Source of the DNA: a virus
DNA length: 64,000 nucleotides
Strand: one strand, 5' to 3'
IMG/VR virus record: IMGVR_UViG_3300036770_005778
Location: 1 to 64,000 of that record
This document shows positions 1 to 64,000 of the stretch, in pieces. Made by a program: the position numbers and the translations under genes. How positions within the stretch are numbered: the first letter of the stretch is position 1; each line of letters starts with the position of its first letter. Under the pieces are notes generated by a model. That model was not told where the DNA came from, did no database searches, and saw only the letters and a list, made by a program, of their open reading frames with translations.

Positions 1-264
1 CTGTCCTTCTCCGGCCAGCAACAGATCGTACATCATCTTGATGATCGCCATAGGTGACTTCATCGAATCAACTCTGTTGTAGAAGAAAGCGATTTTTTCT
101 GGCTTCATCCTACGTGCAGGCTTGCCCTTGATCAGTTCTTTGGCTCTGGCTTTGAGTGTTTCGAAATCTCTGATCTTTTCTAGACTCTTGATGTCGTCTA
201 TGGTAAAATTATCTTTGTTAGAATCTGCATCCTTGAGTTCAAGGATTACTTCACTGATTTTCAT
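1..264 (-). CDS. hypothetical protein (runs off window), possible virion internal protein
   Basis: Read manually: MKISEVILELKDADSNK..., open to the window edge; N-terminus resembles T4-like capsid-targeting leaders. Confidence 0.6.
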   Translation of the reverse strand, partial: MKISEVILELKDADSNKDNFTIDDIKSLEKIRDFETLKARAKELIKGKPARRMKPEKIAFFYNRVDSMKSPMAIIKMMYDLLLAGEGQ

Positions 265-494
265 GCTAATTTGGCTCCGATCATCACGCAACTGACCAAC
301 ATGTTCTTGATGTCCATGTCGTCGGCTTCTTCATTGAGTTTGTCAGAATTTATGAGATCAGCCATCAGTGCTTGATATTCACTTTCTGATATCTGACCTT
401 GTTGTAGGGCCCCTGTGATCTCTAGGGCAAATTGAGCACGTTGCTCAGCCCAGGGACGTCCGCAGGTGCTTAAGAATTGTAGTTGTTCGATCAT
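261..494 (-). CDS. hypothetical protein
   Basis: ORF overlapping both neighbours at start/stop codons. Confidence 0.65.
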   Translation of the reverse strand: MIEQLQFLSTCGRPWAEQRAQFALEITGALQQGQISESEYQALMADLINSDKLNEEADDMDIKNMLVSCVMIGAKLA

Positions 495-874
495 TACCAT
501 CTCCCCAGGATGACTCGACTGGCTCTCTCACCCTGTTGTATTAACAGTTTCTTCTTGAGTTCGCAGTAGGTCTTGGAACCTTCACCTCGCTGCGACCATT
601 CTTTGACTGTTGACTGCATGGGCTCAATGACACGGAGAACATCCTTCTGTAGTGTGCCCTTGGCTTCACTGTACATTTCAAACCAGCGCAGTTCTCGAGA
701 CAGCGACTCTATCTGCGGAATCTGTGGTTCTGAACAGTTGATGATCTCTACTCGTTGTCTGACATCTATGATGCGAGCTGATTGGTTATCATCCCAAAAA
801 GATGGTACCCAGTTCTGTATGGTAGAACAACCGGACAATAAAACCAACGCAGCGATCGAGATCCATTTAATCAT
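494..874 (-). CDS. putative lipoprotein
   Basis: MIKWISIAALVLLSGC lipobox; TAAATA 5 nt upstream of ATG. Confidence 0.7.
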   Translation of the reverse strand: MIKWISIAALVLLSGCSTIQNWVPSFWDDNQSARIIDVRQRVEIINCSEPQIPQIESLSRELRWFEMYSEAKGTLQKDVLRVIEPMQSTVKEWSQRGEGSKTYCELKKKLLIQQGERASRVILGRW

Positions 875-889
875 AATCGTATTTACCAA

Positions 890-1456
890 TCAACGGAAAT
901 TGAACGGTATGCTGATCTTAACGCCTGTGCAGGTACTGACAGAATGCGTGAGCCAAGCAGGGAACAGCACCAATTTACCCGTTTGGGCGGGCATACGCAC
1001 ATACGACTGTTGGGGGTCCACGCTGCTGGGCCATGCTCGATTCATCATCAAGGGGTTGGGATTGCGGAACCATAGATCGCCGTTGCCAGGCTCTGCTTGA
1101 TAATAATAGATACCGCTGATCTTGCAGCCCGGGTGTTCATGATCGCCCATATAACCCCCTGATTCATAGATGTTGACCCAACTTTCGCAGAGATCCAGCG
1201 GTCCTGAGGTCTGCAGAGATTGGCAGTAGTCCGATACTGATTCCAGTATGACCTGCAGCAGAGCCTGCATCTGATGTTCTAATATATCATTGCTGCCTGT
1301 GTGTCTGTATGTGGTCTGTACGCTGTGTCTGGCACTGTCTCTGTGCAGAGCCAAACGATCCCAGACTGCAGAGACCTCTTCTCTGATCCACTGCTGTTCT
1401 TGGCTGTCTATGATCCGAGCCCAGATGGGCACGGCGAATATCTGTTCTGTGTTCAT
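890..1456 (-). CDS. 2OG-Fe(II) oxygenase family protein (TIGR02466-like)
   Basis: WVNIY...DHEHP..ISGIYY...LFPAWLTHSV...KISIPFN motifs. Confidence 0.8.
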   Translation of the reverse strand: MNTEQIFAVPIWARIIDSQEQQWIREEVSAVWDRLALHRDSARHSVQTTYRHTGSNDILEHQMQALLQVILESVSDYCQSLQTSGPLDLCESWVNIYESGGYMGDHEHPGCKISGIYYYQAEPGNGDLWFRNPNPLMMNRAWPSSVDPQQSYVRMPAQTGKLVLFPAWLTHSVSTCTGVKISIPFNFR

Positions 1457-2076
1457 ATGAAATGTAGATAAGTGCTGAGTATGTATTTGTCTGTGACCCG
1501 GGGTTCGTGACCTATGTGCGGCCACTGCAGGCCTGGAGGGAACATCAACAATCTGCCCTGGCGGGCTTCTACAGTGATGTTTTCTAGAGGAAACTCTGTG
1601 CCCGCATCTGAATCATTGAGATAGAACAGAAAAGCCAAGAATCTAGTGCTCATTTCTCTGCAACCGGCATCTGTGTGTATGGGGAACTGATCACCCGTGC
1701 CCGCTTTGTAGCCTTTGATGCGGAACCCTTCCATGGTGAAATCTTCAGGAAAACTGTGCAGATGATCCCAATGTTCTCTGTAATCTCCTACTACAGAATA
1801 AACACAGTCTACCAGATGTTGGCATTCTTCAGTGAAATCCTGGCGGCGCAACACACCTCGCAGCAACTCCTGGGTGGTAAACTGCCTGTAGGTGCGGCTG
1901 TAGAGGCTGAGTTCCCAGAGCCGTGGATAGTCCTGCCTGCGCAGTTGTTGGTCCTGGCACTCAGTGAATCGATCTATGAGGTGATCACAGAACTCCGGGG
2001 TCAGCACTCCGTCCACGACCCGTATCCAATTTTCGTCCATGCTGATCTGCATGTTGATATTTACTGGCAGAGTCAA
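1453..2076 (-). CDS. 2OG-Fe(II) oxygenase (prolyl-4-hydroxylase-like)
   Basis: HTD...FLFYLND..GTEF...LMFPP...PHIG...KYILST. Confidence 0.85.
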   Translation of the reverse strand: MTLPVNINMQISMDENWIRVVDGVLTPEFCDHLIDRFTECQDQQLRRQDYPRLWELSLYSRTYRQFTTQELLRGVLRRQDFTEECQHLVDCVYSVVGDYREHWDHLHSFPEDFTMEGFRIKGYKAGTGDQFPIHTDAGCREMSTRFLAFLFYLNDSDAGTEFPLENITVEARQGRLLMFPPGLQWPHIGHEPRVTDKYILSTYLHFI

Positions 2077-2849
2077 CTGCCCAGGGCTATACTGAATGCG
2101 ATGTTCAGCGGCTGCTGCGCCCGTATCTCGGCAGCCACGAAGTCTCTGCGTGTGGCGCTGCTGGCCAAGGTGCCCTGGCTGGTCAGCTCCACGGTGCCCA
2201 CGAAATTGCCCGTGGTGGCCGAAGTATCTAACACTAGATTCAACTGATAGTTGGGTGCTGATCCCGTGAGGGTGGCCGATGAGCCCAGGCCCGTGGGATT
2301 CTGTGTCACGGTGCCTATGGTGATAGTGGGCACCACCTGGCCCGCATTGATGTCCTGTAGATCGTCCAGGATCACACGTAGATCACCGTTGCTGTCCACG
2401 AACACATCACCGATGCCCAGTCCAGGCGTGCCGGGCTCACCTACTACTGTGACAGTGGCTGAGCCCAGTGTCGCAGCGGGTCTCAGGGCCACAGTGGCTG
2501 AAGTGGCTATTTCTGTGAGCCGTTGGCCCTGGGTGTCCGTGATGTTCTGAGGCTGTATCTCCGTTTCTCGATCCGGAAACACCGTGACCCCCGTGCGCGA
2601 GTTTTCTTCGTAGATCTCCTGCCAGCGCAGGGTCCAAGCGGGGCGATCCCTGTAGACTTCCGTGCCCAGGGTCATGCTGACGATCTGCTGCGGGCGGCGC
2701 AGTTGAGGAGCACGAGGTGTCACGATCTCCGATCTGCGATAGACCAGATAGATCTGGTTGATGATCCTAGTGATGTCCGTGCTGCCACGAGCAGTTTCAC
2801 TGACTATCAGAGAGTTCAGTTGCTCGCGAGTGAGGGAAAGTTCTGCCAT
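2073..2849 (-). CDS. putative virion structural / tail-fibre-associated protein
   Basis: Thr/Gly-rich beta-strand composition, C-terminal IAFSIALG; TAAATA upstream. Confidence 0.5.
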   Translation of the reverse strand: MAELSLTREQLNSLIVSETARGSTDITRIINQIYLVYRRSEIVTPRAPQLRRPQQIVSMTLGTEVYRDRPAWTLRWQEIYEENSRTGVTVFPDRETEIQPQNITDTQGQRLTEIATSATVALRPAATLGSATVTVVGEPGTPGLGIGDVFVDSNGDLRVILDDLQDINAGQVVPTITIGTVTQNPTGLGSSATLTGSAPNYQLNLVLDTSATTGNFVGTVELTSQGTLASSATRRDFVAAEIRAQQPLNIAFSIALGS

Positions 2850-2923
2850 ATTGGATATTTATCGGCAGCACAGAGTCTACGAGCCGCGAAGCGGCGCAGC
2901 CAGCGCAAAAATTTGCAGCCTGC

Positions 2924-3067
2924 TTAGAGGTTCATGCCCACTAGAACTCCTAGACTGATCCAAGCCAATCTAGTTAACGTCCTGCGCACACGCTGTCGCC
3001 AACGATAGACGATGGGTGCGAAGGCAATGGCCAGCAAGACTGCCGATAACAGGGTGTCCGAGGGCAT
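2924..3067 (-). CDS. small membrane protein
   Basis: Two hydrophobic segments; start uncertain. Confidence 0.35.
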   Translation of the reverse strand: MPSDTLLSAVLLAIAFAPIVYRWRQRVRRTLTRLAWISLGVLVGMNL

Positions 3068-3117
3068 GCTCTGGAGATAATTTACGACGTCGAGGTCCAC
3101 TGAGTATATAGTGGCTG

Positions 3118-3306
3118 CTAGGCTATGAGATAGATATAAGTGGCAGTCTCCGGTGTGCATTCGATCATGACGAACACTAGATCGTCCGTGAGCCTGTGCT
3201 GTATGCCCAATATGTACTGATGACTGCCCTCAGCATACAGTGTTTCTAGGTAATCAGTGACTCGCTCTAACTGGGCTTCAGTGACAGTAAAGGTGTATAA
3301 CATCAT
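3118..3306 (-). CDS. hypothetical protein
   Basis: 62-aa ORF with TAAATA just upstream. Confidence 0.55.
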   Translation of the reverse strand: MMLYTFTVTEAQLERVTDYLETLYAEGSHQYILGIQHRLTDDLVFVMIECTPETATYIYLIA

Positions 3307-3365
3307 GTATTTACGATAAGTATGTGTATGGATACCTTACTTCGCCCTGCTGTGGGTCTGAGTCT

Positions 3366-3536
3366 ATGATGATCACTGCTACTACCGTATGGCTGCTGGT
3401 GCTGATCACTCCCGGAGGCACTATGAGCCTACAGAGCATACACGCTAGTCCGGAAGCATGCGAGGCCGCTAGGCGGACATATGAGACCAGCAGATACTAC
3501 CGTGCAGAGTGCAGAGCCAAGGAGCGTGAGAGATGA
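3366..3536 (+). CDS. small secreted/membrane protein
   Basis: Hydrophobic N-terminus, Cys pair. Confidence 0.5.
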   Translation: MMITATTVWLLVLITPGGTMSLQSIHASPEACEAARRTYETSRYYRAECRAKERER

Positions 3537-3631
3537 TGTTAGAACAGTTGGTGTTTTGGTTAGCGACAGGCTCAGTGGGCCTGTTGATCATCATAGTGCT
3601 GTTGATGCTGTGGGCGCTGTGGCAGCGATGA
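3533..3631 (+). CDS. small single-TM protein (32 aa)
   Basis: Manual: MMLEQLVFWLATGSVGLLIIIVLLMLWALWQR, GGAG upstream. Confidence 0.45.
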   Translation: MMLEQLVFWLATGSVGLLIIIVLLMLWALWQR

Positions 3632-3750
3632 CGGAATGGCCCCGCTGTAAGATTGCTTGACAGGCAGGCAATCAACTAGGTGCGTCAGTAAGTGTGATTT
3701 ACTGCGGCCAGAATGCTTGTAGAGCCTGATAAACAGGCCGAGGGGAACAA

Positions 3751-3790
3751 AAGGGTGTGAAAAAGTGTGATAAAGTGTGGAATTGTGTGA
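3751..3790. repeat. four 10-bp phased GTGTG repeats
   Basis: aagggtgtga aaaagtgtga taaagtgtgg aattgtgtga. Confidence 0.6.
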
Positions 3791-4210
3791 CCATTTTAGC
3801 ATAGCCTCATCAACCACCGTCCATCAAAAAAAATCTACTGTGATCTCAGTGTGCTCGAGTGCTCAAACGATCAAAAAACCTAGTTTAGGCCAAGGCCCCG
3901 CTGCGTGATCTCGCGTGATCTACTATCGATATTACCGTAAGTGTGGGACTCTCAGACAGCGCTGAGTATACATATACTGTATGAGAGTCTGGTTCTACAT
4001 TCTACTGCTCTGGTTCATGTTCTCGCTACTGTATATCTCAGGTGAGTTCCTATCCTGCTACTACATGATCCCAGGATCTTCTGGGTGGTGCGAGCCCGTA
4101 TTAAGGCTGTTTTGGTAAATGGCCCCGCTGCGGGGTCGTTGACAATTCTCGTATATACGTGTATAATAGTCATTGTTGTGATAGAAACCATACTGAACCA
4201 AAGGCGATCA

Positions 4211-4456
4211 ATGACTCTACCAGACGAGCGATATCGAGCATTAAAGTGGGCTGAGGAGTTCCTCAAGGATCTCCAGGATCCTCAAAAGACTCCCAGGGTT
4301 CCCAAGACCGTCAGGGCACAGGCTCGCAGCATATTGCGGCATTATCCCGGAGAATACTATCTAGAGCAGATGGCTCGACGATCGCCGGACATCATACAGC
4401 CCCAGATGGAGGCTGTCCACAAGTTCATATTACAAGGGCAGCAGCAGGATAACTAA
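4211..4456 (+). CDS. conserved phage hypothetical protein
   Basis: MTLPDERYRA...TPRVPK..R..A...LRHYP motif; promoter at 4139. Confidence 0.75.
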   Translation: MTLPDERYRALKWAEEFLKDLQDPQKTPRVPKTVRAQARSILRHYPGEYYLEQMARRSPDIIQPQMEAVHKFILQGQQQDN

Positions 4457-4462
4457 ATTACC

Positions 4463-4539
<77 letters not shown>

Positions 4540-4571
4540 AACATCGACAGCAGCATGAGCAGCAGCACATT

Positions 4572-4647
4572 CCGCCCTTAGCTCAGGGGATAGAGCAACA
4601 GCCTTCTAAGCTGTGGGTCAGACGTTCGATTCGTCTAGGGCGGGCCA
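4572..4647 (+). tRNA. tRNA-Arg(TCT)
   Basis: CCGCCCT...AGGGCGG-G-CCA, loop CTTCTAA. Confidence 0.93.
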
Positions 4648-4668
4648 GAGTACAGCAGCAACAGCACT

Positions 4669-4753
4669 GCGACCGTGGTGAAATAGGTAGACACAAGAGA
4701 CTTAAAATCTCTCGACTTCGGTCATGCCGGTTCGATTCCGGCCGGTCGCACCA
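4669..4753 (+). tRNA. tRNA-Leu(TAA)
   Basis: GCGACCG...CGGTCGC-A-CCA, loop CTTAAAA, long variable arm. Confidence 0.93.
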
Positions 4754-4771
4754 CTCACAGCAGCAACAGAG

Positions 4772-4797
4772 ACCCTACCCTGAGTAGGGTTTCTTTT
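4772..4797 (+). terminator. intrinsic terminator after tRNA cluster
   Basis: ACCCTAC-loop-GTAGGGT followed by TTCTTTT. Confidence 0.7.
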
Positions 4798-4976
4798 GGG
4801 TCAGTAGGCGCTGACTTTCCGCTGCGGAGAAGATCACGTGTCGCGAACAGTTGGTAAGCACTGACTAGGAGGGGCAGTGCCTAGCGTGTGGCATTTTGGC
4901 AACAGGTGATCTTTTGGTAGACAATTAGGCAGTCTGGGTGCATAATACTAGTATGATGAAGCAGACGGAGCGGACA

Positions 4977-5300
4977 ATGGCTAGAGCAAAGCGATCAGAT
5001 CGCAATCACATCATCTACGAACTGGTGTTGCCCCAGGGCAATTACATCGGAGTCACGGCCAAGACGGAGACCACTGTACTGAAGTCGGTGCGGGCTAGGG
5101 CCGCCAAGCACTTCTACCGCGCCAAGACGGAGACCAAGAACTGGCTGCTCTGCGAAGCGCTGAGAGGGATCGCTAGCAAAGAAGACATAGAGATCCGTGT
5201 ACACGAGATCGTCCGTGGCAAAGCAGATGCCCACAAGCGGGAAGTTGAGATCCGCAGGACTGTGAAGCCCACCCTGAACACGGATGTAAGGGGAGATTGA
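4977..5300 (+). CDS. GIY-YIG-like nuclease domain protein
   Basis: IIYEL...NYIGVT...R...H...E...LN pattern. Confidence 0.6.
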   Translation: MARAKRSDRNHIIYELVLPQGNYIGVTAKTETTVLKSVRARAAKHFYRAKTETKNWLLCEALRGIASKEDIEIRVHEIVRGKADAHKREVEIRRTVKPTLNTDVRGD

Positions 5301-5301
5301 C

Positions 5302-5469
5302 ATGATCGACTTAGGTGAATTTGATGCACGGGCTACAATCCGGGCCAGTGCCGAGGAGCAGGACTCAGTGTTCGCCCGGCATCGGGCCAGAGTCCAGGCC
5401 TTGATGCTTGACAAAAGACCTGAATGGGCATACAATAGAGACTTAGTTAAACAAAAGGAGCGAAGATGA
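5302..5469 (+). CDS. hypothetical protein (55 aa)
   Basis: Manual ORF MIDLGEFDARAT..., GGAG upstream. Confidence 0.45.
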   Translation: MIDLGEFDARATIRASAEEQDSVFARHRARVQALMLDKRPEWAYNRDLVKQKERR

Positions 5470-5717
5470 AAGCACTAAACGATTACGTAGAAGGACGCAA
5501 CCGTATCCGCGCACTGTTCAAGCAACGGCCCTTGAGCCTAGACAGTGCCAAGGATCGGCAGCAACTGGCCGACGACATCTCCTGCTCGCTGAGCCCGGAG
5601 AACTTGACCTGCGACGGTGAGATTCCTAGGTCGGTGGTAGAGAAGAAGTACCGGATGCTGACCCAGGTGCGGGGGCAACTCCTGCGCATGGACCCTGCGG
5701 TTTCATTCTACGAATAG
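5466..5717 (+). CDS. conserved phage early protein
   Basis: LSPENLTCDGE motif; own promoter and RBS. Confidence 0.8.
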   Translation: MKALNDYVEGRNRIRALFKQRPLSLDSAKDRQQLADDISCSLSPENLTCDGEIPRSVVEKKYRMLTQVRGQLLRMDPAVSFYE

Positions 5718-5725
5718 GGGGCTGT

Positions 5726-5857
5726 ATGCAACGAGGAACTATCTGCGTCTTGCGCTGGGCTTGGATCGACGGAGTATGCGAAGAGTTGATCATGCCCTTG
5801 AACGATCAGTGGCAGTACCGAGAGTGGTCGGGTTGTTTTAGCTATCTAGGAGATTGA
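5726..5857 (+). CDS. hypothetical protein (43 aa)
   Basis: Manual ORF filling the gap. Confidence 0.4.
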   Translation: MQRGTICVLRWAWIDGVCEELIMPLNDQWQYREWSGCFSYLGD

Positions 5858-5858
5858 T

Positions 5859-6332
5859 ATGGAAACGGTAACATTACGCGGTGAGGACTTCAAGATCATC
5901 CACAACACCCTCTGCGATCTCAGGAACTTGGTGAGTCGTATGGAACGCAGCATGATCAAGGTCGACGAGTTCGATCGCATCATAGAGGGCTTCCAAATGG
6001 GGCTAGCAGATGCCTACGAGCAGGACGGTAGTGCCTTTGATCGCAAGACGGACTACTACAACCAGTTCCGTGAGGACAACGGGCTCCGGGCCATCTGGTC
6101 GATCTTCGAACTTGAAGAGCACGGGTTCCTGTTCAATCATCCCTGGGAGGGTGCCTCAATCCTGGTATACGGGCGAATCACAGTGAAGATCCAGGGTCCA
6201 ACCTGGGCAGACCTGTATCGTGCCGCTGACCTAGCCATAGAAGAGAGTGGTGACGATCACCATATCTTCATCGAGGGTTTTGGCAAATATGCCACAGACA
6301 ACTCCATGCTGGAGTTGACAACTGGCAGTTGA
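5859..6332 (+). CDS. hypothetical early protein
   Basis: AGGAG RBS; GDDHHIFIEGF motif. Confidence 0.75.
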   Translation: METVTLRGEDFKIIHNTLCDLRNLVSRMERSMIKVDEFDRIIEGFQMGLADAYEQDGSAFDRKTDYYNQFREDNGLRAIWSIFELEEHGFLFNHPWEGASILVYGRITVKIQGPTWADLYRAADLAIEESGDDHHIFIEGFGKYATDNSMLELTTGS

Positions 6333-6373
6333 GATCGTATAATAGAGACTTAGTTAACTGAAAGGAGCGCGAA

Positions 6374-6571
6374 ATGAACAAAGTGTATATCGTAGCAGGC
6401 GACAACGGTCTGGGCAACTCGGGCAATGTCGTGTTGGGTCTGTACCCCACGCAGGCTTTGGCTGAGAAGCGGGTAGAACAAGCCCGAGGAGTAGAAGCAG
6501 AATACGTCTACTTTGATGTGGTAGAAGTTGGCGCTGAGGGGGCCGATTGCCGCGTGGCAGTAGAAGGTTGA
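6374..6571 (+). CDS. hypothetical early protein
   Basis: Own promoter and GGAGCG RBS. Confidence 0.75.
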   Translation: MNKVYIVAGDNGLGNSGNVVLGLYPTQALAEKRVEQARGVEAEYVYFDVVEVGAEGADCRVAVEG

Positions 6572-6626
6572 CAATTGGGCAGTTTGGGCATACAATAGAG
6601 ACTTAGTTAACAACAAGGAGCGAGCA

Positions 6627-7034
6627 ATGGGTACACGATCACGAGTGGCCGTCATGCACGGCGACGTCTGCAAGTCAGTCTACTGCCACTACGACGGCTA
6701 TCTGGACTACACGGGCAGGATCCTGCAGGAACACTACGACAGCACACGGGCCAATCTCTTGGTGTCCATGGGTGATAACTCGGGCGTCAAAGAGACCGTA
6801 GAGGAGATGAACTTCTACAAGGACCGTGGTGAGGATGACGTTGACTTCCGTGTAGCCCACTCCTTCGAGGAGTTCCTGGAGCAGGTAGATCGTTGTTGCG
6901 GCGAATACTACTATGTGATGCGAGACGGCGTTTGGTACGCAGGGTGCCTCTACGAAACGGCTGGCTTGATCAAGAACGGGCTGGTTCCTTTGGCTGAGGC
7001 ATTGCAGGCCCTTGCAGTAGCAGAGGACGAATAA
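6627..7034 (+). CDS. conserved phage early protein
   Basis: MGTRS...VYCHYDGY...EYYY motif; own promoter. Confidence 0.8.
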   Translation: MGTRSRVAVMHGDVCKSVYCHYDGYLDYTGRILQEHYDSTRANLLVSMGDNSGVKETVEEMNFYKDRGEDDVDFRVAHSFEEFLEQVDRCCGEYYYVMRDGVWYAGCLYETAGLIKNGLVPLAEALQALAVAEDE

Positions 7035-7119
7035 CCCACCCTGTTGTAGGGTTTCTGGGCTTGACAAAAGAGCCCAGAGGCAGTACAATAGAGACTTAGT
7101 TAACAACAAGGAGCGAACT

Positions 7120-7359
7120 ATGCGGGACCACCCAAACATGTCGTATTGCATGTGCAACAATACGGAAGCCGCACTCAACCAGATCATGGACGCCATGGAC
7201 GAGCAGGGCGACGTAGACTTTGTAAAAGATTTGAGCATGGACGAACTACGCTCGTTCAACGAGATCGCGTTCATCGCTCGCCAATTCGCACAGAGGGCAG
7301 AGCGTGCCGTAGATCAAGTGATCAACGATCGGGTCGACGAAGTGCTTGACAAAGAGTGA
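7120..7359 (+). CDS. hypothetical early protein
   Basis: NMSYCM.NNT motif; own promoter. Confidence 0.75.
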   Translation: MRDHPNMSYCMCNNTEAALNQIMDAMDEQGDVDFVKDLSMDELRSFNEIAFIARQFAQRAERAVDQVINDRVDEVLDKE

Positions 7360-7403
7360 GTTTGGCCGTACAATAAAGACTTAGTTAACAAATAGGAGCG
7401 ACT

Positions 7404-8498
7404 ATGTATATCACATTCACAGAGGGCTGGTACAATATCAAGGGTCAGCCCACTAACGTTGGTGGACTCACTTTCAAACTAGTTGAGGACTACAAAGTAG
7501 CCAAGACTGGTGAGGGCTATGTTACAGTCGAAGGTGGTAGCCAGCCCGGCTTCCCTGATCGTAGCATCCGCATCAAATGCCGTCAGGGTGCCTACAATGT
7601 CGCAGGCAGTGCCAAACCCATCCCACAAGGAGTAGCAATGCTGACAGCATTGAAGAGCAAGAAAGGTGAGACTGTAACGGACTTCACCCAGGTCAAGGTC
7701 GAAGACTCGGCTGTAGCACACGAGACTGACGAAGAGATCATCGAGCGGACTCGCATGCGTTTCCAGATCCTCAAGGACATGACGCAGGCAGTCAAAGGCG
7801 GTGATGTACGTGCTATGATCGTCACAGGCCCTCCAGGCGTGGGCAAGTCGTTTGGCGTCGAAGAAGTACTTGCCAAAGACGACCTGTTCGACCTGATGGG
7901 TCAGCGCAAGCCCAAGTACGAGATCGTCAAAGGTGCTATGAGTGCCATCGGACTCTACTCCAAACTGTACAAATACAGTGACCCGAAGAGCATCTTGGTG
8001 TTCGACGACTGCGACAGCATCCTGCTGGACGATGTGGCGCTGAACATCTTGAAGGCTGCTTTGGATTCCAGCAAGAAGCGTACTATCTCGTGGAACACTG
8101 ACAGCCGTCTGCTCCGTTCAGAAGGAGTGCCTGACAAGTTCGACTTCAAGGGTGGTGCTATCTTCATCACCAACTTGAAGTTTGAGAACGTGCGTTCAAA
8201 GAAACTACAAGAGCACTTGGCTGCTTTGGAGAGCCGCTGTCACTATATCGATCTGCGCATGGACACGGATCGAGAGAAGATGCTCCGTATCAAGCAGATC
8301 GTCAAGGACGGTATGTTGGACAGTTACGAGTTAGAAGACTTCGCCAAAGATGAGGTCGTGAACTTCATCGACGATCATCGTGGCGTCATGCGCGAACTGA
8401 GCCTGCGTACTGTGCTGAAAGTAGCAGATCTGCGCAAGAGTTTCCCTGCCAATTGGCAGAACATGGCTAAGGTTACTGTCATGAAGGGAGCCTACTGA
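7404..8498 (+). CDS. AAA+ ATPase with N-terminal extension
   Basis: Walker A GPPGVGKS, Walker B LVFDD, ITN sensor, SR arginine finger. Confidence 0.85.
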   Translation: MYITFTEGWYNIKGQPTNVGGLTFKLVEDYKVAKTGEGYVTVEGGSQPGFPDRSIRIKCRQGAYNVAGSAKPIPQGVAMLTALKSKKGETVTDFTQVKVEDSAVAHETDEEIIERTRMRFQILKDMTQAVKGGDVRAMIVTGPPGVGKSFGVEEVLAKDDLFDLMGQRKPKYEIVKGAMSAIGLYSKLYKYSDPKSILVFDDCDSILLDDVALNILKAALDSSKKRTISWNTDSRLLRSEGVPDKFDFKGGAIFITNLKFENVRSKKLQEHLAALESRCHYIDLRMDTDREKMLRIKQIVKDGMLDSYELEDFAKDEVVNFIDDHRGVMRELSLRTVLKVADLRKSFPANWQNMAKVTVMKGAY

Positions 8499-8689
8499 TG
8501 GGCTCTTTCATGAAAGTGGGTGGGATCGTGGCACTCATCCTGTTCCTGATCCTCGTAGGGCCTCTGTTAACTATTTGGGCCCTGAACACCCTGTTCCCCG
8601 TGTTGGCTATCCCCTACACGGTTTGGACATGGTTTGCCGTGGTGATCTTAGCGGCGGCAGTTCGAGCAAACGTTTCAGTCAAACGGTAA
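8498..8689 (+). CDS. small membrane protein
   Basis: Two hydrophobic helices; translationally coupled. Confidence 0.7.
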   Translation: MGSFMKVGGIVALILFLILVGPLLTIWALNTLFPVLAIPYTVWTWFAVVILAAAVRANVSVKR

Positions 8690-8786
8690 GACTGAGGCTT
8701 GCGATAGTTTCGAAAGATGCTATAATTATTGAACGCTGAATAAAAGTAATCAGCTATTTTTAACTTAACTTAAAGGAAACACACAC

Positions 8787-9059
8787 ATGAAGTTCATTTC
8801 TAAAGACACCAAGACTTTCAAGGTCTTCAATGCTCTGTACAACGGTGAGCGTCTCACCCAATCGCAGGCAGCCAAGCGTTTCGGCGTAAAGAACCTCAGC
8901 GCTGAAGTCAGCCGTATCCGTTCTAATGGTTACGCTGTCTACACTCGCAACCGTACCGCTGGCAACAATGTCACGGTCACTGAGTACGAGATGGGCAAGC
9001 CCAGCCGTGAGATCGTTGCTCTCGGCTACAAGGCCAAGGCCATGGGCATCACCCTGTAA
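8787..9059 (+). CDS. winged-helix DNA-binding protein
   Basis: LTQSQAAKRFGVKNLSAEVSRIRSNGYAV HTH pattern, basic. Confidence 0.7.
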   Translation: MKFISKDTKTFKVFNALYNGERLTQSQAAKRFGVKNLSAEVSRIRSNGYAVYTRNRTAGNNVTVTEYEMGKPSREIVALGYKAKAMGITL

Positions 9060-9063
9060 GGTT

Positions 9064-9103
9064 TCAAACACCCAAGCCGATTCGCTCCCGGGGCGGGGTT
9101 TGA
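9064..9103 (+). ncRNA. candidate 3'-UTR hairpin RNA with anti-RBS loop (copy 1)
   Basis: Stem TCAAAC.CCC...CCG / CGG...GGG.GTTTGA enclosing ATTCGCTCC, upstream of a terminator. Confidence 0.5.
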
Positions 9104-9134
9104 GGGCTGTGGCAGAAATGTCACAGCCCTTTTT
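9103..9134 (+). terminator. intrinsic terminator
   Basis: AGGGCTGTGGCA-GAAA-TGTCACAGCCCT + T-tract. Confidence 0.8.
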
Positions 9135-9212
9135 CTTTCTGGCACTCCAAACCGGTTGACAATTGGGCGGCCCGGCTATATAATAGAGATAATGGATAAC
9201 AAGGAGCGAACC

Positions 9213-9845
9213 GTGGAATTCACAGCAGATCAAGTTTGGGCCTATGCTGTCACAGCAGATCGCATCAACGGTGGCTATGTGAAAATGGATCAGTGGAGCA
9301 CTGATGGCCAGTGCGTGATCAAGCGGGCCAACAAGATGATGGTCAAAGAGTGGCTCCGCGAGAACTACTGCGGTGAGGACACCGAAGCGGATTGGGAGAC
9401 TGGCCGCAGGTTCCGCCAGCATTTCAACTCTTACACCTTCTTGGCTATCCAGGGCAAACTCAACGACTTCCAGCGGCAGGCTCTGAAGATCGCACAGATG
9501 GACCGGTTCACGGGCAAGAATATGCTAGAGTTCTCGATCATCTCGTGCCTGCCCGATGTGGCCCGTAGAGATCAAGCCCAGAACAAGTTCAAGCAGGATC
9601 TATATGCTTCCGAACCCATCCAGGGTGCCGAGGGAGAAAAGATCTCGGGCTACTTCACAGTAGAGCAATGCCGGTTCAACCCCAACTACAATAAATTCAG
9701 GATCCAGGGTCGTATGGGCGAATCGTTCGTGGACTTTTGGTTCGGGCGGGAACTGTTAGTAGGCGCTAACTTACCCATCAAGGGCAAGATCAAGCGGCTG
9801 CGTGGCGATAAAACCACACAGTTGAATTTCGTTAGAGTAGGTTGA
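9213..9845 (+). CDS. conserved phage protein, possible C-terminal OB-fold
   Basis: GTG start after GGAGCGA; ends KTTQLNFVRVG. Confidence 0.7.
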   Translation: MEFTADQVWAYAVTADRINGGYVKMDQWSTDGQCVIKRANKMMVKEWLRENYCGEDTEADWETGRRFRQHFNSYTFLAIQGKLNDFQRQALKIAQMDRFTGKNMLEFSIISCLPDVARRDQAQNKFKQDLYASEPIQGAEGEKISGYFTVEQCRFNPNYNKFRIQGRMGESFVDFWFGRELLVGANLPIKGKIKRLRGDKTTQLNFVRVG

Positions 9846-9918
9846 CAATTACAGGGTTTGGCCTTATAATTATGATACTGGGAAAGCAATTCGTAGTTTA
9901 ACTTTTTAGCGAGGTCTT

Positions 9919-11004
9919 ATGTCAAAGCAAACTGATATTTCCGTCCGCCAAGTTGGACCAAAGGGTGCCAAGAAGGCGATCCGTAAGGCGATCAAAGTTC
10001 GCCGTCCTACTTTCCTGTGGGGCCCTCCTGGAATTGGTAAATCCGACATCGTCAAGCAGATTGGCGATGAACTCGATCGCGAAGTCATCGACGTGCGATT
10101 GGCCCTTTGGGAGCCCACAGACATCAAGGGTATCCCTTACTACAATTCCGATCAAGGCAGAATGGTCTGGGCACCTCCAAGCGAGCTGCCTACGGACCCA
10201 GAGTCCACGGCGATCATCTTCTTGGACGAGTTGAACTCCGCTCCTCCAGCCGTACAGGCTGCGGCCTACCAGTTGATCCTTAACCGCCGGGTAGGCACCT
10301 ACGAACTGCCCAAGGGCGTTGACATCGTTGCCGCTGGTAACCGTGAAGGCGATCGTGGCGTGACCTATCGTATGCCTGCTCCGTTGGCTAACCGCTTCGT
10401 CCACTTGGAGATGAAGGTAGACTTCGATGACTTCCAGGACTGGGCTACGCTCAACAAGGTGCATCCAGACGTGGTTGGTTATGTTGGTTTCGCCAAGCAG
10501 GACCTCTACGACTTCGATCCTAAGAGTGCCTCTAAGGCGTTCGCTACTCCTCGTTCTTGGGTGTTCGTCAGCGATTTGCTAGACGATGACGACACTGACA
10601 CCGATACGCTGGCTACCCTTATCGCAGGCGCCATCGGTGACGGGCTCGCCAACAAGTTCATGGCTCACCGTAAGATCGCAGGTAAACTGCCCAAAGCAGA
10701 TGACATTCTCGATGGCAAGGTCAAGGACCTGCAGATCAAGGAGGTGTCAGCCATGTATTCGTTGACGGTGAGTCTCTGCTACGAACTCAAGGACCGTGCT
10801 GAGAAGAAGGCCAAGGGCTGGGATGCTATGGCAGATAACTTCTTCTCCTACATGATGACGAACTTCCCAACGGAGTTGGTGGTTATGGGTGCCAAGACTG
10901 CACTGACCAACTACAACTTGCCCTTGGACGCTAGTAAGATGAAGTCCTTCGACGAGTTCCACAAGCGGTTCGGCAAGTATGTTTTGCAAGCGATGGAGAA
11001 CTAA
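9919..11004 (+). CDS. MoxR-type AAA+ ATPase
   Basis: GPPGIGKS, IFLDELN, AAGN, LANRF, TPRSW. Confidence 0.9.
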   Translation: MSKQTDISVRQVGPKGAKKAIRKAIKVRRPTFLWGPPGIGKSDIVKQIGDELDREVIDVRLALWEPTDIKGIPYYNSDQGRMVWAPPSELPTDPESTAIIFLDELNSAPPAVQAAAYQLILNRRVGTYELPKGVDIVAAGNREGDRGVTYRMPAPLANRFVHLEMKVDFDDFQDWATLNKVHPDVVGYVGFAKQDLYDFDPKSASKAFATPRSWVFVSDLLDDDDTDTDTLATLIAGAIGDGLANKFMAHRKIAGKLPKADDILDGKVKDLQIKEVSAMYSLTVSLCYELKDRAEKKAKGWDAMADNFFSYMMTNFPTELVVMGAKTALTNYNLPLDASKMKSFDEFHKRFGKYVLQAMEN

Positions 11005-11020
11005 GACCTCGCCCATCGCA

Positions 11021-11058
11021 GGGCGGGGGCTTGCCCAGAGTTCCCGCCCACCTTTTTT
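11021..11058 (+). terminator. intrinsic terminator
   Basis: GGGCGGG...CCCGCCC followed by T-tract. Confidence 0.6.
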
Positions 11059-11116
11059 GGTTGACAAATCAGCGACACGACATTATAATAGATACATACA
11101 GTAAGGAGAGCGAGCA

Positions 11117-12331
11117 ATGTCAAATTCAGCGATCATCGAAAAGTTAACCACAGCCCGAGTAGGCCTGCTACTCAAAGCACCGTTCTTCGGCAACATGGCC
11201 ACCCGCATGAAACTGATCGAATCAGATGACTGGTGCCCGACTGCGGCCACAGACGGACGCAACTTCTTCTACTCTACCAAGTTCGTAGAGAAACTGTCAG
11301 TCAAGAAACTAGAGTTCCTGTTCGCACACGAGATCTGCCACGCTATCTTCGATCACTTTGGTCGCGTGGGTTCGCGTGATCGTACCCTGTCTAACATCGC
11401 GCAGGACTATGCCGTCAACCAGATCCTCGTAGATGAGCGCATCGGTGAGAAGATCACTGAAGTGCAGATCTGCTACGATCCCAAGTATCGCGGCATGGCC
11501 TGGGAAGAGATCTACGATGAACTCTGGGAAAAAGCAGAGAAGATCAGCCTGCCCGAACTGATGAAGCAACTGGGCGATCTGCTTGACGAGCACATCAAAG
11601 AAGAAGAGGGTGCCGGTGCTGGCGACAAAGACAAAGATGGCAAAGGCAAGCCCAGCCTTACCAAAGAAGAAGCAGAGCAGATCCGCCAGGAGATCAAGAA
11701 TGCTATGATCCAAAGTGCCGCGGCCAGTGGTGCAGGTAAAGTGCCCGCAGGTATCCAGCGTATGATCAAGAACTTGACCGAGCCCAAGATGGATTGGCGT
11801 CAACTTGTTCGTCAGGAGATCCAAAGCATCGTCCGCAATGACTATTCTTTTACCCGCCCTAATCGTAAGAGTATGCACTCAGGTGCCATCCTTCCGGGCA
11901 TGAAAGAGGCTACTACTATCGATGTGGCTATTGGCATCGATATGAGCGGAAGCATCGGCGATGAGGATGCCAAAGTGTTCTTGAGCGAAGTCAAAGGTAT
12001 CATGGATCAGTACGAGGACTTCAAGATCAATATCTGGTGCTTTGACACAGAGATCTATAACGCACAAGAGATCACGCACGATAACAGTGAGGACCTCGTT
12101 GACTACGAGCCCATGGGCGGTGGTGGCACGGACTTTGAAGTCAACTGGACATTCATGCAAGATAATGGTATCCAGCCCAAGAAGTTCATCATGTTCACAG
12201 ACGGCTACCCTTGCGGTTCGTGGGGTGACGAAGACTACTGCGATACCATATTCGTTGTCAAAGGCAACGACAAGGCGCAGGCTCCGTTTGGACAGACTGT
12301 GATCTACGAGCGGGAGACAGCGGCGGCCTAA
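11117..12331 (+). CDS. DUF2201-type metallopeptidase + VWA domain protein
   Basis: TAATDG, HEICH (HExxH), MIDAS DMSGS, GGGT, FTDG. Confidence 0.88.
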   Translation: MSNSAIIEKLTTARVGLLLKAPFFGNMATRMKLIESDDWCPTAATDGRNFFYSTKFVEKLSVKKLEFLFAHEICHAIFDHFGRVGSRDRTLSNIAQDYAVNQILVDERIGEKITEVQICYDPKYRGMAWEEIYDELWEKAEKISLPELMKQLGDLLDEHIKEEEGAGAGDKDKDGKGKPSLTKEEAEQIRQEIKNAMIQSAAASGAGKVPAGIQRMIKNLTEPKMDWRQLVRQEIQSIVRNDYSFTRPNRKSMHSGAILPGMKEATTIDVAIGIDMSGSIGDEDAKVFLSEVKGIMDQYEDFKINIWCFDTEIYNAQEITHDNSEDLVDYEPMGGGGTDFEVNWTFMQDNGIQPKKFIMFTDGYPCGSWGDEDYCDTIFVVKGNDKAQAPFGQTVIYERETAAA

Positions 12332-12451
12332 GTGCCGGGGGCTGTGGCTTTTTTGCAACAGGCCCCGCTGTTATACGTGTGCGTACAGAGTTGACAAAAG
12401 ACTTATCCGATCGTATAATATAGATACTGAGAAACAACTTAGGAGCGAGCA

Positions 12452-12721
12452 ATGAATGATCTAAGAAACATCCTAGTAGACATCCGCAACGGTGATTTCA
12501 ACAATGATGATCTTAACCTGATCATCGAGGCCGTCAAGTTCAAGCGAGCACAGAATGCCCGCAAGGCTGCGAATACTCTTAGGATCGGTGAGCAGGTCAC
12601 GTTCAACGGTAAGAACGGTCCTGTGGTAGGACGTCTTGAGCAGATCAAGATCAAAAAGGCCATCGTGGTCAGTGGTATGACCCGTTGGAATGTTCCACTG
12701 GCAATGTTGGAGGCTGTATAA
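12452..12721 (+). CDS. hypothetical early protein (SH3-like C-terminus)
   Basis: Own promoter/RBS; beta-rich C-terminus WNVP. Confidence 0.75.
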   Translation: MNDLRNILVDIRNGDFNNDDLNLIIEAVKFKRAQNARKAANTLRIGEQVTFNGKNGPVVGRLEQIKIKKAIVVSGMTRWNVPLAMLEAV

Positions 12722-12849
12722 TGCAACTACTGATTGGGTTTATCCTAGGAGTCGTGGTGTCTACGATCGGATTCTCGGGCGTGGCCTATTACGCCGATCA
12801 AGGCGTCAACAAGATCAAAGAAATCACACAAGAGGCGACTAACAAATGA
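12721..12849 (+). CDS. small membrane protein (42 aa)
   Basis: Manual: MQLLIGFILGVVVSTIGFSGVA... Confidence 0.6.
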   Translation: MQLLIGFILGVVVSTIGFSGVAYYADQGVNKIKEITQEATNK

Positions 12850-13025
12850 GCATCATGAAAGACCTAGCCTATGATATCGAACAGATGTGGATCGAAGGAT
12901 ATCGTCCGATCACGATCGCAGGTCTGCTCGATTGCCACGTAGACCTAGTCTACGATTGGATCGAGTCCAACAACCTGAGTGCCGACGAGGCTTCGTATGA
13001 CCCGCACGACACCATCAACTCCTAA
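12846..13025 (+). CDS. small acidic HTH-like protein (59 aa)
   Basis: Manual: MSIMKDLAYDIEQMWIEGYRPITIAGLLDCHVDLVYDWI... Confidence 0.6.
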   Translation: MSIMKDLAYDIEQMWIEGYRPITIAGLLDCHVDLVYDWIESNNLSADEASYDPHDTINS

Positions 13026-13105
13026 CCGCGATCCTGCGCCGGCAGACGACTCATACGAACTGCCCCCGCATACAGATTAAGAATTGTTCTTGTTGCGCTC
13101 CCTTT

Positions 13106-13133
13106 GACCCTGCTCGCATCAGGGTCTTTTTTT
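13106..13133 (+). terminator. intrinsic terminator
   Basis: GACCCTG-loop-CAGGGTC + T7. Confidence 0.8.
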
Positions 13134-13191
13134 GGTTGACAATTGGGTGCTCTGGCTGTAGAATAGAGATACTGGATAACAAGGAGCGGCT

Positions 13192-13392
13192 ATGGGCTAC
13201 ACGGTATTCGAGCGGGATGTGAACTACGGACCACGTAACGGACTGGAAGGACCCTTCCACTATCCAAACGGGCAGGTCCTGTACTATGATCCCAAAGCGG
13301 GCGAGTACTGGGATCCAACCACGGACTTCTACGTGCCCAACGAAGATGTGGCTCGTTTGCAACAGACGATCTTCGACTCAATCCGTGGTTGA
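13192..13392 (+). CDS. conserved phage early protein
   Basis: GLEGPF..LYYDPKAGEYWDPTTDFY motif. Confidence 0.8.
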   Translation: MGYTVFERDVNYGPRNGLEGPFHYPNGQVLYYDPKAGEYWDPTTDFYVPNEDVARLQQTIFDSIRG

Positions 13393-13451
13393 CAATTGGA
13401 CGATTTGGCTGTAGAATTATGATACTGGGAAAACAAAACAAGGAGCGAAAG

Positions 13452-13799
13452 ATGACTGCAACATTCGATACCGTAAAAGTGCAAATGGCCCACGCATTGG
13501 CCCTGCATGAAGCCAAACACGCCGCGTATGGCTTCGCCCATAAGCACATGGGTGGCAAGGATGGCGGACCCTGCGGATTTGCCTGGGTCAACATCTACAA
13601 GGTCAGGAAGAACTCCAAACTGGGAAAGGCCTTGGAGGCAGTAGGGTTCCGTAAATCCTACGATGGCAGTTTCCAACTCTGGAACAAGTGGTGGCCAGGG
13701 CAGAGCGTGGATGCGGCCGATGCTGGTGCGTGTGCCTATGCAGAGACCATGCGCAGAGAATTAGGTCTGGACTTCTACGCAGGTAGCAGGCTGGACTAA
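13452..13799 (+). CDS. conserved phage early protein
   Basis: CGFAWV...SRLD motif. Confidence 0.8.
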   Translation: MTATFDTVKVQMAHALALHEAKHAAYGFAHKHMGGKDGGPCGFAWVNIYKVRKNSKLGKALEAVGFRKSYDGSFQLWNKWWPGQSVDAADAGACAYAETMRRELGLDFYAGSRLD

Positions 13800-13920
13800 G
13801 TCCCAGGTTGATCGCTGGGCCAGGGTGGGCGAGCAACCCCCGCCCTGTTAGAACAAATTGGTTGACAATTGGACGGTCTGGGCTTATACTGTAGGTATAG
13901 TGAAAGACAAGGAGCGCGAA

Positions 13921-14169
13921 ATGCAGACAGAAAAAGAAAAGGTAGTAGGCGCCCTGCGGGGTTGGGAATTCATCCGTGAGCGCCACGGTAGCCTGTTTGA
14001 TCGCGGCAGTGCCGATTCCTACTACGGTCGGGCACCTGATCCGCACTACGGTGGCGTTGGTGGCGACAGTGGGATCCGTGTCAAGGTTATGTACACAGAA
14101 GCCGTGGCAGAATACATGGCGGGCTACGAGGACAACGAGAAGTTCGGTCACAAGAAGGACTACGCCTAA
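13921..14169 (+). CDS. conserved phage early protein
   Basis: HGSLFDRGSADSYYGR...EYMAGY motif. Confidence 0.8.
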   Translation: MQTEKEKVVGALRGWEFIRERHGSLFDRGSADSYYGRAPDPHYGGVGGDSGIRVKVMYTEAVAEYMAGYEDNEKFGHKKDYA

Positions 14170-14516
14170 TGGAAGCGGTCCGTGAGATCACTGCTTGGGA
14201 TGTAGAGTACCGACAGCCCAATCACATCTACCTGCTAGACGGGGACCGTGTTAAGGCCTACATCAAGTGGGGCGAAGGTCCGGTAGAATGGCTGTCAGGA
14301 AAGGTCAAGATTGATCGCCGTGGCCGTAAGTTCGAGAAAGCAGACATTGGTCTGTTCGAAGTTAAAGAAGCAAAGGATCCTGTGATCTTGGAAGTGCCTG
14401 GTAGCAAGGGTGCGACCTACTATGTGAACACAGAAACTGGGACCTGCACCTGCCCTGGATTCACTTTCCGTGGTGCCTGTAAACACACAAAGGAGTTAGA
14501 ACTTGAAGACTACTGA
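14169..14516 (+). CDS. SWIM zinc-finger protein
   Basis: YYV...CTCPGF.FRG.CKH. Confidence 0.8.
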   Translation: MEAVREITAWDVEYRQPNHIYLLDGDRVKAYIKWGEGPVEWLSGKVKIDRRGRKFEKADIGLFEVKEAKDPVILEVPGSKGATYYVNTETGTCTCPGFTFRGACKHTKELELEDY

Positions 14517-14531
14517 TCAAGAATACGCGAG

Positions 14532-14867
14532 ATGGGTTTGGACTACTACGGGCCGTATGTTCCTACAGGCCGTGGCGATCTACGGTGGGCTGTTAGGTGC
14601 CTATTGGGTGCTAGTAGGATGATCGACCAGTTCCTTTGGTTCTGCCTGCCTGAGGAGGACAAGAGGTTCTTAGAACCATACAGATCCCCTAAGACCGAGA
14701 CCAGCCTGTTCAAATGGATACCTGTGGCAGAAAAGCCACGAGCACGGGATCTCTGCTTGAAACTGGGGCTGCGTGTCCGGGTAGTCTACAGAGGGCCTAG
14801 GAAGCGGTGGGCAGCTCACACGGCCCAAGAAGATGCTACCCATTTCACGGTCTATCCAATCGGTTGA
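14532..14867 (+). CDS. hypothetical protein
   Basis: Fills the gap; RVVYRGPR motif; start uncertain. Confidence 0.55.
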   Translation: MGLDYYGPYVPTGRGDLRWAVRCLLGASRMIDQFLWFCLPEEDKRFLEPYRSPKTETSLFKWIPVAEKPRARDLCLKLGLRVRVVYRGPRKRWAAHTAQEDATHFTVYPIG

Positions 14868-14922
14868 CAATTGGCGGGTTTGGCCGTATAATGTAAGTAT
14901 AGTGAAAAACAAGGAGCGAAAA

Positions 14923-15189
14923 ATGACATCAGCACAATCCAAATTCAACGCATATCTAGACGAATGCCGTGAAACCCGAGAGGCTTTGGGTGCCTTTGAG
15001 AAGGCAGTCCACGAAAAGTATGATGGTTCGGGCTACGCCTATATCGCAGGCTACATGATGACCCAACTACAGGATGCTATCACCCACTTGCCCAAAGCCA
15101 AACGGGCAGAGTTCCGTGAGACTTTCCTCCGTGCAGCCAAGAAGTTCGAGCAAGAGAACCTCATGAAGATGATCAAGGAGACTGCATGA
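14923..15189 (+). CDS. hypothetical early protein
   Basis: Own promoter and GGAGCGA RBS. Confidence 0.75.
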   Translation: MTSAQSKFNAYLDECRETREALGAFEKAVHEKYDGSGYAYIAGYMMTQLQDAITHLPKAKRAEFRETFLRAAKKFEQENLMKMIKETA

Positions 15190-15374
15190 TCACCAACATC
15201 AACTATCTGAAGACAGCCATAGGAGTCCTCGAACAAGGGCAGACTCCTATGACGGAAGCCAAGATCCTTAAGATCATGCGGGATATCTGCGAGATGAACA
15301 TCCAGCGGATCGAGCAGAATTTGGTTGACAAAGTAGAAGATCGGTTGTATAATAAAGATACAGTAAACGAATAG
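15186..15374 (+). CDS. hypothetical protein
   Basis: ATGA overlap, AAGGAG RBS. Confidence 0.6.
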   Translation: MITNINYLKTAIGVLEQGQTPMTEAKILKIMRDICEMNIQRIEQNLVDKVEDRLYNKDTVNE

Positions 15375-15383
15375 GAGCGAACT

Positions 15384-15500
15384 ATGGAATTTGAAGATCT
15401 GTTTGATGATGTAGACGAAACTGTGATAGATGAAGATCTAGACATCGACGAAGCAGTAGATATCCTCTACGATGCGATCTATGGAGACGACAATGCCTAA
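15384..15500 (+). CDS. very acidic 38-aa peptide
   Basis: Manual: MEFEDLFDDVDETVIDEDLDIDEAVDILYDAIYGDDNA; own promoter and RBS. Confidence 0.7.
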   Translation: MEFEDLFDDVDETVIDEDLDIDEAVDILYDAIYGDDNA

Positions 15501-16116
15501 TTGGTGCTCGAATTACATTTCCGTGCGCGGTCGTAGACAAGAGGCCGTGCAGAAGTTGGCGGATGCCTTTGATGCAGGTGAATTCTGCAATGCAGTGATC
15601 CCCTGTCCAGAAGATCTACTGCGTGATGGCAGTAGCACCCACGGCGGTCCTAACGCAGATGCCTACGACCAGATCCGTGCAGAGAACAAGGCCAAACACG
15701 GCTACGACAACTGGTATGACTTCAATGTGGCCAATTGGGGAACCAAATGGGACATCACTGTCAGTTCAGAGTGCGAGCGTGACGAAGACGGATTGAGTTT
15801 CAGCGGACAGTTCGACACAGCCTGGTCGCCACCTATGGGCATCGTAGAGCGATTGACCCAGCAGGGCTACGATGTCACCCTCTACTACTACGAGCCGGGC
15901 ATGGGCTTTGTAGGCAAGTATGAGGACGGTGTAGATGACTACTATGAACTGTCAGGTTTGGACAGTTCCACCGTGGCGGCCACCATCGGTGACGAATTGG
16001 ACGACTTCTTTGGCATCTCTGAACAGATGGCCGAATACGAGTCAGAGCAGGAAGAAGAAGAGCTCACAGAATGGATCAAAGATGGCGCTGACAAGCGTGG
16101 ATTGGTCACTGTATGA
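15493..16116 (+). CDS. DUF1281-like protein
   Basis: MPNWCSN...WYD...NWGTKWD...FDTAWSPP...YYEPGMGFVG. Confidence 0.8.
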   Translation: MPNWCSNYISVRGRRQEAVQKLADAFDAGEFCNAVIPCPEDLLRDGSSTHGGPNADAYDQIRAENKAKHGYDNWYDFNVANWGTKWDITVSSECERDEDGLSFSGQFDTAWSPPMGIVERLTQQGYDVTLYYYEPGMGFVGKYEDGVDDYYELSGLDSSTVAATIGDELDDFFGISEQMAEYESEQEEEELTEWIKDGADKRGLVTV

Positions 16117-16304
16117 GAACTTACCGTTTCCAATTTGAAGTGATCTGTGCCGGCCAAGGTCGGCCCGATCTCAAGAGAGTCGAAGACATGCTGGATCTCA
16201 GCATGCAGGATCTGGTCATGGACGACGAGTTTGTCGCCGCCCTAGACGAGACGGAAGCGGTGACCATCCAGGTTACGCCGCTGTTTGGTGATACAGATGG
16301 TTGA
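16113..16304 (+). CDS. hypothetical protein
   Basis: ATGA overlap. Confidence 0.6.
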   Translation: MRTYRFQFEVICAGQGRPDLKRVEDMLDLSMQDLVMDDEFVAALDETEAVTIQVTPLFGDTDG

Positions 16305-16377
16305 CATCTGGATTGGTTGAGTATATAATTAATATACTTGGTAGTTAGTTAACGCACACACACTTAGGAGATTTAGA

Positions 16378-16692
16378 ATGGCAACTTCAAAGACTTTCGC
16401 TGTAGCAGGTGTTTCCACCCACAAAGACGGCACCAAGATCCGTTTCGCCAACGATGCGGCTCGCGTCAAGATCTTGATCAAGAACGGACACACGGACATC
16501 GAGCTGATCGACCTGCCCCGGGAGATGACCAAGGCAGAGATCGCCCAATACCTGTTCGAAACCGACTTCGCTAAAGGTCGTGTTGCGGTCATGGACGCGA
16601 TCAAGGATCTAGCCAAAAAGAACCGTGTGAAGGCAGTGCCTGAAGTAAGTAAAAGTACCACTGCCGCGAAGGCAGAGGCCGTCGCCCAGTAA
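16378..16692 (+). CDS. small basic Lys/Ala-rich protein
   Basis: KIRFAND...L.KNGHTDIELIDLP..MTK; own promoter, RBS AGGAGA. Confidence 0.8.
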   Translation: MATSKTFAVAGVSTHKDGTKIRFANDAARVKILIKNGHTDIELIDLPREMTKAEIAQYLFETDFAKGRVAVMDAIKDLAKKNRVKAVPEVSKSTTAAKAEAVAQ

Positions 16693-16719
16693 GACCGATT
16701 CGCTCCCGGTTTGGGTGAC
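16681..16719 (+). ncRNA. candidate 3'-UTR hairpin RNA with anti-RBS loop (copy 2)
   Basis: GTCGCCC....AGACCG-ATTCGCTCC-CGGTTT-GGGTGAC hairpin upstream of a terminator. Confidence 0.5.
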
Positions 16720-16723
16720 ACTT

Positions 16724-16758
16724 GGGGGGCTGCTTTAACGGGCAGCCCTCTTTTTTTT
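16724..16758 (+). terminator. intrinsic terminator
   Basis: GGGGGCTGC...GCAGCCCTC + T8. Confidence 0.8.
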
Positions 16759-16776
16759 CTTCGGAGTAAATACAAG

Positions 16777-17160
16777 ATGATCATCGAATTCCTTATAGTC
16801 TTTGCTGTGGGTTTTTGGTTGGGCAGCCTCTTCCGGGGTGCCTGGATGGCTCTGAGTTTCCGTGAAATCCTCAAGGATCTAGGAGTCACTGATCAGCAAC
16901 TGCGTAACCTAGCAAAGAAGAATGGCCTAGATCTCGATGATCCAGAACCCACTGCTCGAAATGAGAAAGACGATCTTCCGGTGCTAGAAGTCCGCATCGA
17001 ACAGCATCCAGAAGGCCTGTTCGCATATCGCAAAGAGGACAACTTCTTTATCGCACAGGGCTCAGACCGCACCACACTGATGGAGAACCTGGTCAACAAC
17101 CTCACCAACGTCAGGGTCGTGGTAGCCAAAGAAGACGGGGCTGATCTGATCAACCCCTAG
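16777..17160 (+). CDS. membrane-anchored hypothetical protein
   Basis: N-terminal TM; TAAATA 4 nt upstream of ATG. Confidence 0.7.
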   Translation: MIIEFLIVFAVGFWLGSLFRGAWMALSFREILKDLGVTDQQLRNLAKKNGLDLDDPEPTARNEKDDLPVLEVRIEQHPEGLFAYRKEDNFFIAQGSDRTTLMENLVNNLTNVRVVVAKEDGADLINP

Positions 17161-17284
17161 GCAGTTAGTAAGCACTTACTTAATCCCGACTACGTTACTA
17201 CACTATTATAAAAAACACTTGCAAATTGGGCTGTGTTGCGCTATAATGTTTTTGTGTTAGTTAATAAGCAAATAGGAGCGTAAT

Positions 17285-17470
17285 ATGCAACAAGTAAACA
17301 ATGTTTTAGTAGCACTGCAAACAGCACACGCAACAGTGCGCATGGCTAAAGACTACGAGCAAGAAGAAGCAGTAAACGACACAGCGTTTGCAATTGTGGA
17401 ACTACTGCGCACACTGCACGACAACGATTTTGACATTGCAGATTTAGCACAGCAAGCGTTAGAGATGTAG
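17285..17470 (+). CDS. hypothetical early protein (island gene 1; no Pro or Ser)
   Basis: Own promoter 17219 and GGAGCG RBS. Confidence 0.8.
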   Translation: MQQVNNVLVALQTAHATVRMAKDYEQEEAVNDTAFAIVELLRTLHDNDFDIADLAQQALEM

Positions 17471-17562
17471 CATAAACGCAACAGCACTACACAGCACTTG
17501 CAATTTGGGCTGTGTAGTGCTATAATGTTTTTGTGTTAGTTAATAAGCAAATAGGAGCGTGT

Positions 17563-17895
17563 ATGTTAAAAATTACAAACACTACAGTAGAGCGTGATGA
17601 AGAAGAAGGCATGACTTACACGAGCTATGACGTAGAAGGCTTTGCTACGCTAGACGGTACGAGCATTTGGGACTACGACTATGCTAAGGAAGGCACACAG
17701 GTTAAAGTTACGCACATAGGCGTGACGGAGTACGACGACGAAGATTACGGCAAGAGCATTTATGTGACGCACGACAAAGGCTGGGAGATTTACACAGACA
17801 GAGGCTTTGAGCAGAGCATTAGTAGTGTGCTGGGCTTTGACGTTACGTTTACAGAGCAAGGCATGCAAGACGACGAACTTGCGAGCATGGAGTAA
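17563..17895 (+). CDS. acidic hypothetical early protein (island gene 2; no Pro)
   Basis: Own promoter 17498; IYTD.GFE...FTEQGMQ motif. Confidence 0.85.
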   Translation: MLKITNTTVERDEEEGMTYTSYDVEGFATLDGTSIWDYDYAKEGTQVKVTHIGVTEYDDEDYGKSIYVTHDKGWEIYTDRGFEQSISSVLGFDVTFTEQGMQDDELASME

Positions 17896-17973
17896 CTTTT
17901 ACGCAACACTACGCACTTGACATTTTGGGTGCGTAGTGCTATAATGCTTACACACTAAACAAACGGAGCGAAT

Positions 17974-18291
17974 ATGCAACTAGCAACTACAAAACAAACA
18001 CGTAAAATTGTAAGCAACTACTTTAACGGTATTAGTTTTAGCGGTAACAGTTGGACAGACAAGTGTGCAGGCGACGAGACTATGCGGCGTGTGGCGTTTA
18101 AGATTTGCGGCGGTAGCATGGAAGCAACTAGGCTAGAAACTATACGCAAAGACTTGCAGGCGCTGTTTATGCTGGCAGGCTTTGCTAACGAAGTTAAAAC
18201 AACGGACAGCACGAGCAAGCGTGTAGGGCTTTTGGCATACTGTAGGGACGACAGCGGTTGCTACGTGCGTGTTAAAGCACGGGCAAGTTAG
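17974..18291 (+). CDS. basic hypothetical early protein (island gene 3; no Pro)
   Basis: Own promoter 17917, RBS GGAGCGAAT. Confidence 0.8.
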   Translation: MQLATTKQTRKIVSNYFNGISFSGNSWTDKCAGDETMRRVAFKICGGSMEATRLETIRKDLQALFMLAGFANEVKTTDSTSKRVGLLAYCRDDSGCYVRVKARAS

Positions 18292-18406
18292 CACTAACTA
18301 ACAGGGTGTTGCGTTTTTGCAACACCCCCCGGCCCCGCTGCTAGCCGGTTGACAATTGGCGGGTTTGGCTGTAGAATGTAGTTACAGTGAAACAAAGGAG
18401 CGAACT

Positions 18407-18520
18407 ATGTTGAAACTCATCGGAATTGCGGCAGTAGTGTACGTGGGTTGGATCACCGGCATCATCCAAGCAGCACTTCTAATCACAGCCGCAGGGCTGA
18501 CTACTGTGGCGGGGCTGTGA
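18407..18520 (+). CDS. small hydrophobic protein (37 aa)
   Basis: Manual: MLKLIGIAAVVYVGWITGIIQAALL...; own promoter. Confidence 0.65.
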   Translation: MLKLIGIAAVVYVGWITGIIQAALLITAAGLTTVAGL

Positions 18521-18702
18521 TGTTTGGATTCAATCATCGAGTAAGCCGCCCAGCGACCAACGAACTCATCGACCTAGCAGAAGGCGGAGTCATCGACTGG
18601 GAGTCATTGGCCCGAGATCTGTTGGGCTGGATGAGCGAGCACGAAGTCGCAGAGTTCGCCCGACGCAATGACTACATCCGGGAGGAGGACGAGGATGCCT
18701 AA
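18520..18702 (+). CDS. hypothetical protein
   Basis: TGATG coupling; WMSE motif. Confidence 0.65.
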   Translation: MFGFNHRVSRPATNELIDLAEGGVIDWESLARDLLGWMSEHEVAEFARRNDYIREEDEDA

Positions 18703-18922
18703 GTATGTGTTCGAGCGCACCAGCCTAGTCACAGAGACTTTCACCGTGACGGCTGACGACGAGGATCAAGCCCTGGACCTAGTCCGGGACGGTGGGCCTA
18801 CAGTCAAAGTTGGTCCTATGCAGTGGCAGGATTGGTACGATGAGGAATACAGCCTAGATTCAGTAGAAGATGAACTGGTAACGTTCCTAAACTCAAAGGT
18901 GAAAGAATGCGCTATTTCCTGA
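18695..18922 (+). CDS. hypothetical acidic protein
   Basis: GAGG RBS, MPKYVFER... Confidence 0.65.
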   Translation: MPKYVFERTSLVTETFTVTADDEDQALDLVRDGGPTVKVGPMQWQDWYDEEYSLDSVEDELVTFLNSKVKECAIS

Positions 18923-19260
18923 TATCGTTTGACTGCAACGGCCTGGAGTGCCTGCAGGACATCTCAGAGTTCCATCCCGACAACTGGGACAAGAACCAAC
19001 TCATGGGCATAATGATGGGCAAGGCCTACAAGAAGGCGCCCATCCATGCCCAGATCTCGCAGATGGTCATGCGGGCCAAATTCAACCCACAGCGCCACTA
19101 CGAGATCTACATACAGCAGGCCGATGACGATATCTCAGCCGCAGATTTCGCCAGTGTGTTTAACGACGATCCGCAGTTCTGGGCGGATTACGTCCGTGAG
19201 CATCATAGTGTAAAGATATACAGTGATCGCATCAAGAAGGGATCTAGGGTCATCGAGTGA
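18907..19260 (+). CDS. conserved phage hypothetical protein
   Basis: DCNGLE...RAKFNPQRHYEIY motif. Confidence 0.7.
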   Translation: MRYFLISFDCNGLECLQDISEFHPDNWDKNQLMGIMMGKAYKKAPIHAQISQMVMRAKFNPQRHYEIYIQQADDDISAADFASVFNDDPQFWADYVREHHSVKIYSDRIKKGSRVIE

Positions 19261-19329
19261 TTTTGGTTGACAACTCCTTGTTTTGGACCTATAATAGAAA
19301 CATAGGATAACAAAACAAGGAGCGACAAA

Positions 19330-19605
19330 ATGTACTTGGTTTATTCCGTGATAGCAGAACGTGATCACTACGAGGGCGATCGTGTGTATCCTTTGGCAGT
19401 GTTCGCAACCCGTGAAGAAGCAGTGGATTACGGTGTGGGCTACCTGTTCGATGACGATGGCGATGACCCTCGCATAGGCGTTATGGATTCCGTGCGTGTG
19501 GTAGAGTTCGACGGTGCCCTCCCTGCGGTGGACCTGTATGCTTACCGCGATGGTCTGGTAGGGCGTGGCGCTGGTGAGTGCGTGATGCGTTTGGCTGTGG
19601 CCTAA
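19330..19605 (+). CDS. hypothetical early protein
   Basis: Own promoter and RBS. Confidence 0.7.
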   Translation: MYLVYSVIAERDHYEGDRVYPLAVFATREEAVDYGVGYLFDDDGDDPRIGVMDSVRVVEFDGALPAVDLYAYRDGLVGRGAGECVMRLAVA

Positions 19606-19672
19606 TTTGGTTGACAATTCCCTAGTTTGGCAGCATAATAACAACTGTAGCAAAACACAACAAGGAGCGAAA

Positions 19673-19891
19673 ATGAAAGACATTGCACTGAACGTAGCCA
19701 ACATAGCCTATAAGACCGTGATTGGCATCATCATACTGCCCTTTATCGCAGTGGCTTTTGGCATAACCAAACTGCTGGGCGGCGAGCCCCTCAGCATGGA
19801 CGACATGGGCGCGGGCTTCATGATCATGTGTGCCATAGCCATTGGCTTAGCGATCGCTACGGTAGCATTCGGCATAGGATACCTGCTGTAA
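19673..19891 (+). CDS. membrane protein
   Basis: Two TM helices; own promoter. Confidence 0.7.
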   Translation: MKDIALNVANIAYKTVIGIIILPFIAVAFGITKLLGGEPLSMDDMGAGFMIMCAIAIGLAIATVAFGIGYLL

Positions 19892-20112
19892 TGCCGTTAA
19901 CTGCCCTAAAATGGCTGGGCACTGGGTTTACCATACTGGGAGCCCTGCTGACGAGCCTGGGATCATATGATCCTTATAATGTCACAGCATTCAACCTGGG
20001 TGCGGTGTTTTGGCTGTGGGCTTCGATCCGTATGCGAGATCCAGCGCTGATCACTGTGAACGCAGTGCTGTTGACAATCTATGTGTTTGGCAGTATACTA
20101 AGACTACAGTAA
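19891..20112 (+). CDS. small three-TM membrane protein
   Basis: LKWLGT...GAVFWLW...D.ALITVN. Confidence 0.65.
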   Translation: MPLTALKWLGTGFTILGALLTSLGSYDPYNVTAFNLGAVFWLWASIRMRDPALITVNAVLLTIYVFGSILRLQ

Positions 20113-20128
20113 ACTAAAGGAGCAAGCA

Positions 20129-20305
20129 ATGACTAAACTAGCAATGACATTTATCTTTGGTGGCGTCCTACTGATGTTTGGCGCCGTGGGTGGCATGGAA
20201 GATCCTGCCAAAGCAGACTACTTCTTGGAGCAGTTAGTCATAGCACTGGTGGGCGTGTTCTTTGCCTTCGTGGGCACACGCCTGCTGCCCCAGGAGCAGG
20301 TATGA
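20129..20305 (+). CDS. small membrane protein (58 aa)
   Basis: Manual ORF after promoter 20071. Confidence 0.65.
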   Translation: MTKLAMTFIFGGVLLMFGAVGGMEDPAKADYFLEQLVIALVGVFFAFVGTRLLPQEQV

Positions 20306-20517
20306 TCACCATACAAGGATTCACAGCCCTGCAGCGTGACATCGCTGACCGCATATGGGCCATGGACACTGAGCACGAAGTAGAACACTACATACAGAGC
20401 ATGCCCCGTCGTATGCAGCCACAGGCCCGGGTAGTGCTCGACATGATCATAGCCACAGAACTAGACTCATACATGGAGATCACGGATGAAGTACGCGATT
20501 ATCTCTGCAGCCGCTAG
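20302..20517 (+). CDS. hypothetical protein
   Basis: ATGA overlap, GGAG RBS. Confidence 0.65.
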   Translation: MITIQGFTALQRDIADRIWAMDTEHEVEHYIQSMPRRMQPQARVVLDMIIATELDSYMEITDEVRDYLCSR

Positions 20518-20689
20518 CCTAGCGTTACTGCAAGGCTGCGGTACAGTGCGCGATCACAGAGATGCTGCCTGGGATCCCGCGCCAGGCCGACTGCTGTTCG
20601 AACAGATCCCCCCGTGGGATGATCGGGCGCATAGGATCTGCTGTGGCCATCTCAGGGAATGCCAGCCTCACCAATCGCCTCGGTGCTGA
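20486..20689 (+). CDS. putative lipoprotein
   Basis: LLQGC lipobox. Confidence 0.5.
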   Translation: MKYAIISAAASLALLQGCGTVRDHRDAAWDPAPGRLLFEQIPPWDDRAHRICCGHLRECQPHQSPRC

Positions 20690-20858
20690 GGTCATGGTGG
20701 GGTCTATGGTGGCCGACCGGTATACAGCGTAGCATGTTAGTATGCGCTAACTTAGGCTAGTGGTCTAAAATCACCACCCTGAAAATTTAAGTACTCCACC
20801 TAAATTTTTTGCGCGGCTGTTTTTTTCCCCTGCAGGACCCATTTGGGCTACATACTGT

Positions 20859-21713
20859 ATGTCCACACTACACACTTTTGGCTGCTCTATCACACAGGGA
20901 TTCGCTTTACCGGACCTAGTACGACCTATCACTGACCACCATGGACAGCCGCTCACGGGACAGCAGATCCGTGATCTCGATCGACCCATAGATTGGCAAG
21001 ACATACACGTCTACGAACCCAGCCAATTCGCTTGGCCTGCTGTGTTAGCCCGACTGCTGGACCTTCCCGTACACAATCATGCACGTCGCGGAGCCTGTTT
21101 TAACCAGATCGCTCGACAGTGTGTCCTGGCTGCTCCCACTATACGATCCCAGGACACAGTCATCGTGATGTGGACCTATCTGAGTAGGATCAGCCTGCAG
21201 TGGCCTGCTCGCACCGCAGTACCATTCTGTAACCTAGTCGATCCCGCGGGACACGGTTGGCGCACTCTAATCCTAGGTTTTAACAAGTGGTTTGGACTAG
21301 ATCGTGCTGATCAAACACGTGATGATCGTGTGTTAAAGTACATACACGACAGCACACGTATCACACATCTAGATCCATTGGGAGTCTACGATAGATACTA
21401 TAATCATCTAGTTTTACAGATCACGGTCGACGGTCTACTGCAGAGCACAGGTGCTCGTGTCATACACCTTTCAGTAGAGCCCGAATCCTATCTTGATCAA
21501 CTGGAAACTGCAAGGCTAGAACTAGAACCTTCGCTGCAAGCACCCTATCAAATACCCGATCCTCGCAGTTGGTATACGCTCGACACGGATCATCACAGTT
21601 GTCGCGTCATACTAGATCCCTCAATTCCACCAGCAGAAAATGACATGCATCCCAGCTGCCAGCATCATCAAAACTTCGCTGATCACCTCCGCCGCCTGTA
21701 TTTTTCTGGCTAG
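20859..21713 (+). CDS. SGNH/GDSL-hydrolase-like protein
   Basis: FGCSIT block I, NHARRG, DMHP. Confidence 0.65.
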   Translation: MSTLHTFGCSITQGFALPDLVRPITDHHGQPLTGQQIRDLDRPIDWQDIHVYEPSQFAWPAVLARLLDLPVHNHARRGACFNQIARQCVLAAPTIRSQDTVIVMWTYLSRISLQWPARTAVPFCNLVDPAGHGWRTLILGFNKWFGLDRADQTRDDRVLKYIHDSTRITHLDPLGVYDRYYNHLVLQITVDGLLQSTGARVIHLSVEPESYLDQLETARLELEPSLQAPYQIPDPRSWYTLDTDHHSCRVILDPSIPPAENDMHPSCQHHQNFADHLRRLYFSG

Positions 21714-21940
21714 TCTTCTAGGATCTGCCACTTCGCGCCAGGTTGGCACCAACTCAGCGCGAATAAAGTATATGCTCGATCATCAGTGAACGTGACACTG
21801 AGCCTATAGTAAGTGATCCTAGTAGTGTACTCGAAACCATAGAGATCTCGCCATCGCGCCAGTTCACGATTAAGCACGGAGCATGAGTAGTGTGCGGCCT
21901 GCCCACCCGCTCCGGAAGGCAATTTGAATTCCACATGCAT
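21710..21940 (-). CDS. hypothetical protein
   Basis: TAAATA 6 nt upstream; YTLFALSW C-terminus. Confidence 0.6.
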   Translation of the reverse strand: MHVEFKLPSGAGGQAAHYSCSVLNRELARWRDLYGFEYTTRITYYRLSVTFTDDRAYTLFALSWCQPGAKWQILED

Positions 21941-21964
21941 CACTGTTATTTACATATATACTGT

Positions 21965-22156
21965 ATGAAAACATTTGTGTTACAGTTGCTCACAGCAGTC
22001 ACGGCCACGGGTTTTATCACATTCACTGTTACGCACCTACATCAACCTATGATCGCATGGTCGCTTTGGGCTCTACACTGGATCCTAGCCATTCCCATAG
22101 CCTTGGTCACTGTGCGTTACGTCGCACCTTTTTACAAGCGAGTGTTTGGGCTATGA
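21965..22156 (+). CDS. small membrane protein
   Basis: Two hydrophobic segments. Confidence 0.5.
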   Translation: MKTFVLQLLTAVTATGFITFTVTHLHQPMIAWSLWALHWILAIPIALVTVRYVAPFYKRVFGL

Positions 22157-22192
22157 TCGCAGATAAATATTTTCAACAAGGAGCACCATAAC

Positions 22193-22375
22193 ATGGCCAA
22201 AACCACCAAAGAAACACAGCAGTTGACTGCCCAGACCGAGCGTGAAAATCGCGGTCGAGAAGCACAGGGTCGAGCACCTGAACAGCCTCAGCAGTCGCAG
22301 GATCCCACGATCAGTACCACGCCTGACAATCCACAGGTCTACGATGCCAGCCAACACGGACTGCGCCCAGTCTAA
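22193..22375 (+). CDS. low-complexity hypothetical protein
   Basis: TAAATA and AAGGAG upstream. Confidence 0.6.
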   Translation: MAKTTKETQQLTAQTERENRGREAQGRAPEQPQQSQDPTISTTPDNPQVYDASQHGLRPV

Positions 22376-22384
22376 CTGATCACC

Positions 22385-22816
22385 ATGCTGGCCGCCCAGC
22401 AGCAGTTTCTAGCGTTGGTACAGGATCACAGCCAGCGCACGGGATTTTCAGCACCCGAGGATCTTTTGGCCTATTTGGCTCTGATCCTAGCCGAGCGTCT
22501 AGATCGACCCGATTTCATACCTGCGACATTCGCTGAGCAGTATCTCACGCTGTATGCGGCCTACCATCGCGGCGTCTATCGCGAGTTCGCTGACACCACG
22601 CTGATATTCTGCAGTCTCTTGCCCGACTACGGTCATCGGCGCGGCCTCAACATGGACTACTATGCCACCATGGGCATTTCTACCTACTACACTCTGGGCG
22701 ATCTAGCCCAGGATCCTAGATTCACGCAGTTAGGCAATTGGTTCTATCACTGCCAGCGATTTTTAACCAGCCTGCTGCATCCAGATCGCGGGCTAGAGTT
22801 GGTGAGATTCAGATAA
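22385..22816 (+). CDS. hypothetical protein
   Basis: 143-aa ORF in operon. Confidence 0.65.
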   Translation: MLAAQQQFLALVQDHSQRTGFSAPEDLLAYLALILAERLDRPDFIPATFAEQYLTLYAAYHRGVYREFADTTLIFCSLLPDYGHRRGLNMDYYATMGISTYYTLGDLAQDPRFTQLGNWFYHCQRFLTSLLHPDRGLELVRFR

Positions 22817-22823
22817 TTACTGG

Positions 22824-23393
22824 ATGTTACATGTGGTCGATGATCTACTACAGCCTCAGCATTTTGCCTATGCACAGGCCAAGTTTTCCAGCATAGAAAT
22901 ACCCTGGTTCTATCTGCCCTTTACGGCCAATCCACGTGATCTAGATCACTTGCCTGAATATGCGGGATCTTTCAGCCACTTGGTCTACAAAGATGACGAA
23001 CCTGCCAGCCCTCTGGCCGAAGCAGCCATACACATCTTGATCACGGCCTGCGATCGGCTGGGTCACGATCTAGATCGTGTCATAAGGATACGACTGGGCA
23101 TGAGCACACGCACACCCCGACAGATACAGCACACGCCTCACAAGGATCAGCAGTATCCGCATCGTGCGGCCATATGGTATCCCATCACTGCCTCGGGCGA
23201 CACCGTGATCTTTGAAGAAACTGCGGTCAGCCGTCGCTACACTGAATGCTATCGCTGCTCGCCCGTGGCCAATCGTTGGCTGGATTTTCCTGGAGAGCAC
23301 ATGCATGCCAGCACCACACCTGATCAGCACGAACAGCGCATAGTCCTAAACTTTAACTATACTGTTCGTGGCATGCCCCCGCCCCCGGGCTAG
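22824..23393 (+). CDS. 2OG-Fe(II) oxygenase-like protein
   Basis: PHKD...GDTVIF...HMHAST...RIVLNFN. Confidence 0.75.
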   Translation: MLHVVDDLLQPQHFAYAQAKFSSIEIPWFYLPFTANPRDLDHLPEYAGSFSHLVYKDDEPASPLAEAAIHILITACDRLGHDLDRVIRIRLGMSTRTPRQIQHTPHKDQQYPHRAAIWYPITASGDTVIFEETAVSRRYTECYRCSPVANRWLDFPGEHMHASTTPDQHEQRIVLNFNYTVRGMPPPPG

Positions 23394-23484
23394 AAAAAAT
23401 CTCGCGCTGCGCTTCGCGCTGGAATTTTCGCGCTGGGCTGCGCCCCGGATCGGGGCTAAATATTTCAGCAACGAGGAGAAGTCT

Positions 23485-23691
23485 ATGAAAGCATGGAAGA
23501 TCATGGCCCGCAACACACGCACTCACATGCGCATCCAAAAACAGTTTCTAGACGGCTATGTGATCACTGATCACGCAGTGGCCAACGCAGAAGCACAGCG
23601 TTTCGCACAGGCCCAGGCAGATCGCACACGCGAGCCTTGGGTAGCAGAAGTATCGCAGTACGAAGTAGGCCGTAGACCCAGCCTTCAGTGA
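23485..23691 (+). CDS. hypothetical protein
   Basis: TAAATA and GAGGAG upstream. Confidence 0.6.
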   Translation: MKAWKIMARNTRTHMRIQKQFLDGYVITDHAVANAEAQRFAQAQADRTREPWVAEVSQYEVGRRPSLQ

Positions 23692-24119
23692 TATAGATAG
23701 TTCACGGTGTCCGAGTTGACTCGATATCGACTGGCACCATTGTTGAGGTGGAATCGCTCGGCCATTTCCGTTTTTGGGCTCAGTGTCACGAACGTTTTGA
23801 CTTCTGGATGCTGCGATCGTATCTCAGCCTGGGCCTGCTCTATCAGCCTGCGACCAGCACCTCGCGCATAACTCCAAATGGTATAGAACACCGCAGTGGT
23901 AGCAGTGTTTGACAGCAGGTATAGATCTTCCACGGTCTGTGGTATGTCAGCCAGCAGTTTCACGCAGGTCACTGCCAAAGGCTGTCCTTGATCGTCTTTG
24001 AGCACGAACACTCTACCTCGATCCGAAACACGGAATTCCGGAGGTATGTCCGGGCGCACGGGATCGTCCCTCAGCAGTCCTAGCAGTTCTTCAGTGAGTT
24101 CGGTGATGGTGTCTAGCAT
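23685..24119 (-). CDS. GNAT-fold-like protein
   Basis: FYTIWSYARGAGRRLI...TLSPKTEMA..FH..NGA. Confidence 0.55.
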   Translation of the reverse strand: MLDTITELTEELLGLLRDDPVRPDIPPEFRVSDRGRVFVLKDDQGQPLAVTCVKLLADIPQTVEDLYLLSNTATTAVFYTIWSYARGAGRRLIEQAQAEIRSQHPEVKTFVTLSPKTEMAERFHLNNGASRYRVNSDTVNYLYH

Positions 24120-24203
24120 GTCAGTGTCGCAGTATAATGTGTGTATTTAACTCGAGATGGAAAAAAATCCTGCCGATCTCGATGCTGAGATAATTACAAG
24201 CAT

Positions 24204-25088
24204 ATGACCACTATCTATGTTTTCGGTGATTCTTTCACTGTGCCCAATCAGATCTATACCAGCAGCGGTGAGCAGGGCCTCTACGCCAGTCCTGGTGAAA
24301 GTTGGAGCCAGGGCGCTCCGAAACCCAAATGCCCCACATGGATCAATCTCGTAGCCGCGGCCCTGAGCCAGCAGCATCAGGAACTGGATTTGATCAACTA
24401 CAGCCAGCACGGTGTGGCACAAGATTTCTGTTGGCTGCAGTTGATCAAAGCCTTGCCCGTGATACGGCCCGAAGACTACGTGATCGTGGCAGTGACGCAT
24501 CCCAACAGATTTTGGTATCTGGAAGAGCATCCCAATCTGTCAAATCATCATATAATCAATCTAGAAAACATGCTGACCGAACAGCAGGCTTTGGCCGTGA
24601 AACTGTTCATGCAGCATATACAGCGACCCCAATTGGACACACTGCACCAGACCAACCGCATGCGCAGCCTGGCCTATGAAGTGTTGAAACGAGGACTGCG
24701 GCGCCCTATGATGCTGAACTGTTTTGCTTCAGACATCACGGAAGTAGAACAACTAGATGATCTCATGTGGGCCAAAGGCAATCTTTTCAGCATACAGGCT
24801 CTGGAATATCTGGACGGCGAGGAAGAAAGCACTACGTTTTTCAATGGCGTCGACTGCCGTTACAATCATCTATGCCTCAGCAATCACAGGATCTTGGCTG
24901 ATAAAATACTCAGTGCGTTCAACCAAGGCACTGTGGTAGATCTGGATCAGGGATTCCATCAAGGGCTGCTCAAAGACGGAGTGCTAGAAGACACTGAGTT
25001 TTGCCTGCAAGAACTGGACTGGGATAAACTACAGTTTACCAGACAGCAAGAGAAAACCAAAAAATATCCTTGGTTAAAGTTGAGATAA
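24204..25088 (+). CDS. SGNH-hydrolase-like protein
   Basis: VFGDSF, DCRYNHL; paralog of next gene. Confidence 0.65.
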   Translation: MTTIYVFGDSFTVPNQIYTSSGEQGLYASPGESWSQGAPKPKCPTWINLVAAALSQQHQELDLINYSQHGVAQDFCWLQLIKALPVIRPEDYVIVAVTHPNRFWYLEEHPNLSNHHIINLENMLTEQQALAVKLFMQHIQRPQLDTLHQTNRMRSLAYEVLKRGLRRPMMLNCFASDITEVEQLDDLMWAKGNLFSIQALEYLDGEEESTTFFNGVDCRYNHLCLSNHRILADKILSAFNQGTVVDLDQGFHQGLLKDGVLEDTEFCLQELDWDKLQFTRQQEKTKKYPWLKLR

Positions 25089-25089
25089 T

Positions 25090-25953
25090 ATGGGTAGATT
25101 ATTCGTTATAGGTGACAGTTTTTCCGCCAGCCCACGACGGGGTGACGAAACCAAGAATTGGTGCAGGCTGCTGGCAGAACTGCTGCATCAAAGAACAGGA
25201 CAGGACATCACGTTGATCAACAACAGCCTGATAGGAACCAGCCAAGATTGGTGTTGGACGCATCTCCAGATATGGTTGAACTATGAAATGACTGCCGATG
25301 ATTATCTGGTCATCTGTCTCACGCATCCCAGCAGGGTCTGGTTCCTAGAACGCATGCCTGAAATGACCAATTCCAACATCATCGATCTAGATCGTTGGGT
25401 CACCAAAGAAGAAGCCAAGGCCATAGAACTGTATATCAGATACATACAGCGCCCTATGATAGATCTCATGAACGTCAATAATAGGCTGGCCTATGTGGCC
25501 TATCAGACGCAGCGCAGATCTCTGAGAAAACCAGTGATCATCAAATGCTTTGATCAAGATCTAGATCAGGGAGAAGAATTTCCAGAGATCCAGATCGCAC
25601 AGGGATCTCTGATGTCAGACGTGCAATATCACGAATTCGATGATCCCGAAGCAGAAAGAGAAAGCAGATATTGGAGAGGTATCGACTGCCGATACAACCA
25701 TCTGTGTCTCAGCAATCACAAGATCTTGGCAGAAAAGATCGCAGACAGTTTGGTATCAGGTCAAACCATAGATCTCAAAACTGGATTCCATAGAGGCCTA
25801 TTGAAGGACGGCGGCCTTGACGATCTGGAGTTTTGCCAACGAGAATTGGACATGCATACCAGAGAAAACAATCTAAACAACGCCGATAAATTCAAACCAA
25901 TCATACCTTGGGCTAAAAAAGTCGGAGTCAAAACCGGCCTAATAGAGCCTTGA
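25090..25953 (+). CDS. SGNH-hydrolase-like protein
   Basis: VIGDSF, THPSR, DCRYNHLCLSNH. Confidence 0.65.
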   Translation: MGRLFVIGDSFSASPRRGDETKNWCRLLAELLHQRTGQDITLINNSLIGTSQDWCWTHLQIWLNYEMTADDYLVICLTHPSRVWFLERMPEMTNSNIIDLDRWVTKEEAKAIELYIRYIQRPMIDLMNVNNRLAYVAYQTQRRSLRKPVIIKCFDQDLDQGEEFPEIQIAQGSLMSDVQYHEFDDPEAERESRYWRGIDCRYNHLCLSNHKILAEKIADSLVSGQTIDLKTGFHRGLLKDGGLDDLEFCQRELDMHTRENNLNNADKFKPIIPWAKKVGVKTGLIEP

Positions 25954-25956
25954 TCG

Positions 25957-25985
25957 TTGACAGGTTTGATAAATTAGTATATAAT
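25957..25985 (+). promoter_or_regulatory. consensus sigma70 promoter
   Basis: TTGACA-N17-TATAAT. Confidence 0.8.
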
Positions 25986-26010
25986 ATCATTATCTTTTAA
26001 GGAGTCTAAA

Positions 26011-26682
26011 ATGGATTATCAACTTTCTGCTGCACAATCATTGAATTCGGCTGTGGCAGGTGTACTGGCTCGTATGGCAGTCGGAGTCGCAGCCACATTG
26101 GTTGCTGCTGGAGCGATCAGCGCCATGGGTTTAGTCCCATTGCTGTTTTCTTCAGTACTGGGTTGGATATTGATGTTTGCGCCGCTGGCCATGAGCCTTT
26201 ACATCGGGTTCCGCGGCCAGTCTATGAGCGAATCACAGATCAAGACCTGGTATTTCGCGTTTGCTGCTGTTATGGGCGTGAGTCTTAGCCTGATCATCAG
26301 CATGTTCACTACCGCATCTATCGTCACAGCACTGTTAGGTACCACAGTATCGTTTGGAGCGCTGGCGTTCTGGGGCTACTTCACCAAACGTGATCTCAGT
26401 GGCTTTGGTCCGTTCTTGTTTGCTGGTGTGATCGGTTTGATCGTAGCAGGTATCGCTAATATCTTTATCGCATCTACTGCCTTGCAGATGACATTGAACG
26501 TGATCTGTATTTTGGTATTCTTAGGTCTCACAGCCTACGATATGAACAGAATCAGAGATATGTTTTGGTCCGCATCTCAAGATGACATCGCCCGCATGCA
26601 ATGGTTCGGAGCATTGAGCCTTTACATCAACTTTATCAACATCTTTGTCAGCATGTTGCAGTTGTTCGGCAATCGAGAATAA
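26011..26682 (+). CDS. Bax inhibitor-1/YccA family membrane protein
   Basis: About 7 TMs; GYFTKRDLS, TAYD, ALSLYINFINIF. Confidence 0.9.
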   Translation: MDYQLSAAQSLNSAVAGVLARMAVGVAATLVAAGAISAMGLVPLLFSSVLGWILMFAPLAMSLYIGFRGQSMSESQIKTWYFAFAAVMGVSLSLIISMFTTASIVTALLGTTVSFGALAFWGYFTKRDLSGFGPFLFAGVIGLIVAGIANIFIASTALQMTLNVICILVFLGLTAYDMNRIRDMFWSASQDDIARMQWFGALSLYINFINIFVSMLQLFGNRE

Positions 26683-26683
26683 A

Positions 26684-27397
26684 CTAATCTAGAAGATTGT
26701 TTTGTTGTTCTAAAGAGAGCTCTTGATCTTCGAGCTCTCTTATTTTTTCTGTGATTTGATCGATAAGACCTAGGTTGCGGAGTATCTTGAACACTAGGTT
26801 TTCTACCGACCACTCTCCTGCTCGCTCCAAGCCCGCTTTACGCATCTTAGTGATCTTTTCTTTGACCAGTCGCAGTTTGGCCAGATCCTTGCTGAGCATA
26901 GCAGATTCTATGTCACGCATTATGCTGTCTTTTTTAGCTTCTACTGCGGCATCGTCTATCTTAGGTTTGACTTTCTTGGGCTCTACCAGCCACTTGTTCT
27001 TTACGATACTGTAAACACCGGTTGAGTGATGCGGTTCGTCCTCGCCCTGTATATAGGTTTCTACAGGCAGGCCTTTGATAGTGATGTTGTGCTGCTCACC
27101 CCAAAGAGATTTCTTAGCATTGAAAAGCTCACGCTGTTCTTCTGTAGGAGTGCCGGGAATGATCAAATGCAGATCTAGGTCGCTGTATTCTGTCCAGGTA
27201 TAATTGGCATTGGATCCAGTTACGGTATAATCTATGACATCTAGTTCTATGCCCACAAACTCTTCGAACGCACGGGCGATATCTTTGAGTTTGCCTATGA
27301 CTTCTGGATTGAGACGATCGTCTTGCCAAATTTTGGGATTAAGGCGACGATTAACAGTGACTAGATTCGATCTTTCGTGTAATTCTCTAAGACGCAT
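26684..27397 (-). CDS. Pol-beta-superfamily nucleotidyltransferase
   Basis: TGSNANYTWTEYSDLDLH (GS..DxD), VE, ENLVFKILR. Confidence 0.8.
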   Translation of the reverse strand: MRLRELHERSNLVTVNRRLNPKIWQDDRLNPEVIGKLKDIARAFEEFVGIELDVIDYTVTGSNANYTWTEYSDLDLHLIIPGTPTEEQRELFNAKKSLWGEQHNITIKGLPVETYIQGEDEPHHSTGVYSIVKNKWLVEPKKVKPKIDDAAVEAKKDSIMRDIESAMLSKDLAKLRLVKEKITKMRKAGLERAGEWSVENLVFKILRNLGLIDQITEKIRELEDQELSLEQQNNLLD

Positions 27398-27400
27398 CCA

Positions 27401-27646
27401 TTATTTAGCCCACATTAGATGATAGGCTGTGAGTGTTTTCTGATCGTAAAATTCTGCTACTAATTTAACATCTGCGCCAGATTTATCCATGACCAATTGG
27501 CAGTGTGTTTTTGGTTGATCTAACAGCCAACTCAGTTGATCTCGTCCTATAGTTTTCTGTACGTGAGGCCAATCTATATCTAAAAAATTAGCAGATTCGT
27601 CGGTAGTATACTGCCATTCAACTAATACTATTCGATCACTCTTCAT
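27401..27646 (-). CDS. hypothetical protein
   Basis: 81-aa ORF coupled to helicase. Confidence 0.6.
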   Translation of the reverse strand: MKSDRIVLVEWQYTTDESANFLDIDWPHVQKTIGRDQLSWLLDQPKTHCQLVMDKSGADVKLVAEFYDQKTLTAYHLMWAK

Positions 27647-29048
27647 CGCCGCCCATATTGTTCAAGATTTCTCTGAGTTTCGTGCTCTGCACTTCTGCTC
27701 TGATTTTCCCTACGGCCAACCCATCAGTAGGATCGTCTCTCTGCACTTCTGTTTTTCGCTTGATATTTTCGATGATACTGCTCGTGCCGCGATTAGCACC
27801 ATTATGGCTTTCTTGTTCTTCTTCTGGAAGATCTGAAATCTTCAGCGTTTCTAGATTGAATTCTAGATCTACTTTCTGCCCCACTCCACTAGATGAACGT
27901 GTCTTCATCAACTGTATCTGATATCGGCCACGCTCACGCATAGCACGACTGGTAAAGATACCAAACACATTATCTGCAGTCTGGATCTTTGAAAGACCAC
28001 CCGAAATGTGGCTGTGATCAAACTCTACTTCTTCTACGGCACCACGATTCAACTGCGCCGCAGTGACTAAAATACATTGACGTTCCACTGCGAGATTTCT
28101 CAGTTCTTCCGATACATATTTGTCTTTGATAAAAAGATCTGCTGGACTGATCTTTTTACTAATAGGCATCAACAAGTCTAGATAATCTACTAGCAACACA
28201 TCTACTTTGCGGCTGGTTTTAATTTCATATTCTTTGAGATAAGCGCGAATATCATTGGCAGTTTTGCCCGAAGGCATGTACTTAACCTGATATGCTCCAG
28301 ACTTTTTTCCGATGATCCGAACTTTCATTTCGACATCATCGAGCTCTTTGAAAATCTCTTTGGTATGTATACCTGTGGTCATAGCATCCATGCGCATACA
28401 GACCAAGTCTTCGGAAAGTTCTAGTGTTAGATAAACAACATTAAGACCTTGTAGTGCCCAGTTCACACCTAAGTTAGCCAAGAACAAAGATTTACCTGCA
28501 CCCGATCCACCTGCGAAGATGTTGAGTTCACCTCTATTCATTCCGCCAAATAGCCTACGATCGAGGCTGGGCCAACCAGTGCTGATCTGTCCGTTCTTGT
28601 CTTTGATACGCATCAATCGGCTTCTAGGATCAGCAAAATAGTCTGTGCCCATATCTTTGGCTAGACCTATCTGCACAGCCTCTTTGATCATAACTTCTAC
28701 TGCTCCGTAATCTTTTTTCTCTAGTAGGTCAGCAGAACTAATGATTGCACGTTCTAATGCTTTATGCCTAGTAAAGTTTTCAAATTCATCCATTAACCAT
28801 TCGAGATGTCCCTCTTTGGCTTCTTCTGGTTTTTTCAGACTGATTTTACAAGTGGCGTTAACCATTTCATAATCAGGCAGCACCGAATATTGCTTGGCAT
28901 ATTCGTTGATGAACTCTGCAGCATCTTGTAGTTTACGATCAAATAGTGTATGATCGAAAATACCTTGACAGCGAACAAATACTTCAGCATCAGCCAGCAT
29001 CAGTTCAAGATATAATTTTTGTTCTTCGTAACCGTAATCTTTTATCAA
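27636..29048 (-). CDS. replicative DnaB-like helicase (T4 gp41-like)
   Basis: GGSGAGKS, LELSE, VDYLDL, AAQLNR, KTR. Confidence 0.95.
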   Translation of the reverse strand: MIKDYGYEEQKLYLELMLADAEVFVRCQGIFDHTLFDRKLQDAAEFINEYAKQYSVLPDYEMVNATCKISLKKPEEAKEGHLEWLMDEFENFTRHKALERAIISSADLLEKKDYGAVEVMIKEAVQIGLAKDMGTDYFADPRSRLMRIKDKNGQISTGWPSLDRRLFGGMNRGELNIFAGGSGAGKSLFLANLGVNWALQGLNVVYLTLELSEDLVCMRMDAMTTGIHTKEIFKELDDVEMKVRIIGKKSGAYQVKYMPSGKTANDIRAYLKEYEIKTSRKVDVLLVDYLDLLMPISKKISPADLFIKDKYVSEELRNLAVERQCILVTAAQLNRGAVEEVEFDHSHISGGLSKIQTADNVFGIFTSRAMRERGRYQIQLMKTRSSSGVGQKVDLEFNLETLKISDLPEEEQESHNGANRGTSSIIENIKRKTEVQRDDPTDGLAVGKIRAEVQSTKLREILNNMGGDEE

Positions 29049-29638
29049 TTTAAAACCTTATAATCAATGACTAAACATCTTCTAGGTGTATATAATACAG
29101 GATACACACCATGTAGTGTACTACCTTTCATGGTAATTAGTCTACCAGGCATTGGTGGTATAGTACGCATTTCTTTACCTACTAAACAATAAAAACTTCC
29201 ATAAACTTGTTCTTTGCGATCTTTTCCTTCTCGCATACTAGGGTTATCGTCAAAATATAAACATTGATTAATAGTATCAACGCCGTGACCGTGGACACTC
29301 TGCCAGCCACCTTTTTTATAATTTACGAACCAAGATGTCTGCGGTTTTATTTTTATATCGAGCCCGTTACTTTTTAATTCATCCTCTGTTAATTTACAAA
29401 CATCATTGAGCAGACTTACGAACCCGGCATCTCTAAAATCATCGGCGAACGTTTTATGAGGTAGTCTACCTAGTTCTTTGGTCTGCCACACAGGTAATTG
29501 TTCGGCTTCAAATGCCGTGGTTTCCCAACTATAATCTTTGCCCTGACAGTTTTCTAAATAATATAAAAATTTTTTATAGTTTGGATAATAACTATCCAAC
29601 ACAAAATTTTCATCGATATCTGATTTTACAAAATTCAT
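29045..29638 (-). CDS. 2OG-Fe(II) oxygenase-like protein
   Basis: SWFVNY..GGWQSVHGH...LHGVYP...RR. Confidence 0.65.
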   Translation of the reverse strand: MNFVKSDIDENFVLDSYYPNYKKFLYYLENCQGKDYSWETTAFEAEQLPVWQTKELGRLPHKTFADDFRDAGFVSLLNDVCKLTEDELKSNGLDIKIKPQTSWFVNYKKGGWQSVHGHGVDTINQCLYFDDNPSMREGKDRKEQVYGSFYCLVGKEMRTIPPMPGRLITMKGSTLHGVYPVLYTPRRCLVIDYKVLN

Positions 29639-30609
29639 AGTTTATTATACACTAGAGGAACATGTTTTGCAAGATTCATGTCCCATCGCATACGTATCTG
29701 CTTTTTATAAAGAACAGCACCAATAGCACTGGAACTGTCTCCAGGTATCGGAAGACTCCATATGCCTTGCCATTGTTTGGGCAGTCTAGTATTGAATTTA
29801 CTGTTCATAGCGCAGCCGCCCATATATACTAGGTTATCGCTACTGGTTAAAACTTTAGCCCATCTCATCACCTCGTCGGCTTTTTCTTCAAATACTCGTT
29901 GTGTGGCAGCCGCGATATCTGCTGAATCCGATTCAGCGATAGGACCCCAGTCTCTAACACCTTTGTGCAGATTAGTCCTTATGGTCCAATCATCTCTCCA
30001 ATAGGATTTGATCTTTTCGTAGAATCGATCAGAATCGCCTTGATCGCTGAGTTGTTGTAGTTTATGTTCTTCTCTGACCGGTGTCAGCCCAATCAGATGA
30101 GTAAACGCCGAATAGAACAGCCCGAGACTGGTAGGATAACTGCGGCTCCAAACTTTTTCCAATCTAGTGCCTTTGCCTTTCCATATGGTGGCTGATTCCC
30201 ATTCTCCGATAGCATCTAATACCACGACAGTGGCTTCATCAAACGGACTGGTTAGAAATCCAGCGGCTGCATGACTAAGATGATGGGGCATGTAGGATAT
30301 CCTGGCATAGCCCAAATTAAATTTTTTTAGATATCTAGTTGGCAATTCATCTAAATCTAACGCCCATCCCCATTGACCTGCATAGGTCTGCCTAGTTTTT
30401 TTCAACCAAGGGCGTTCGTACCAAATGATATGATCAGGACCTCGGTCGCTGGCTGATCTAAATGCATCTCGGATCAGATCTCCGTTGATCTGATCATCGC
30501 CGGGCTGGCCGGTATATTCGCTGCTGCGTTTCCAAAATTTTAATTGGTTATTGTCAAATACAGCAATACTAGCATCGTGATTTAATGCATTGATTCCCCA
30601 GGTGATCAT
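29635..30609 (-). CDS. carbamoyltransferase, N-terminal (Kae1-like) domain only
   Basis: HDAS, HHLSHAA, DAIGE, SLGLFYS, GGCAMN, PGDSSSAIGA; 324 aa with no C-terminal domain. Confidence 0.85.
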   Translation of the reverse strand: MITWGINALNHDASIAVFDNNQLKFWKRSSEYTGQPGDDQINGDLIRDAFRSASDRGPDHIIWYERPWLKKTRQTYAGQWGWALDLDELPTRYLKKFNLGYARISYMPHHLSHAAAGFLTSPFDEATVVVLDAIGEWESATIWKGKGTRLEKVWSRSYPTSLGLFYSAFTHLIGLTPVREEHKLQQLSDQGDSDRFYEKIKSYWRDDWTIRTNLHKGVRDWGPIAESDSADIAAATQRVFEEKADEVMRWAKVLTSSDNLVYMGGCAMNSKFNTRLPKQWQGIWSLPIPGDSSSAIGAVLYKKQIRMRWDMNLAKHVPLVYNKL

Positions 30610-30739
30610 ATCATATTACTCCGCCTACAATCTATTTCGTATGTCATGATATATTCTGGAATACGGATCACAGACAGAATCGCTAAAAATAAAAAAGTCG
30701 CTGCCATGAAACCTATGAAAAAAGAAAGAAAGTATTTTT

Positions 30740-30856
30740 TCATTTGTAGATAAACGGATCTCTTTTTCTAAGTTCTTCCAGTCTTTTCTTCCAGGCGCGG
30801 TTTTGTTGATAGCGTTTATATGGCCAAATAATAAAATCTATGATTTTCTTAAACAT
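30740..30856 (-). CDS. 38-aa basic peptide ending RDPFIYK
   Basis: Manual: MFKKIIDFIIWPYKRYQQNRAWKKRLEELRKRDPFIYK. Confidence 0.6.
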   Translation of the reverse strand: MFKKIIDFIIWPYKRYQQNRAWKKRLEELRKRDPFIYK

Positions 30857-31871
30857 CTGTTTTCTCCATTTCAGCGAACTTATTTAGAAGTTTTCTTTTT
30901 TCAATTTCGATCTTTGCGGGATTGTCTGTGGCAGATTTTATTAAATCGATGATAACGAATAATTTACCATATCTTTTTACAGCATCTGCGCAGTCTTTTA
31001 TATCTTCATCCCAATTAGGAAAAGCCACTTTCCAGCCCAACTTTTGTGCTTGATCGATCAATACTAGTCCTGCTCGATCTTGATCAGGAATAACTATGGT
31101 TTCTTTACCTATATTGTTAATTATTCTACTCTGTTGTTCCGACACTTCGTTAGTGAGCAAGGCCACGCCCCCGACGCTTAATGCATCAAATGGACCTTCG
31201 GATACGAATAGATACTTGTATTCCTCTTTCTGTGCATCAACATTATAGACAAAGAACGGGTGTTGATCTGAAAGATATTTCGGTCTTCCTTCTACAATTT
31301 TTCTAGCAGTGTTTCCTACAATTTTGCCATGATAGAAAAAAGGAATTATTACTCGATTTACGTATCCAGGTAATGGAGTCCAATAAAAATTTTCGCTGGT
31401 AGGATCAAACCCTCTATGATAGATGTAATCAATAACTGGTTCGAGATCGTCAACTACTTCCTCGAAGTATCCGCTATTAATCCAGTCATTTATAGGCATA
31501 GCACCTTCGGGCAATTCTTTTTCGTCGAATTCAATCTTTTGTTCTATATACTGGTCAGGAACATAATCATCACCTTCGGTTTTTAATGCTTCGAAAGTTA
31601 GTTCTTTAATAACGGTGTCATCAGCCCCTAACCATTGACATAATGTTTTGAACTTTGGAGATAAGGTAGATCCCGGTTTCCAGCCTGTGGAAAATTTACA
31701 ATTGAAACAATTGTAAACGATTCCGTCACCAAGCATGACTCCTGCACGTTTTCTAGTATCTGTGCGGTGCCCTCGATGGTGGCAACAAGGGGCATTAAAA
31801 CTCATCCATCCGCTAGGGCTGGTCTTGAGTTTGGGAAGAAGAGATCTGAATTTATCTACAACCAAGGTCAT
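30849..31871 (-). CDS. DNA primase (T4 gp61-like)
   Basis: Zn finger CC...CFNC, TOPRIM EGPFD, PDQD, KD. Confidence 0.9.
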   Translation of the reverse strand: MTLVVDKFRSLLPKLKTSPSGWMSFNAPCCHHRGHRTDTRKRAGVMLGDGIVYNCFNCKFSTGWKPGSTLSPKFKTLCQWLGADDTVIKELTFEALKTEGDDYVPDQYIEQKIEFDEKELPEGAMPINDWINSGYFEEVVDDLEPVIDYIYHRGFDPTSENFYWTPLPGYVNRVIIPFFYHGKIVGNTARKIVEGRPKYLSDQHPFFVYNVDAQKEEYKYLFVSEGPFDALSVGGVALLTNEVSEQQSRIINNIGKETIVIPDQDRAGLVLIDQAQKLGWKVAFPNWDEDIKDCADAVKRYGKLFVIIDLIKSATDNPAKIEIEKRKLLNKFAEMEKTDV

Positions 31872-31883
31872 ACAGACAGTATA

Positions 31884-32954
31884 CTATCTGTAAAGAATCT
31901 TGTCAATAGTCCCGGCAGTAGGAGTACCTGTGGCCCCCAAAACATAACTTCTATCGTTTGGAGCAGAAACGCCACTGAAAGAAATTCCAGTTATCGCTCC
32001 ATTGATATTGATAGCATCTACGGTAATAGTAAGATCATTGACCCCAGAAAAACCGCCGAGCAAATCGCCAGTAATTACCAATTCTTGACCAACGGTATAT
32101 CCGCTACCCCCGTCATATACGCTGACGCTATAGGAACCTGCAAATGTTTGCCCAATCACAAATTGAGCCGAATTATTAAAGGTATTACCAAATCTAATCC
32201 TAAACCAATTCCATTTACCTACGATGTTTTTGTATGTGGAATTTGATTGATTGGTCATAGTTTCGGTATCTAGATCTACCCAGACTCCCGGATTGCCTCC
32301 ATCGCTTTGGCTTCCTTGTATGATAATCGTGCCCGTGTAATTTGTAAAATAAAACTGAAAGGTATGCAAGGATTGCGGAGTGCTTAACTGTGGATTCGCG
32401 TCAATGATGCTGGATATTAAATACTTTTCTTGAGAACCAGTCGATATAAGGAATTCTCTAAATTCATCGATTTTTAAACTATCGATTGGTTCTCCAAATA
32501 CATCACCGTATATTTCTAAGGTTGAAAAAGTTCCATATTGAGAGTCGATATACAATGGGGTTCTAGATGAAATTATCGTATCATCGCTGTTGTTTCTGAT
32601 CTGACCTACTATTGAATATTGATAGAAACCTGTTTCTATCTCTGTCAACTCGTTCTCAGTCAACACCACATAAATTTTTCCGCTGGCAGAACTTTGGACG
32701 ATACAATCTTTAGTCAGTACTAGTTCTTTGGTTTCACGATTGACTATGTTAAAAACAAAATCATCATAACTACTGACGTCGTAGTTTTTTTCGTCCGAAT
32801 TCCGTATTTGAATATCAACGCGGTTATCGGCGCCGCGATACAGTTTTAAATTTCGATTATACACTTTGCGATACCTCTCTGTTTTCCAAGAGGCCAGATA
32901 ATTTGTATAAGCATCGACCTTGTTTGGATATAAATAAACTGAAATTAGTTGCAT
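31884..32954 (-). CDS. putative virion structural protein
   Basis: Beta-rich, Gly/Ser/Thr-rich C-terminus (GGSGYTVG); TAAATA upstream. Confidence 0.55.
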   Translation of the reverse strand: MQLISVYLYPNKVDAYTNYLASWKTERYRKVYNRNLKLYRGADNRVDIQIRNSDEKNYDVSSYDDFVFNIVNRETKELVLTKDCIVQSSASGKIYVVLTENELTEIETGFYQYSIVGQIRNNSDDTIISSRTPLYIDSQYGTFSTLEIYGDVFGEPIDSLKIDEFREFLISTGSQEKYLISSIIDANPQLSTPQSLHTFQFYFTNYTGTIIIQGSQSDGGNPGVWVDLDTETMTNQSNSTYKNIVGKWNWFRIRFGNTFNNSAQFVIGQTFAGSYSVSVYDGGSGYTVGQELVITGDLLGGFSGVNDLTITVDAININGAITGISFSGVSAPNDRSYVLGATGTPTAGTIDKILYR

Positions 32955-32978
32955 ATAGGACCCTTCCAATATTTATCT

Positions 32979-33350
32979 ATGAGAATCACAGAAAATTTAC
33001 AAGAAAATTTTCCATTTATTACAGTACTAAATCATGTTAATGCAGAATACGTGGGCATCGTTATCAATCAAGATGCACAGGTTACTAGTTTTTATGATTA
33101 TGCCAGTATACGTTCCGATCAAGAAAAACAACGATTTTTGGAATTAGGCGAAGTATGGTGGTGGGAGTCAAATAGACAAATTCCTATTAATATTTTCTTA
33201 AACAGAGAAATCATCGAATTCCGATATGCTATACGTAACTTCAGTACCAAAGATGTCAAAATAATGTTAGGGCCTTGTACTAGTCTTAACGATATCATCG
33301 TAAAAAGAATAAAACGTAAATCAATTACGTTGATTAGAAAACCTTCTTAA
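32979..33350 (+). CDS. conserved phage hypothetical protein
   Basis: FLELGEVWWWESNRQIPINIFL. Confidence 0.75.
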   Translation: MRITENLQENFPFITVLNHVNAEYVGIVINQDAQVTSFYDYASIRSDQEKQRFLELGEVWWWESNRQIPINIFLNREIIEFRYAIRNFSTKDVKIMLGPCTSLNDIIVKRIKRKSITLIRKPS

Positions 33351-33922
33351 CTATATCCATAACTGATTTGTTCACAGATTAAATTCATCTGGACTACAAC
33401 TGCCATGGCATATGCGGTAGCATGAGATTTTTTGAAATAATACTCACCTGTTTCCGGTTTCATCCATACTTCTTTCATTATCGTAGTCCAATCTTTCCCA
33501 ATCAGATAACGTTTGGCTGGGCGAATCATAGCAAGGACGGCAGCTAATTGTTCCACGGAAGTCGGCCGGGTCTTGCGGATTATATCTCCATGCCCGTTCA
33601 AATGAAATAATAGATCCACAAATTCGTGTTGTAATAATAGGTCCCATAGCGGCTCCTGATTCATTAGATAAGAAAGATGTTTTTCATCTTTCACACCTTT
33701 GTATATTCCTACATTAAGAAAGTCTATTTTAAAATAACCTTTTTCTTCTGCCTGTTCATAAGGAATTTCGCACAATCCTGTTTTTAAATCAACAGGGACC
33801 TGATGTAAATAGATTCCAGTATTATGCTTTACAAGATCGCCATTATCCAATCGACTGGCCACTTTGTGTTTGAATAATTTTAATGCTTGGTCTCGGTCGA
33901 CAAAGTCTATATCGATATCCAT
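33347..33922 (-). CDS. minimal DNA polymerase III alpha (DnaE)-like catalytic protein
   Basis: DIDID, HNTG, KIDFL, AMIRP, YYFKKSHATAYA in 191 aa. Confidence 0.8.
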   Translation of the reverse strand: MDIDIDFVDRDQALKLFKHKVASRLDNGDLVKHNTGIYLHQVPVDLKTGLCEIPYEQAEEKGYFKIDFLNVGIYKGVKDEKHLSYLMNQEPLWDLLLQHEFVDLLFHLNGHGDIIRKTRPTSVEQLAAVLAMIRPAKRYLIGKDWTTIMKEVWMKPETGEYYFKKSHATAYAMAVVVQMNLICEQISYGYS

Positions 33923-33925
33923 TTA

Positions 33926-34150
33926 TTATTGTACCTTAGTCGTTTCGAATAACAACAATGGAAGATTATCTGCTAAGAATTGAGCATATTCCTCTGCATC
34001 TTCTTCATCGTTAAATCCTGAAAATTGCACCATGATTACGGGTTCGTCTGCCATGACTCTTACTTCGATATCAATATCATCGCGGGAAATAAACTCTTCG
34101 TTTTCTTTTAGTTCTACTTCTTCGATTTCTTCTTTTACACGTTTATTCAT
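33926..34150 (-). CDS. acidic hypothetical protein
   Basis: 74-aa ORF in operon. Confidence 0.65.
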   Translation of the reverse strand: MNKRVKEEIEEVELKENEEFISRDDIDIEVRVMADEPVIMVQFSGFNDEEDAEEYAQFLADNLPLLLFETTKVQ

Positions 34151-34833
34151 TATAAAATTTTAGCCTCTCTAATGACATCTTTGATCAATTCAACATCTGC
34201 AGGTAAAGATTTAAAACGTTTTAACCAATATTGCGGATCTATTATTGGACTGACGATTTCTAATTGTTCGTCATTCATTCTCTTCAGCATGTCTTTTCCT
34301 GCCTTTGTATTTAATACTAACCAAGGACTAATCAGTCCTTCTTTTATGTCATGTGTGGCACGATTTAAATTAACATATGCAAAATAGTGTTCCCATTGCG
34401 CAGAGTTTATTTCTCCCCAATCCATCATTGTGGTAATAGATCTCTGTACAGCACCGTCTGCAGGTTCGTTTTTTATTAATTCAGTCACATAAGAATAATA
34501 CAGTTCGTCTCTGCACCAATGGTCTAATTTTATTCCGCTTTTAATCACATATTCGATAAACATTTCTGGATACACGGGATTGGTATTAGTTAAAAAACTA
34601 CCAAATTTCACAAATGCAGTGTAATAAGGGCTCTGCACGAAATCATCGAATGTTTTCTTCGATTTTCCTTTTTGTGCCCAATCATAAAATTTTTGAAATG
34701 TCAGTAGACCTGTTTGGACATGCTTTTCATTTTTATTTAGATATCGTCTTTTCTGTTCGCAAACATGGACAGCCAAAGTTTTTTCTTTGGCAAATTCTTT
34801 TTGACAATATTCGCACTTATAATTTAAGTTCAT
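34150..34833 (-). CDS. protein with N-terminal zinc finger
   Basis: YKCEYCQKEF...LAVHVC. Confidence 0.7.
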   Translation of the reverse strand: MNLNYKCEYCQKEFAKEKTLAVHVCEQKRRYLNKNEKHVQTGLLTFQKFYDWAQKGKSKKTFDDFVQSPYYTAFVKFGSFLTNTNPVYPEMFIEYVIKSGIKLDHWCRDELYYSYVTELIKNEPADGAVQRSITTMMDWGEINSAQWEHYFAYVNLNRATHDIKEGLISPWLVLNTKAGKDMLKRMNDEQLEIVSPIIDPQYWLKRFKSLPADVELIKDVIREAKIL

Positions 34834-35296
34834 TGATTTGTTTTTTATCCCAACCAAGAGATAGCGCATATTCTTTGATTTCATCATTAGTGATAATTTT
34901 GGCCAATGTTTCGATATCTGCCATTTTCATATTCGGAAATTGTTCTGCTAGAAATTCTTCTTTTTTATTTCTGTGAACTTTTAATGGTATCCATTCGTGA
35001 AATTGTGTTTTTTTGCTTTCATGACTACATAAAGTCAACGTCTGCCATTGCAGTTTAGGATGATGCTGTAGGCCGGCCCAGTGTTTGTTATAAAACTCGT
35101 TGACAGTTAAGACAAAATGCTCTTGTAATTCTCTGTTAGTAGTTTTACAACTACTGATGTATCTATTAAGATTCCAAAGATCACCTTTGATCTCTTTTCG
35201 ACCTTCATCGGTGGCAGCATCCCATAATTCTTTGATCCCCATGTCTACTGCAGGAATCATATCTTTAAAAAGATCTACGTGTTTATTCTTTCCCAT
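34817..35296 (-). CDS. putative clamp-loader small subunit (T4 gp62-like)
   Basis: LNRYIS...VNE..N...KLQW...W pattern, size and replication context. Confidence 0.5.
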   Translation of the reverse strand: MGKNKHVDLFKDMIPAVDMGIKELWDAATDEGRKEIKGDLWNLNRYISSCKTTNRELQEHFVLTVNEFYNKHWAGLQHHPKLQWQTLTLCSHESKKTQFHEWIPLKVHRNKKEEFLAEQFPNMKMADIETLAKIITNDEIKEYALSLGWDKKQINELKL

Positions 35297-35552
35297 CTTT
35301 TTTACTCAAGTGATATATCATTTTAGCACGATCTAACGCTTCTTGCAAGAGAGGATTAGTTTTGGCAGCACGTCGTATTTCTCCCCAAAGTTTGTTGTCT
35401 CTGAGATCATCTATCAACGGCCTACCATCCTCTGTTCGAGGATCATATTCCCATCCGATCGCTTCTTCTTCGAGATCGTCTTTTTCTTGTTGATAAACTA
35501 CCCCGTCTCTCCGAGTATAGATATATTCAACTCCTGGTTTTAGTTTTCCCAT
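35283..35552 (-). CDS. hypothetical protein
   Basis: LW.EIRRAAKTNPLLQEAL motif. Confidence 0.7.
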   Translation of the reverse strand: MGKLKPGVEYIYTRRDGVVYQQEKDDLEEEAIGWEYDPRTEDGRPLIDDLRDNKLWGEIRRAAKTNPLLQEALDRAKMIYHLSKKDGKE

Positions 35553-35895
35553 CTTTTGAAAATCCTACAGTTTCTCGCTCAATATCTTCGTGATCGAACT
35601 CCGCCCAATAAAGTTCGAAGGCTATGGTATTTTCTGCAGCCTCAAACTGATGATATTCGCCAGGTGCCACTTTGGTATATTGTCCTGCAGTTAAAACAGT
35701 TTCGTCTACTAGATCATAATTATTCTTCCAGACTCTGATAATTAATTTTCCAGACTCTACAAAAAATCCATTCCATTTAAATTTGTGTTTATGTTTAGAA
35801 CAGACTCCGCCCGATTTGATTTCTATTCTATGGAATTCTAGTACACCATTGGCTTCTAATAGTTCTGTTTGTCCCCATACTTTGCCCGCAATCAT
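35527..35895 (-). CDS. cupin domain protein
   Basis: CSKHKH...F.VESG...PGEYHQF. Confidence 0.8.
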   Translation of the reverse strand: MIAGKVWGQTELLEANGVLEFHRIEIKSGGVCSKHKHKFKWNGFFVESGKLIIRVWKNNYDLVDETVLTAGQYTKVAPGEYHQFEAAENTIAFELYWAEFDHEDIERETVGFSKDGKTKTRS

Positions 35896-35910
35896 ATCAT
35901 ATTCCTTATA

Positions 35911-36417
35911 TTAAATTATCTTATGTAATTGTACGATTTCGCTTTGCCTGCTAACCTCTTTGACAAAGAACGCACAAGGAGGATTTTCATGAGAATGCAA
36001 AGGTACTGTTAAAAATTGTCCATTCTTCATCTTGGGGAAATACCAGCGCACATCTTGGAAAATATTTAAGATTTTTATTGTCATGTATTCGCATTTAAAT
36101 CCGTTGATAGGATTGAATATAAAAGCATCGAACCCACGCTCATTAATACTGGTCAATGGCAAAACTTCTGGGTCGAGCCCGCATTCTTTATCTCCTACTA
36201 CCATACACCAATCTAATGGCATCTGCACTTCGTGTCCTCCTATATCTAACAATATCGCAGGACTGTTAAAAGATTCTAAAAAGATCAACGGCATAAAGAA
36301 GAAATCCGGGTCGCTTGGATTACTATTATCTAATACCGAAAATCTAGTATCTTCATCTATCTCGTCAGGCAATTCGTTGAGATCGAATGCTCTATTATTT
36401 AAAGTTAATATTCTCAT
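35911..36417 (-). CDS. conserved phage hypothetical protein
   Basis: DFFFMPLIFLESFNSPA...WYFPK. Confidence 0.75.
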   Translation of the reverse strand: MRILTLNNRAFDLNELPDEIDEDTRFSVLDNSNPSDPDFFFMPLIFLESFNSPAILLDIGGHEVQMPLDWCMVVGDKECGLDPEVLPLTSINERGFDAFIFNPINGFKCEYMTIKILNIFQDVRWYFPKMKNGQFLTVPLHSHENPPCAFFVKEVSRQSEIVQLHKII

Positions 36418-37121
36418 TTGTTCCTCTTTTCTAACATTGCTCGTGTTTTTTGATATGATAATCCGAACGAATGATTCCATCGTCCAAAATATTTGTTCCA
36501 TTCTCGATCATCAAACAAATTGATATCCATATCCCAGTCCTCTTCAAACAAAGGAACGAACTGTGCAAGAGCCTGTCCTGCTTTTATATGAATCATATAA
36601 GGTTTTTCTTTTAATTTCAACAGGCAATTAATGTTACTGACATGTTGATATCTAAATTCTAAAACACCCGGAGATACTGTCCATTCTAGAGGATCTTTTT
36701 GATCCCAGATCGGAGGCATCATCAACCATTTTACCATTCGATCAGTTTTAAAATACCAAGGACTCATTAATTTGATATTGCAGTAACCGGGCCAAGCACC
36801 TGAAGCCTGGCTGTCGATATGATGTCTTTCCAATGGCAATTTAATTTCTTCTTTGCAGGCAAAATCGTAGGCAATGCTACCGTCTGGTCGTACTTCAATA
36901 TCGATATCTGACCACGATCTAATGACAAAACTATTTTTATAAAGATCTCGAAATCCGTTGCAATGCCTTACTGTGATCCATTCGGGATCTTTATTTAGAT
37001 TGAAATACCAATCGGGTAGAGATCCGCTACCTATCTGTGGGGGGAACAAATCGACCAAACTCTGCATAGTAGTGTAACAGTTAAGTTTGATTTTTTTCTT
37101 TTTAAAATTAAAAAAATTCAT
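36414..37121 (-). CDS. hypothetical protein (possible dUTPase-like beta fold)
   Basis: TVRHC.G..D...KLMSPW...IKAGQALAQFVP. Confidence 0.6.
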   Translation of the reverse strand: MNFFNFKKKKIKLNCYTTMQSLVDLFPPQIGSGSLPDWYFNLNKDPEWITVRHCNGFRDLYKNSFVIRSWSDIDIEVRPDGSIAYDFACKEEIKLPLERHHIDSQASGAWPGYCNIKLMSPWYFKTDRMVKWLMMPPIWDQKDPLEWTVSPGVLEFRYQHVSNINCLLKLKEKPYMIHIKAGQALAQFVPLFEEDWDMDINLFDDREWNKYFGRWNHSFGLSYQKTRAMLEKRNK

Positions 37122-38575
37122 TATGTGATAACCTTGGTTATTGTAAAAGGATATTTTGCATCCTTGTAAAATTTCTTTCGTTCTGTAAGATGCCGCTTGG
37201 CATACTTGCAGGTACTGGTTATGTCCCAGATCTGTACAAAGTCTTTGTCTTCGGCCTTACGTATTCCTCGGCCGATGCTTTGTATCACCCGAACAAAACT
37301 TTTGCCAGGTTCCAAAAGAACCAGGTTGAAAATGCGAGGTATGTTGATACCAACAGCGGCAACGCCATAAGTCGCCACGATGATTTTATTATCGCTGGTT
37401 TTGATTTCATCATATTCTTCTTTCCTATCATCTAACTTGACTGCACCGCTGATAAACACTGCGTCTTTTAAGATATCTACTAATTTATTTCCTGTATCGA
37501 TTCTATTAACTAATACCAGTGTGTTGCCTGCATCCGATATTTCTTGTATCTTATTAGCGATCCAGGCTATGCGTTTTTGGTCAGTGACTAGCCATGTGTA
37601 TTCTTCTTGATATGATCGAAATTCTTCGATGTCTGTGGTTTGTAATATATTGATTTCTAGTTTCGCCAGGACATCTTTCTGTTGGAGATCATAGGCAGAT
37701 ACTTGATTGATTACTGGTCCTATGCTGGATAGTAGACTCTGAAATTCCCATTTTTCTTTAGGTATAGTTCCGGTGAGACCCCATCGTATCGGACAATTGC
37801 GAAAATTCTGTGTGGCCAATCTCATCAATACATCTGCTTTTGCTTGGTGTACTTCGTCGACGATGATCGCTACGACCCCTTCACAGAATTCTGCTAGGCT
37901 CAATGTATCGTCATCGTAACTTTTCTTCTCTAGAACATTTAAACTCTGCCATGTGCAGATGGTGTGTGTCTTGCCTAGTTCTTTACGATCACCGAAATAT
38001 ACGCCGACGTCTAAGCCTAGATTTTTGTAGTCTTCTTCAGTTTGTACAACAAGCGATTTGTTCGGAACAATAACCATCGTACGGCCATATGGTTCACAAA
38101 GATGCGATAACGTCGCAGTAGTAATTGTTTTACCCGCACCTGTTGCTACTTCCTGTAATGATTGCGGATTCTCTAGAAATTTATTAACGACATCGTATTG
38201 ATAATCTCTTAGAACGATAGGTTGGCCGGCCATGGGATGACCTTCGGGCCATGTTTTACCTTGACTGCTCCAATAATTTTCATCAACTGGATTGAATTTT
38301 AATGATCGATTTTGTCGAAGATCTTCGACATCTATGTCATAGCCTGCTTCTTCTATAATAGGTAATATAATATCTAAATGAGCGAGATATCCGGTACCAC
38401 CGATGCCGAAAAATGTTTTAGTACCATCCCATCTGCCAAGTTTATAAGCGGGCATATGCCTTGCGTACGGTAAGTCATATTTTAACGAGTTAACTATTTT
38501 TCTTCGGACTTCAACACTGAGTCCTTCGACTTTGATATTAACTTCATCCTTAATAACTAGTTTACAAATTGACAA
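37121..38575 (-). CDS. uvsW: SF2 DNA helicase UvsW-like
   Basis: LRDYQ, ATGAGKT, DEVH, GLTGT, QSIGRGIR. Confidence 0.9.
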   Translation of the reverse strand: MSICKLVIKDEVNIKVEGLSVEVRRKIVNSLKYDLPYARHMPAYKLGRWDGTKTFFGIGGTGYLAHLDIILPIIEEAGYDIDVEDLRQNRSLKFNPVDENYWSSQGKTWPEGHPMAGQPIVLRDYQYDVVNKFLENPQSLQEVATGAGKTITTATLSHLCEPYGRTMVIVPNKSLVVQTEEDYKNLGLDVGVYFGDRKELGKTHTICTWQSLNVLEKKSYDDDTLSLAEFCEGVVAIIVDEVHQAKADVLMRLATQNFRNCPIRWGLTGTIPKEKWEFQSLLSSIGPVINQVSAYDLQQKDVLAKLEINILQTTDIEEFRSYQEEYTWLVTDQKRIAWIANKIQEISDAGNTLVLVNRIDTGNKLVDILKDAVFISGAVKLDDRKEEYDEIKTSDNKIIVATYGVAAVGINIPRIFNLVLLEPGKSFVRVIQSIGRGIRKAEDKDFVQIWDITSTCKYAKRHLTERKKFYKDAKYPFTITKVIT

Positions 38576-39764
38576 TTTTAAAATTCCTTATCACTGTTGG
38601 CTTTACCTCTCCTAGATAACACAAACAGGGATGATGAAAAATCCATGTAGAAGTAATAGAATCACTGAGTGGTGGTACATAACAGTTTGTACCTATAATT
38701 TTAACATCTATTTTATTTTTAAACAACCACTTAGGTGGTTTCTGTAAAAATATATATAGGTTGCCCTGATCGACTTTTCCGCCTAATTGATTTTCTTTGA
38801 TCCAACGGTTGATTTGAGAATCGTCATCGACTGTTTCTCTAAAACAGATCTTTATATCATTCTTGCAACCGGCGATTTCAGCATCAGAAACGAACCGTTT
38901 CAGCCAGCCAAACAAATCTTTGGTGTTTTTATCTAAAATCACAGCAGCCTTTCCGCCTACTGATTTGTACAATTCAAAAAATTTGGAATTTTCCTTTAAC
39001 CAAAATTGATTGGCAGTATTCGTAGAAATAACTTCGGTCAAGGTGATCGGAGATTTTTCTAATTTTAAGACAAATCCCATGGTTTTTGCCAGGAAGATAT
39101 CTTGTTCATAGACCGAAGTTCGACGAGACTGAAAGTTCGTGACTGCATCCTCTGTGGCATTGACTAATGTGACATTGCCTTGATCGATAGAGGCGTATGG
39201 TACTATCGAATCTTGCTGTTGCCATATTTCTTCGACACTGCTAACCAGGTCTAAAAACGTATTATCGATGTCAAAATTATGGTAATTTACAAATTCATTG
39301 ATGTGCATGATATTATGCTTGTAGGCTTCTACCATCCTCAATTTTTTTTCATGATTCCATCGATTATTTTCACTGTTTGATCTTTCGTCTTTGATTTCTT
39401 TGTCAAATGTTTCTTTTAAAGAAAACGGAAATTTTAGGCAAATCCAGATTTTTTTCTGGCTATCAACTTCGACGAATACCTTTTTAGATAAATCTAAAGT
39501 ACGAAAAGTTTTTTTCCAAGAAGGGTTTAAAATTTCAGATTTATAATCTAGACCAAGATCAAAACTTTCATTTTTATATCTAGATAAAATTTTTAGGAGA
39601 TAGTTGGCCTGGTTAACGGTCAATGATTTTTCTTCATCTACGCAATAATCATAGAGACTATGTGCAGCCATTAGGTCTTGTTTAGTGATCAATAATTGTT
39701 GTGCAACAATCAACGAGTAGAACTGATCAAAAATATCTTCTATATAAACGGGTTTCGACATCAT
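38562..39764 (-). CDS. hypothetical protein
   Basis: 400-aa ORF coupled to UvsW; TTGACT-N17-TAAACT directly upstream. Confidence 0.75.
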   Translation of the reverse strand: MMSKPVYIEDIFDQFYSLIVAQQLLITKQDLMAAHSLYDYCVDEEKSLTVNQANYLLKILSRYKNESFDLGLDYKSEILNPSWKKTFRTLDLSKKVFVEVDSQKKIWICLKFPFSLKETFDKEIKDERSNSENNRWNHEKKLRMVEAYKHNIMHINEFVNYHNFDIDNTFLDLVSSVEEIWQQQDSIVPYASIDQGNVTLVNATEDAVTNFQSRRTSVYEQDIFLAKTMGFVLKLEKSPITLTEVISTNTANQFWLKENSKFFELYKSVGGKAAVILDKNTKDLFGWLKRFVSDAEIAGCKNDIKICFRETVDDDSQINRWIKENQLGGKVDQGNLYIFLQKPPKWLFKNKIDVKIIGTNCYVPPLSDSITSTWIFHHPCLCYLGEVKPTVIRNFKIVNL

Positions 39765-39800
39765 AATAGTTTACTATAAATCTTTGTCTAAGTCAAGTGT

Positions 39801-40631
39801 TCAAGATCTAGGAAAAATCCTGGTAAAAGGCAGACCCGATTGTATTTCTGGAATGGTCCATTCGGTATGACATAATTTTAAAAACCATTCTTCTCTGTCA
39901 GGTAATTTCGGATCTTCTAAATTGACCCATCGATCCGAAACTGGATATGCAAGGCTAGACTGATCGCAGATAACTGGGTTTCCTTCTATGGCTGATCGAA
40001 CCGCTGGACCGCTGTTAAAGTTGATCACACAATGGTAAGAATAGTCTATGTCAAAATCGTCATAGGAATTTGGTATTTTAACAGGTCTAACTAGTCGTGT
40101 GCCCGGCAAATTTATATTAATAGGCGATCGAGGATGGGGCCTAATTTCAATAGGACGATCAGAATACTGTCTGATCTGATCTACAGTGTCTGCGACCCAT
40201 CGAACCATGCTTGGCTGACCTTGCCACTGAAGGCTGTGTTCGTGTTGGCATGCGATAAGAATGTTTTCTTTTCGATTCTCGTTAATTGGTCGTAGGACTG
40301 CACCTAGTTTTCTAGGACGATCAAGGTCGAGATCGCAGTCGTTGCCGAATTTTCCAAGACCATGGATATGATCGAGACTCAATCTCCATGTTCGGCCTCT
40401 GAAGAGATTCCCTACCTCTATGATCATCACAGGCCTGTTTTGATTTTTAGCCTGGTCGAAAACGAATTTATTAGATTTCATCCGACCATACCATAGCACC
40501 GACCATATTACATCAACGTCTTGATGGTCGTTGACCACTGCCATGCCGATATTTTTTAGCCCTTGTTCAACAGCAGCGAAGACTGGCGGACTATTGAGAG
40601 CACCGTGCTCTCTCCATAATTTGAATTTCAT
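39801..40631 (-). CDS. GT-B glycosyltransferase-like (capsule-synthesis/KpsS-like) paralog 1
   Basis: RPHP...NFNSGPAV.SAIEG.P...W..L...EW...EI..G. Confidence 0.65.
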   Translation of the reverse strand: MKFKLWREHGALNSPPVFAAVEQGLKNIGMAVVNDHQDVDVIWSVLWYGRMKSNKFVFDQAKNQNRPVMIIEVGNLFRGRTWRLSLDHIHGLGKFGNDCDLDLDRPRKLGAVLRPINENRKENILIACQHEHSLQWQGQPSMVRWVADTVDQIRQYSDRPIEIRPHPRSPININLPGTRLVRPVKIPNSYDDFDIDYSYHCVINFNSGPAVRSAIEGNPVICDQSSLAYPVSDRWVNLEDPKLPDREEWFLKLCHTEWTIPEIQSGLPFTRIFPRS

Positions 40632-40669
40632 AATGTCTTATAAATAACCTAGTATTTAATGATAAAATT

Positions 40670-41065
40670 ATGAGTAAATTCGCCAAACGGATAAAAAAGT
40701 TAAACAAAAAAACCAGAAACATCCTTGTAGCAGGAAATGCTTGGGGTAATCTATCAGAACTGGTGGATTCGTTTGGAACTATATTCTTAATCGACGACAA
40801 CAAAAGAATACTACGTGGAAAAAATATCGTTTACCGTGAGAATTTTGACAATATTTCTCATCTCTATGACGTCGATACTGTTTTAATCAATTTAGATCAT
40901 GAAAATCATATCATCGAACTTTTGCCATTGTTAAAAAGATGGAATTCTCTCATAGTTATCGAAGGACCTGCATTGATTTCTCAAGAAAATCAAAAATTTC
41001 TCAAATCTCACAACTATCAAATCGTCGATGTTTATAAAAATTGCTATGTCTGGAAATTAAGATGA
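40670..41065 (+). CDS. hypothetical protein
   Basis: 131-aa ORF, TAAATA upstream. Confidence 0.6.
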   Translation: MSKFAKRIKKLNKKTRNILVAGNAWGNLSELVDSFGTIFLIDDNKRILRGKNIVYRENFDNISHLYDVDTVLINLDHENHIIELLPLLKRWNSLIVIEGPALISQENQKFLKSHNYQIVDVYKNCYVWKLR

Positions 41066-41113
41066 CCAGAAATGTACGCTATAAATAAAACAATATTTTA
41101 ATCTGGAAAAAAA

Positions 41114-42124
41114 ATGAAAAAAATCGCATTTGTTACAGGAATGACTGGCCAAGATGGTCCCTACCTTGCAAAATTACTGATTGAAAAAGGCTACAAGGTA
41201 TATGGATTGATAAAACGATATTCAAATCCCAATCTTGACAATATTAGATATTTAGAAATCGAAAATGACATCGAATTAATCACTGGAGATATCACTGATG
41301 ATGGAAATATGAATCATCTAGTGAAAAATATCAGACCGAATGAATTTTATAATCTGGCTGCCCAGAGTTTTGTCGGCGCCAGTTGGGATCTCAACAAATT
41401 AACTACCGAAGTCAACGCCATCGGTCCGTTAAATATTCTCAATGCTATCAAACAACACAGCCCTGAAACTAGATTTTATCAGGCTTCTACTTCAGAGATG
41501 TACGGAAACAGCATAGAAATTTCAGGAGGTCAGCAAGACGAATCAACGCCGTTCTGGCCACGAAGTCCTTATGGTGTTGCTAAACTATACGCCTATTGGA
41601 TGACCATAAATTTTAGAGAAAGTTATAGTTTGCATGCATCGAATGGTATTTTATTCAATCACGAAAGTCCTATCCGTGGTAAAGAATTCGTCACAAGAAA
41701 AATCACAGACGGAGTCGCTAAAATCAAATGTGGACTAGCAGATAGCATCACGTTAGGTAATCTAGATGCCAAACGAGATTGGGGATTTGCTGGCGATTTT
41801 GTCGAAGCAATGTGGCTGATGTTGCAACAAAATGAACCAGGTGATTATGTTGTGGCCACAGGTCAGCAGTATACTATTGGGGATTTACTAGAACGTGCTT
41901 TTAAATACGCCGGCATCGGCGATTGGCAGAAATATGTCAAGACTGATCCGAGATTTAAACGTCCTGCTGAACTTCACAGTCTCTGTGGTAGTCCTAAAAA
42001 GGCAGAAACCGTTTTAGGTTGGCAACGACGCACTGATTTTGACACTTTGGTAAAAATGATGGTCGAAGCCGACATTAAACGATGCGGCGGCAATGTTGAT
42101 GATTGGACTTTGCAAACTAAATGA
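41114..42124 (+). CDS. gmd: GDP-mannose 4,6-dehydratase
   Basis: TGMTGQDG, NLAAQSFV, QASTSE, PRSPYGVAK, NHESP, RDWG. Confidence 0.95.
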   Translation: MKKIAFVTGMTGQDGPYLAKLLIEKGYKVYGLIKRYSNPNLDNIRYLEIENDIELITGDITDDGNMNHLVKNIRPNEFYNLAAQSFVGASWDLNKLTTEVNAIGPLNILNAIKQHSPETRFYQASTSEMYGNSIEISGGQQDESTPFWPRSPYGVAKLYAYWMTINFRESYSLHASNGILFNHESPIRGKEFVTRKITDGVAKIKCGLADSITLGNLDAKRDWGFAGDFVEAMWLMLQQNEPGDYVVATGQQYTIGDLLERAFKYAGIGDWQKYVKTDPRFKRPAELHSLCGSPKKAETVLGWQRRTDFDTLVKMMVEADIKRCGGNVDDWTLQTK

Positions 42125-42876
42125 AATTTACACTCCCTTACGAAAAACAAGGTTATAGCCAATACGGAGAAACTGGTATAATAGAGTTCTTAACTGAAAA
42201 AATTATCAATCCGAAAAACAATTTTGTTGAGATTGGGTTTGGCACTGGGAATCAAAATATGACTCTCGATCTATTAGACCGTGGATTTACCGGAATAGGT
42301 ATCGATGTACGAGATTGGAATCCTTCGACTCCGAATAGATGGGGAGATAATATTCATAAAATTCAAGCACTCATTAATCCGGATAATATTTTTGATTTGT
42401 TAAAAACATCAGATCAAAATTGTGATTTTTTTAGTTTAGACATTGATAGTTTTGATTTCGAAATAGCGAAAACGTTAGTTGAAAAAAATTTTCATCCTTC
42501 GGTAATTTGTGTTGAAATAAATCCTTGGTTTGGTTCAGATGTTGAAGCTAGTTTTCCTTATATTGCTGCGACAGGAAAAAAAACATATACACGAAGACAT
42601 TTTCGAGGGGCTAGTCTTCAAAAATACATAAACTTATTTAAAAAATACAATTATGAATTCTTTACTTTGAACAGTTGGTCTTATCATAACGGATTTTTTT
42701 ATGACCCGAGTTGTTTAACATCTTTTTCGGCTCCGAGAATTACTAAAATAAACGAAAATAATTCTACAGAATTTTTAGATCCTGTAATTTACGATCCTTT
42801 GTGGTTAAGGGCTGCTATAGAATCGCATAATGTATGGAAAAATTATGTAGATATAATTTATAGCGAGTATAAATGA
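42121..42876 (+). CDS. FkbM-like methyltransferase
   Basis: SQYGETGI, FVEIG, SLDIDS.D, VEIN, GASL. Confidence 0.7.
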   Translation: MKFTLPYEKQGYSQYGETGIIEFLTEKIINPKNNFVEIGFGTGNQNMTLDLLDRGFTGIGIDVRDWNPSTPNRWGDNIHKIQALINPDNIFDLLKTSDQNCDFFSLDIDSFDFEIAKTLVEKNFHPSVICVEINPWFGSDVEASFPYIAATGKKTYTRRHFRGASLQKYINLFKKYNYEFFTLNSWSYHNGFFYDPSCLTSFSAPRITKINENNSTEFLDPVIYDPLWLRAAIESHNVWKNYVDIIYSEYK

Positions 42877-43697
42877 AAAAAGCCGTAGTTACCACTTTCC
42901 ACAAAGAAGGATACGACAAATATGCCAAGAGGATGATTCAGACATTCTTGGAAACTTGGCCGGAAGATATTACGTTATATGCCTATCCTCAAGATCATGC
43001 TATAGAAGAATCTGCCAACAATCTTGTGGTCAGAGATTTACATGATTCTTGTCCCGATCTTGTTGCTTTTAAAAACAAATGGGGTAATGATCCCAAGGCC
43101 AAGGGTGAAGTGGCCACAGGACCCGTTGATCGAAAAGGGAAACAGCCCGGAATAGGCTTTCGCTGGGATGCTATAAGGTTTAGCCATAAAATATATGCTG
43201 TCTGCCATGCGGCTCGTAACACAGATGCAGATATATTGCTATGGATGGACGCTGACATGATCTGTCATACTCCAATTCCTCATCATTTCATTGACAGAAT
43301 GTGCCAACCCCATATCGGTTTAGGTTTTTTAGGCAGAGAAAAAAAGTTCACGGAATGCGGTCTATATTATATGAACTTAAAAGATTCTCACACCCAGAAA
43401 TTTCTGTTTGAATTTCAACGAGCCTACGATACAGGAAGATTATTTCAGTTCAGCGAATGGAATGATTGTTGGGTATTTGACGAAGTTCGAAAAGAAATCA
43501 AACAGCAACATCCGGCATGGCAGTGGAACGATTGGTGCAAGGGTCTAATCAAAGAAGAAGGGCATCCGTTGGTCAATTCTGAATGGGGCGCCTACTTAGA
43601 TCACCTCAAAGGTAATAGGAAGAATTCAGGAAAAAGCCTAGCGTCTGATTTTATTAGGCCAAGGACTGAAAAATATTGGACTACTCGTCAGAGTTAA
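42873..43697 (+). CDS. GT-A glycosyltransferase-like paralog 1
   Basis: VVTTF, RFSHK, WMDAD, ECG, DHLKG. Confidence 0.75.
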   Translation: MKKAVVTTFHKEGYDKYAKRMIQTFLETWPEDITLYAYPQDHAIEESANNLVVRDLHDSCPDLVAFKNKWGNDPKAKGEVATGPVDRKGKQPGIGFRWDAIRFSHKIYAVCHAARNTDADILLWMDADMICHTPIPHHFIDRMCQPHIGLGFLGREKKFTECGLYYMNLKDSHTQKFLFEFQRAYDTGRLFQFSEWNDCWVFDEVRKEIKQQHPAWQWNDWCKGLIKEEGHPLVNSEWGAYLDHLKGNRKNSGKSLASDFIRPRTEKYWTTRQS

Positions 43698-44397
43698 ACT
43701 CTGCTTTGCTATGCTTGGCCTTATAGTGTTCCATATAAGGGCCTAGTACAGTATGTCGCATCGGAGTTTTGTAAGGTTTGACAAAATCTTTACAAAGATC
43801 TAGTCCCGGAGCTTTCAATTTCTCAAATACATAACCGTACACATCGTTATCGTAGAATCTACGAAGATCTTTGTGGTCGTGTTCTACATAGTGTCGTCTG
43901 TATTCTTTTCTAAATTCATCAAATAGCGGATGTTGTGTGTTGACTGCAAAAAATCCTGTTTCTGGTACGAACCAACGACCTGAAGTTCCATCTTTAGAAG
44001 ATAGATAAGTCACACCCATGTGTGTGCTTAATATATCGTCAGGTAATATAGAGTTTATAAATTTTCTGTCTAAAAAGTTTATATGAAGAACATCGGCGTC
44101 TAACCATATGATTCTATCTGCAGATGAATTATACATCGCATGTATAAAACTCCATGCTTTTTTAGCAAATTTCTTTACTTGCTTGTGTGCAGTCTCTTGG
44201 AATTCAAAATATTCTTTTTCAAATTTATCGAATGATATCTGCTTTAATCTAGGATTATGCGGTAATTTAAATTCTTCAACGTAACAGGTCAAAGTCATTT
44301 CTTTTGGCCAATACTTTAACCAAGTTTCGACAGCATCTTTACCTATAAGGTCATAGTAATGTTGATTAAAACTAGTAATAACTTCTATATTAGACAT
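43681..44397 (-). CDS. GT-A glycosyltransferase-like paralog 2
   Basis: VITSF, KFAKK, WLDAD, ETGF, EHYK. Confidence 0.75.
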   Translation of the reverse strand: MSNIEVITSFNQHYYDLIGKDAVETWLKYWPKEMTLTCYVEEFKLPHNPRLKQISFDKFEKEYFEFQETAHKQVKKFAKKAWSFIHAMYNSSADRIIWLDADVLHINFLDRKFINSILPDDILSTHMGVTYLSSKDGTSGRWFVPETGFFAVNTQHPLFDEFRKEYRRHYVEHDHKDLRRFYDNDVYGYVFEKLKAPGLDLCKDFVKPYKTPMRHTVLGPYMEHYKAKHSKAEFNSDE

Positions 44398-45325
44398 AAT
44401 TCCTCATATGACTCCAACACTCTCCGTTTCCAATTTCACCGAAGTTCCAATGAAACATACTGATTCTTTCAACCCACTGCTGTCTATCAAACAGCATAGG
44501 AGTTTCTATGTTTTTTAGATCTGTGTTAGCGATCTCTCGACACTGACTTCTTTCTGGATCTGTTACGAAAATCGGATACCCTTCTATGGCTGCACCGACT
44601 ACGGGACTAGAGTTATGATTCACCACGGCCCAACACTTGTGAAGATCGTCCATCAACGTCGCATTAGGTTTCGATAGCCTAACATTTTTAAGAATTCCGA
44701 TTTTATTCATTAAATTTTTAGGACTCAGATATGCCCCAGAACCTTTATCACCGGGATGTGCCCGGATAACTATTTCTCGATCAGTGTACTTTCTTAACTC
44801 CCTTATAGTTGACGCGGTCCAATCTACGACATCGTATCCGGCCATGCTCCAACCGCCGTTACGCTGAAGACATAAAAGTATATGATGGCCGTTTTTTCTA
44901 TAATCTTTCATGGTTATACCGCTGTTCTGGGATAAACGTTTCCATCTATCAGGATCTACCTTATCATCGCAATAGATTCCGGTGTTTGGAAATATACCGT
45001 TAAAACTGTATCTAAGATAATGCAATGGATTTTCTTTATTTGCATAAAGAAACAGATTACTATCTGCTAACAATACTTTTTTCTTATGCGATAATTGATG
45101 ATCAATAATAGATTTTCTTAATTTTAAATGCGGAACGTCTTTAGAATCTTCATGTACCCAACCTACGCTTAGGGCTACATCACTATCGATCAAGGTATGA
45201 CCTTGATGTAACAAGATTTCGTCGCCGGCTGCTAGCACTCCTTGAGAAAATCTAGGAAGGATTTCTCCTTTTTCGATATTCTTGTTGTTAAGAGGCAAAC
45301 AAGACAGGTAAGCAACTACTTTCAT
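44390..45325 (-). CDS. GT-B glycosyltransferase-like paralog 2
   Basis: LLCLQ, RAHP, HNSSPVVGAAIEGYP. Confidence 0.7.
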   Translation of the reverse strand: MKVVAYLSCLPLNNKNIEKGEILPRFSQGVLAAGDEILLHQGHTLIDSDVALSVGWVHEDSKDVPHLKLRKSIIDHQLSHKKKVLLADSNLFLYANKENPLHYLRYSFNGIFPNTGIYCDDKVDPDRWKRLSQNSGITMKDYRKNGHHILLCLQRNGGWSMAGYDVVDWTASTIRELRKYTDREIVIRAHPGDKGSGAYLSPKNLMNKIGILKNVRLSKPNATLMDDLHKCWAVVNHNSSPVVGAAIEGYPIFVTDPERSQCREIANTDLKNIETPMLFDRQQWVERISMFHWNFGEIGNGECWSHMRNYV

Positions 45326-46311
45326 TTTTTCTTCTTTTTAGATTCTTCTGGAACTGAAAGACTCTGTGCGTATGCTGTGCTTTCTACGATTGGCTGGAGA
45401 TGTGACCATGCGATGCCTTCTCTCATTTCGGCCACACTCCATTGCGAATAGGCTAGATTAAGTAACCATTTTTTTATCTCGTCATCTGAAGGAATTTTTA
45501 TGGAATTTATTTCATCTGGATAGCGAGAACTGATCTCGAACGTAAAATTACCCGGATCGCAGGCAATAGTCGGGATTCCGAACAATACCGAATCTATAGC
45601 CGATCCGCTGGTATAAGAAACTGAGCAATAAGCACCGTCGAGAGTTTTTTGTAGAGTCGTTTCTTTCGGGTCTACGAATTCTATGTTTTCGATTTTGTTT
45701 TTATGCAGATCAAAAAAGAAATCATAAAATTCCTCGCCGGCACGCAATGGAGCCAATGGATGCGGTCTGACCACGATTTTTTTATCTGTTTGTGTTCTTA
45801 TAGATTCTACCGTAGATTTAGCCCAAGAATATATGTTCGCACCTCTTAAAGACGCATCGGCTGGTAATTGCAGTAATAATACAATATGACCGTTTTTACT
45901 GTAATCCCATCCTCGCCAACTCGCTCCTATTTTTTGCAATCTAGAAGGATCGTAGGTCTCAGACGGATCAGTAAAGAATCCCTGATTATTCAAAAATCCA
46001 TTAACTCCGATTCTGTAGTAGGTATTTTCTTCTTGTACTTTTCTATTCAACAATGGTGTTTCAATGCAGACAAAAACTTTAGAATTAAAGGCGACGCTAG
46101 ATCTAACTGCATGGTGTCCCTTTTCTCTGGCCTTCCAAGATCCTATCATCAAAGCAACATCACAGGGGACATAGACCTCGTCGAGATCATATTCTACTTC
46201 ATAGTCTAAACCTTTTTCATTTGAATAACGTTCAATACCTTCGGTAAACTTCATTAATATCTGCTGTTCTTGAAAATCTCTAGCAGTTTGTATAAAAGAT
46301 CTAATTTTCAT
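45322..46311 (-). CDS. GT-B glycosyltransferase-like paralog 3
   Basis: LLLQLPADAS, RPHP, YTSGSAIDSVLFGIP, LAYSQW. Confidence 0.7.
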   Translation of the reverse strand: MKIRSFIQTARDFQEQQILMKFTEGIERYSNEKGLDYEVEYDLDEVYVPCDVALMIGSWKAREKGHHAVRSSVAFNSKVFVCIETPLLNRKVQEENTYYRIGVNGFLNNQGFFTDPSETYDPSRLQKIGASWRGWDYSKNGHIVLLLQLPADASLRGANIYSWAKSTVESIRTQTDKKIVVRPHPLAPLRAGEEFYDFFFDLHKNKIENIEFVDPKETTLQKTLDGAYCSVSYTSGSAIDSVLFGIPTIACDPGNFTFEISSRYPDEINSIKIPSDDEIKKWLLNLAYSQWSVAEMREGIAWSHLQPIVESTAYAQSLSVPEESKKKKK

Positions 46312-47107
46312 TAAGAATTCTCCAGGCAGTACCATCTTTTAATTCGTTGACATGAAATTGTCCGTAAGCGAGATGGCTGGCCCATGCATATACTTTATCC
46401 TTTTCTGGGTAGTAGGGTTTTTCAATCTGACTTAGATCTTGAGAAGTGACTGGTTTAGCGGCATGTGTAGGAGACAGCGTGAATGCAGGATAGCCATACA
46501 TCACTGCTTCAGTGGCAGCATTGCTATTGAATGTTACTAGACAATGCGTGTCATCGTCTAATACTTCTTTCAAAGAATTGTTGTGCATCCTTTCGACTCT
46601 GCTCTTTACACGTTCTCTGATCACGATAGGTCTATCTGTATATTTCTTTATAATTTCTATGGTTTCATTTAACCAGTCATCTAATTCTAGACCATAAAAT
46701 TTCATAGGTTTTTCATCGGGCTTCGCAATAACTATTTTTCTTCCGCCTTTTTTCCAGGGATAAAGAGGTATCGCTAATTTTTTAAATCGATCATCTGGTC
46801 TAGGAACTATTTCATTATCGTGTTGTAAATCATTTTTAACGATTCTGTGATAATATTTCCACCCCATGGGATTAATAGCACTGCGCTGATTTCCCATATA
46901 GCCAGTATCCATAAAATAAAAATCTCTGTTGTACAACCAACATTTTTTCATTATTTTATGTTTTAATATTCCTCGTAGAACGATAGGATCTTCCGAATCA
47001 TTGTATTCAAAGTCGTCGGTGTTTATGACTCTTCCGCCACTACCTATAGCGAACATATTAATATATTCGTCTTTGCCGTCTTTGCTGAGAAATATCCAAT
47101 TATTCAT
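46301..47107 (-). CDS. GT-B glycosyltransferase-like paralog 4
   Basis: DTGY, TDRPI.IR, FNSNAATEAVMYGYP, LAYGQF. Confidence 0.7.
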   Translation of the reverse strand: MNNWIFLSKDGKDEYINMFAIGSGGRVINTDDFEYNDSEDPIVLRGILKHKIMKKCWLYNRDFYFMDTGYMGNQRSAINPMGWKYYHRIVKNDLQHDNEIVPRPDDRFKKLAIPLYPWKKGGRKIVIAKPDEKPMKFYGLELDDWLNETIEIIKKYTDRPIVIRERVKSRVERMHNNSLKEVLDDDTHCLVTFNSNAATEAVMYGYPAFTLSPTHAAKPVTSQDLSQIEKPYYPEKDKVYAWASHLAYGQFHVNELKDGTAWRILNEN

Positions 47108-47119
47108 TTTCTAATCTGG

Positions 47120-47905
47120 TTAATTTTTACTCTTGAATCTGGTTGATTCAAATACAGTGTTCCAATATTCGTCGTCACAATAAATCAAATTATCATTTTT
47201 TATAAATCTATCAAATTCGTCGTCGTTAGACAAACAGACAAAAATTGCTCTTGTCGGTCTAGGTAAATTTTCTTTGGTAATAAAAATATGTTTATAGCCA
47301 GCATCTTTCATCCAACTAGCGTAGCAGGCCGAAGTGGCCCCGGTCCAATTAGATATAGGTCCTAATTCTTTGGTTCTATAGAATTTAGATTGTGCTATAT
47401 ATTGATTAGATTTAACATCGATAAATGATTCAAAAATAGCGATTCCTTTGCATACAGATTTTGTTCTTTCGATGGCTAACAAAGGATGTCTAAGATGATA
47501 TAACAAACCATGGCAAAATATAACATCAAACTGTCCTTTGACCTCGTATATGCTTTCTTTTTTGACAACTACTTTACTGTTTAAATTTTTATGATGAAAA
47601 TCGAAAACTTTTCTACCGCCACGATTTGCATTTAGCCCATTGATCCATTCCCAATCTTTTTCTGCCCCCCAATCGTAGTCTTCTCCTAATTCTACATCAC
47701 TGGCTTCAACGTAATCTGCACCTTGCATTTCAGCCCAGAAAGCCCACCAACCTTCGTCGGTGGCTATGTCTAAGACACGTTTTCCTTTAAAATTAAAGTC
47801 AGTAATTCCTAATAAATTAGTCCATTGAAAAAAATCTTTTTTTCCTTCGTACGTGGTACCGTTAGGATAAATGATTTTCATTCTAAATATATTCGGGACA
47901 CTCAT
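47120..47905 (-). CDS. class I SAM-dependent methyltransferase
   Basis: GKRVLDIATDEGW, FDVIFCHGLLYHLRHP. Confidence 0.8.
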   Translation of the reverse strand: MSVPNIFRMKIIYPNGTTYEGKKDFFQWTNLLGITDFNFKGKRVLDIATDEGWWAFWAEMQGADYVEASDVELGEDYDWGAEKDWEWINGLNANRGGRKVFDFHHKNLNSKVVVKKESIYEVKGQFDVIFCHGLLYHLRHPLLAIERTKSVCKGIAIFESFIDVKSNQYIAQSKFYRTKELGPISNWTGATSACYASWMKDAGYKHIFITKENLPRPTRAIFVCLSNDDEFDRFIKNDNLIYCDDEYWNTVFESTRFKSKN

Positions 47906-48573
47906 TTTAACATTTCTATTAGATAATTTTTCCACACATCGTGATAATCACAATGTCGATAATCCTTAAACCAAGGGCCGCCTTCGGTATAGTGTATGGC
48001 TTTGGGGGACCCATCACCGGGCTCTTTGTACCAATTAACTAACCAATTCCATTTATGGTCGACAGAGCCGATTTCATGATCATCGAGCCACTGAAATCTA
48101 TGAAGATACTGACCTGTTTCTTCGTTAACTGTTTTTAGATCGAGTTTCCGATTTGATGTATGTCCGCAATTCCATAAAATTAATGAACTCCAATTTTTTC
48201 GAGGATAAGGCAGTTGTCGGCAGCCGTCCATCTTGACTCCTTCTTTAGGAGTATAATCATGCTTGGCTACCATAGCAGCATATCGATCGTCTGCGAGATC
48301 AAACAACTCAGAAATATCTGTCGTCCATAGAAAATCACAGTCACAAAATACTGCCCAACCAGTGTAATCTGAAAGGTAAGGAACGAGAAATCTAGTAAAT
48401 GTAAATTCAGTCGAACTGAGATTATCAACTGGGCGTTGATATATTCCGGCATCTCTTAGATCTTTTTGTTTGAGAGGAATAACTTCAGCAGTCGGTTGAT
48501 GTTTTAAAATGCTGTATTCGCAAACTTGGTAAGTTATATCTTCTCTTGTGTCATAACCTACAAAAATTTTCAT
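47902..48573 (-). CDS. glycosyltransferase (GT8-like)
   Basis: STEFTFTRF, DCD, PRKNWSS, HYTEGGPW. Confidence 0.85.
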   Translation of the reverse strand: MKIFVGYDTREDITYQVCEYSILKHQPTAEVIPLKQKDLRDAGIYQRPVDNLSSTEFTFTRFLVPYLSDYTGWAVFCDCDFLWTTDISELFDLADDRYAAMVAKHDYTPKEGVKMDGCRQLPYPRKNWSSLILWNCGHTSNRKLDLKTVNEETGQYLHRFQWLDDHEIGSVDHKWNWLVNWYKEPGDGSPKAIHYTEGGPWFKDYRHCDYHDVWKNYLIEMLK

Positions 48574-49334
48574 TTGCGTTCGATGTCCTCTTCGACACAA
48601 TTTTCTCCGTATTGTATTTCAATAATTTTCAATGGTTGGTCGGTTTCATTGCATAATTGGTGCCATTCTGTGCGATTGATATGTATATGATTAAATTTTT
48701 TAAATTCGCCAAGTAATTCAACATCAGTGCTACGATTGATCGTATAGACTGTTGCTGTACCTTCAGATACGAACCAGTGTTCTGCACGTTCTTTGTGTTT
48801 TTGCATCGACAATTTTTTTCCAGGATCGACAGTTAGTTCTTTTAACTTAACTTCTCGGCCTTGCTCGTGAAGCACACGATAATATCCCCAGGGCCGTTCA
48901 GTTTTAGGTGCTTTCCATTCTTGTAATATCCAAGAACTGGAATTCATTTTGTGTTCACCACCAACACCGAATACAAATTCTAAATTTTTATCGATTAAAT
49001 CCATCTCTGGAATATTAACTTTAGTTCGATCGCCCCCATTAGCGAAAACTATTTTATCATTCGGGAAAATTTGACGAACTTTTTTAATGGCGTCTTTTGC
49101 TGATCCATCCGAATCGTTAAAATTAATAACTCGATCCACATCTTTGATAGCACTTAAAATACTAGCACGTTCTTCCCAGGGCATAAATTCTTGCCCTTTC
49201 TTTCTACGCAACCATTCGTCGGAGTTTGCCCCGACAATTAGAATATCACCTAGTTTACGTGCTTCTTTAATATAATTGATATGACCCGAATGGATGGGAT
49301 CAAAACCACCTGTTGCAATTACAATTATTTTCAT
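48570..49334 (-). CDS. cytidylyl/adenylyltransferase fused to mannose-6-P-isomerase-type cupin
   Basis: GGFDPIHSGH, NSD, GGDR, NSSS; RPWG, LSMQ.H..RAEHW, EIQYG..C.E.DI.R. Confidence 0.85.
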   Translation of the reverse strand: MKIIVIATGGFDPIHSGHINYIKEARKLGDILIVGANSDEWLRRKKGQEFMPWEERASILSAIKDVDRVINFNDSDGSAKDAIKKVRQIFPNDKIVFANGGDRTKVNIPEMDLIDKNLEFVFGVGGEHKMNSSSWILQEWKAPKTERPWGYYRVLHEQGREVKLKELTVDPGKKLSMQKHKERAEHWFVSEGTATVYTINRSTDVELLGEFKKFNHIHINRTEWHQLCNETDQPLKIIEIQYGENCVEEDIERK

Positions 49335-49993
49335 ATAAGATCCTTATGGATATACATCACATCGCTTTCAAAAGTGGTCCTTTCTACATAACCCCAATTA
49401 CTTAAAAGGTCGTCAATCTTTTCTTTCATCCAACCATATGCATCACCAAACCCGTTAATTTCTAATACAATTACTGGTTTAGATCTTTTAATCGTTTCCT
49501 CTGCGCCCAACAATGCAAACCCTTCAAACCCTTCAATATCCAAATGTATTAAAGACGGGCTTAAACCAAAACAATCTATTTTTACCTGAGGTATAACTCC
49601 TTCACCGGCAATTCGTAATCCTCCGAGATTAAAATCGTGATCTTTATGTAGTTCTAAACTAAGGGGAGTGTTGTTGTTACCAATACAAGATCTGAATTTA
49701 AACACATTTTCTTCAGGAACATTATACGAAAGACAATAAAAATTTCTATGATCGGGTTCAAATGTCACTACAGTATCAAATAATTTAGAATACTGTTTTG
49801 GATAATAGCCAGCATTTCCGCCTGCCTGAATAACTAACTTTTTTTCTTTGCAATGTTCTGCAATTTTTTTTGGCAGGTTCCGGAATCTTTCTTTATTTAA
49901 ATGGTGCCAGCACCATGTGTCGTCAATCGGCCATAACCAATCGCTGCCCTCTTTTGGATCTTTTCTAATTTCTAAATTTAAATGTTTAAACAT
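49331..49993 (-). CDS. FkbM family methyltransferase
   Basis: QAGGNAG, FEPD, HLDIEGFE, PVIVLE. Confidence 0.85.
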   Translation of the reverse strand: MFKHLNLEIRKDPKEGSDWLWPIDDTWCWHHLNKERFRNLPKKIAEHCKEKKLVIQAGGNAGYYPKQYSKLFDTVVTFEPDHRNFYCLSYNVPEENVFKFRSCIGNNNTPLSLELHKDHDFNLGGLRIAGEGVIPQVKIDCFGLSPSLIHLDIEGFEGFALLGAEETIKRSKPVIVLEINGFGDAYGWMKEKIDDLLSNWGYVERTTFESDVMYIHKDLI

Positions 49994-50553
49994 GATTTCC
50001 ATTCATCAAATGACATCGGCACAAAATTAATATCGTTTCTTACAAACCAAGTTTCGAATTTTTTATTTTTTCTATCGTCTGGGTACACATCATATATCAC
50101 GGGCTTGTAATTATATTTTGCCAGATATTCTATAGAAATTACATTCCAGTCTTTTTTAGCAGCATAATTATCATGTTCGTAAGTGATACAATCAAATGTA
50201 ATTCCTTGTGACAATACTTGTTGTAAGGCTGAAAATGTGTTTTCTGGAGGCTCAATGTCGCAACTTAAATAACCAAGATGCATTGGAAGATCGTTATCGG
50301 CTACTGCCTTTGCATAATCAAAGGTTAATGCATCCTCCCAATATATTTTATTTGTGCGCTCGGGATGCGCTGCCCAAATAGATTGATAATTAGTATTCAA
50401 TTCAATACTAAAACCCTTCCAGCCCCCCATCTCTAAATTATAGGTATTGCTCCACTTAACAGGCTCATACCCACCAATTTCAATATAGGTCTTATTTTTA
50501 GTTATAAGATTTGATACAAATATATCTTGTAATGCTTGTGAGTTGCTTATCAT
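49978..50553 (-). CDS. FkbM-like methyltransferase
   Basis: SQALQD, YIEIG, SNT, YLSCDIE, TYEHD. Confidence 0.7.
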   Translation of the reverse strand: MISNSQALQDIFVSNLITKNKTYIEIGGYEPVKWSNTYNLEMGGWKGFSIELNTNYQSIWAAHPERTNKIYWEDALTFDYAKAVADNDLPMHLGYLSCDIEPPENTFSALQQVLSQGITFDCITYEHDNYAAKKDWNVISIEYLAKYNYKPVIYDVYPDDRKNKKFETWFVRNDINFVPMSFDEWKSCLNI

Positions 50554-50894
50554 AAAAAGCCTTTGTTTCTTACCACATTCCATGCAATCGCAGTTTTTAA
50601 TCCTGCGGGTTTGGTATCATTAATAATTATCCTTTCTCCGGTTGGCAGGTTGAATAGTGCAAAATTATAACGTAAGCCATTTTTTTGTAAAAGAGCCAGT
50701 GTAGATTTTCGATATTGATCAGAGCGTCCTGTAGTAATCACAATATAATCATGGGCTGGAATTGTACTCCAGAACTCAATAACCCCCGGTAATAATCGAT
50801 CCCCGTCGCGCAGATGTGCGTTATGATCCAGTACAGTCCCATCTAGGTCAATAAACCAAGTGTGTGGTAAATCACTTAACTCAAACGGAATCAT
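50550..50894 (-). CDS. HAD-superfamily phosphatase
   Basis: DLDGT, TTGR, IND. Confidence 0.8.
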   Translation of the reverse strand: MIPFELSDLPHTWFIDLDGTVLDHNAHLRDGDRLLPGVIEFWSTIPAHDYIVITTGRSDQYRKSTLALLQKNGLRYNFALFNLPTGERIIINDTKPAGLKTAIAWNVVRNKGFL

Positions 50895-52408
50895 AATTGT
50901 TGTAATCCCTTTTCAAGATAATAAAGACCGAGGTAAAAACTGCCGATGACACTATCAATGTCATCTTTTGCATATCCGCTTAACGCAAGCCAAATCAATC
51001 CGTGTAATATTTTAATTTTAGCGATGTCTTTACCGAAATGTTCAGTAAAAATTTCCTCAGCGTATATTTCAAATCTCGTTGGCTCTTGTAAAATTTCTAC
51101 AGTCTCTCTGTCAATATATAATTTAAATTTTCTACGATTAAACATGTCGTATCCGCCAACTGCACTGTAATATACCTTAGCAAAGTCGTACATCGGATCT
51201 CCCCATATGCCGGGTTTGCTAAAGTAGCCGCGAGGATCAATGTACCATATTTTTAAATTTTTATCTATAAGACTATTACTAAATGTCGGATCTCCGTGTA
51301 TAGGGGTAAACACTAACGGGTGAATAAATGTTAAAATAGTTTCGAATAAATGTTTATGTTTTTCTGAAAATATATTTTTACATTTTAACCCGTTTACGGT
51401 AATAGATTCTTGATCAAAATTAGGAATTATCTTTGAAACGCTGTTAACACGAGTTAATGTTTTTGTAATGTATGTGTCAATAACATCTTCATTTACTGCT
51501 GGTCTGGTAGATAAGTCATGTAAACCTATAAGTGAATCAATATAGTCAGCAAGTACCGCACGTTTTTCTCGTTCAGTAAGATCTGACATTTGATAAGCAT
51601 GATAGCCGTTGATTCTGGTCATTACATAAGGGTTTATAGAAATTATCTTTGGTATTCTACGAAATCCTAAATCGCTAACACTTTTATACCAGTCTTGTTC
51701 TTTTCCAATTAAATGTAGATAATTAGAATCAATTACACGTTTTTCAACAGTAGATTCGTTAATCTTAACTTCGTTAAAGAATCTACTAAATCCTGCTCGA
51801 TCGTTTTGCGTTTCAATAGTTGAGAAGTCACCTAATTCTTCTAGGTCGTTGCATAGTACCGTATTAAATTGTGTTACATTTTTGCTAAACCACTTCACAA
51901 ATTCCCCGCTTGGCGGAGGTTCTGGAAAATATTCTGCCTGGCTGGCATAAAATATACCAGGAATACCGTTAGGTCCGGGCTGCTCTATCAATACTCCTGC
52001 ATTGTTTTGTGTCCAGCGACAGGTAAAAGCGTTGGTTGTAATAACAGTTGGAAGAGTAGAGTTTAAAATTGTTGGCATGCTCCCAATAATTAAATCACTC
52101 CATGTAATTATAAGTTCAGCATCTTTTGGAATAGTTTTAAGTGCTTCACTAATTCCACTAGCGGTACCCTTCTCATTAGTTTGTGTTAAAGTATATTCGA
52201 CTGCCGGAGTATTTACTTGTAAATAGTTTTCAAGTTGATCATACGCATAGTCACCGATTATGTGAAAATGTGCTGTAGAAAATCGATCAAATAAATGATA
52301 CAATAACGGTTTTCCTCGAACACTTACTAAGCATTTTGGTTTATTCCACGTGTGGTGACGTAAACGACTGCCGCGACCGCCTGCTTGAACAATAATATGT
52401 AAATTCAT
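50891..52408 (-). CDS. NTP-transferase fused to aminoglycoside/choline-kinase-like domain
   Basis: QAGGRGSRL...KPK; HGDPTFSN, IDPRG, YDFAK. Confidence 0.85.
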   Translation of the reverse strand: MNLHIIVQAGGRGSRLRHHTWNKPKCLVSVRGKPLLYHLFDRFSTAHFHIIGDYAYDQLENYLQVNTPAVEYTLTQTNEKGTASGISEALKTIPKDAELIITWSDLIIGSMPTILNSTLPTVITTNAFTCRWTQNNAGVLIEQPGPNGIPGIFYASQAEYFPEPPPSGEFVKWFSKNVTQFNTVLCNDLEELGDFSTIETQNDRAGFSRFFNEVKINESTVEKRVIDSNYLHLIGKEQDWYKSVSDLGFRRIPKIISINPYVMTRINGYHAYQMSDLTEREKRAVLADYIDSLIGLHDLSTRPAVNEDVIDTYITKTLTRVNSVSKIIPNFDQESITVNGLKCKNIFSEKHKHLFETILTFIHPLVFTPIHGDPTFSNSLIDKNLKIWYIDPRGYFSKPGIWGDPMYDFAKVYYSAVGGYDMFNRRKFKLYIDRETVEILQEPTRFEIYAEEIFTEHFGKDIAKIKILHGLIWLALSGYAKDDIDSVIGSFYLGLYYLEKGLQQL

Positions 52409-52449
52409 ATCAATATTTATGTACGCATTTAATTGACTAAATAATTTTC

Positions 52450-53184
52450 ATGAGCACAAATAGTTTAACGATAGTATCTACATTTACTAAAGATCTTTGG
52501 GAAGAATACGGTAACAGATCAATTCCTACGTGGTTTCAATATTTTGATTCGACAGTTAAGTTTCATCTTCATACAGAATTTAAACCTATCATCGATCAAC
52601 GAATAACTTATTTTTTAGATACCAAAGAAAAATTAGATTTCTTAAAAAGAAACACTCGAATTAATCGACAAGGCACTAAAGATATGCACCCAGTAGGAAG
52701 AAAATGGGATACTTATTGTCATAAGGTATACGCCCAATACGAATCTTTCAAAAAATCCGATACTCGTTATCTTTTATTTTTAGATGCAGATGTTGCTGCA
52801 TTAAAATCCTTTAACGGGAACATTGCTGCCGATTTATTAGATAATCATTTTTGCGGGTTTATTGGCAGAGATTCGTTATTAACTGAAACTGGATTTATTT
52901 TATACGACTTACACTATCCGGGATCATCTCAATTCTTTGAAAGTTTTATAGACTTATATAATAAAGATCAATTATTTAATTTAACGTCGTGGTGCGATTG
53001 TGGAGCATTTGATCACATTAGAACTAATTCTCCCTTATTATTTAAAAATCTTTCTGGACAATACAGTCACTTTATTGATCCGATCGCGGTTGGAGAAATA
53101 GGAGAATATTTCGATCATTGGATTAGTAAAAAAAGTAAAAGAAAGGGATTCAGTAAACACAGAAAATTTAGAAACAAAGTATGA
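52450..53184 (+). CDS. GT-A glycosyltransferase-like paralog 3
   Basis: VSTF, HKVYA, FLDAD, ETGF, DH. Confidence 0.7.
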   Translation: MSTNSLTIVSTFTKDLWEEYGNRSIPTWFQYFDSTVKFHLHTEFKPIIDQRITYFLDTKEKLDFLKRNTRINRQGTKDMHPVGRKWDTYCHKVYAQYESFKKSDTRYLLFLDADVAALKSFNGNIAADLLDNHFCGFIGRDSLLTETGFILYDLHYPGSSQFFESFIDLYNKDQLFNLTSWCDCGAFDHIRTNSPLLFKNLSGQYSHFIDPIAVGEIGEYFDHWISKKSKRKGFSKHRKFRNKV

Positions 53185-53906
53185 TAAAGAAAATTTTTTT
53201 AAAATATAATAAAGACCCAAGAGAGAATCCGTCGTCGTTACACTGTTTAAATTTCTGGTTAAGTGTTTTTGCAGACAGAGATATATGCATAATCTGTGAT
53301 ATATTTGATTCAAATTTAGGATTTCCAAAACAATTTAAAAATTATTCATCGTATAAATTTATAAATTCTAATTATTCTTTATCCGAACCAATCGATGATC
53401 TGTTAGAATCAAAAAGATGGAAAAATGTTGCTGCATCAAATTTATCGTGCTATGAAAAAAGTGAGTTTGATCCTTTTTGGTTAATAGATGCTGATGATAC
53501 GTTGTTTATAACATTTGATCTATCTTTAATAAAAGAAAAAATAAAATCGGCTGAAGATTATTTTTTAGAAAATGGTTTAGATGGATTTTCTTTAGATTTT
53601 TATAGAACGTTTAAAAGAGATCACTGGAGTTTCGGTGTTTCGTTGTTGCAAAATAAGCCTGATCTCATTTCTATTCTGTGTTCGACAGATTTAGATTTTT
53701 TTCAAACATTAAAACTGCCATACAATCTTGATGCATTATTTGATTGCAACAGAAGACAAGGAAAATTAAAATTAGAAAGTTTTATTTTTGATAATATGTT
53801 TTTTCAACATCAGTTAGACCAAAAATTTTTGCCATATGGGATTTATAGGTGGGAAAATCAAAAGCTATGGAATATGGAACTAAATCCCGAGGTTAAGATT
53901 TTTTGA
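53181..53906 (+). CDS. putative GT-A glycosyltransferase
   Basis: WLIDADD motif. Confidence 0.5.
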   Translation: MIKKIFLKYNKDPRENPSSLHCLNFWLSVFADRDICIICDIFDSNLGFPKQFKNYSSYKFINSNYSLSEPIDDLLESKRWKNVAASNLSCYEKSEFDPFWLIDADDTLFITFDLSLIKEKIKSAEDYFLENGLDGFSLDFYRTFKRDHWSFGVSLLQNKPDLISILCSTDLDFFQTLKLPYNLDALFDCNRRQGKLKLESFIFDNMFFQHQLDQKFLPYGIYRWENQKLWNMELNPEVKIF

Positions 53907-54854
53907 ATAAAACTCACTAGTTCTAAGCCAGTTATAATAAATTTCAAATCCTTCATCGATATCTACTTTAGGATCGAAACCAAAATCTCTGCGGGCGGCC
54001 GTAATATCTAATGCACCTCGGCTAGGAAAATCTGCATCTTTTTCTCGAACTTCGATACTGCCTTTGCCTACTAATTTAATAGCCAGTTCGGCAGCAGCAA
54101 GTAAAGTCTTACTGTGACTTTTTGTTATATTATAGGTTTTGTTTTTGGTATTTTCGCTTAATAGTGCTTCTACGATTCCATTAGCAGCATCGTCGACATA
54201 GGTAAAATCTAGAGTTTCATTTACACCGTTAACTTTTAACACTCCGCTTCTCATAGCAGTTAAAAGAAATTTACTAATAACTCTATCTTCAACGTCGAGC
54301 GGACCATATACAGCACTGGGGCGAAATATCGTATAGTTAATTCCGCGACGTTGATAATCTTTAATAAGCCACTCACCTGCTAATTTAAGAATACCGTATT
54401 GACCTTGTGGATGGCAAACAGCATCTTCGGTAACATAATCATTGAAATCGCCATATACCATACTACTGCTAGTATATAAAAATCTATTACAGTTATATTT
54501 TACACAGGCTTCTAACAGATTAAGCAAACCTTCGCTCATTACCTTTGCACCGAGAGCAGGATTAGCATTGACTACTTTTTGTCTAGGAAAACTGGCTAGA
54601 TGTATAACAGCATCTGGTCGATACTGCCTGAATAGCCATTCGGCATTTTCTCGGTCACTTATATCTATTCTATGTATTTTTTCTGTTTGAATAAATTTAA
54701 CACGCTCTGAGATAAGATAATCTATTTCCTGTTGAGGAATGATATTGTAATTTGTTTTTGTGTCTGTGATGATTACTTCATGACCGTGTTGTTCTAATTT
54801 TTTAACAACATTATGTCCAATTAATCCCAGGCCACCAGTTACTAAAATATTCAT
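53880..54854 (-). CDS. NAD-dependent epimerase/dehydratase
   Basis: TGGLGLIG, HLA, SSSMVYG, YGILK, VYGP. Confidence 0.9.
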   Translation of the reverse strand: MNILVTGGLGLIGHNVVKKLEQHGHEVIITDTKTNYNIIPQQEIDYLISERVKFIQTEKIHRIDISDRENAEWLFRQYRPDAVIHLASFPRQKVVNANPALGAKVMSEGLLNLLEACVKYNCNRFLYTSSSMVYGDFNDYVTEDAVCHPQGQYGILKLAGEWLIKDYQRRGINYTIFRPSAVYGPLDVEDRVISKFLLTAMRSGVLKVNGVNETLDFTYVDDAANGIVEALLSENTKNKTYNITKSHSKTLLAAAELAIKLVGKGSIEVREKDADFPSRGALDITAARRDFGFDPKVDIDEGFEIYYNWLRTSEFYSKNLNLGI

Positions 54855-55306
54855 AGTGTTGCGTCTTCTAATCCTGCGACTCTTAATTTAACGATGTTAC
54901 TTAGGTGCCATTGTTTCTGATCAAGTGCTTTGATAATACCTAACCATTTATTACGAAGCAAGGCGAAGTCATTGATGATTTTTTCAAAGTCTACAACGTC
55001 TGCTTCACCTTCTACGAACTTTTCACAGTCTCTAGAAGATAAAGCACGTTGATAGTTTTCGAGATACTTACGAAAATGCTGACTACGCAGTCTACGAAGT
55101 TCGATATTGAGGTATTCAAGAATGCCCTCAATTTCTTGGAGTTGATTGAATCGGTTTTCTACGATGCCTGGCATAGCAGCCGATGCTCGTTCGATGTTTC
55201 CCGCTATGCGGGCATCTTTTTTTGCTTCTAGCAGTTCGCTTTCATAGTATGCTACAGCATCTGGAATTTCAGAAATGTCTTTCGAAACTCGCTCATACCA
55301 ATTCAT
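54851..55306 (-). CDS. uvsY: recombination mediator UvsY-like
   Basis: Helical 151 aa next to UvsX; C-terminal WHLSNIVKLRVAG. Confidence 0.7.
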   Translation of the reverse strand: MNWYERVSKDISEIPDAVAYYESELLEAKKDARIAGNIERASAAMPGIVENRFNQLQEIEGILEYLNIELRRLRSQHFRKYLENYQRALSSRDCEKFVEGEADVVDFEKIINDFALLRNKWLGIIKALDQKQWHLSNIVKLRVAGLEDATL

Positions 55307-55543
55307 TTATTCCTCATCTTCGTTATAATCGTCGTATTCTTCTTCGATTTCCTCATCGTCGATGGCGTAGTCGATGGCTTCATCGAGATGAGTGTCAATA
55401 CCTAAAAGACTCTGGAGTGTAGATTCTTTGATTCCATAGTCTAATAATGTGTTAACGAAACCGGAGGCTACATCTGCTCTGGCTTTTTCTGGGATATGTT
55501 CTACTACCAATGTCCAAATGTCTGCAATTAAATCTTCTTTCAT
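55307..55543 (-). CDS. acidic hypothetical protein
   Basis: 78-aa ORF with acidic tail. Confidence 0.65.
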   Translation of the reverse strand: MKEDLIADIWTLVVEHIPEKARADVASGFVNTLLDYGIKESTLQSLLGIDTHLDEAIDYAIDDEEIEEEYDDYNEDEE

Positions 55544-56619
55544 TCCACGCTCTCCAAATTGGTTGTGACATCTTTAATTATCCCGGATTCGATTTTTTCG
55601 CCATGTTTCGAAAACTCATTCATAACGACGTCGAGACAACCATTTTCGTTGCGTTCCCACTCTTTGCGATAAAACTTAAGGATTTCACCATCGCCGGTGG
55701 TGAAAGATAATCTGTTACCATCCTTTACCAACATGCCTTTGGCTTCTGCGAGATCTACTAATCCGCTGTAGGGATTCATACCTGTCTCATAGGGAATCTT
55801 GACCTGCACTGATTCAAAAGGTTTGGCATAACGTGTTTTCATGATCTTACAGGCAGCACGGATGCCTTTGACTTCTGAAATCTTGTTACCATCCTCATCT
55901 TCTTTCAACTTCAACTTCTTCATTGCAACCACGATAGAACTTGCGTAAATGAAGCCTTGTCCACCTGAGATCTTATCGTCAGGATCGAACATGTCCTGTG
56001 ATGCATAAGTGTGATTCGTAGCCACTAATCCAATATTAAGGCTACCAAACATATTAACACAGTTGCGCACCAGAGCCGTAAGTGCTTTTGGCTTACGGCC
56101 CATATCACCTTTAAGGTCTCCTGCTTCAAACTGATTGACATCTGTAGGAGTCAACAACATACCAAGGCTATCGAGAACAAATAGAACTTTAGGTCTTCCG
56201 TCTTCTGGCATGGTTTTGTATTCTGCTACAAATTCTGTGATGGTCTTGGCCACATCATCGATCATGGCCATGTTGAGTTTTAGGAGTTTATCTTCTGAAG
56301 TATCCACTCCTAATGCCTTGAGCCAATCCTCGTCTAATGCATTTTCTGTATCAACTAAGATCGGATAGATGCCCTGCGCCTGTGCGGCTTTGATGAGATT
56401 ACCGGAGCAGATATATGATTTGCCTGCACCACTTTCTCCTGCGAATACAGTGACTTTACCTAGCGGAACTCCTCTATGGAAATCTCCGCTGATCAAATAG
56501 TTTAAGGCATAATTGCCTGTGCTGACCCAATCTGTGGGATCATTAAAACCAATACTCAATCCATCGATAGATTTAGTGATCGATTTTCTAAATTTAGAAA
56601 TATCAAATGCTTTTGCCAT
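55540..56619 (-). CDS. uvsX: RecA-like recombinase UvsX
   Basis: STG, GESGAGKS, DTE, LDS, TNH, SGG. Confidence 0.93.
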   Translation of the reverse strand: MAKAFDISKFRKSITKSIDGLSIGFNDPTDWVSTGNYALNYLISGDFHRGVPLGKVTVFAGESGAGKSYICSGNLIKAAQAQGIYPILVDTENALDEDWLKALGVDTSEDKLLKLNMAMIDDVAKTITEFVAEYKTMPEDGRPKVLFVLDSLGMLLTPTDVNQFEAGDLKGDMGRKPKALTALVRNCVNMFGSLNIGLVATNHTYASQDMFDPDDKISGGQGFIYASSIVVAMKKLKLKEDEDGNKISEVKGIRAACKIMKTRYAKPFESVQVKIPYETGMNPYSGLVDLAEAKGMLVKDGNRLSFTTGDGEILKFYRKEWERNENGCLDVVMNEFSKHGEKIESGIIKDVTTNLESVE

Positions 56620-56637
56620 TATTATTTTCCTGTGATG

Positions 56638-56664
56638 AAAAGAGTGTGGGATTACCCCACACTC
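56638..56664 (-). terminator. hairpin/terminator after gp32
   Basis: GAGTGTGGG..CCCACACTC with T-tract on - strand. Confidence 0.55.
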
Positions 56665-56677
56665 GTTACTTTAGCCG

Positions 56678-57664
56678 TTACTGGCCCTGGCGAGCGCGGA
56701 TCTTGGCAAGGATGTCTTGCGCACGGCTCGCACTTTCGCCGGTGGCCGCTGATGATTCTGCTTTAGGGGCAGGAGCACTTCGAACGGCGGCTGGTTCGTC
56801 ATCACTGTCCTCATCTACAGGAGCAGATGCACGAGATGCTGCTGGCTTGTTAGGATCACCGGTAGCCTGGCCCATGCCTGCGGGTTTGAAATACTGTCCC
56901 CAACGATCCATATCATAGGCTTCGCCGTCAACACTTGCTTCGAACATTTCTTTCATTACTTTAAGTTCGACATCGGTGGGCTTTTTGGGCAAGAAACTAG
57001 ACAGATCAAACAGGCCGTATTGATCGATGGCTGCTTTCTCTTGATCAGTCAATGATCTCTCACGACGGCTCCACTTAGAAGTAGAGTAGTCAGCGAATCC
57101 GCCTTTCGATGTTTTAGCGATGCGGAAATCCACTCCACGGAGGAAATCGGTTGGCAGTTCTTCAAGTTCTGGATCCATCAGTGCAGAGCGGATGATCTGA
57201 TAGATCTGAGGTCCGATGATGAATCTACGGATGGGATTATCCGGAGTAGTATCTTCTTTGAGAGGATCTTCGACTACGAAACCTTGGAAGATGTAGGAAC
57301 GCTTCTTCCAATACTTACGGCCCATCTCTTCAAGATTTTTATCTTTGAACCAGCCACGAACTTCTGAAAGGATCGGACATGTCGTACCATCGTTGTACAT
57401 TTCCACGCAGGGAACTTGAACTTGCACTGCACGGCTATCGGTTTCACCTTTGACACCTGCGAACGGCAGTTTGATCATCGCTCGTTCCACCCAGAAGAAT
57501 GTGTTATTTTGATTGCCATCAGGAAGAAAACGGACTACCGCTTCTTTGCCTTCTTGCATGTTCCAGTGGGGGTAAATTGCGTTGTCTCCACCGCCTGTGG
57601 AGTTGCCGGATGTTTTGCTTTGTGCTTCTTGAAGTTTTGCACGGATTTCTGCTAGAGTTGCCAT
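56678..57664 (-). CDS. single-stranded DNA-binding protein (T4 gp32-like)
   Basis: VRFLP, CP, GVDFRI.KT.KGGFADY..S.W, acidic tail. Confidence 0.88.
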   Translation of the reverse strand: MATLAEIRAKLQEAQSKTSGNSTGGGDNAIYPHWNMQEGKEAVVRFLPDGNQNNTFFWVERAMIKLPFAGVKGETDSRAVQVQVPCVEMYNDGTTCPILSEVRGWFKDKNLEEMGRKYWKKRSYIFQGFVVEDPLKEDTTPDNPIRRFIIGPQIYQIIRSALMDPELEELPTDFLRGVDFRIAKTSKGGFADYSTSKWSRRERSLTDQEKAAIDQYGLFDLSSFLPKKPTDVELKVMKEMFEASVDGEAYDMDRWGQYFKPAGMGQATGDPNKPAASRASAPVDEDSDDEPAAVRSAPAPKAESSAATGESASRAQDILAKIRARQGQ

Positions 57665-57772
57665 TTTAAATTGCCTCCTTGTAAATTTGCCTTAAAATGT
57701 ATGCCTTACGCATAAAACATATTATGCGTGTTTTATTTAGTAAGGTCAAGATCTTTTTAAGAATTTTTAGCC

Positions 57773-57800
57773 AAAAGAAAAGGCTCCGGAGAGCCTTTCT
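57773..57800 (-). terminator. intrinsic terminator
   Basis: AAAGGCTC-CGGA-GAGCCTTT with T-tract on - strand. Confidence 0.7.
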
Positions 57801-57809
57801 TGTTACAGA

Positions 57810-60023
57810 TTAATAACCTATGCCTTGTGCTATGCCCGACAGTCTACGAATATCTTCCAATTCTGGTGAAACGCTTTGGATATCCTCACCTTTTGGCTTA
57901 CTGTGATGCTGTACTCGAGCATATGTATCGAGTAGATCTCCAACAAAATCTTCATCGTGCCTTAAAATGTAGCTGGCTCTCTTCTTGCCCAGATCGTTGA
58001 CCATAAATTCATACGCTGCATCAACCACTTCGTCTCCTCGGCCTTTTGCGCTGAGATTCGGATTCATCTTAAATACCCTGCTTGCCAGAGCATAGACATA
58101 ATCTTCATCGTAGAAAGAATCTCCTACATCGTCTGGATCTTCTTCCGGACTCATGTCTCTAATACGATCCCCTTCGTTTTGAACACCGGCTAATTCTTTC
58201 ATCCTAGATAATTCTTGCATTTGTTCTGCACCCTGTTCTTGATGCGGAGCCATACGCTCTACGAACTTACGGGCTACTTGTTCTGCCTGCTCGCCAAACT
58301 TCTTGCCTACCATTGTGCAAACGCTTTCTGGTCCTTTAGGGAATGTGCCTGTGTTGCGATCATAGAATGAAGTGATGTACTCGGCTAATTCTTTAACATC
58401 CATGGCCTGACGCATTCCCTGCTTGGCCAAATGTTTAGCGGTCGATGGTCCGATACCATATTTTCCTGCTTTGGCAGAAGGCGGCTTATCATCTGGATCA
58501 GCATCAAATGGCGTATCATCCTTGTCATCGTCTTTGCTTCGTTGGGTAGGATCGTCGGCGGACATCTGTGGTTCTTCTTCCGGTGCAGTTTGATCACCTC
58601 CTTCGCCTGCTGCCGGCTCATCGACCATATCGCCGAAGTCCAATTGATCTACTACTTCTGGTGCGTTCTGTTCTAGCCAATTTTTTATTAAAGGTCTTAC
58701 ACAACCGTCTGGGTCTGTCTTTGCCTGGTCTTTGATTTCTTTATACAACTGAGGATCTTCTATGATGCCCTTGAGACTCTCGATGGCATTAGAACCGTCC
58801 ACTCCAGCAGGGAAATGTTCCCCTACTAGATCTTGTAACTCTTTAACTGCCTGGCTTTGTTCTTCCGGATCTTGGCTGACTATAGCAGATTCTTCTCCTA
58901 GAGCCATGACCCAGTTTTCGAACCTGTCAAAATAATTATTTTCATCGTGTTCGATTACATCTACTTCATCGTTAACGATATTTTCTTGTGTCATCGCGAC
59001 TATGTCGTCATAGCCTAAGGTATTTTCTTCCTGCATCAACCGGTATATAACAGGAAATACAGATTTGATGTCTTCTTTGAAATTTTTAACTGTGAATTTT
59101 TCAATATATTCTTCTGCTACTTCTTGTGGAACTTCTATTTGTTCTCTAGATTGAAAATTTTCTTTATACGCTTCGTAGTGGCTCTGCTTAGATATTTTTT
59201 GTATAGTTTCTCTTAGATTGTTTAATGCCTGCGTACTACGTTCTACGATACCGTTGGTTTCTGAATTCATTAGATCGTTACGAACGACATAATTTCCAAA
59301 ACTTTTAAGTTGTGCGATTTCTTCGCTCATTTGTATGATGCTTTTACCTAGTTCGTCATACGGTAATCCGCCGTTGGCCACGTGTCTCTGCATAGCGCGG
59401 GCGCCTGCTAGATGGATGAATGGATATTTAAATCTTTCACCGTCTTGGTTTTCTACGAACAGCGCAGATATATGTCTCGTTCTGGCTCCAGGCTGTGTAT
59501 CATCCATCACTGCTTGGCTATGTTTGATAATAAGACGAGTATCCATTAATTTTTGATAACTCATGGTCTTAGTACCATAAAGTGTGCTTTCGTTCATAAC
59601 TTGTTCTCCGACCGGCTGTACGATAGTATTTGATTGTTCTTTGGGTTTGTTATGCTGGCTTAAAAATTCATAATCTCTTTTATCTAAATTGTCTTTAGCG
59701 ATATCTCGAGTATCAAAAGCCATCAGTCTACGTTTGGCAAAAATGCGTAATTCTTTTAGGAATTCGTACCAATGATCTTTTTGCTTGGTGTCCATGCCCT
59801 CCGTGATTCCGGTGCTGAAGTAAACTTTCATCGAATTTTCTTCTGCTAGGCTGATACTAACATGACCTATAGGAGTTTCGCCTTCCATATAATCAAAATC
59901 GAAGAATCTTGCTTCCTCGGGATTGATCGTTAGTTGACCCGATTCGTCACCTAATTTTAATCCACGAAAACGGCTACGCACCTTGTAAAAAAGATCTGTG
60001 GCAATATTATTTGTAGCATTCAT
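57810..60023 (-). CDS. large acidic hypothetical protein, probably virion-associated
   Basis: 737 aa, TAAATA upstream, repeated EL.R...L(A/S)G motifs. Confidence 0.7.
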   Translation of the reverse strand: MNATNNIATDLFYKVRSRFRGLKLGDESGQLTINPEEARFFDFDYMEGETPIGHVSISLAEENSMKVYFSTGITEGMDTKQKDHWYEFLKELRIFAKRRLMAFDTRDIAKDNLDKRDYEFLSQHNKPKEQSNTIVQPVGEQVMNESTLYGTKTMSYQKLMDTRLIIKHSQAVMDDTQPGARTRHISALFVENQDGERFKYPFIHLAGARAMQRHVANGGLPYDELGKSIIQMSEEIAQLKSFGNYVVRNDLMNSETNGIVERSTQALNNLRETIQKISKQSHYEAYKENFQSREQIEVPQEVAEEYIEKFTVKNFKEDIKSVFPVIYRLMQEENTLGYDDIVAMTQENIVNDEVDVIEHDENNYFDRFENWVMALGEESAIVSQDPEEQSQAVKELQDLVGEHFPAGVDGSNAIESLKGIIEDPQLYKEIKDQAKTDPDGCVRPLIKNWLEQNAPEVVDQLDFGDMVDEPAAGEGGDQTAPEEEPQMSADDPTQRSKDDDKDDTPFDADPDDKPPSAKAGKYGIGPSTAKHLAKQGMRQAMDVKELAEYITSFYDRNTGTFPKGPESVCTMVGKKFGEQAEQVARKFVERMAPHQEQGAEQMQELSRMKELAGVQNEGDRIRDMSPEEDPDDVGDSFYDEDYVYALASRVFKMNPNLSAKGRGDEVVDAAYEFMVNDLGKKRASYILRHDEDFVGDLLDTYARVQHHSKPKGEDIQSVSPELEDIRRLSGIAQGIGY

Positions 60024-60034
60024 AAGAGTATTTA

Positions 60035-61621
60035 TCAAAAACCTGTACTGACGAAAATAGGCATAGGCATTTGATCTTCGGTGATCTTATCAGTCATTTT
60101 TTCGTAGATCTTTGGATCCCAATCGGCTAATATAGCAGCCATTCGCAATATCAATAATGTGCTAGATACGAGATCGTCGTTCTCTCCTGTTTTGGCGCCA
60201 AATCCTACGCCATGCGCAACGTAATTTTTTAATTCACTGACCAAAGGTTTGCTGTGTATGCGCATCTTACCAGTTTCTACCATGTGTTTAAATTGGCTGC
60301 AGGCTGCGATTTTCGATTTATGGGTGGTATTAAATCCTTTGCGAAATTTTCGAAAGTGCCCTTTGCGTATTGGTTCGCTAAGGAACAGGCCAGCAAAATT
60401 TTCTTCGCCTATGTTATTAATACAGATTAAAGCACTTTCGCCCACAGTATTATTTTCAACTGAATAATATATCTGCGGATTTCCGCCTCGCTCTTTGCCT
60501 CTAGTAGAGATATAATTACAAATTTCTTTGAGATGTTTGGCTTGATTTTGCACGGGGGTAAGATTGTGATGCCATTCCGCCACCTGTTCCATAGCAGGCA
60601 ATTCAAAAACCTGTATCGCAGAATAATCGCCGCCTGTACCTAAACTAGGATCTAGTGCCACTAGATAGGTGCATCTAGGATCTATATCTTTATACCAACG
60701 AGTCTGCCCCATGATCATATATGGATCATCACCTTTGAGTTCTGCTAATTTAACAGAATTGATCAATGTCTCGTCAAAGATTAAAAATTCGCAATCGAAT
60801 TCTCTACGGAATCGTTCTTCACCGATCTTGGCACGCTCAACGCGAGCCCATTCTTCGTCTCGATCTGGATGTTCGTTCCAATGGGCAAAATATGAAAAGA
60901 AGCCGTTGGTTCCTAGTTTTTGTTCATTACCGTAGTCATCAAACCGATTGTTGGCTTCGGTCCAAATTAATGCGAACTGATCTTCGTCTGAATTAGGTGT
61001 CGATGTGATGATACATTTACCACCTGTTGACAGTGTTGGAGAAAGTGCTGTCCAGAACTCTTTGGCTTTTTCCGGTGGCTGCACGAACGCAAACTCGTCA
61101 CAATAAATTAGAGATAGGGATTTACCACGACCTGTGTTTTCTGTGGTTGTAGTTGCTTGTATACGGCTTCCGTTATCGTATTCGATGGTATTCCTATTAT
61201 ATGAATACACCCCTGCACGGACGAAATCGGGCAAGTTCTCGTAGCCATAGCGATAGCGATTCATGATATCCTGCGCACCTTCATATTTGTGAGCAGCGAT
61301 TAGAACCTGTGCTTCTGGCACGAACATAGTATACCATAACAGATAACCGGTGGCGCAGGTAGTCTTACCCATCTGGCGAGGTAACATAGCGATACACTGT
61401 TTGTTTTCATGATAGGCCTGGATCAAACGTTCTTGATAATCATAGGGATCGAATTTTATCGCTCCGCGAGTAGGGTGTTGTATCTTTAGAAAATTCTTAC
61501 AGAAATATAAAGGTCCAGTCACAGGATCCATGCAGGCTTCGAGATGCTTGACTTCTTCCAGAGTGTATTTCTGGACAGCATGTGCCTTTTTGATCAGTAC
61601 TCCGTCTAATGATTTTGCCAT
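60035..61621 (-). CDS. terminase large subunit (T4 gp17-like)
   Basis: PRQMGKT, DEFAF, ITSTP, LDPS.G.GGDYS, ENN, DDLV. Confidence 0.95.
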   Translation of the reverse strand: MAKSLDGVLIKKAHAVQKYTLEEVKHLEACMDPVTGPLYFCKNFLKIQHPTRGAIKFDPYDYQERLIQAYHENKQCIAMLPRQMGKTTCATGYLLWYTMFVPEAQVLIAAHKYEGAQDIMNRYRYGYENLPDFVRAGVYSYNRNTIEYDNGSRIQATTTTENTGRGKSLSLIYCDEFAFVQPPEKAKEFWTALSPTLSTGGKCIITSTPNSDEDQFALIWTEANNRFDDYGNEQKLGTNGFFSYFAHWNEHPDRDEEWARVERAKIGEERFRREFDCEFLIFDETLINSVKLAELKGDDPYMIMGQTRWYKDIDPRCTYLVALDPSLGTGGDYSAIQVFELPAMEQVAEWHHNLTPVQNQAKHLKEICNYISTRGKERGGNPQIYYSVENNTVGESALICINNIGEENFAGLFLSEPIRKGHFRKFRKGFNTTHKSKIAACSQFKHMVETGKMRIHSKPLVSELKNYVAHGVGFGAKTGENDDLVSSTLLILRMAAILADWDPKIYEKMTDKITEDQMPMPIFVSTGF

Positions 61622-61635
61622 ATAATTATTTACTG

Positions 61636-61663
61636 AAAAAAATAGGCTCTGTAGAGCCTATTT
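61636..61663 (-). terminator. intrinsic terminator
   Basis: AAATAGGCTC..GAGCCTATTT with T-tract on - strand. Confidence 0.7.
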
Positions 61664-61686
61664 GATTATCGCAAGTTGCGAATTTT

Positions 61687-62397
61687 TTAAGATTTCTTTG
61701 CTTCGTTTAATCTCTGTAACAGTTCAGCACGAATTTGTGCTCGAAGGTCACTGCCCTCCATCTTTTGCATAGGATTGTCACCGCCTGCTACTTTAGGAAA
61801 TGTTTTCTTAGGTCTGTTCAGATCGTTACCATCTGGAATAATAGCATCTATTCCTTTATACTCGGAGTCTGAATCGTCCATAGAGTTAGCAAATGCTTCT
61901 TCTTTATCTTTTTTCTTTTCTATATCATGATCATCCATGTCATGATCGCCGTCGTCGTCTTTGTCTAGACTTTTTAGCAGTGGTTTCTCGGAAGCATGAT
62001 CTTTTTCGTGAGGATCTAATTTTCCATCTTTGTTGTAATCGGAATCCATCTCTCCGCCGATCTTGCTGTCATTGTCAGCATCGAAGTCGGGAAGCATTTT
62101 TAATGGCGGCAAACTGGGTTTGATACTCATGATGCTAGGTTCTGGACTCAGTGCGGGCAACGGTGGTAAAGAAGGTTTATCCATGTCTGGATTAACTTTC
62201 GTGACCAATTTCATTAGATCTTCGATGTTCTCCATTCCTTGTGCATTTAAATTAATGCTCATGCTAGGAGGAGCCACTGGTGGATCGTTGGGAGGCGGCA
62301 TCGGAGATCCGCAGCCCATTTCGTCTGTTATTTGTTCTACTGTAGATGCAGGTTTATCTAACTGCTGCATCTTGGCTAATAATTCATGAAAATTCAT
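61687..62397 (-). CDS. low-complexity Pro/Asp-rich protein with EF-hand-like loops
   Basis: DYNKDGKLD, DKDDDGDHDMDD. Confidence 0.65.
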   Translation of the reverse strand: MNFHELLAKMQQLDKPASTVEQITDEMGCGSPMPPPNDPPVAPPSMSINLNAQGMENIEDLMKLVTKVNPDMDKPSLPPLPALSPEPSIMSIKPSLPPLKMLPDFDADNDSKIGGEMDSDYNKDGKLDPHEKDHASEKPLLKSLDKDDDGDHDMDDHDIEKKKDKEEAFANSMDDSDSEYKGIDAIIPDGNDLNRPKKTFPKVAGGDNPMQKMEGSDLRAQIRAELLQRLNEAKKS

Positions 62398-62399
62398 AT

Positions 62400-62966
62400 T
62401 TAACTCCCCATTGGGCTTTTTGTACCTGCTTTATCGATCTTGGCCTTGGGCAGTTTGTATTCGGTCTGTCCCTGATCTTTTTTACGAGCCTTGGCTGATT
62501 TTTCTAGATCTTTTAAAAATGATTTATTAAAATCGTCGCCAAAATAATCCTTATGTTTAACTTTTCCGGTGTTCTTGTCTAAGTCAGTTTCACTGAGTAA
62601 TGCTTCATTTTTGGTATCACTATTTAACATAACCTGATCTTCTTCTGAAGGTTCGCTGCTGCCGCGAACACGGAAACAACCTTCGTCGATGCCCATATGT
62701 TTGATATCTTGAGAAATCTCTGGAGCAGTTATAGGATATTCACAGATCACTTCAAAAATATGCACTTCTTTGTTTTCCATATTTGGAAAATCTAATGGTA
62801 ATTTTTGTATAGGCGTGGTCGTGATTTTTTCAATAGTCATTACTTTACAGCGATCGAGTCTTGTTTTTAATCCCTCCTGAAATTTTTCAGGTAATTCGCC
62901 GGCAATCTTGACTTTGAAACTGTAAACTTTTTGGCTCTCAGTGAGATATTGTTTAAAACTTTTCAT
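62400..62966 (-). CDS. putative head-associated protein
   Basis: MKSFKQYLTE leader like the T4 capsid-targeting sequence; TAAATA upstream. Confidence 0.65.
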   Translation of the reverse strand: MKSFKQYLTESQKVYSFKVKIAGELPEKFQEGLKTRLDRCKVMTIEKITTTPIQKLPLDFPNMENKEVHIFEVICEYPITAPEISQDIKHMGIDEGCFRVRGSSEPSEEDQVMLNSDTKNEALLSETDLDKNTGKVKHKDYFGDDFNKSFLKDLEKSAKARKKDQGQTEYKLPKAKIDKAGTKSPMGS

Positions 62967-62974
62967 ATGTGTAT

Positions 62975-63454
62975 TTATTCCTTGTTGCCTAGTTTTTTCA
63001 ACAACTCGTTTCGATCAGTAATGATGTATCCTTGACCATTAATCACATCATTTGAATCTCCGGTAGAATCTTTATCTATTTTATATTTCTTTAATTGTAG
63101 ATCTACTGCTTTTAACTTTTTCTCAATTTTTGCACTTTTAGCATCTATAGCATTCTTTAACATCGTGCCCGCAACTTCAAAAATCCTACCGCTGTAACGA
63201 ACTTCTACGTTCATACCTAAATCCATTAGATCGTCGTAGGCCTGCTCTGCTTTGCTGGCCAAATTGTCTAACTCTTTGTCGTCTAATTCATCTAATTCCT
63301 TTATCTGAGGCAGTCCTTTGGTAATTTCGCTGACTGCTCGATAACTTTCGTCGAGGCTTTTTACTTCTTGATTTTCCGCGAGAGATTTTGGCACGGTTTC
63401 TTTTTTTGTCGAGGATTCTTCGAGATTTAACAGTTCTTCTAATTTTTTAGTCAT
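62975..63454 (-). CDS. terminase small subunit (T4 gp16-like)
   Basis: RIFEVAGTMLK...LQ.KK helical core; near gp17. Confidence 0.7.
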   Translation of the reverse strand: MTKKLEELLNLEESSTKKETVPKSLAENQEVKSLDESYRAVSEITKGLPQIKELDELDDKELDNLASKAEQAYDDLMDLGMNVEVRYSGRIFEVAGTMLKNAIDAKSAKIEKKLKAVDLQLKKYKIDKDSTGDSNDVINGQGYIITDRNELLKKLGNKE

Positions 63455-63461
63455 AGTGTAC

Positions 63462-63902
63462 TTATTTACGTTTTCCGCCTTGATGGAAAATATCATCTTC
63501 ATTGATAATCCGAAATTTAACGTTCTGTTGGCGGCACCACTTGCTGGCTGCTTCCCATTTGGCCATGTTTTTAATATACTGTTCTTGATTGTAAAGACTT
63601 TTGCCTACTCGCTCTAGAATCATTTGATTGCTGGGCTTGACTTCCACCACTTCGGCGTGTTTTTTTCCGCCTTTGTCTTTGTAAACTATAAAAAAATCAG
63701 GGACATATATGGTATATTTTCCGCTCAGAGGATCTCTGTAAGGAATCTGTATGCTTTCGCTAGCCCAATTTTCTACGCCGGGGTGCTCATCTAACATCCT
63801 CATGAAAACAAATTCCCACGAACTGCGAGCCAACGGAGTCTTTTTCCCTACATACTTGTCGGGATTTTTCATCTCAAATCGTCCTTGCGCAAACTTAGCC
63901 AT
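63462..63902 (-). CDS. head-completion nuclease (T4 gp4-like, TnsA-type)
   Basis: NPDKY.G, RSSWE, WASE, YVPDF, EVKP, KWEAA. Confidence 0.9.
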   Translation of the reverse strand: MAKFAQGRFEMKNPDKYVGKKTPLARSSWEFVFMRMLDEHPGVENWASESIQIPYRDPLSGKYTIYVPDFFIVYKDKGGKKHAEVVEVKPSNQMILERVGKSLYNQEQYIKNMAKWEAASKWCRQQNVKFRIINEDDIFHQGGKRK

Positions 63903-64000
63903 CAAGCAAAAATATTTCTAGTTTGATTTTGTTTTTCGACGGAAGTTATTTTATAACCAAGCACACTGGTCGCATTTCTATTATTGTTTAATATTTCTGC
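63902..64000 (-). CDS. C-terminus of hypothetical protein (partial)
   Basis: Manual: ...AEILNNNRNATSVLGYK...RNIFA*. Confidence 0.5.
   Translation of the reverse strand, partial: AEILNNNRNATSVLGYKITSVEKQNQTRNIFA

Follow-up and report, generated by a model that had tools for sequence, protein, structure and literature searches.

The early mRNAs of an uncultured giant lake phage carry, at their 3' ends, short elements that are exactly complementary to the ribosome-binding tags of early genes, and two of these elements are displayed as hairpin loops. Tag and complement very probably base pair and so control early protein synthesis, because both have changed together in related phages. The phage is a lytic, T4-like jumbo phage, and the window analyzed here is a stretch of 64,000 nucleotides (positions 1 to 64,000 of IMG/VR record IMGVR_UViG_3300036770_005778). 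A search of the literature found no description of this tag/anti-tag system. Coordinates are collected in Table 1.

Table 1. Genes, ribosome-site tags, complementary elements, and terminators in the early region of the window
Feature	Position	Strand	Details
Tagged ribosome site GGAGCG	4967..4972	+	
Tagged ribosome site GGAGCGAA	5457..5464	+	duplex with loop, -13.3 kcal/mol
Tagged ribosome site GGAGCG(C)	6364..6369	+	
Tagged ribosome site GGAGCGA	6617..6623	+	
Tagged ribosome site GGAGCGAA	7110..7117	+	
Tagged ribosome site GGAGCGA	7395..7401	+	AAA ATPase gene
AAA ATPase gene	7404..8498	+	Pfam AAA_16 and AAA, both below curated cutoffs; synteny
Winged-helix gene (Pfam HTH_39)	8787..9059	+	between ATPase unit and hairpin 1; inserted in this clade
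Hairpin 1	9064..9103	+	3'UTR after winged-helix gene; outer stem, internal loop, inner stem CCG/CGG, 9-nt apical loop; folds
Anti-tag loop 1, AUUCGCUCC	9080..9088	+	complement of GGAGCGAAU; motif search, fold
Intrinsic terminator 1	9104..9138 (9102-9131 in terminator search)	+	stem-loop plus U run; fold, terminator search
Tagged ribosome site GGAGCGAA	9203..9210	+	
Private tag of MoxR-like gene, GCGAGGUCUU plus A of AUG	9909..9919	+	
MoxR-like AAA gene	9919..11004	+	Pfam AAA_5, AAA_3, and AAA above cutoffs; bpMoxR below cutoff
Private anti-ribosome-site element of MoxR-like gene	11002..11012	+	stop codon UAA plus GACCUCGC (8 nt)
Intrinsic terminator of MoxR unit	11021..11056	+	
Tagged ribosome site GGAGCGA	12442..12448	+	
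Third, shorter anti-tag UGCGCUCCC	13094..13102	+	single stranded; complement of GGAGCG(C); abuts terminator at 13106-13126
Tagged ribosome site GGAGCG	13183..13188	+	
Tagged ribosome site GGAGCGAA	13442..13449	+	
Tagged ribosome site GGAGCG(C)	13911..13916	+	
Tagged ribosome site GGAGCGAA	14913..14920	+	
Tagged ribosome site GGAGCGAA	15374..15381	+	
104-aa gene, function not assigned	16378..16692	+	3' end forms hairpin 2
Hairpin 2	16679..16721	+	outer stem of last three codons of 104-aa ORF plus downstream sequence; fold
Anti-tag loop 2, AUUCGCUCC	16698..16706	+	motif search, fold
Intrinsic terminator 2	16724..16759 (16724-16751 in terminator search)	+	fold, terminator search
Tagged ribosome site GGAGCG	17275..17280	+	
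Tagged ribosome site GGAGCG	17554..17559	+	
Tagged ribosome site GGAGCGAAU	17965..17973	+	9/9 match to loop; duplex with loop, -14.4 kcal/mol
Tagged ribosome site GGAGCGAA	18397..18404	+	
Tagged ribosome site GGAGCGA	19319..19325	+	
Tagged ribosome site GGAGCGAA	19664..19671	+	

Results

Two hairpins display one loop. The 15-mer CCGATTCGCTCCCGG occurs twice on the plus strand (9077-9091 and 16695-16709), where shuffled sequences predict 0.02 matches, and no further copy was found with up to two mismatches allowed. Copy 1 begins 17 nt past the stop codon of a winged-helix (wHTH) gene, and copy 2 begins 2 nt past that of a gene for a 104-amino-acid protein. Each copy folds into a longer hairpin tipped by the 9-nt loop AUUCGCUCC, the outer stems differ, and an intrinsic terminator follows, all as a first-pass annotation of the sequence had proposed. 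The loop core is unpaired with a predicted probability of 0.91 in copy 1 and 0.99 in copy 2, and opening the loops costs 0.34 and 0.01 kcal/mol, respectively. Hairpin 2 is predicted only if the fold takes in the last codons of the 104-aa ORF, the stop codon of which (16690-16692) lies inside an internal loop of the structure. The 104-aa protein matched only uncharacterized phage proteins, with no Pfam, PHROG, or PDB fold match, and an Rfam search with the hairpins returned no family at the gathering score. Steric room is scarce for an 8-bp helix formed within a 9-nt loop that only 3 bp close, and the inner stem would need to breathe.

The complement of the loop marks early ribosome sites. GGAGCG is present in 19 early leaders, the outermost at 4967 and 19664, and many have it as GGAGCG(AA); both this count and the full-length match to the loop agree with the first-pass annotation. 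The octamer GGAGCGAA was found 11 times versus 1.6 expected. Nine copies are on the plus strand, every one in a leader and 5 to 7 nt ahead of a start codon, and the remaining two are the hairpins themselves, on the opposite strand. Since the distance from tag to start codon is fixed and that from tag to -10 box varies (18 to 25 nt), the tag belongs to translation and not to the promoter. Duplexes of loop and leader reached -10 kcal/mol or below in 20 of 44 early-region leaders, versus a mean of 1.0 with shuffled loops, and the 20 (-10 to -14.4 kcal/mol) comprise the 19 leaders with GGAGCG and the leader at 11117. Opening the target sites costs 1.2 to 4.4 kcal/mol, compared to 0 to 0.3 for the loop. 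The leaders of the two hairpin-carrying genes were said to be untagged and indeed have ACACAC runs and no tag; with them the loop is predicted to form duplexes of only -2.3 and -5.2 kcal/mol.

A MoxR-like gene has a private pair. Its ribosome site, including the A of the AUG, pairs with the element at its stop codon as an 11-bp helix in the minimum-energy fold of the full 1182-nt transcript, with pair probabilities of 0.95 to 0.99, and the pair is hairpin-free. Across 30 relatives there are at least 7 compensated variants, and the mean perfect complement is 9.4 nt versus 7.8 nt for mismatched partners, with 0 of 2000 permutations reaching the observed value. The pair shows same-gene, 5'-to-3' logic. 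Moreover, the core of the third anti-tag, CGCUCCC, is kept ahead of the homologous terminator in three relatives (L286, L287, and L307). An anti-ribosome-site element thus precedes 4 of 5 plus-strand early terminators, and in two cases it lies at the stop codon or 2 nt past it. The terminator search of the plus strand found none between 4790 and 9102 and none between 13126 and 16724, so transcripts from upstream tagged promoters should end in the hairpins.

Relatives keep the loop and change the stems. More than 90 related contigs have the loop unchanged, on stems that covary or have been replaced altogether. Among 79 relatives of the wHTH gene, 43 retain hairpin 1, in 29 different sequence versions whose outer stems covary; hairpin 2 is kept in 42 of 67 relatives of the 104-aa gene, 4 to 8 nt past the stop codon, as 32 distinct sequences with compensated outer stems. 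In a set of 72 sequences (70 distinct relatives and the two window copies), the mean unpaired probability of the loop core was 0.80, versus 0.38 with shuffled flanks. The inner-stem covariation score was 0.312 versus 0.155, and 0 of 500 shuffles reached the observed score. A search of IMG/VR contigs for the exact 15-mer gave 126 matches, which fall in at least 120 stretches; a T run lies no more than 80 nt away in 95 of them. Some relatives have two or three hairpins in tandem, and in the complete relative G004 the layout recurs: a single early block holds 2 loops and 14 tagged ribosome sites. Distant lineages have entirely different stems around the same loop, and there the hairpin directly follows a homologue of the AAA ATPase, which marks the ATPase gene, with its own tagged ribosome site, as the ancestral host of hairpin 1. 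In that ancestral position the anti-tag lies 40 to 65 nt past the stop codon.

Tag and anti-tag switch together. The first-pass annotation had named covariation of loop and ribosome site among related phages as a check, and such co-switching was found, in three states. Lineages with GGAGCG carry CGCUCC, the lineage with GCGAGG carries CCUCGC, and lineages with GAGGGC carry two or three copies of GCCCUC, of which one occupies a hairpin loop on a 14-bp stem; in full, sister lineages with tags GAGGGCA and AGCGAGG carry the matching UGCCCUC and CCUCGCU at the homologous place, and the anti-tags of all three states lie after the homologous ATPase gene. The shared-tag covariation rests on three states and therefore on few independent events. 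The matrix is also not fully clean: GAGGGC lineages retain a CGCUCC beside GCCCUC, two genomes (G001 and G002) retain a CCUCGC, and the loop variant ACUCGCUCC occurs in three relatives (L083, L090, and L113) with tags that show no matching change. Because the loop is invariant while the stems covary, and because tag and anti-tag switched together in sister lineages, the data support a conserved RNA loop that is displayed by the structure and whose complementarity to the early tag is under selection.

Discussion

RNA pairing between anti-tag and ribosome site is strongly supported, and its effect on translation is what we infer from it. We lean, with modest confidence, toward early transcription units that are built with a 3'-end RNA complementary to their own 5' ribosome-binding site(s) as a translational shut-off or timer. 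About 19 promoter-proximal leaders share the private Shine-Dalgarno extension AAGGAG-CGAA, two terminator-proximal hairpins offer UUCGCUCC in an open 9-nt loop, single-stranded CGCUCCC precedes a third terminator, and the MoxR-like gene has its own pair, in which ribosome site and spacer meet the stop codon and the next 8 nt. Where one transcript holds both, anti-tag would pair with tag in cis, and transcripts from nested promoters would have a terminator in common. In trans, the anti-tag may pair with tagged leaders of units that lack one, such as that at 17.2-20.7 kb. The tight fit of a helix in the loop, the few independent switches, the imperfect matrix, and the unmatched loop variant count against this explanation. 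So do the 17.2-20.7 kb unit, which holds 7 tagged leaders but lacks an anti-tag, and the leader at 9203, which is mismatched to the anti-tag of its own unit.

The first-pass annotation had proposed an RNA regulon that silences about 20 early mRNAs together and spares its own transcripts. The conserved, displayed loop and its selected complementarity to the tag are supported; a single master RNA and the sparing, as stated, are not. In strict form, the two hairpins would be released as stable 3'UTR-derived small RNAs (sRNAs) that act in trans alone, silence about 20 early mRNAs, and leave the carrier messages alone. A tag common to 19 leaders, 7 of them in a unit with no anti-tag, would fit, as would the untagged host-gene leaders with their weak duplexes, the tandem hairpins of some relatives, which resemble modular anti-Shine-Dalgarno sRNAs, and the order of seed and then terminator with U tail, which is the usual build of 3'UTR-derived sRNAs. 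The ancestral hairpin, however, follows a gene with a tagged ribosome site, the terminator search found none between upstream tagged promoters and the hairpins, the gene-private MoxR pair is not a regulon signal, and neither a promoter nor a processing site for a separate sRNA was identified. We consider the strict trans model quite unlikely. We rate pairing within one transcript, as in icaR mRNA, no less likely than a master sRNA that acts in trans, because the ancestral hairpin belongs to the tagged ATPase gene.

Real pairing might instead act positively, although we think this unlikely. Closure of 5' and 3' ends could shield early messages from decay, whether 5'-end-dependent or by 3' exonucleases, or could recycle ribosomes: the stop codon would be held beside the ribosome site, which terminating ribosomes would then reopen for reinitiation on a closed loop. 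The stop codon is part of the MoxR helix, as is the A of the AUG, and the stop codon within hairpin 2 is 2 nt ahead of the anti-tag stem; a terminating ribosome must melt exactly these helices, and all of the covariation fits as well as it fits repression. Recycling sits poorly, however, with the ancestral anti-tag, which is beyond the reach of a terminating ribosome, and to our knowledge helices that cover a Shine-Dalgarno sequence are inhibitory in all characterized cases, icaR among them. Two further explanations make the complementarity incidental or a matter of DNA. A protein-binding signal at terminators, such as an antitermination site of the nut/boxB or put type or an element for stability, would account for hairpins that always directly precede or form a terminator and for an invariant loop on variable stems, and the loop contains CGCUC, as does lambda boxA. 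Such a signal leaves unexplained the 8-nt complementarity, the confinement of GGAGCGAA to leaders and hairpins, and the compensated, hairpin-free MoxR pair; it matches no Rfam family at threshold and already largely fails the covariation test with the co-switching of sister lineages, and we regard it as very improbable. We give almost no credence to a DNA-level feature, in which a double-stranded protein site (for a winged-helix protein, for example) would read as tag in one orientation and as anti-tag in the other, or in which the two would be short inverted repeats flanking gene cassettes. Duplex DNA does hold the octamer in both orientations, an 11-bp inverted repeat flanks the MoxR ORF exactly, and a winged-helix gene adjoins hairpin 1, but a duplex site needs no stems that covary to keep it in a single-stranded loop, the tag tracks the start codon and not the promoter, and the anti-tags track stop codons and terminators. 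The inverted repeats are too short, and at 1.1 kb too far apart, for recombination to make them evolve in concert, and the compensated changes therefore imply that pairing is selected.

The tag/anti-tag system belongs to anti-Shine-Dalgarno RNA control. In icaR mRNA of Staphylococcus aureus, an anti-Shine-Dalgarno motif of the 3'UTR, UCCCCUG, pairs with the ribosome site on its own mRNA, and RNase III cleavage and a translation block were shown (PMC3868564). Position and logic are the same in the MoxR unit of this phage and, in distant lineages, in the ATPase unit; icaR is a single gene with a generic motif, whereas the phage would apply the principle to most early units, with private, lineage-specific tags and an anti-tag often placed in a hairpin loop or across the stop codon, its pairing being predicted. 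The alphaproteobacterial sRNAs Cuckoo, RSs0680 (CcsR), and alpha-r14 share a transcript with an ORF that lies upstream and have a terminator-like hairpin behind them (PMC4615179), a layout also seen in the phage, along with the tandem modules of some relatives. Their loop, however, is CCUCCUCCC, a generic anti-Shine-Dalgarno sequence, and not AUUCGCUCC, they are cellular and not viral, the source describes no private tag common to a whole class of genes (PMC4615179), and the phage hairpins have no Rfam match at the gathering score. The c4 antisense RNA of phages P1 and P7 has complementary sequences, probably in loops, that block translation of a phage mRNA by pairing around its ribosome-binding site; as summarized in PMC12197685, it acts on one operon (ant) in the immunity of temperate phages, in contrast to about 19 early leaders of a lytic T4-like jumbo phage. 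The hairpins described here are unrelated to c4 in sequence and by Rfam.

Among Gram-positive sRNAs with C-rich loops, RNAIII and RsaE use apical-loop seeds (UCCC) that pair with the generic Shine-Dalgarno sequences of several targets. Half of the phage seed (UUCG) instead matches the private extension into the spacer, and for that reason its coevolution is visible. T4 switches off early mRNAs at their ribosome sites with proteins, the endoribonuclease RegB and the translational repressor RegA. The functional goal would be shared, but the T4 factors are proteins and the phage elements are RNA; a Pfam search of the record and two complete relatives found no match to RegB or RegA, an absence only weakly shown since control genomes were silent for both families. 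Pairing over the Shine-Dalgarno sequence and spacer would be expected to shut out 30S subunits. In the two cases in which the anti-tag lies at the stop codon or just past it, a terminating ribosome would mask it, and the switch would be coupled to ongoing translation. Ultimately, the outcome for the phage may be a shut-off or timer of early translation that is built into the early messages themselves.

RESULTS

The early block and its tag

The early block carries about 21 near-perfect sigma-70-type promoters (TTGACA, 17 nt, TATAAT), each followed by a leader of 22 to 28 nt and a small gene. GGAGCG is present in 19 leaders, the very count made by the first-pass annotation, and the genes internal to operons have other ribosome sites. 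The longer form GGAGCGAA occurs in 11 copies where 1.6 are expected; nine of them are leaders in which it lies 5 to 7 nt upstream of the start codon, and the remaining two are the two hairpins read on the opposite strand. The tag lies at a constant distance from the start codon but not from the -10 box, and thus the tag belongs to translation, not to the promoter. We note that the promoter at 19267 has, between its -35 and -10 boxes, ACTCCTTGTT, which is complementary to AACAAGGAG, a stretch common in the leaders; twelve early ribosome sites match this place over at least 7 nt. The match could be chance, or read-through RNA could contain another anti-leader element here.

The IMG/VR virus record from which the window comes is 75 kb long and rated 21% complete, and the window covers its first 64 kb. 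Relatives reach 280 to 380 kb and are IMG/VR metagenome-derived contigs. Megablast of the region against isolated phages gave no match, and the nearest isolate, by one protein at 44% identity, is Sinorhizobium phage Phosso. The "Moraphages" (PMC12619734) were considered as a relevant group and dismissed as a separate lineage linked to Bacteroidota. G+C content is about 50% over the early block and about 36 to 40% in the remainder of the record (1-26000 versus 28000-64000), a split in composition that is unusually sharp within one phage genome. The early block opens with three tRNA genes (Met-CAT, Arg-TCT, and Leu-TAA), and the terminator after them is without any anti-tag.

Features of the early block and its surroundings (positions in the window)
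Feature	Position	Strand	Remark
Early block	4-20 kb	+	tagged leaders
Three tRNA genes	4463-4753		start of early block
AAA ATPase gene	7404-8498	+	tag on own ribosome site
Winged-helix gene	8787-9059		precedes hairpin 1
Hairpin 1	9064-9103	+	followed by terminator 1
GGCACUCC	9141-9148		beyond U run
MoxR private tag	9909-9919		ribosome site
MoxR-like gene	9919-11004	+
MoxR anti-element	11002-11012		pairs with private tag
Terminator	13106		CGCUCCC just upstream
104-aa gene	16378-16692		precedes hairpin 2
WD40-like stretch	16387-16491		residues 4-38 of 104-aa protein
C-terminal consensus	16678-16689		104-aa protein
Hairpin 2	16679-16721	+	followed by terminator 2
Seven tagged leaders	17.2-20.7 kb		unit without anti-tag
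ACTCCTTGTT	19273-19282		promoter spacer
TCGCTCC	26822	+	inside minus-strand gene

Two hairpins display the anti-tag

The first-pass annotation had described a 15-mer in two copies, each behind a stop codon, at the tip of a hairpin, and ahead of an intrinsic terminator, and every element of that description was borne out. There are exactly two copies where 0.02 are expected, both have a stop codon shortly upstream and an intrinsic terminator shortly downstream, and in both folds AUUCGCUCC forms an open 9-nt loop, while the outer stems of the two hairpins are unlike each other. The outer stem of hairpin 2 takes in the last three codons of the open reading frame and places the stop codon in an internal loop, and folds made without these codons miss the hairpin.

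The loop is conserved in relatives. Behind homologues of the winged-helix gene, CCGAUUCGCUCCCGG is kept in 43 of 79 contigs; these hairpins comprise 29 different sequences, and their outer stems have changed. Downstream of the 104-aa gene homologues, the loop is kept 4 to 8 nt past the stop codon in 42 of 67 contigs; the outer stems remain paired through two-sided changes (e.g., GTTACCGC/GCGGTAAC versus GTCGCCCA/TGGGTGAC), and the inner stem occurs as CCG/CGG, UCG/CGA, and CAG/CUG. When 72 sequences (70 distinct relatives and the two window copies) were folded singly, the loop core had an unpaired probability of 0.80, versus 0.38 with shuffled flanks. MAFFT and RNAalifold on long flanks mis-registered the variable outer stems and were replaced by per-sequence folding and a fixed-register alignment, in which the covariation score was equaled by 0 of 500 shuffles and dropped when the register was slid. 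Moreover, distant records carry the same 9-nt loop atop unrelated 14-bp stems that are the terminator itself, or carry it twice in tandem. Exact matches to the 15-mer number at least 126, in at least 120 stretches of IMG/VR contigs; a T run lies within 80 nt in 95 of the 126 matches listed, and the remainder of those listed are chance, mostly inside unrelated contigs. We conclude that the hairpin is a real RNA element.

Rfam returned tRNA alone at gathering score for the window and only subthreshold matches at permissive E-values, among them suhB/mmgR (RF00519) for hairpin 2 with its terminator (21.6 bits, E = 0.58, below the gathering threshold of 41 bits). The loop variant ACUCGCUCC had no corresponding change in the tags of the same genomes and was uninformative. 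A plus-strand TCGCTCC at 26822, lying inside a minus-strand gene, was taken as chance.

The flanks hold other conserved sequences. In many relatives (contigs L006, L014, L034, L050, L057, and others), the interval from terminator 1 to the following -35 box has a conserved GGCACUCC containing CUCC, which could serve as a site upstream of the promoter or function in read-through. In AT-rich relatives, a conserved sequence of form GGTTAGGCCTAACC, a perfect palindrome, replaces hairpin 1 after the winged-helix gene and before a plain terminator (L017, L019-L021, L035, L036, L038, L052, L055, L056, and L063). Downstream of terminator-type anti-tag hairpins, in contigs found by the 15-mer (L150, L163, L179-L181, L191, L200, L213, L214, and L218), GGGGTCGGGG recurs and is followed by a TATAAAATAAAAA-like sequence; the two have the look of a second promoter class in these phages, one that is not of the sigma-70 type.

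The 104-aa protein matches uncharacterized phage proteins only, and no PDB match was obtained for its predicted fold (pLDDT 77). A role as RNA chaperone was dropped, as no Pfam or PHROG family and no PDB fold was matched. Its N-terminal strands are sequence-similar to one blade of cyanobacterial WD40-type repeat proteins (e.g., 2ymu, E = 6e-14 summed over repeats). The C-terminal residues are conserved (consensus EAV[TA][AQ], in L083-L125) in a tail that is predicted to be disordered, and the constraint on them may be the outer stem of hairpin 2 in the RNA rather than the protein.

Tag and anti-tag switch together

Folded against the leaders, the loop forms a duplex of -10 kcal/mol or stronger in 20 of 44 early-region leaders, versus a mean of 1.0 for shuffled loops. 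The duplex with the loop is stronger than that with the generic 16S tail (-13.3 versus -7.9 kcal/mol), and the costs of opening for loop-leader pairing are small.

Covariation of loop and ribosome site across related phages, which the first-pass annotation had proposed as a check, was found as a tag/anti-tag matrix that is essentially diagonal over ten lineages, with three states. Lineages with GAGGGCA(A) have 5 to 13 tagged sites per locus and two to three copies of GCCCUC downstream of the ATPase gene, one of which reads UGCCCUC and sits in a hairpin loop on a 14-bp stem. In the lineage with AGCGAGGUA leaders, CCUCGCU occupies the same place downstream of the ATPase gene. In three related genomes (G001, G002, and G005), the hairpin lies directly 3' of the AAA ATPase gene, and the ATPase unit has 7 to 9 nt of complementarity between its 3' and 5' untranslated regions in G001, G002, G006, G007, and G009. 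The hairpin is ancestrally the 3' untranslated region of the ATPase gene, a gene present in 517 contigs. We note that at the ATPase stop codon of the sister lineages L362, L363, L364, and L366, a conserved GCCCUCACGCUC(C) links GCCCUC, their own anti-tag, to CGCUCC, the one found in the lineage of the window; this link may be a leftover or have a dual specificity.

The MoxR-like gene has a pair of its own. Its leader is GCGAGGUCUU-AUG, its end is UAA-GACCUCGC, and the two form 11 bp. Complementarity is kept in 30 distinct relatives (mean 9.4 nt, versus 7.8 for mismatched partners), a match reached by 0 of 2000 permutations, and passes through at least seven compensated states, in one of which a stop codon changed to UGA has UCUCA as its partner in the spacer. 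ACGAGG/CCUCGU and GUGAGG/CCUCAC are among the natural variants of the pair. When the full 1182-nt transcript is folded, the minimum-energy structure contains the 11-bp helix at pair probabilities of 0.95 to 0.99. This pair cannot be a regulon signal, because one ribosome site alone matches it. Thus, energetics, co-switching, and the MoxR private pair make loop-tag pairing well supported.

The terminator at 13106 has a single-stranded CGCUCCC just upstream that is conserved in relatives. GCGCUCC-type elements were absent from the first locus sets, which do not cover the homologous place, and wider loci settled the question there. In all, four of five early terminators have an anti-ribosome-site element. 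From 4790 to 9102 and from 13126 to 16724 the search gave no plus-strand terminator, and therefore the transcripts of five to six tagged promoters should end in each hairpin.

DISCUSSION

The pairing has an observed basis in complementary sequences, single-strand display, conservation, compensatory evolution, and favorable energies. The simplest common reading would be that early units are built so that the 3' end pairs with the ribosome site or sites at the 5' end, as in icaR of S. aureus. The first-pass annotation had inferred an RNA regulon that silences early mRNAs together while sparing its own transcripts. Of that proposal the pairing is well supported, and a single trans-acting master sRNA is not, as the MoxR pair is private to its gene. 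Nor is the sparing of the carriers supported: the ATPase gene, the ancestral carrier of the hairpin, is itself tagged, and the tagged transcripts that run unterminated toward each hairpin should include it at their own 3' ends.

How pairing would act is best described conditionally. The helix would form in infected cells and exclude 30S subunits, and early translation would be shut down as transcripts reach full length or stable 3' ends build up. Terminating ribosomes would have to unwind the helix of the MoxR unit and open hairpin 2 at its base, which would couple the switch to ongoing translation. The tag may be shared because nested promoters have one common 3' end. The seven tagged leaders whose unit is without an anti-tag would still require action in trans, or at least allow it. 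We speculate, tentatively and with more doubt than confidence, that a freshwater jumbo phage family has a private and evolvable ribosome-site code in which early units are self-closing mRNAs. The 3' end, as stop codon region or terminator hairpin loop, would latch onto the message's own tagged ribosome site, terminating ribosomes would hold the message open, and the latch would shut once translation stops. Such a translation-coupled, RNA-only temporal program would replace RegA/RegB of T4. Neither RegA nor RegB had a match in the record or in two complete relatives, and the control genomes were silent as well, so their absence is weakly shown. The chaperone Hfq had no match in the record or in three relatives, and here the controls did give matches.

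The main rival keeps the same helix and has it act positively, through stabilization or ribosome recycling. Other rivals give the complementarity another cause. The hairpin might bind a protein, or tag and anti-tag might act at the level of DNA, but either reading leaves the covariation unexplained. The tag GGAGCGAAC is, we assume, also found in the 16S rRNA of some phyla, and the loop presumably resembles the complement of the tRNA T-arm; both were set aside, being without support and accounting for none of the covariation. An antitermination signal was rejected in turn, as such a signal must precede the terminator and the hairpin itself is the terminator in several lineages; moreover, Rfam gave no match, and neither a known model nor a boxA/boxB architecture of the lambda nut or HK022 put kind was seen upstream of the terminators.

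Pairing between early 3' ends and ribosome sites has parallels among known systems. In icaR, a 3' untranslated motif is complementary to the Shine-Dalgarno region of its own mRNA, and the pairing stops the initiation complex, makes a substrate for RNase III, or both. The complementarity is shared by the MoxR unit of the window and the ATPase units of relatives, and compensatory change was found in the MoxR variants and in the three tag/anti-tag states. The loop display, like the tandem modules seen in some relatives, is reminiscent of modular anti-Shine-Dalgarno sRNAs, for example the Cuckoo family. The Cuckoo/alpha-r14/CcsR family, however, has two to four adjacent hairpins with the loop motif CCUCCUCCC, whereas the modules of the window are single, tandem modules occur in some relatives only, and the phage loop is AUUCGCUCC; no curated RNA family model other than tRNA matched the window at its gathering score. 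The build of a 3' UTR-derived sRNA is also present, with a conserved seed and then an intrinsic terminator with a U tail at the mRNA 3' end. A 2025 review of phage sRNAs gives c4 of P1/P7 as the case acting at a ribosome-binding site (PMC12197685). The literature searched gave no description of such a phage tag/anti-tag system, and a literal motif search returned primers and unrelated sequences only.

Anti-Shine-Dalgarno RNA pairing is already known as a class of mechanism, from single bacterial mRNAs and a few sRNA families. What is new here is that it is used throughout a viral gene class, that the tags are private and lineage-specific, and that one variant overlaps the stop codon; in the literature searched, such pairing was not previously described as organizing an entire class of viral genes. 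Because the tag reaches into the spacer, it is private to the phage and different by lineage, and this is what makes the coevolution of tag and anti-tag visible. If confirmed, the system would show lytic phase timing by RNA alone and would offer synthetic biology natural sets of orthogonal ribosome-site/anti-site pairs. Ultimately, it would also make the long-debated 5'-3' communication of bacterial mRNAs testable, with many natural compensatory variants.

Follow-up and report, generated by a model that had tools for sequence, protein, structure and literature searches.

The locus is an island of three small genes on the plus strand of a viral contig, over which the sense strand contains neither TC nor CC. 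We write YC for these two dinucleotides (Y then C) and GR for GA and GG. The window, meaning the whole stretch of DNA that was analysed, is 64,000 nt long (positions 1 to 64,000 of IMG/VR record IMGVR_UViG_3300036770_005778). The contig covers part of the genome of an uncultured giant phage from fresh water (21% complete according to CheckV), and a related contig has a terminase whose similarities place it near the PA5oct/RaK2 group of jumbo phages. Sequencing runs from 10 studies contain at least part of the stretch, and one contains most of it; RNA runs are absent from those listed. A search for the host matched only short contigs in metagenome bins of four unrelated phyla.

Anatomy of the island

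The island is a tandem array of three immediate-early cassettes of the promoter-early stem-loop (PeSL) type, each consisting of a near-consensus sigma70-like promoter, a GGAGCG ribosome site and a small ORF without proline (Table 1). P1, the first promoter, has no island gene upstream and no strong stem. The promoters of genes 2 and 3 are embedded in stem-loops. In element 2 a perfect 11-bp core (17485-17495 / 17509-17519) encloses a loop that holds the -35 box of P2 (17498-17526), and the longer form of this stem ends in a U-run. The stem of element 3 differs from that of element 2 by paired changes. P1 and P2, together with their leaders, make up a 73-nt direct repeat whose copies are 92% identical. 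A reading made from the sequence alone had given each island gene its own early promoter and GGAGCG site, and all three sets were located. The same reading took the island to be native to the phage, and the promoter class and ribosome site are indeed common to 14 neighbouring early units.

Table 1. Features of the YC-free island and its borders
Feature	Position	Strand	Description
Left palindrome AGTAAG-CA-CTTACT	17167..17180		Just outside the zone, between the stop codon of the upstream gene and P1; from sequence
Zone without TC or CC	17187..18325	+	Sense strand, 1139 nt; ~129 YC expected
Early promoter P1, TTGCAA-17-TATAAT	17219..17247	+	Within 73-nt direct repeat D1; without strong upstream stem
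GGAGCG ribosome site, gene 1	17275..17280	+	Sequence
Gene 1	17285..17470	+	61 aa, acidic, pI 4.2, no Pro
PeSL-type composite element 2	17471..17533	+	Inverted repeat 17471-17495 / 17509-17533, then U-run
GGAGCG ribosome site, gene 2	17554..17559	+	Sequence
Gene 2	17563..17895	+	110 aa, very acidic (26 D+E, pI 4.05), no Pro; conserved core of the island
PeSL-type composite element 3	17907..17945	+	Perfect 10-bp stem 17907-17916 / 17929-17938; -35 box of P3 (17917-17945) in loop
GGAGCG ribosome site, gene 3	17965..17970	+	Sequence
Gene 3	17974..18291	+	105 aa, basic, pI 9.6, 4 Cys, no Pro
Right palindrome AGTTAG-CA-CTAACT	18286..18299		Overlaps stop codon of gene 3; sequence
Terminator hairpin GGGTGTTGC-GTTTTT-GCAACACCC	18304..18327	+	RNAfold; first CC of the right flank in its 3' arm
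Next early promoter, TTGACA-17-TAGAAT	18349..18377	+	Same class and ribosome site, drives a YC-rich gene; serves as control

Cassettes are shuffled among related phages. Joints in metagenome contigs (17239>17519) delete gene 1, and other contigs duplicate or replace cassettes. A 90%-identical relative, L001, carries a fourth, extra cassette and a covarying version of the left palindrome, TAAGTAAG-CA-CTTACTTA. An ortholog of gene 1 is present in L001, and orthologs of gene 3 lie inside the islands of L001, L003, L035, L036 and L038. The gene sets of the islands vary among relatives in a cassette-like manner, while the layout of stem-loops and early promoters recurs.

Extent and composition of the YC-free zone

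A dinucleotide scan bears out the original observation that TC and CC are missing from the plus strand of the island. The zone is bounded on the left by TCCC at 17184-17187 and on the right by CC at 18325-18326. In the contig, and likewise in the early region around the island, 11.4-11.6% of dinucleotides are YC, which puts the probability of such a zone at ~1e-61 per start position and ~1e-56 across the whole contig; chance had been dismissed from the sequence alone, and rightly. Similar runs elsewhere were looked for in the 75,031-bp contig, where the YC-free run ranking next after the island is just 89 nt long and the longest GR-free run on the plus strand is at most 99 nt.

The island is not poor in C, which stands at a normal 18.7%; a purine precedes every C. 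AC and GC reach about twice their contig frequency, and TT and CT are not enriched. The lack of TT/CT enrichment identifies the island as recoded and rejects C-to-T hypermutation or decay.

Recoding extends to the proteins. As first reported, all three (61, 110 and 105 aa) lack proline, all of their serine codons are AGY and all of their phenylalanine codons are TTT. A cause at the level of codons or tRNAs was considered and rejected, since codon junctions and the ~300 nt of non-coding sequence within the island obey the ban too.

Selection and relatives

The ban is kept by strong purifying selection, not by mutation. The window and L001 show 182 differences over 1163 aligned island positions, and none of these creates a YC; the share of all possible substitutions that would do so in this comparison is ~24%. 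YC-creating alleles are likewise absent from the population variants listed for four metagenome runs. Differences of the C/T and G/A types between close relatives are balanced.

We give next to no weight to mutation as the source of the pattern, for instance through deamination of the exposed strand coupled to transcription, or to an assembly artefact. Strand asymmetry, and nothing else, speaks for these; they are refuted by the composition of the island (TT/CT unenriched, AC/GC doubled), the balanced substitutions, the regaining of YC by relaxed lineages (see below) and the recovery of parts of the stretch in runs of 10 studies.

The protein of gene 2 has 195 homologs, and 118 of the best 120 are free of proline; proline is also absent from nearly all of the 114 island ORFs of relatives. 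In IMG/VR, 193 loci encode relatives, and many of the 80 that were fetched carry zones of 0.4-2.8 kb without or almost without YC. Examples are L001 (1448 nt, 0 YC), L014 (2252 nt, 1 YC), L030 (1464 nt, 3 YC) and L082 (2765 nt, 12 YC). Every island is purged of TC and CC alike, and a genome has one or two islands only. The question whether homologs of 17563-17895 are also free of YC and proline is thus answered in the affirmative for relatives belonging to the clade of the window.

In the family tree, the window belongs to a clade whose ancestral state lacks both YC and proline, with at least six independent partial relaxations. Among the relaxed lineages, which quickly regain YC, is the complete 400-kb genome G001 with its leaky island. 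The sister clade, found on AT-rich contigs that are probably mostly marine, has normal YC and contains prolines. A YC-free clade, its relaxations and a normal sister clade together indicate that the ban is not inherent to the protein; some lineages keep it up, and it erodes once selection is lifted. A ban so confined to certain lineages and so easily lost fits a reader that is found in some hosts and absent from others.

Relatives at the DNA level were sought by BLASTN of the island against 50,697 phage records, with no match, and TBLASTN of a sister-clade homolog also returned no match. PA5oct and RaK2, the cultured relatives by terminase similarity, have neither a YC-free island nor a homolog.

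Fit to transcription units

The YC-free zone matches the transcribed unit, not the promoter DNA. Across ~25 independent islands, the distance from the nearest upstream YC to the -35 box is often 5-14 nt, and in five of them a YC falls inside the spacer between the -35 and -10 boxes. At the 3' end, YC comes back in the 3' arm of the terminator or PeSL hairpin. Selection on the ban and its tracking of transcription units are both in line with the sequence-only reading.

That the islands avoid CRISPR PAMs (TTC or CC, for example), or some other motif read on double-stranded DNA, is very improbable. Some relatives are purged of both YC and GR, which would leave neither strand with such a PAM. DNA interference can target both strands, however, whereas most islands purge one only; the edges of the zone follow promoter and terminator exactly; and a ban on two of the sixteen dinucleotides far exceeds what PAM escape needs.

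The neighbouring early genes provide a control. Seventeen near-consensus early promoters in the contig share a spacer motif and the ribosome site, and YC-free units stand under three of the 17, namely those of the island. Units under the other 14 hold 29-63 YC per 400 nt. These YC-rich neighbours would suffer equally from DNA damage at YC, so that selection must act on expression of the island genes and not on DNA integrity. The sequence-only reading had listed evasion of a UC/CC-specific RNase, or of a TC/CC-specific single-stranded-DNA deaminase or ADP-ribosyltransferase, as an alternative to its main proposal; we find it at least as likely as that proposal, except that its DNA-damaging version is weakened by the neighbours.

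The main proposal had been that virion DNA carries a bulky mark, at G of GA/GG or at C of TC/CC, that blocks host RNA polymerase on the template strand, so that motif-free bootstrap genes are read first. The ban does have the properties that this predicts for a template: it is strand-specific, follows gene orientation and matches transcription units. Such a mark would, however, silence the YC-rich genes under the 14 consensus early promoters, and the gene content of the islands is accessory and shuffled, with no fixed essential set. We return to this proposal below, where the genes for a mark and the second dinucleotide class are considered.

The few YCs that are tolerated in near-strict islands are evenly spread and show no preference for the following base. 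They are not enriched near ribosome sites or start sites and show no pattern of ribosome shielding, and near 3' ends no enrichment was found either. These distributions bear on evasion of Rho. Rho can recognise as many as six CC or UC dinucleotides in a nascent RNA (PMC13323073), and the purged motif matches exactly the YC ligand of its primary RNA-binding sites (PMC13323073); a YC-free message could not load Rho and would be completed even without ribosome shielding. The zone spans the whole transcript, untranslated regions included, and purine bias as a protection from Rho has already been published (PMC13323073). It could further be speculated that the acidic 110-aa protein is a Rho inhibitor; the fold-search results for this protein list no Rho-binding protein. 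We nonetheless hold escape from Rho to be distinctly unlikely. Several YCs are needed by Rho and isolated ones should be neutral, yet most lineages stand at zero and none of the 182 differences creates a YC. Tolerated YCs should be at home near 3' ends, where Rho could no longer act, and they are not enriched there. Other early units with the same promoters are YC-rich, and the additional avoidance of GA and GG described next would be of no help against Rho.

A second, weaker layer of avoidance

GA and GG are avoided more weakly, on the same strand as YC. They had been described as still common in the island, which is true overall (0.107 in the island vs 0.14 in the flanks); in its non-coding parts and at synonymous codon junctions, however, selection keeps them rare. 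In the non-coding parts of the window island GA and GG are almost absent save for the conserved TGGG of each promoter spacer and GGAG of the ribosome sites; leaders outside the island are GR-rich. In islands of the 'YC-only' kind, synonymous G-ending codons are chosen in 31% of cases before A-starting codons vs 49% before T (OR 0.46, p 3e-6), and the same codon-junction test shows no effect in the flanks (OR 1.06).

In some relatives, stretches of 0.7-1.5 kb are nearly free of both YC and GR. Positions 1-1500 of L027 hold 6 YC and 15 GR, and the proteins of some of its genes are almost without D, E, G, P and W.

The GR layer is not predicted by one reader that acts on RNA only. This points either to a reader sensitive, to unequal degrees, to both DNA strands or to a second reader; in its mild form it could alternatively be avoidance of internal words resembling ribosome sites.

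The GR layer also bears on the proposed virion-DNA mark, since weaker sense-strand avoidance of GR, together with relatives purged of both motifs, would fit a mark on both DNA strands. Genes for making such a mark were searched for. PF01702 (DpdA/TGT) and PF00303 (ThyA-fold dNMP hydroxymethylase) were not found in G000 (21% complete), G001 (100% complete, with a leaky island) or G002-G004, and PF00145 and PF02086 are absent from the records searched (the contig, the complete 400-kb relative and partial relatives). The N6/N4 methylase family PF01555 occurs only in G005, one of the five records searched for it. Thus no TGT/DpdA, ThyA-fold enzyme or C5 methylase turned up, and no methylase is common to the strict genomes; the absence counts for little in a contig that is 21% complete and in a complete genome whose island is leaky. 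Hypermodifications of phage DNA such as hmC and 7-deazaguanines are not known to block host RNA polymerase, which also counts against the proposal. With no supporting modification genes in the records searched, 14 YC-rich early units and accessory cassettes, a modified template with the island as its bootstrap did not hold up well, and we now see it as doubtful.

The island proteins and the sister-clade domain

No Pfam or PHROG family was found for the three island proteins or for 10 island proteins of relatives. The protein of gene 2 ends in the motif W.IYTD.GFE..IS..LGFDV.FTEQGMQDD..ASME. Its AlphaFold model (pLDDT 92) has a predicted alpha/beta fold, for which Foldseek gave no match at E <= 0.001 and the VIA-wide best Z was 4.8, with no convincing solved structure among these; the ESM Atlas gave no usable match. 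Neighbours of the gene 3 protein in the ESM Atlas are viral hypothetical proteins only.

The sister clade carries the gene 2 domain in another context. In nine of the 10 homologs examined it lies inside very acidic multidomain proteins of 215-1005 aa. In L045 the multidomain gene is directly upstream of the large terminase gene, the L066 protein contains a virion-structural-protein domain (phrog_13484, E 5e-26), and another has a cytidylyltransferase-like domain. Modules of the sister-clade proteins end in the recurring motifs ..LAG[IML]E and ..ASME|G, and the free-standing YC-free proteins stop exactly at ..ASME, the motif that precedes G in the larger proteins. Prohead proteases of jumbo phages cleave at (S/A/G)-X-E, which the module ends resemble.

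This arrangement suggests that sister phages may bring the domain ready-made with the virion, while the clade of the window would make it from its first transcripts. By either route the domain would apparently be needed at time zero. A possibly virion-borne protein would need no YC-free gene, a point that the modified-template proposal accommodates as well.

Interpretation

Our preferred reading is target-site avoidance: first-wave genes stay expressible despite a putative factor that acts by single hits at YC. We put its probability at roughly 0.45. The factor, present in the infected cell, could be an endoribonuclease or a nucleic-acid-modifying enzyme that disables expression at YC in the message or at the corresponding position of DNA under transcription, and it could come from a host defence or from a shut-off system of the phage itself. 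The island genes would be first-wave effectors required at time zero, readable when ordinary YC-rich messages fail. The analysis shows the ban, the selection on it, its restriction to lineages and its fit to transcription units; we infer the existence of a reader, its single-hit action and the role of the proteins as first-wave effectors.

A single-hit reader fits better than a multi-site reader, since most lineages are at zero YC, new single YCs are rejected and amino acids are sacrificed. Several observations count against target-site avoidance. YC is avoided also in the 3' arms of internal stem-loops, where the RNA would be double-stranded, the GR layer calls for more than one reader of RNA only, and tolerated YCs lack a ribosome-shielding pattern. 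Among the phage contigs, moreover, no RNase or modifying enzyme known to be specific for YC turned up. A comparison of gene presence and absence between strict and leaky or island-free genomes brought up only a beta-sandwich protein and an NT5C nucleotidase; it yielded no candidate reader, the genomes being too diverged.

More tentatively, the observations could be combined into a fuller account, possible though clearly less likely than target-site avoidance as such. Some hosts or the phages themselves would have a previously unknown single-hit YC reader, acting on mRNA or on transcribed DNA, a small set of YC-free immediate-early genes with a restricted choice of amino acids would be the answer to it, the acidic 110-aa protein would be the antidote and sister phages would carry this antidote in the virion.

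Avoidance of a motif is the footprint of the motif's reader, and here the footprint is exceptionally clear-cut: whole transcription units lack two of the sixteen dinucleotides, at the price of proline and most serine codons, and the ban has been kept across many lineages and lost in others. It thus points to a sequence reader, so far unrecognised, that acts within minutes after giant freshwater phages begin to infect; candidates are a DNA mark, a defence enzyme, a shut-off weapon and Rho surveillance of unusual strictness. YC-free and YC-containing versions of the same gene are at hand as natural test pairs. The reader, if found, could become a dinucleotide-specific tool, and the islands demonstrate that functional proteins can be encoded under severe dinucleotide restriction.

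Comparison with known systems

Vertebrate RNA viruses deplete CpG and so escape the CpG-binding protein ZAP. There too a virus avoids a dinucleotide that a host factor reads in RNA; unlike the island ban, which is total, covers ~1% of the genome and concerns a dinucleotide class (Y then C), CpG depletion is genome-wide and partial, in a eukaryotic host.

Phage CAjan carries motif-specific 7-deazaguanine modification of its DNA at GA and GGC. A DNA mark at GA/GG-type motifs on both strands would resemble this, but the phage records searched gave no DpdA/TGT homolog, and we know of no phage that keeps motif-free bootstrap genes.

The internal proteins of T4 are delivered with the virion. The sister-clade domain may be comparable, to judge from its place in large acidic multidomain proteins beside the terminase, one of them with a virion-structural domain. 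It differs in that packaging and cleavage are putative, and the domain in the window is a free-standing early gene.

PeSLs are composite terminator/promoter stem-loops between small ORFs in the early variable regions of T4-type phages (PMC2839356, PMC4122927). The island elements are like them in joining a stem-loop to a sigma70-type early promoter, in repeating between small variable ORFs and in mediating insertions and deletions. For PeSL cassettes, however, a dinucleotide ban is undescribed, and the stems of the island are themselves built without YC or GR.

The published purine bias against Rho also rests on UC/CC being read on nascent RNA, with coding-strand composition shaped to avoid it (PMC13323073). 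That bias is graded and genome-wide, whereas the island ban is absolute and local, reaches the amino acids and is accompanied by avoidance of GA/GG.

The nearest precedent is CmdT of the CmdTAC defence, which ADP-ribosylates adenine in GA of single-stranded mRNA and thereby blocks translation, and which defends against T-even phages (PMC11618068). It is a defence factor that reads a bare mRNA dinucleotide and blocks expression by single hits, and this is the kind of reader that the island implies. Its motif is GA and not YC, and it is triggered late, by a capsid protein. The avoidance of GA expected for evasion of a CmdT-like enzyme is not seen overall (GA 0.060 in the island vs 0.062 in the contig), with mild avoidance only at synonymous junctions.

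Full-text searches of the literature returned no earlier description of YC-free islands, and a search on anti-phage single-stranded-DNA deaminases returned nothing relevant. Avoidance of a motif to escape a sequence reader is a known kind of adaptation; a local, absolute ban on a dinucleotide class that is bounded by transcripts and reshapes proteins is a new form of it, and its reader may be new as well.

Early promoters and cassette rearrangement

On the + strand of the window, 17 near-consensus early promoters lie between 4139 and 20100. Many of them share the spacer pattern TTGACAATTGG...TTTGGC..TATAAT, a start region resembling AGAGATAC and an unusual GGAGCG ribosome site. Metagenome contigs join window points 17239 to 17519, 17467 to 17891 and 17907 to 18278; these joints show deletion, duplication or replacement of cassettes between repeated promoter elements in natural populations. 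An early gene of the window (15472-16113) encodes a DUF1281_C/Api92-like ferredoxin-like domain (Pfam E-value 8e-8), and its PHROG matches are to families 20518 and 12644, neither with an assigned function.

Dinucleotide-depleted stretches in other phages

The phage genome G005 has a second island almost free of TC and CC (YC) at C1:3404-4168 (locus L146), 1.5 kb from its first, with one YC in 765 nt; GA and GG (GR) are also depleted there, numbering 34. Joint depletion was seen at three further loci encoding relatives of the 110-aa protein of island gene 2. L027:1-1500 is nearly devoid of both classes (21 TC, CC, GA and GG in total per 1.5 kb), L014:3415-4300 has a single YC with GR reduced to about half, and L009:6950-7800 has 18 YC and 17 GR per 850 nt. 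The ORF products of the L027 and L014 stretches use a reduced amino acid alphabet, nearly without D, E, G, P and W. In L009:6380-6950 GA/GG are scarce on the + strand while TC/CC are at their normal level, and an island gene may be encoded here by the other strand.

Sister-clade proteins

In the sister clade, whose YC content is normal, homologs of the 110-aa domain at five loci are embedded in multidomain proteins that are 506-1005 aa long and very acidic. The motifs ..(R/K)LAG[IML]E and ..ASMEG recur in these proteins, frequently forming the extreme C-terminus; a virion-structural domain occurs in one protein and a cytidylyltransferase-like domain in one. They may be packaged polyproteins.

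Sister-clade genes for proteins with an embedded 110-aa domain
Locus	Coordinates
L066	2121-5135
L055	3999-6335
L053	3567-5744
L051	4188-5705
L085	38-1867

Comparison with PA5oct

In PA5oct (NC_071039.1), a cultured jumbo phage of the group to which the terminase similarity of a related contig points, a GA/GG-free run of 311 nt (267253-267563) overlaps a TC/CC-free run of 217 nt; it is probably an AT-rich spacer.
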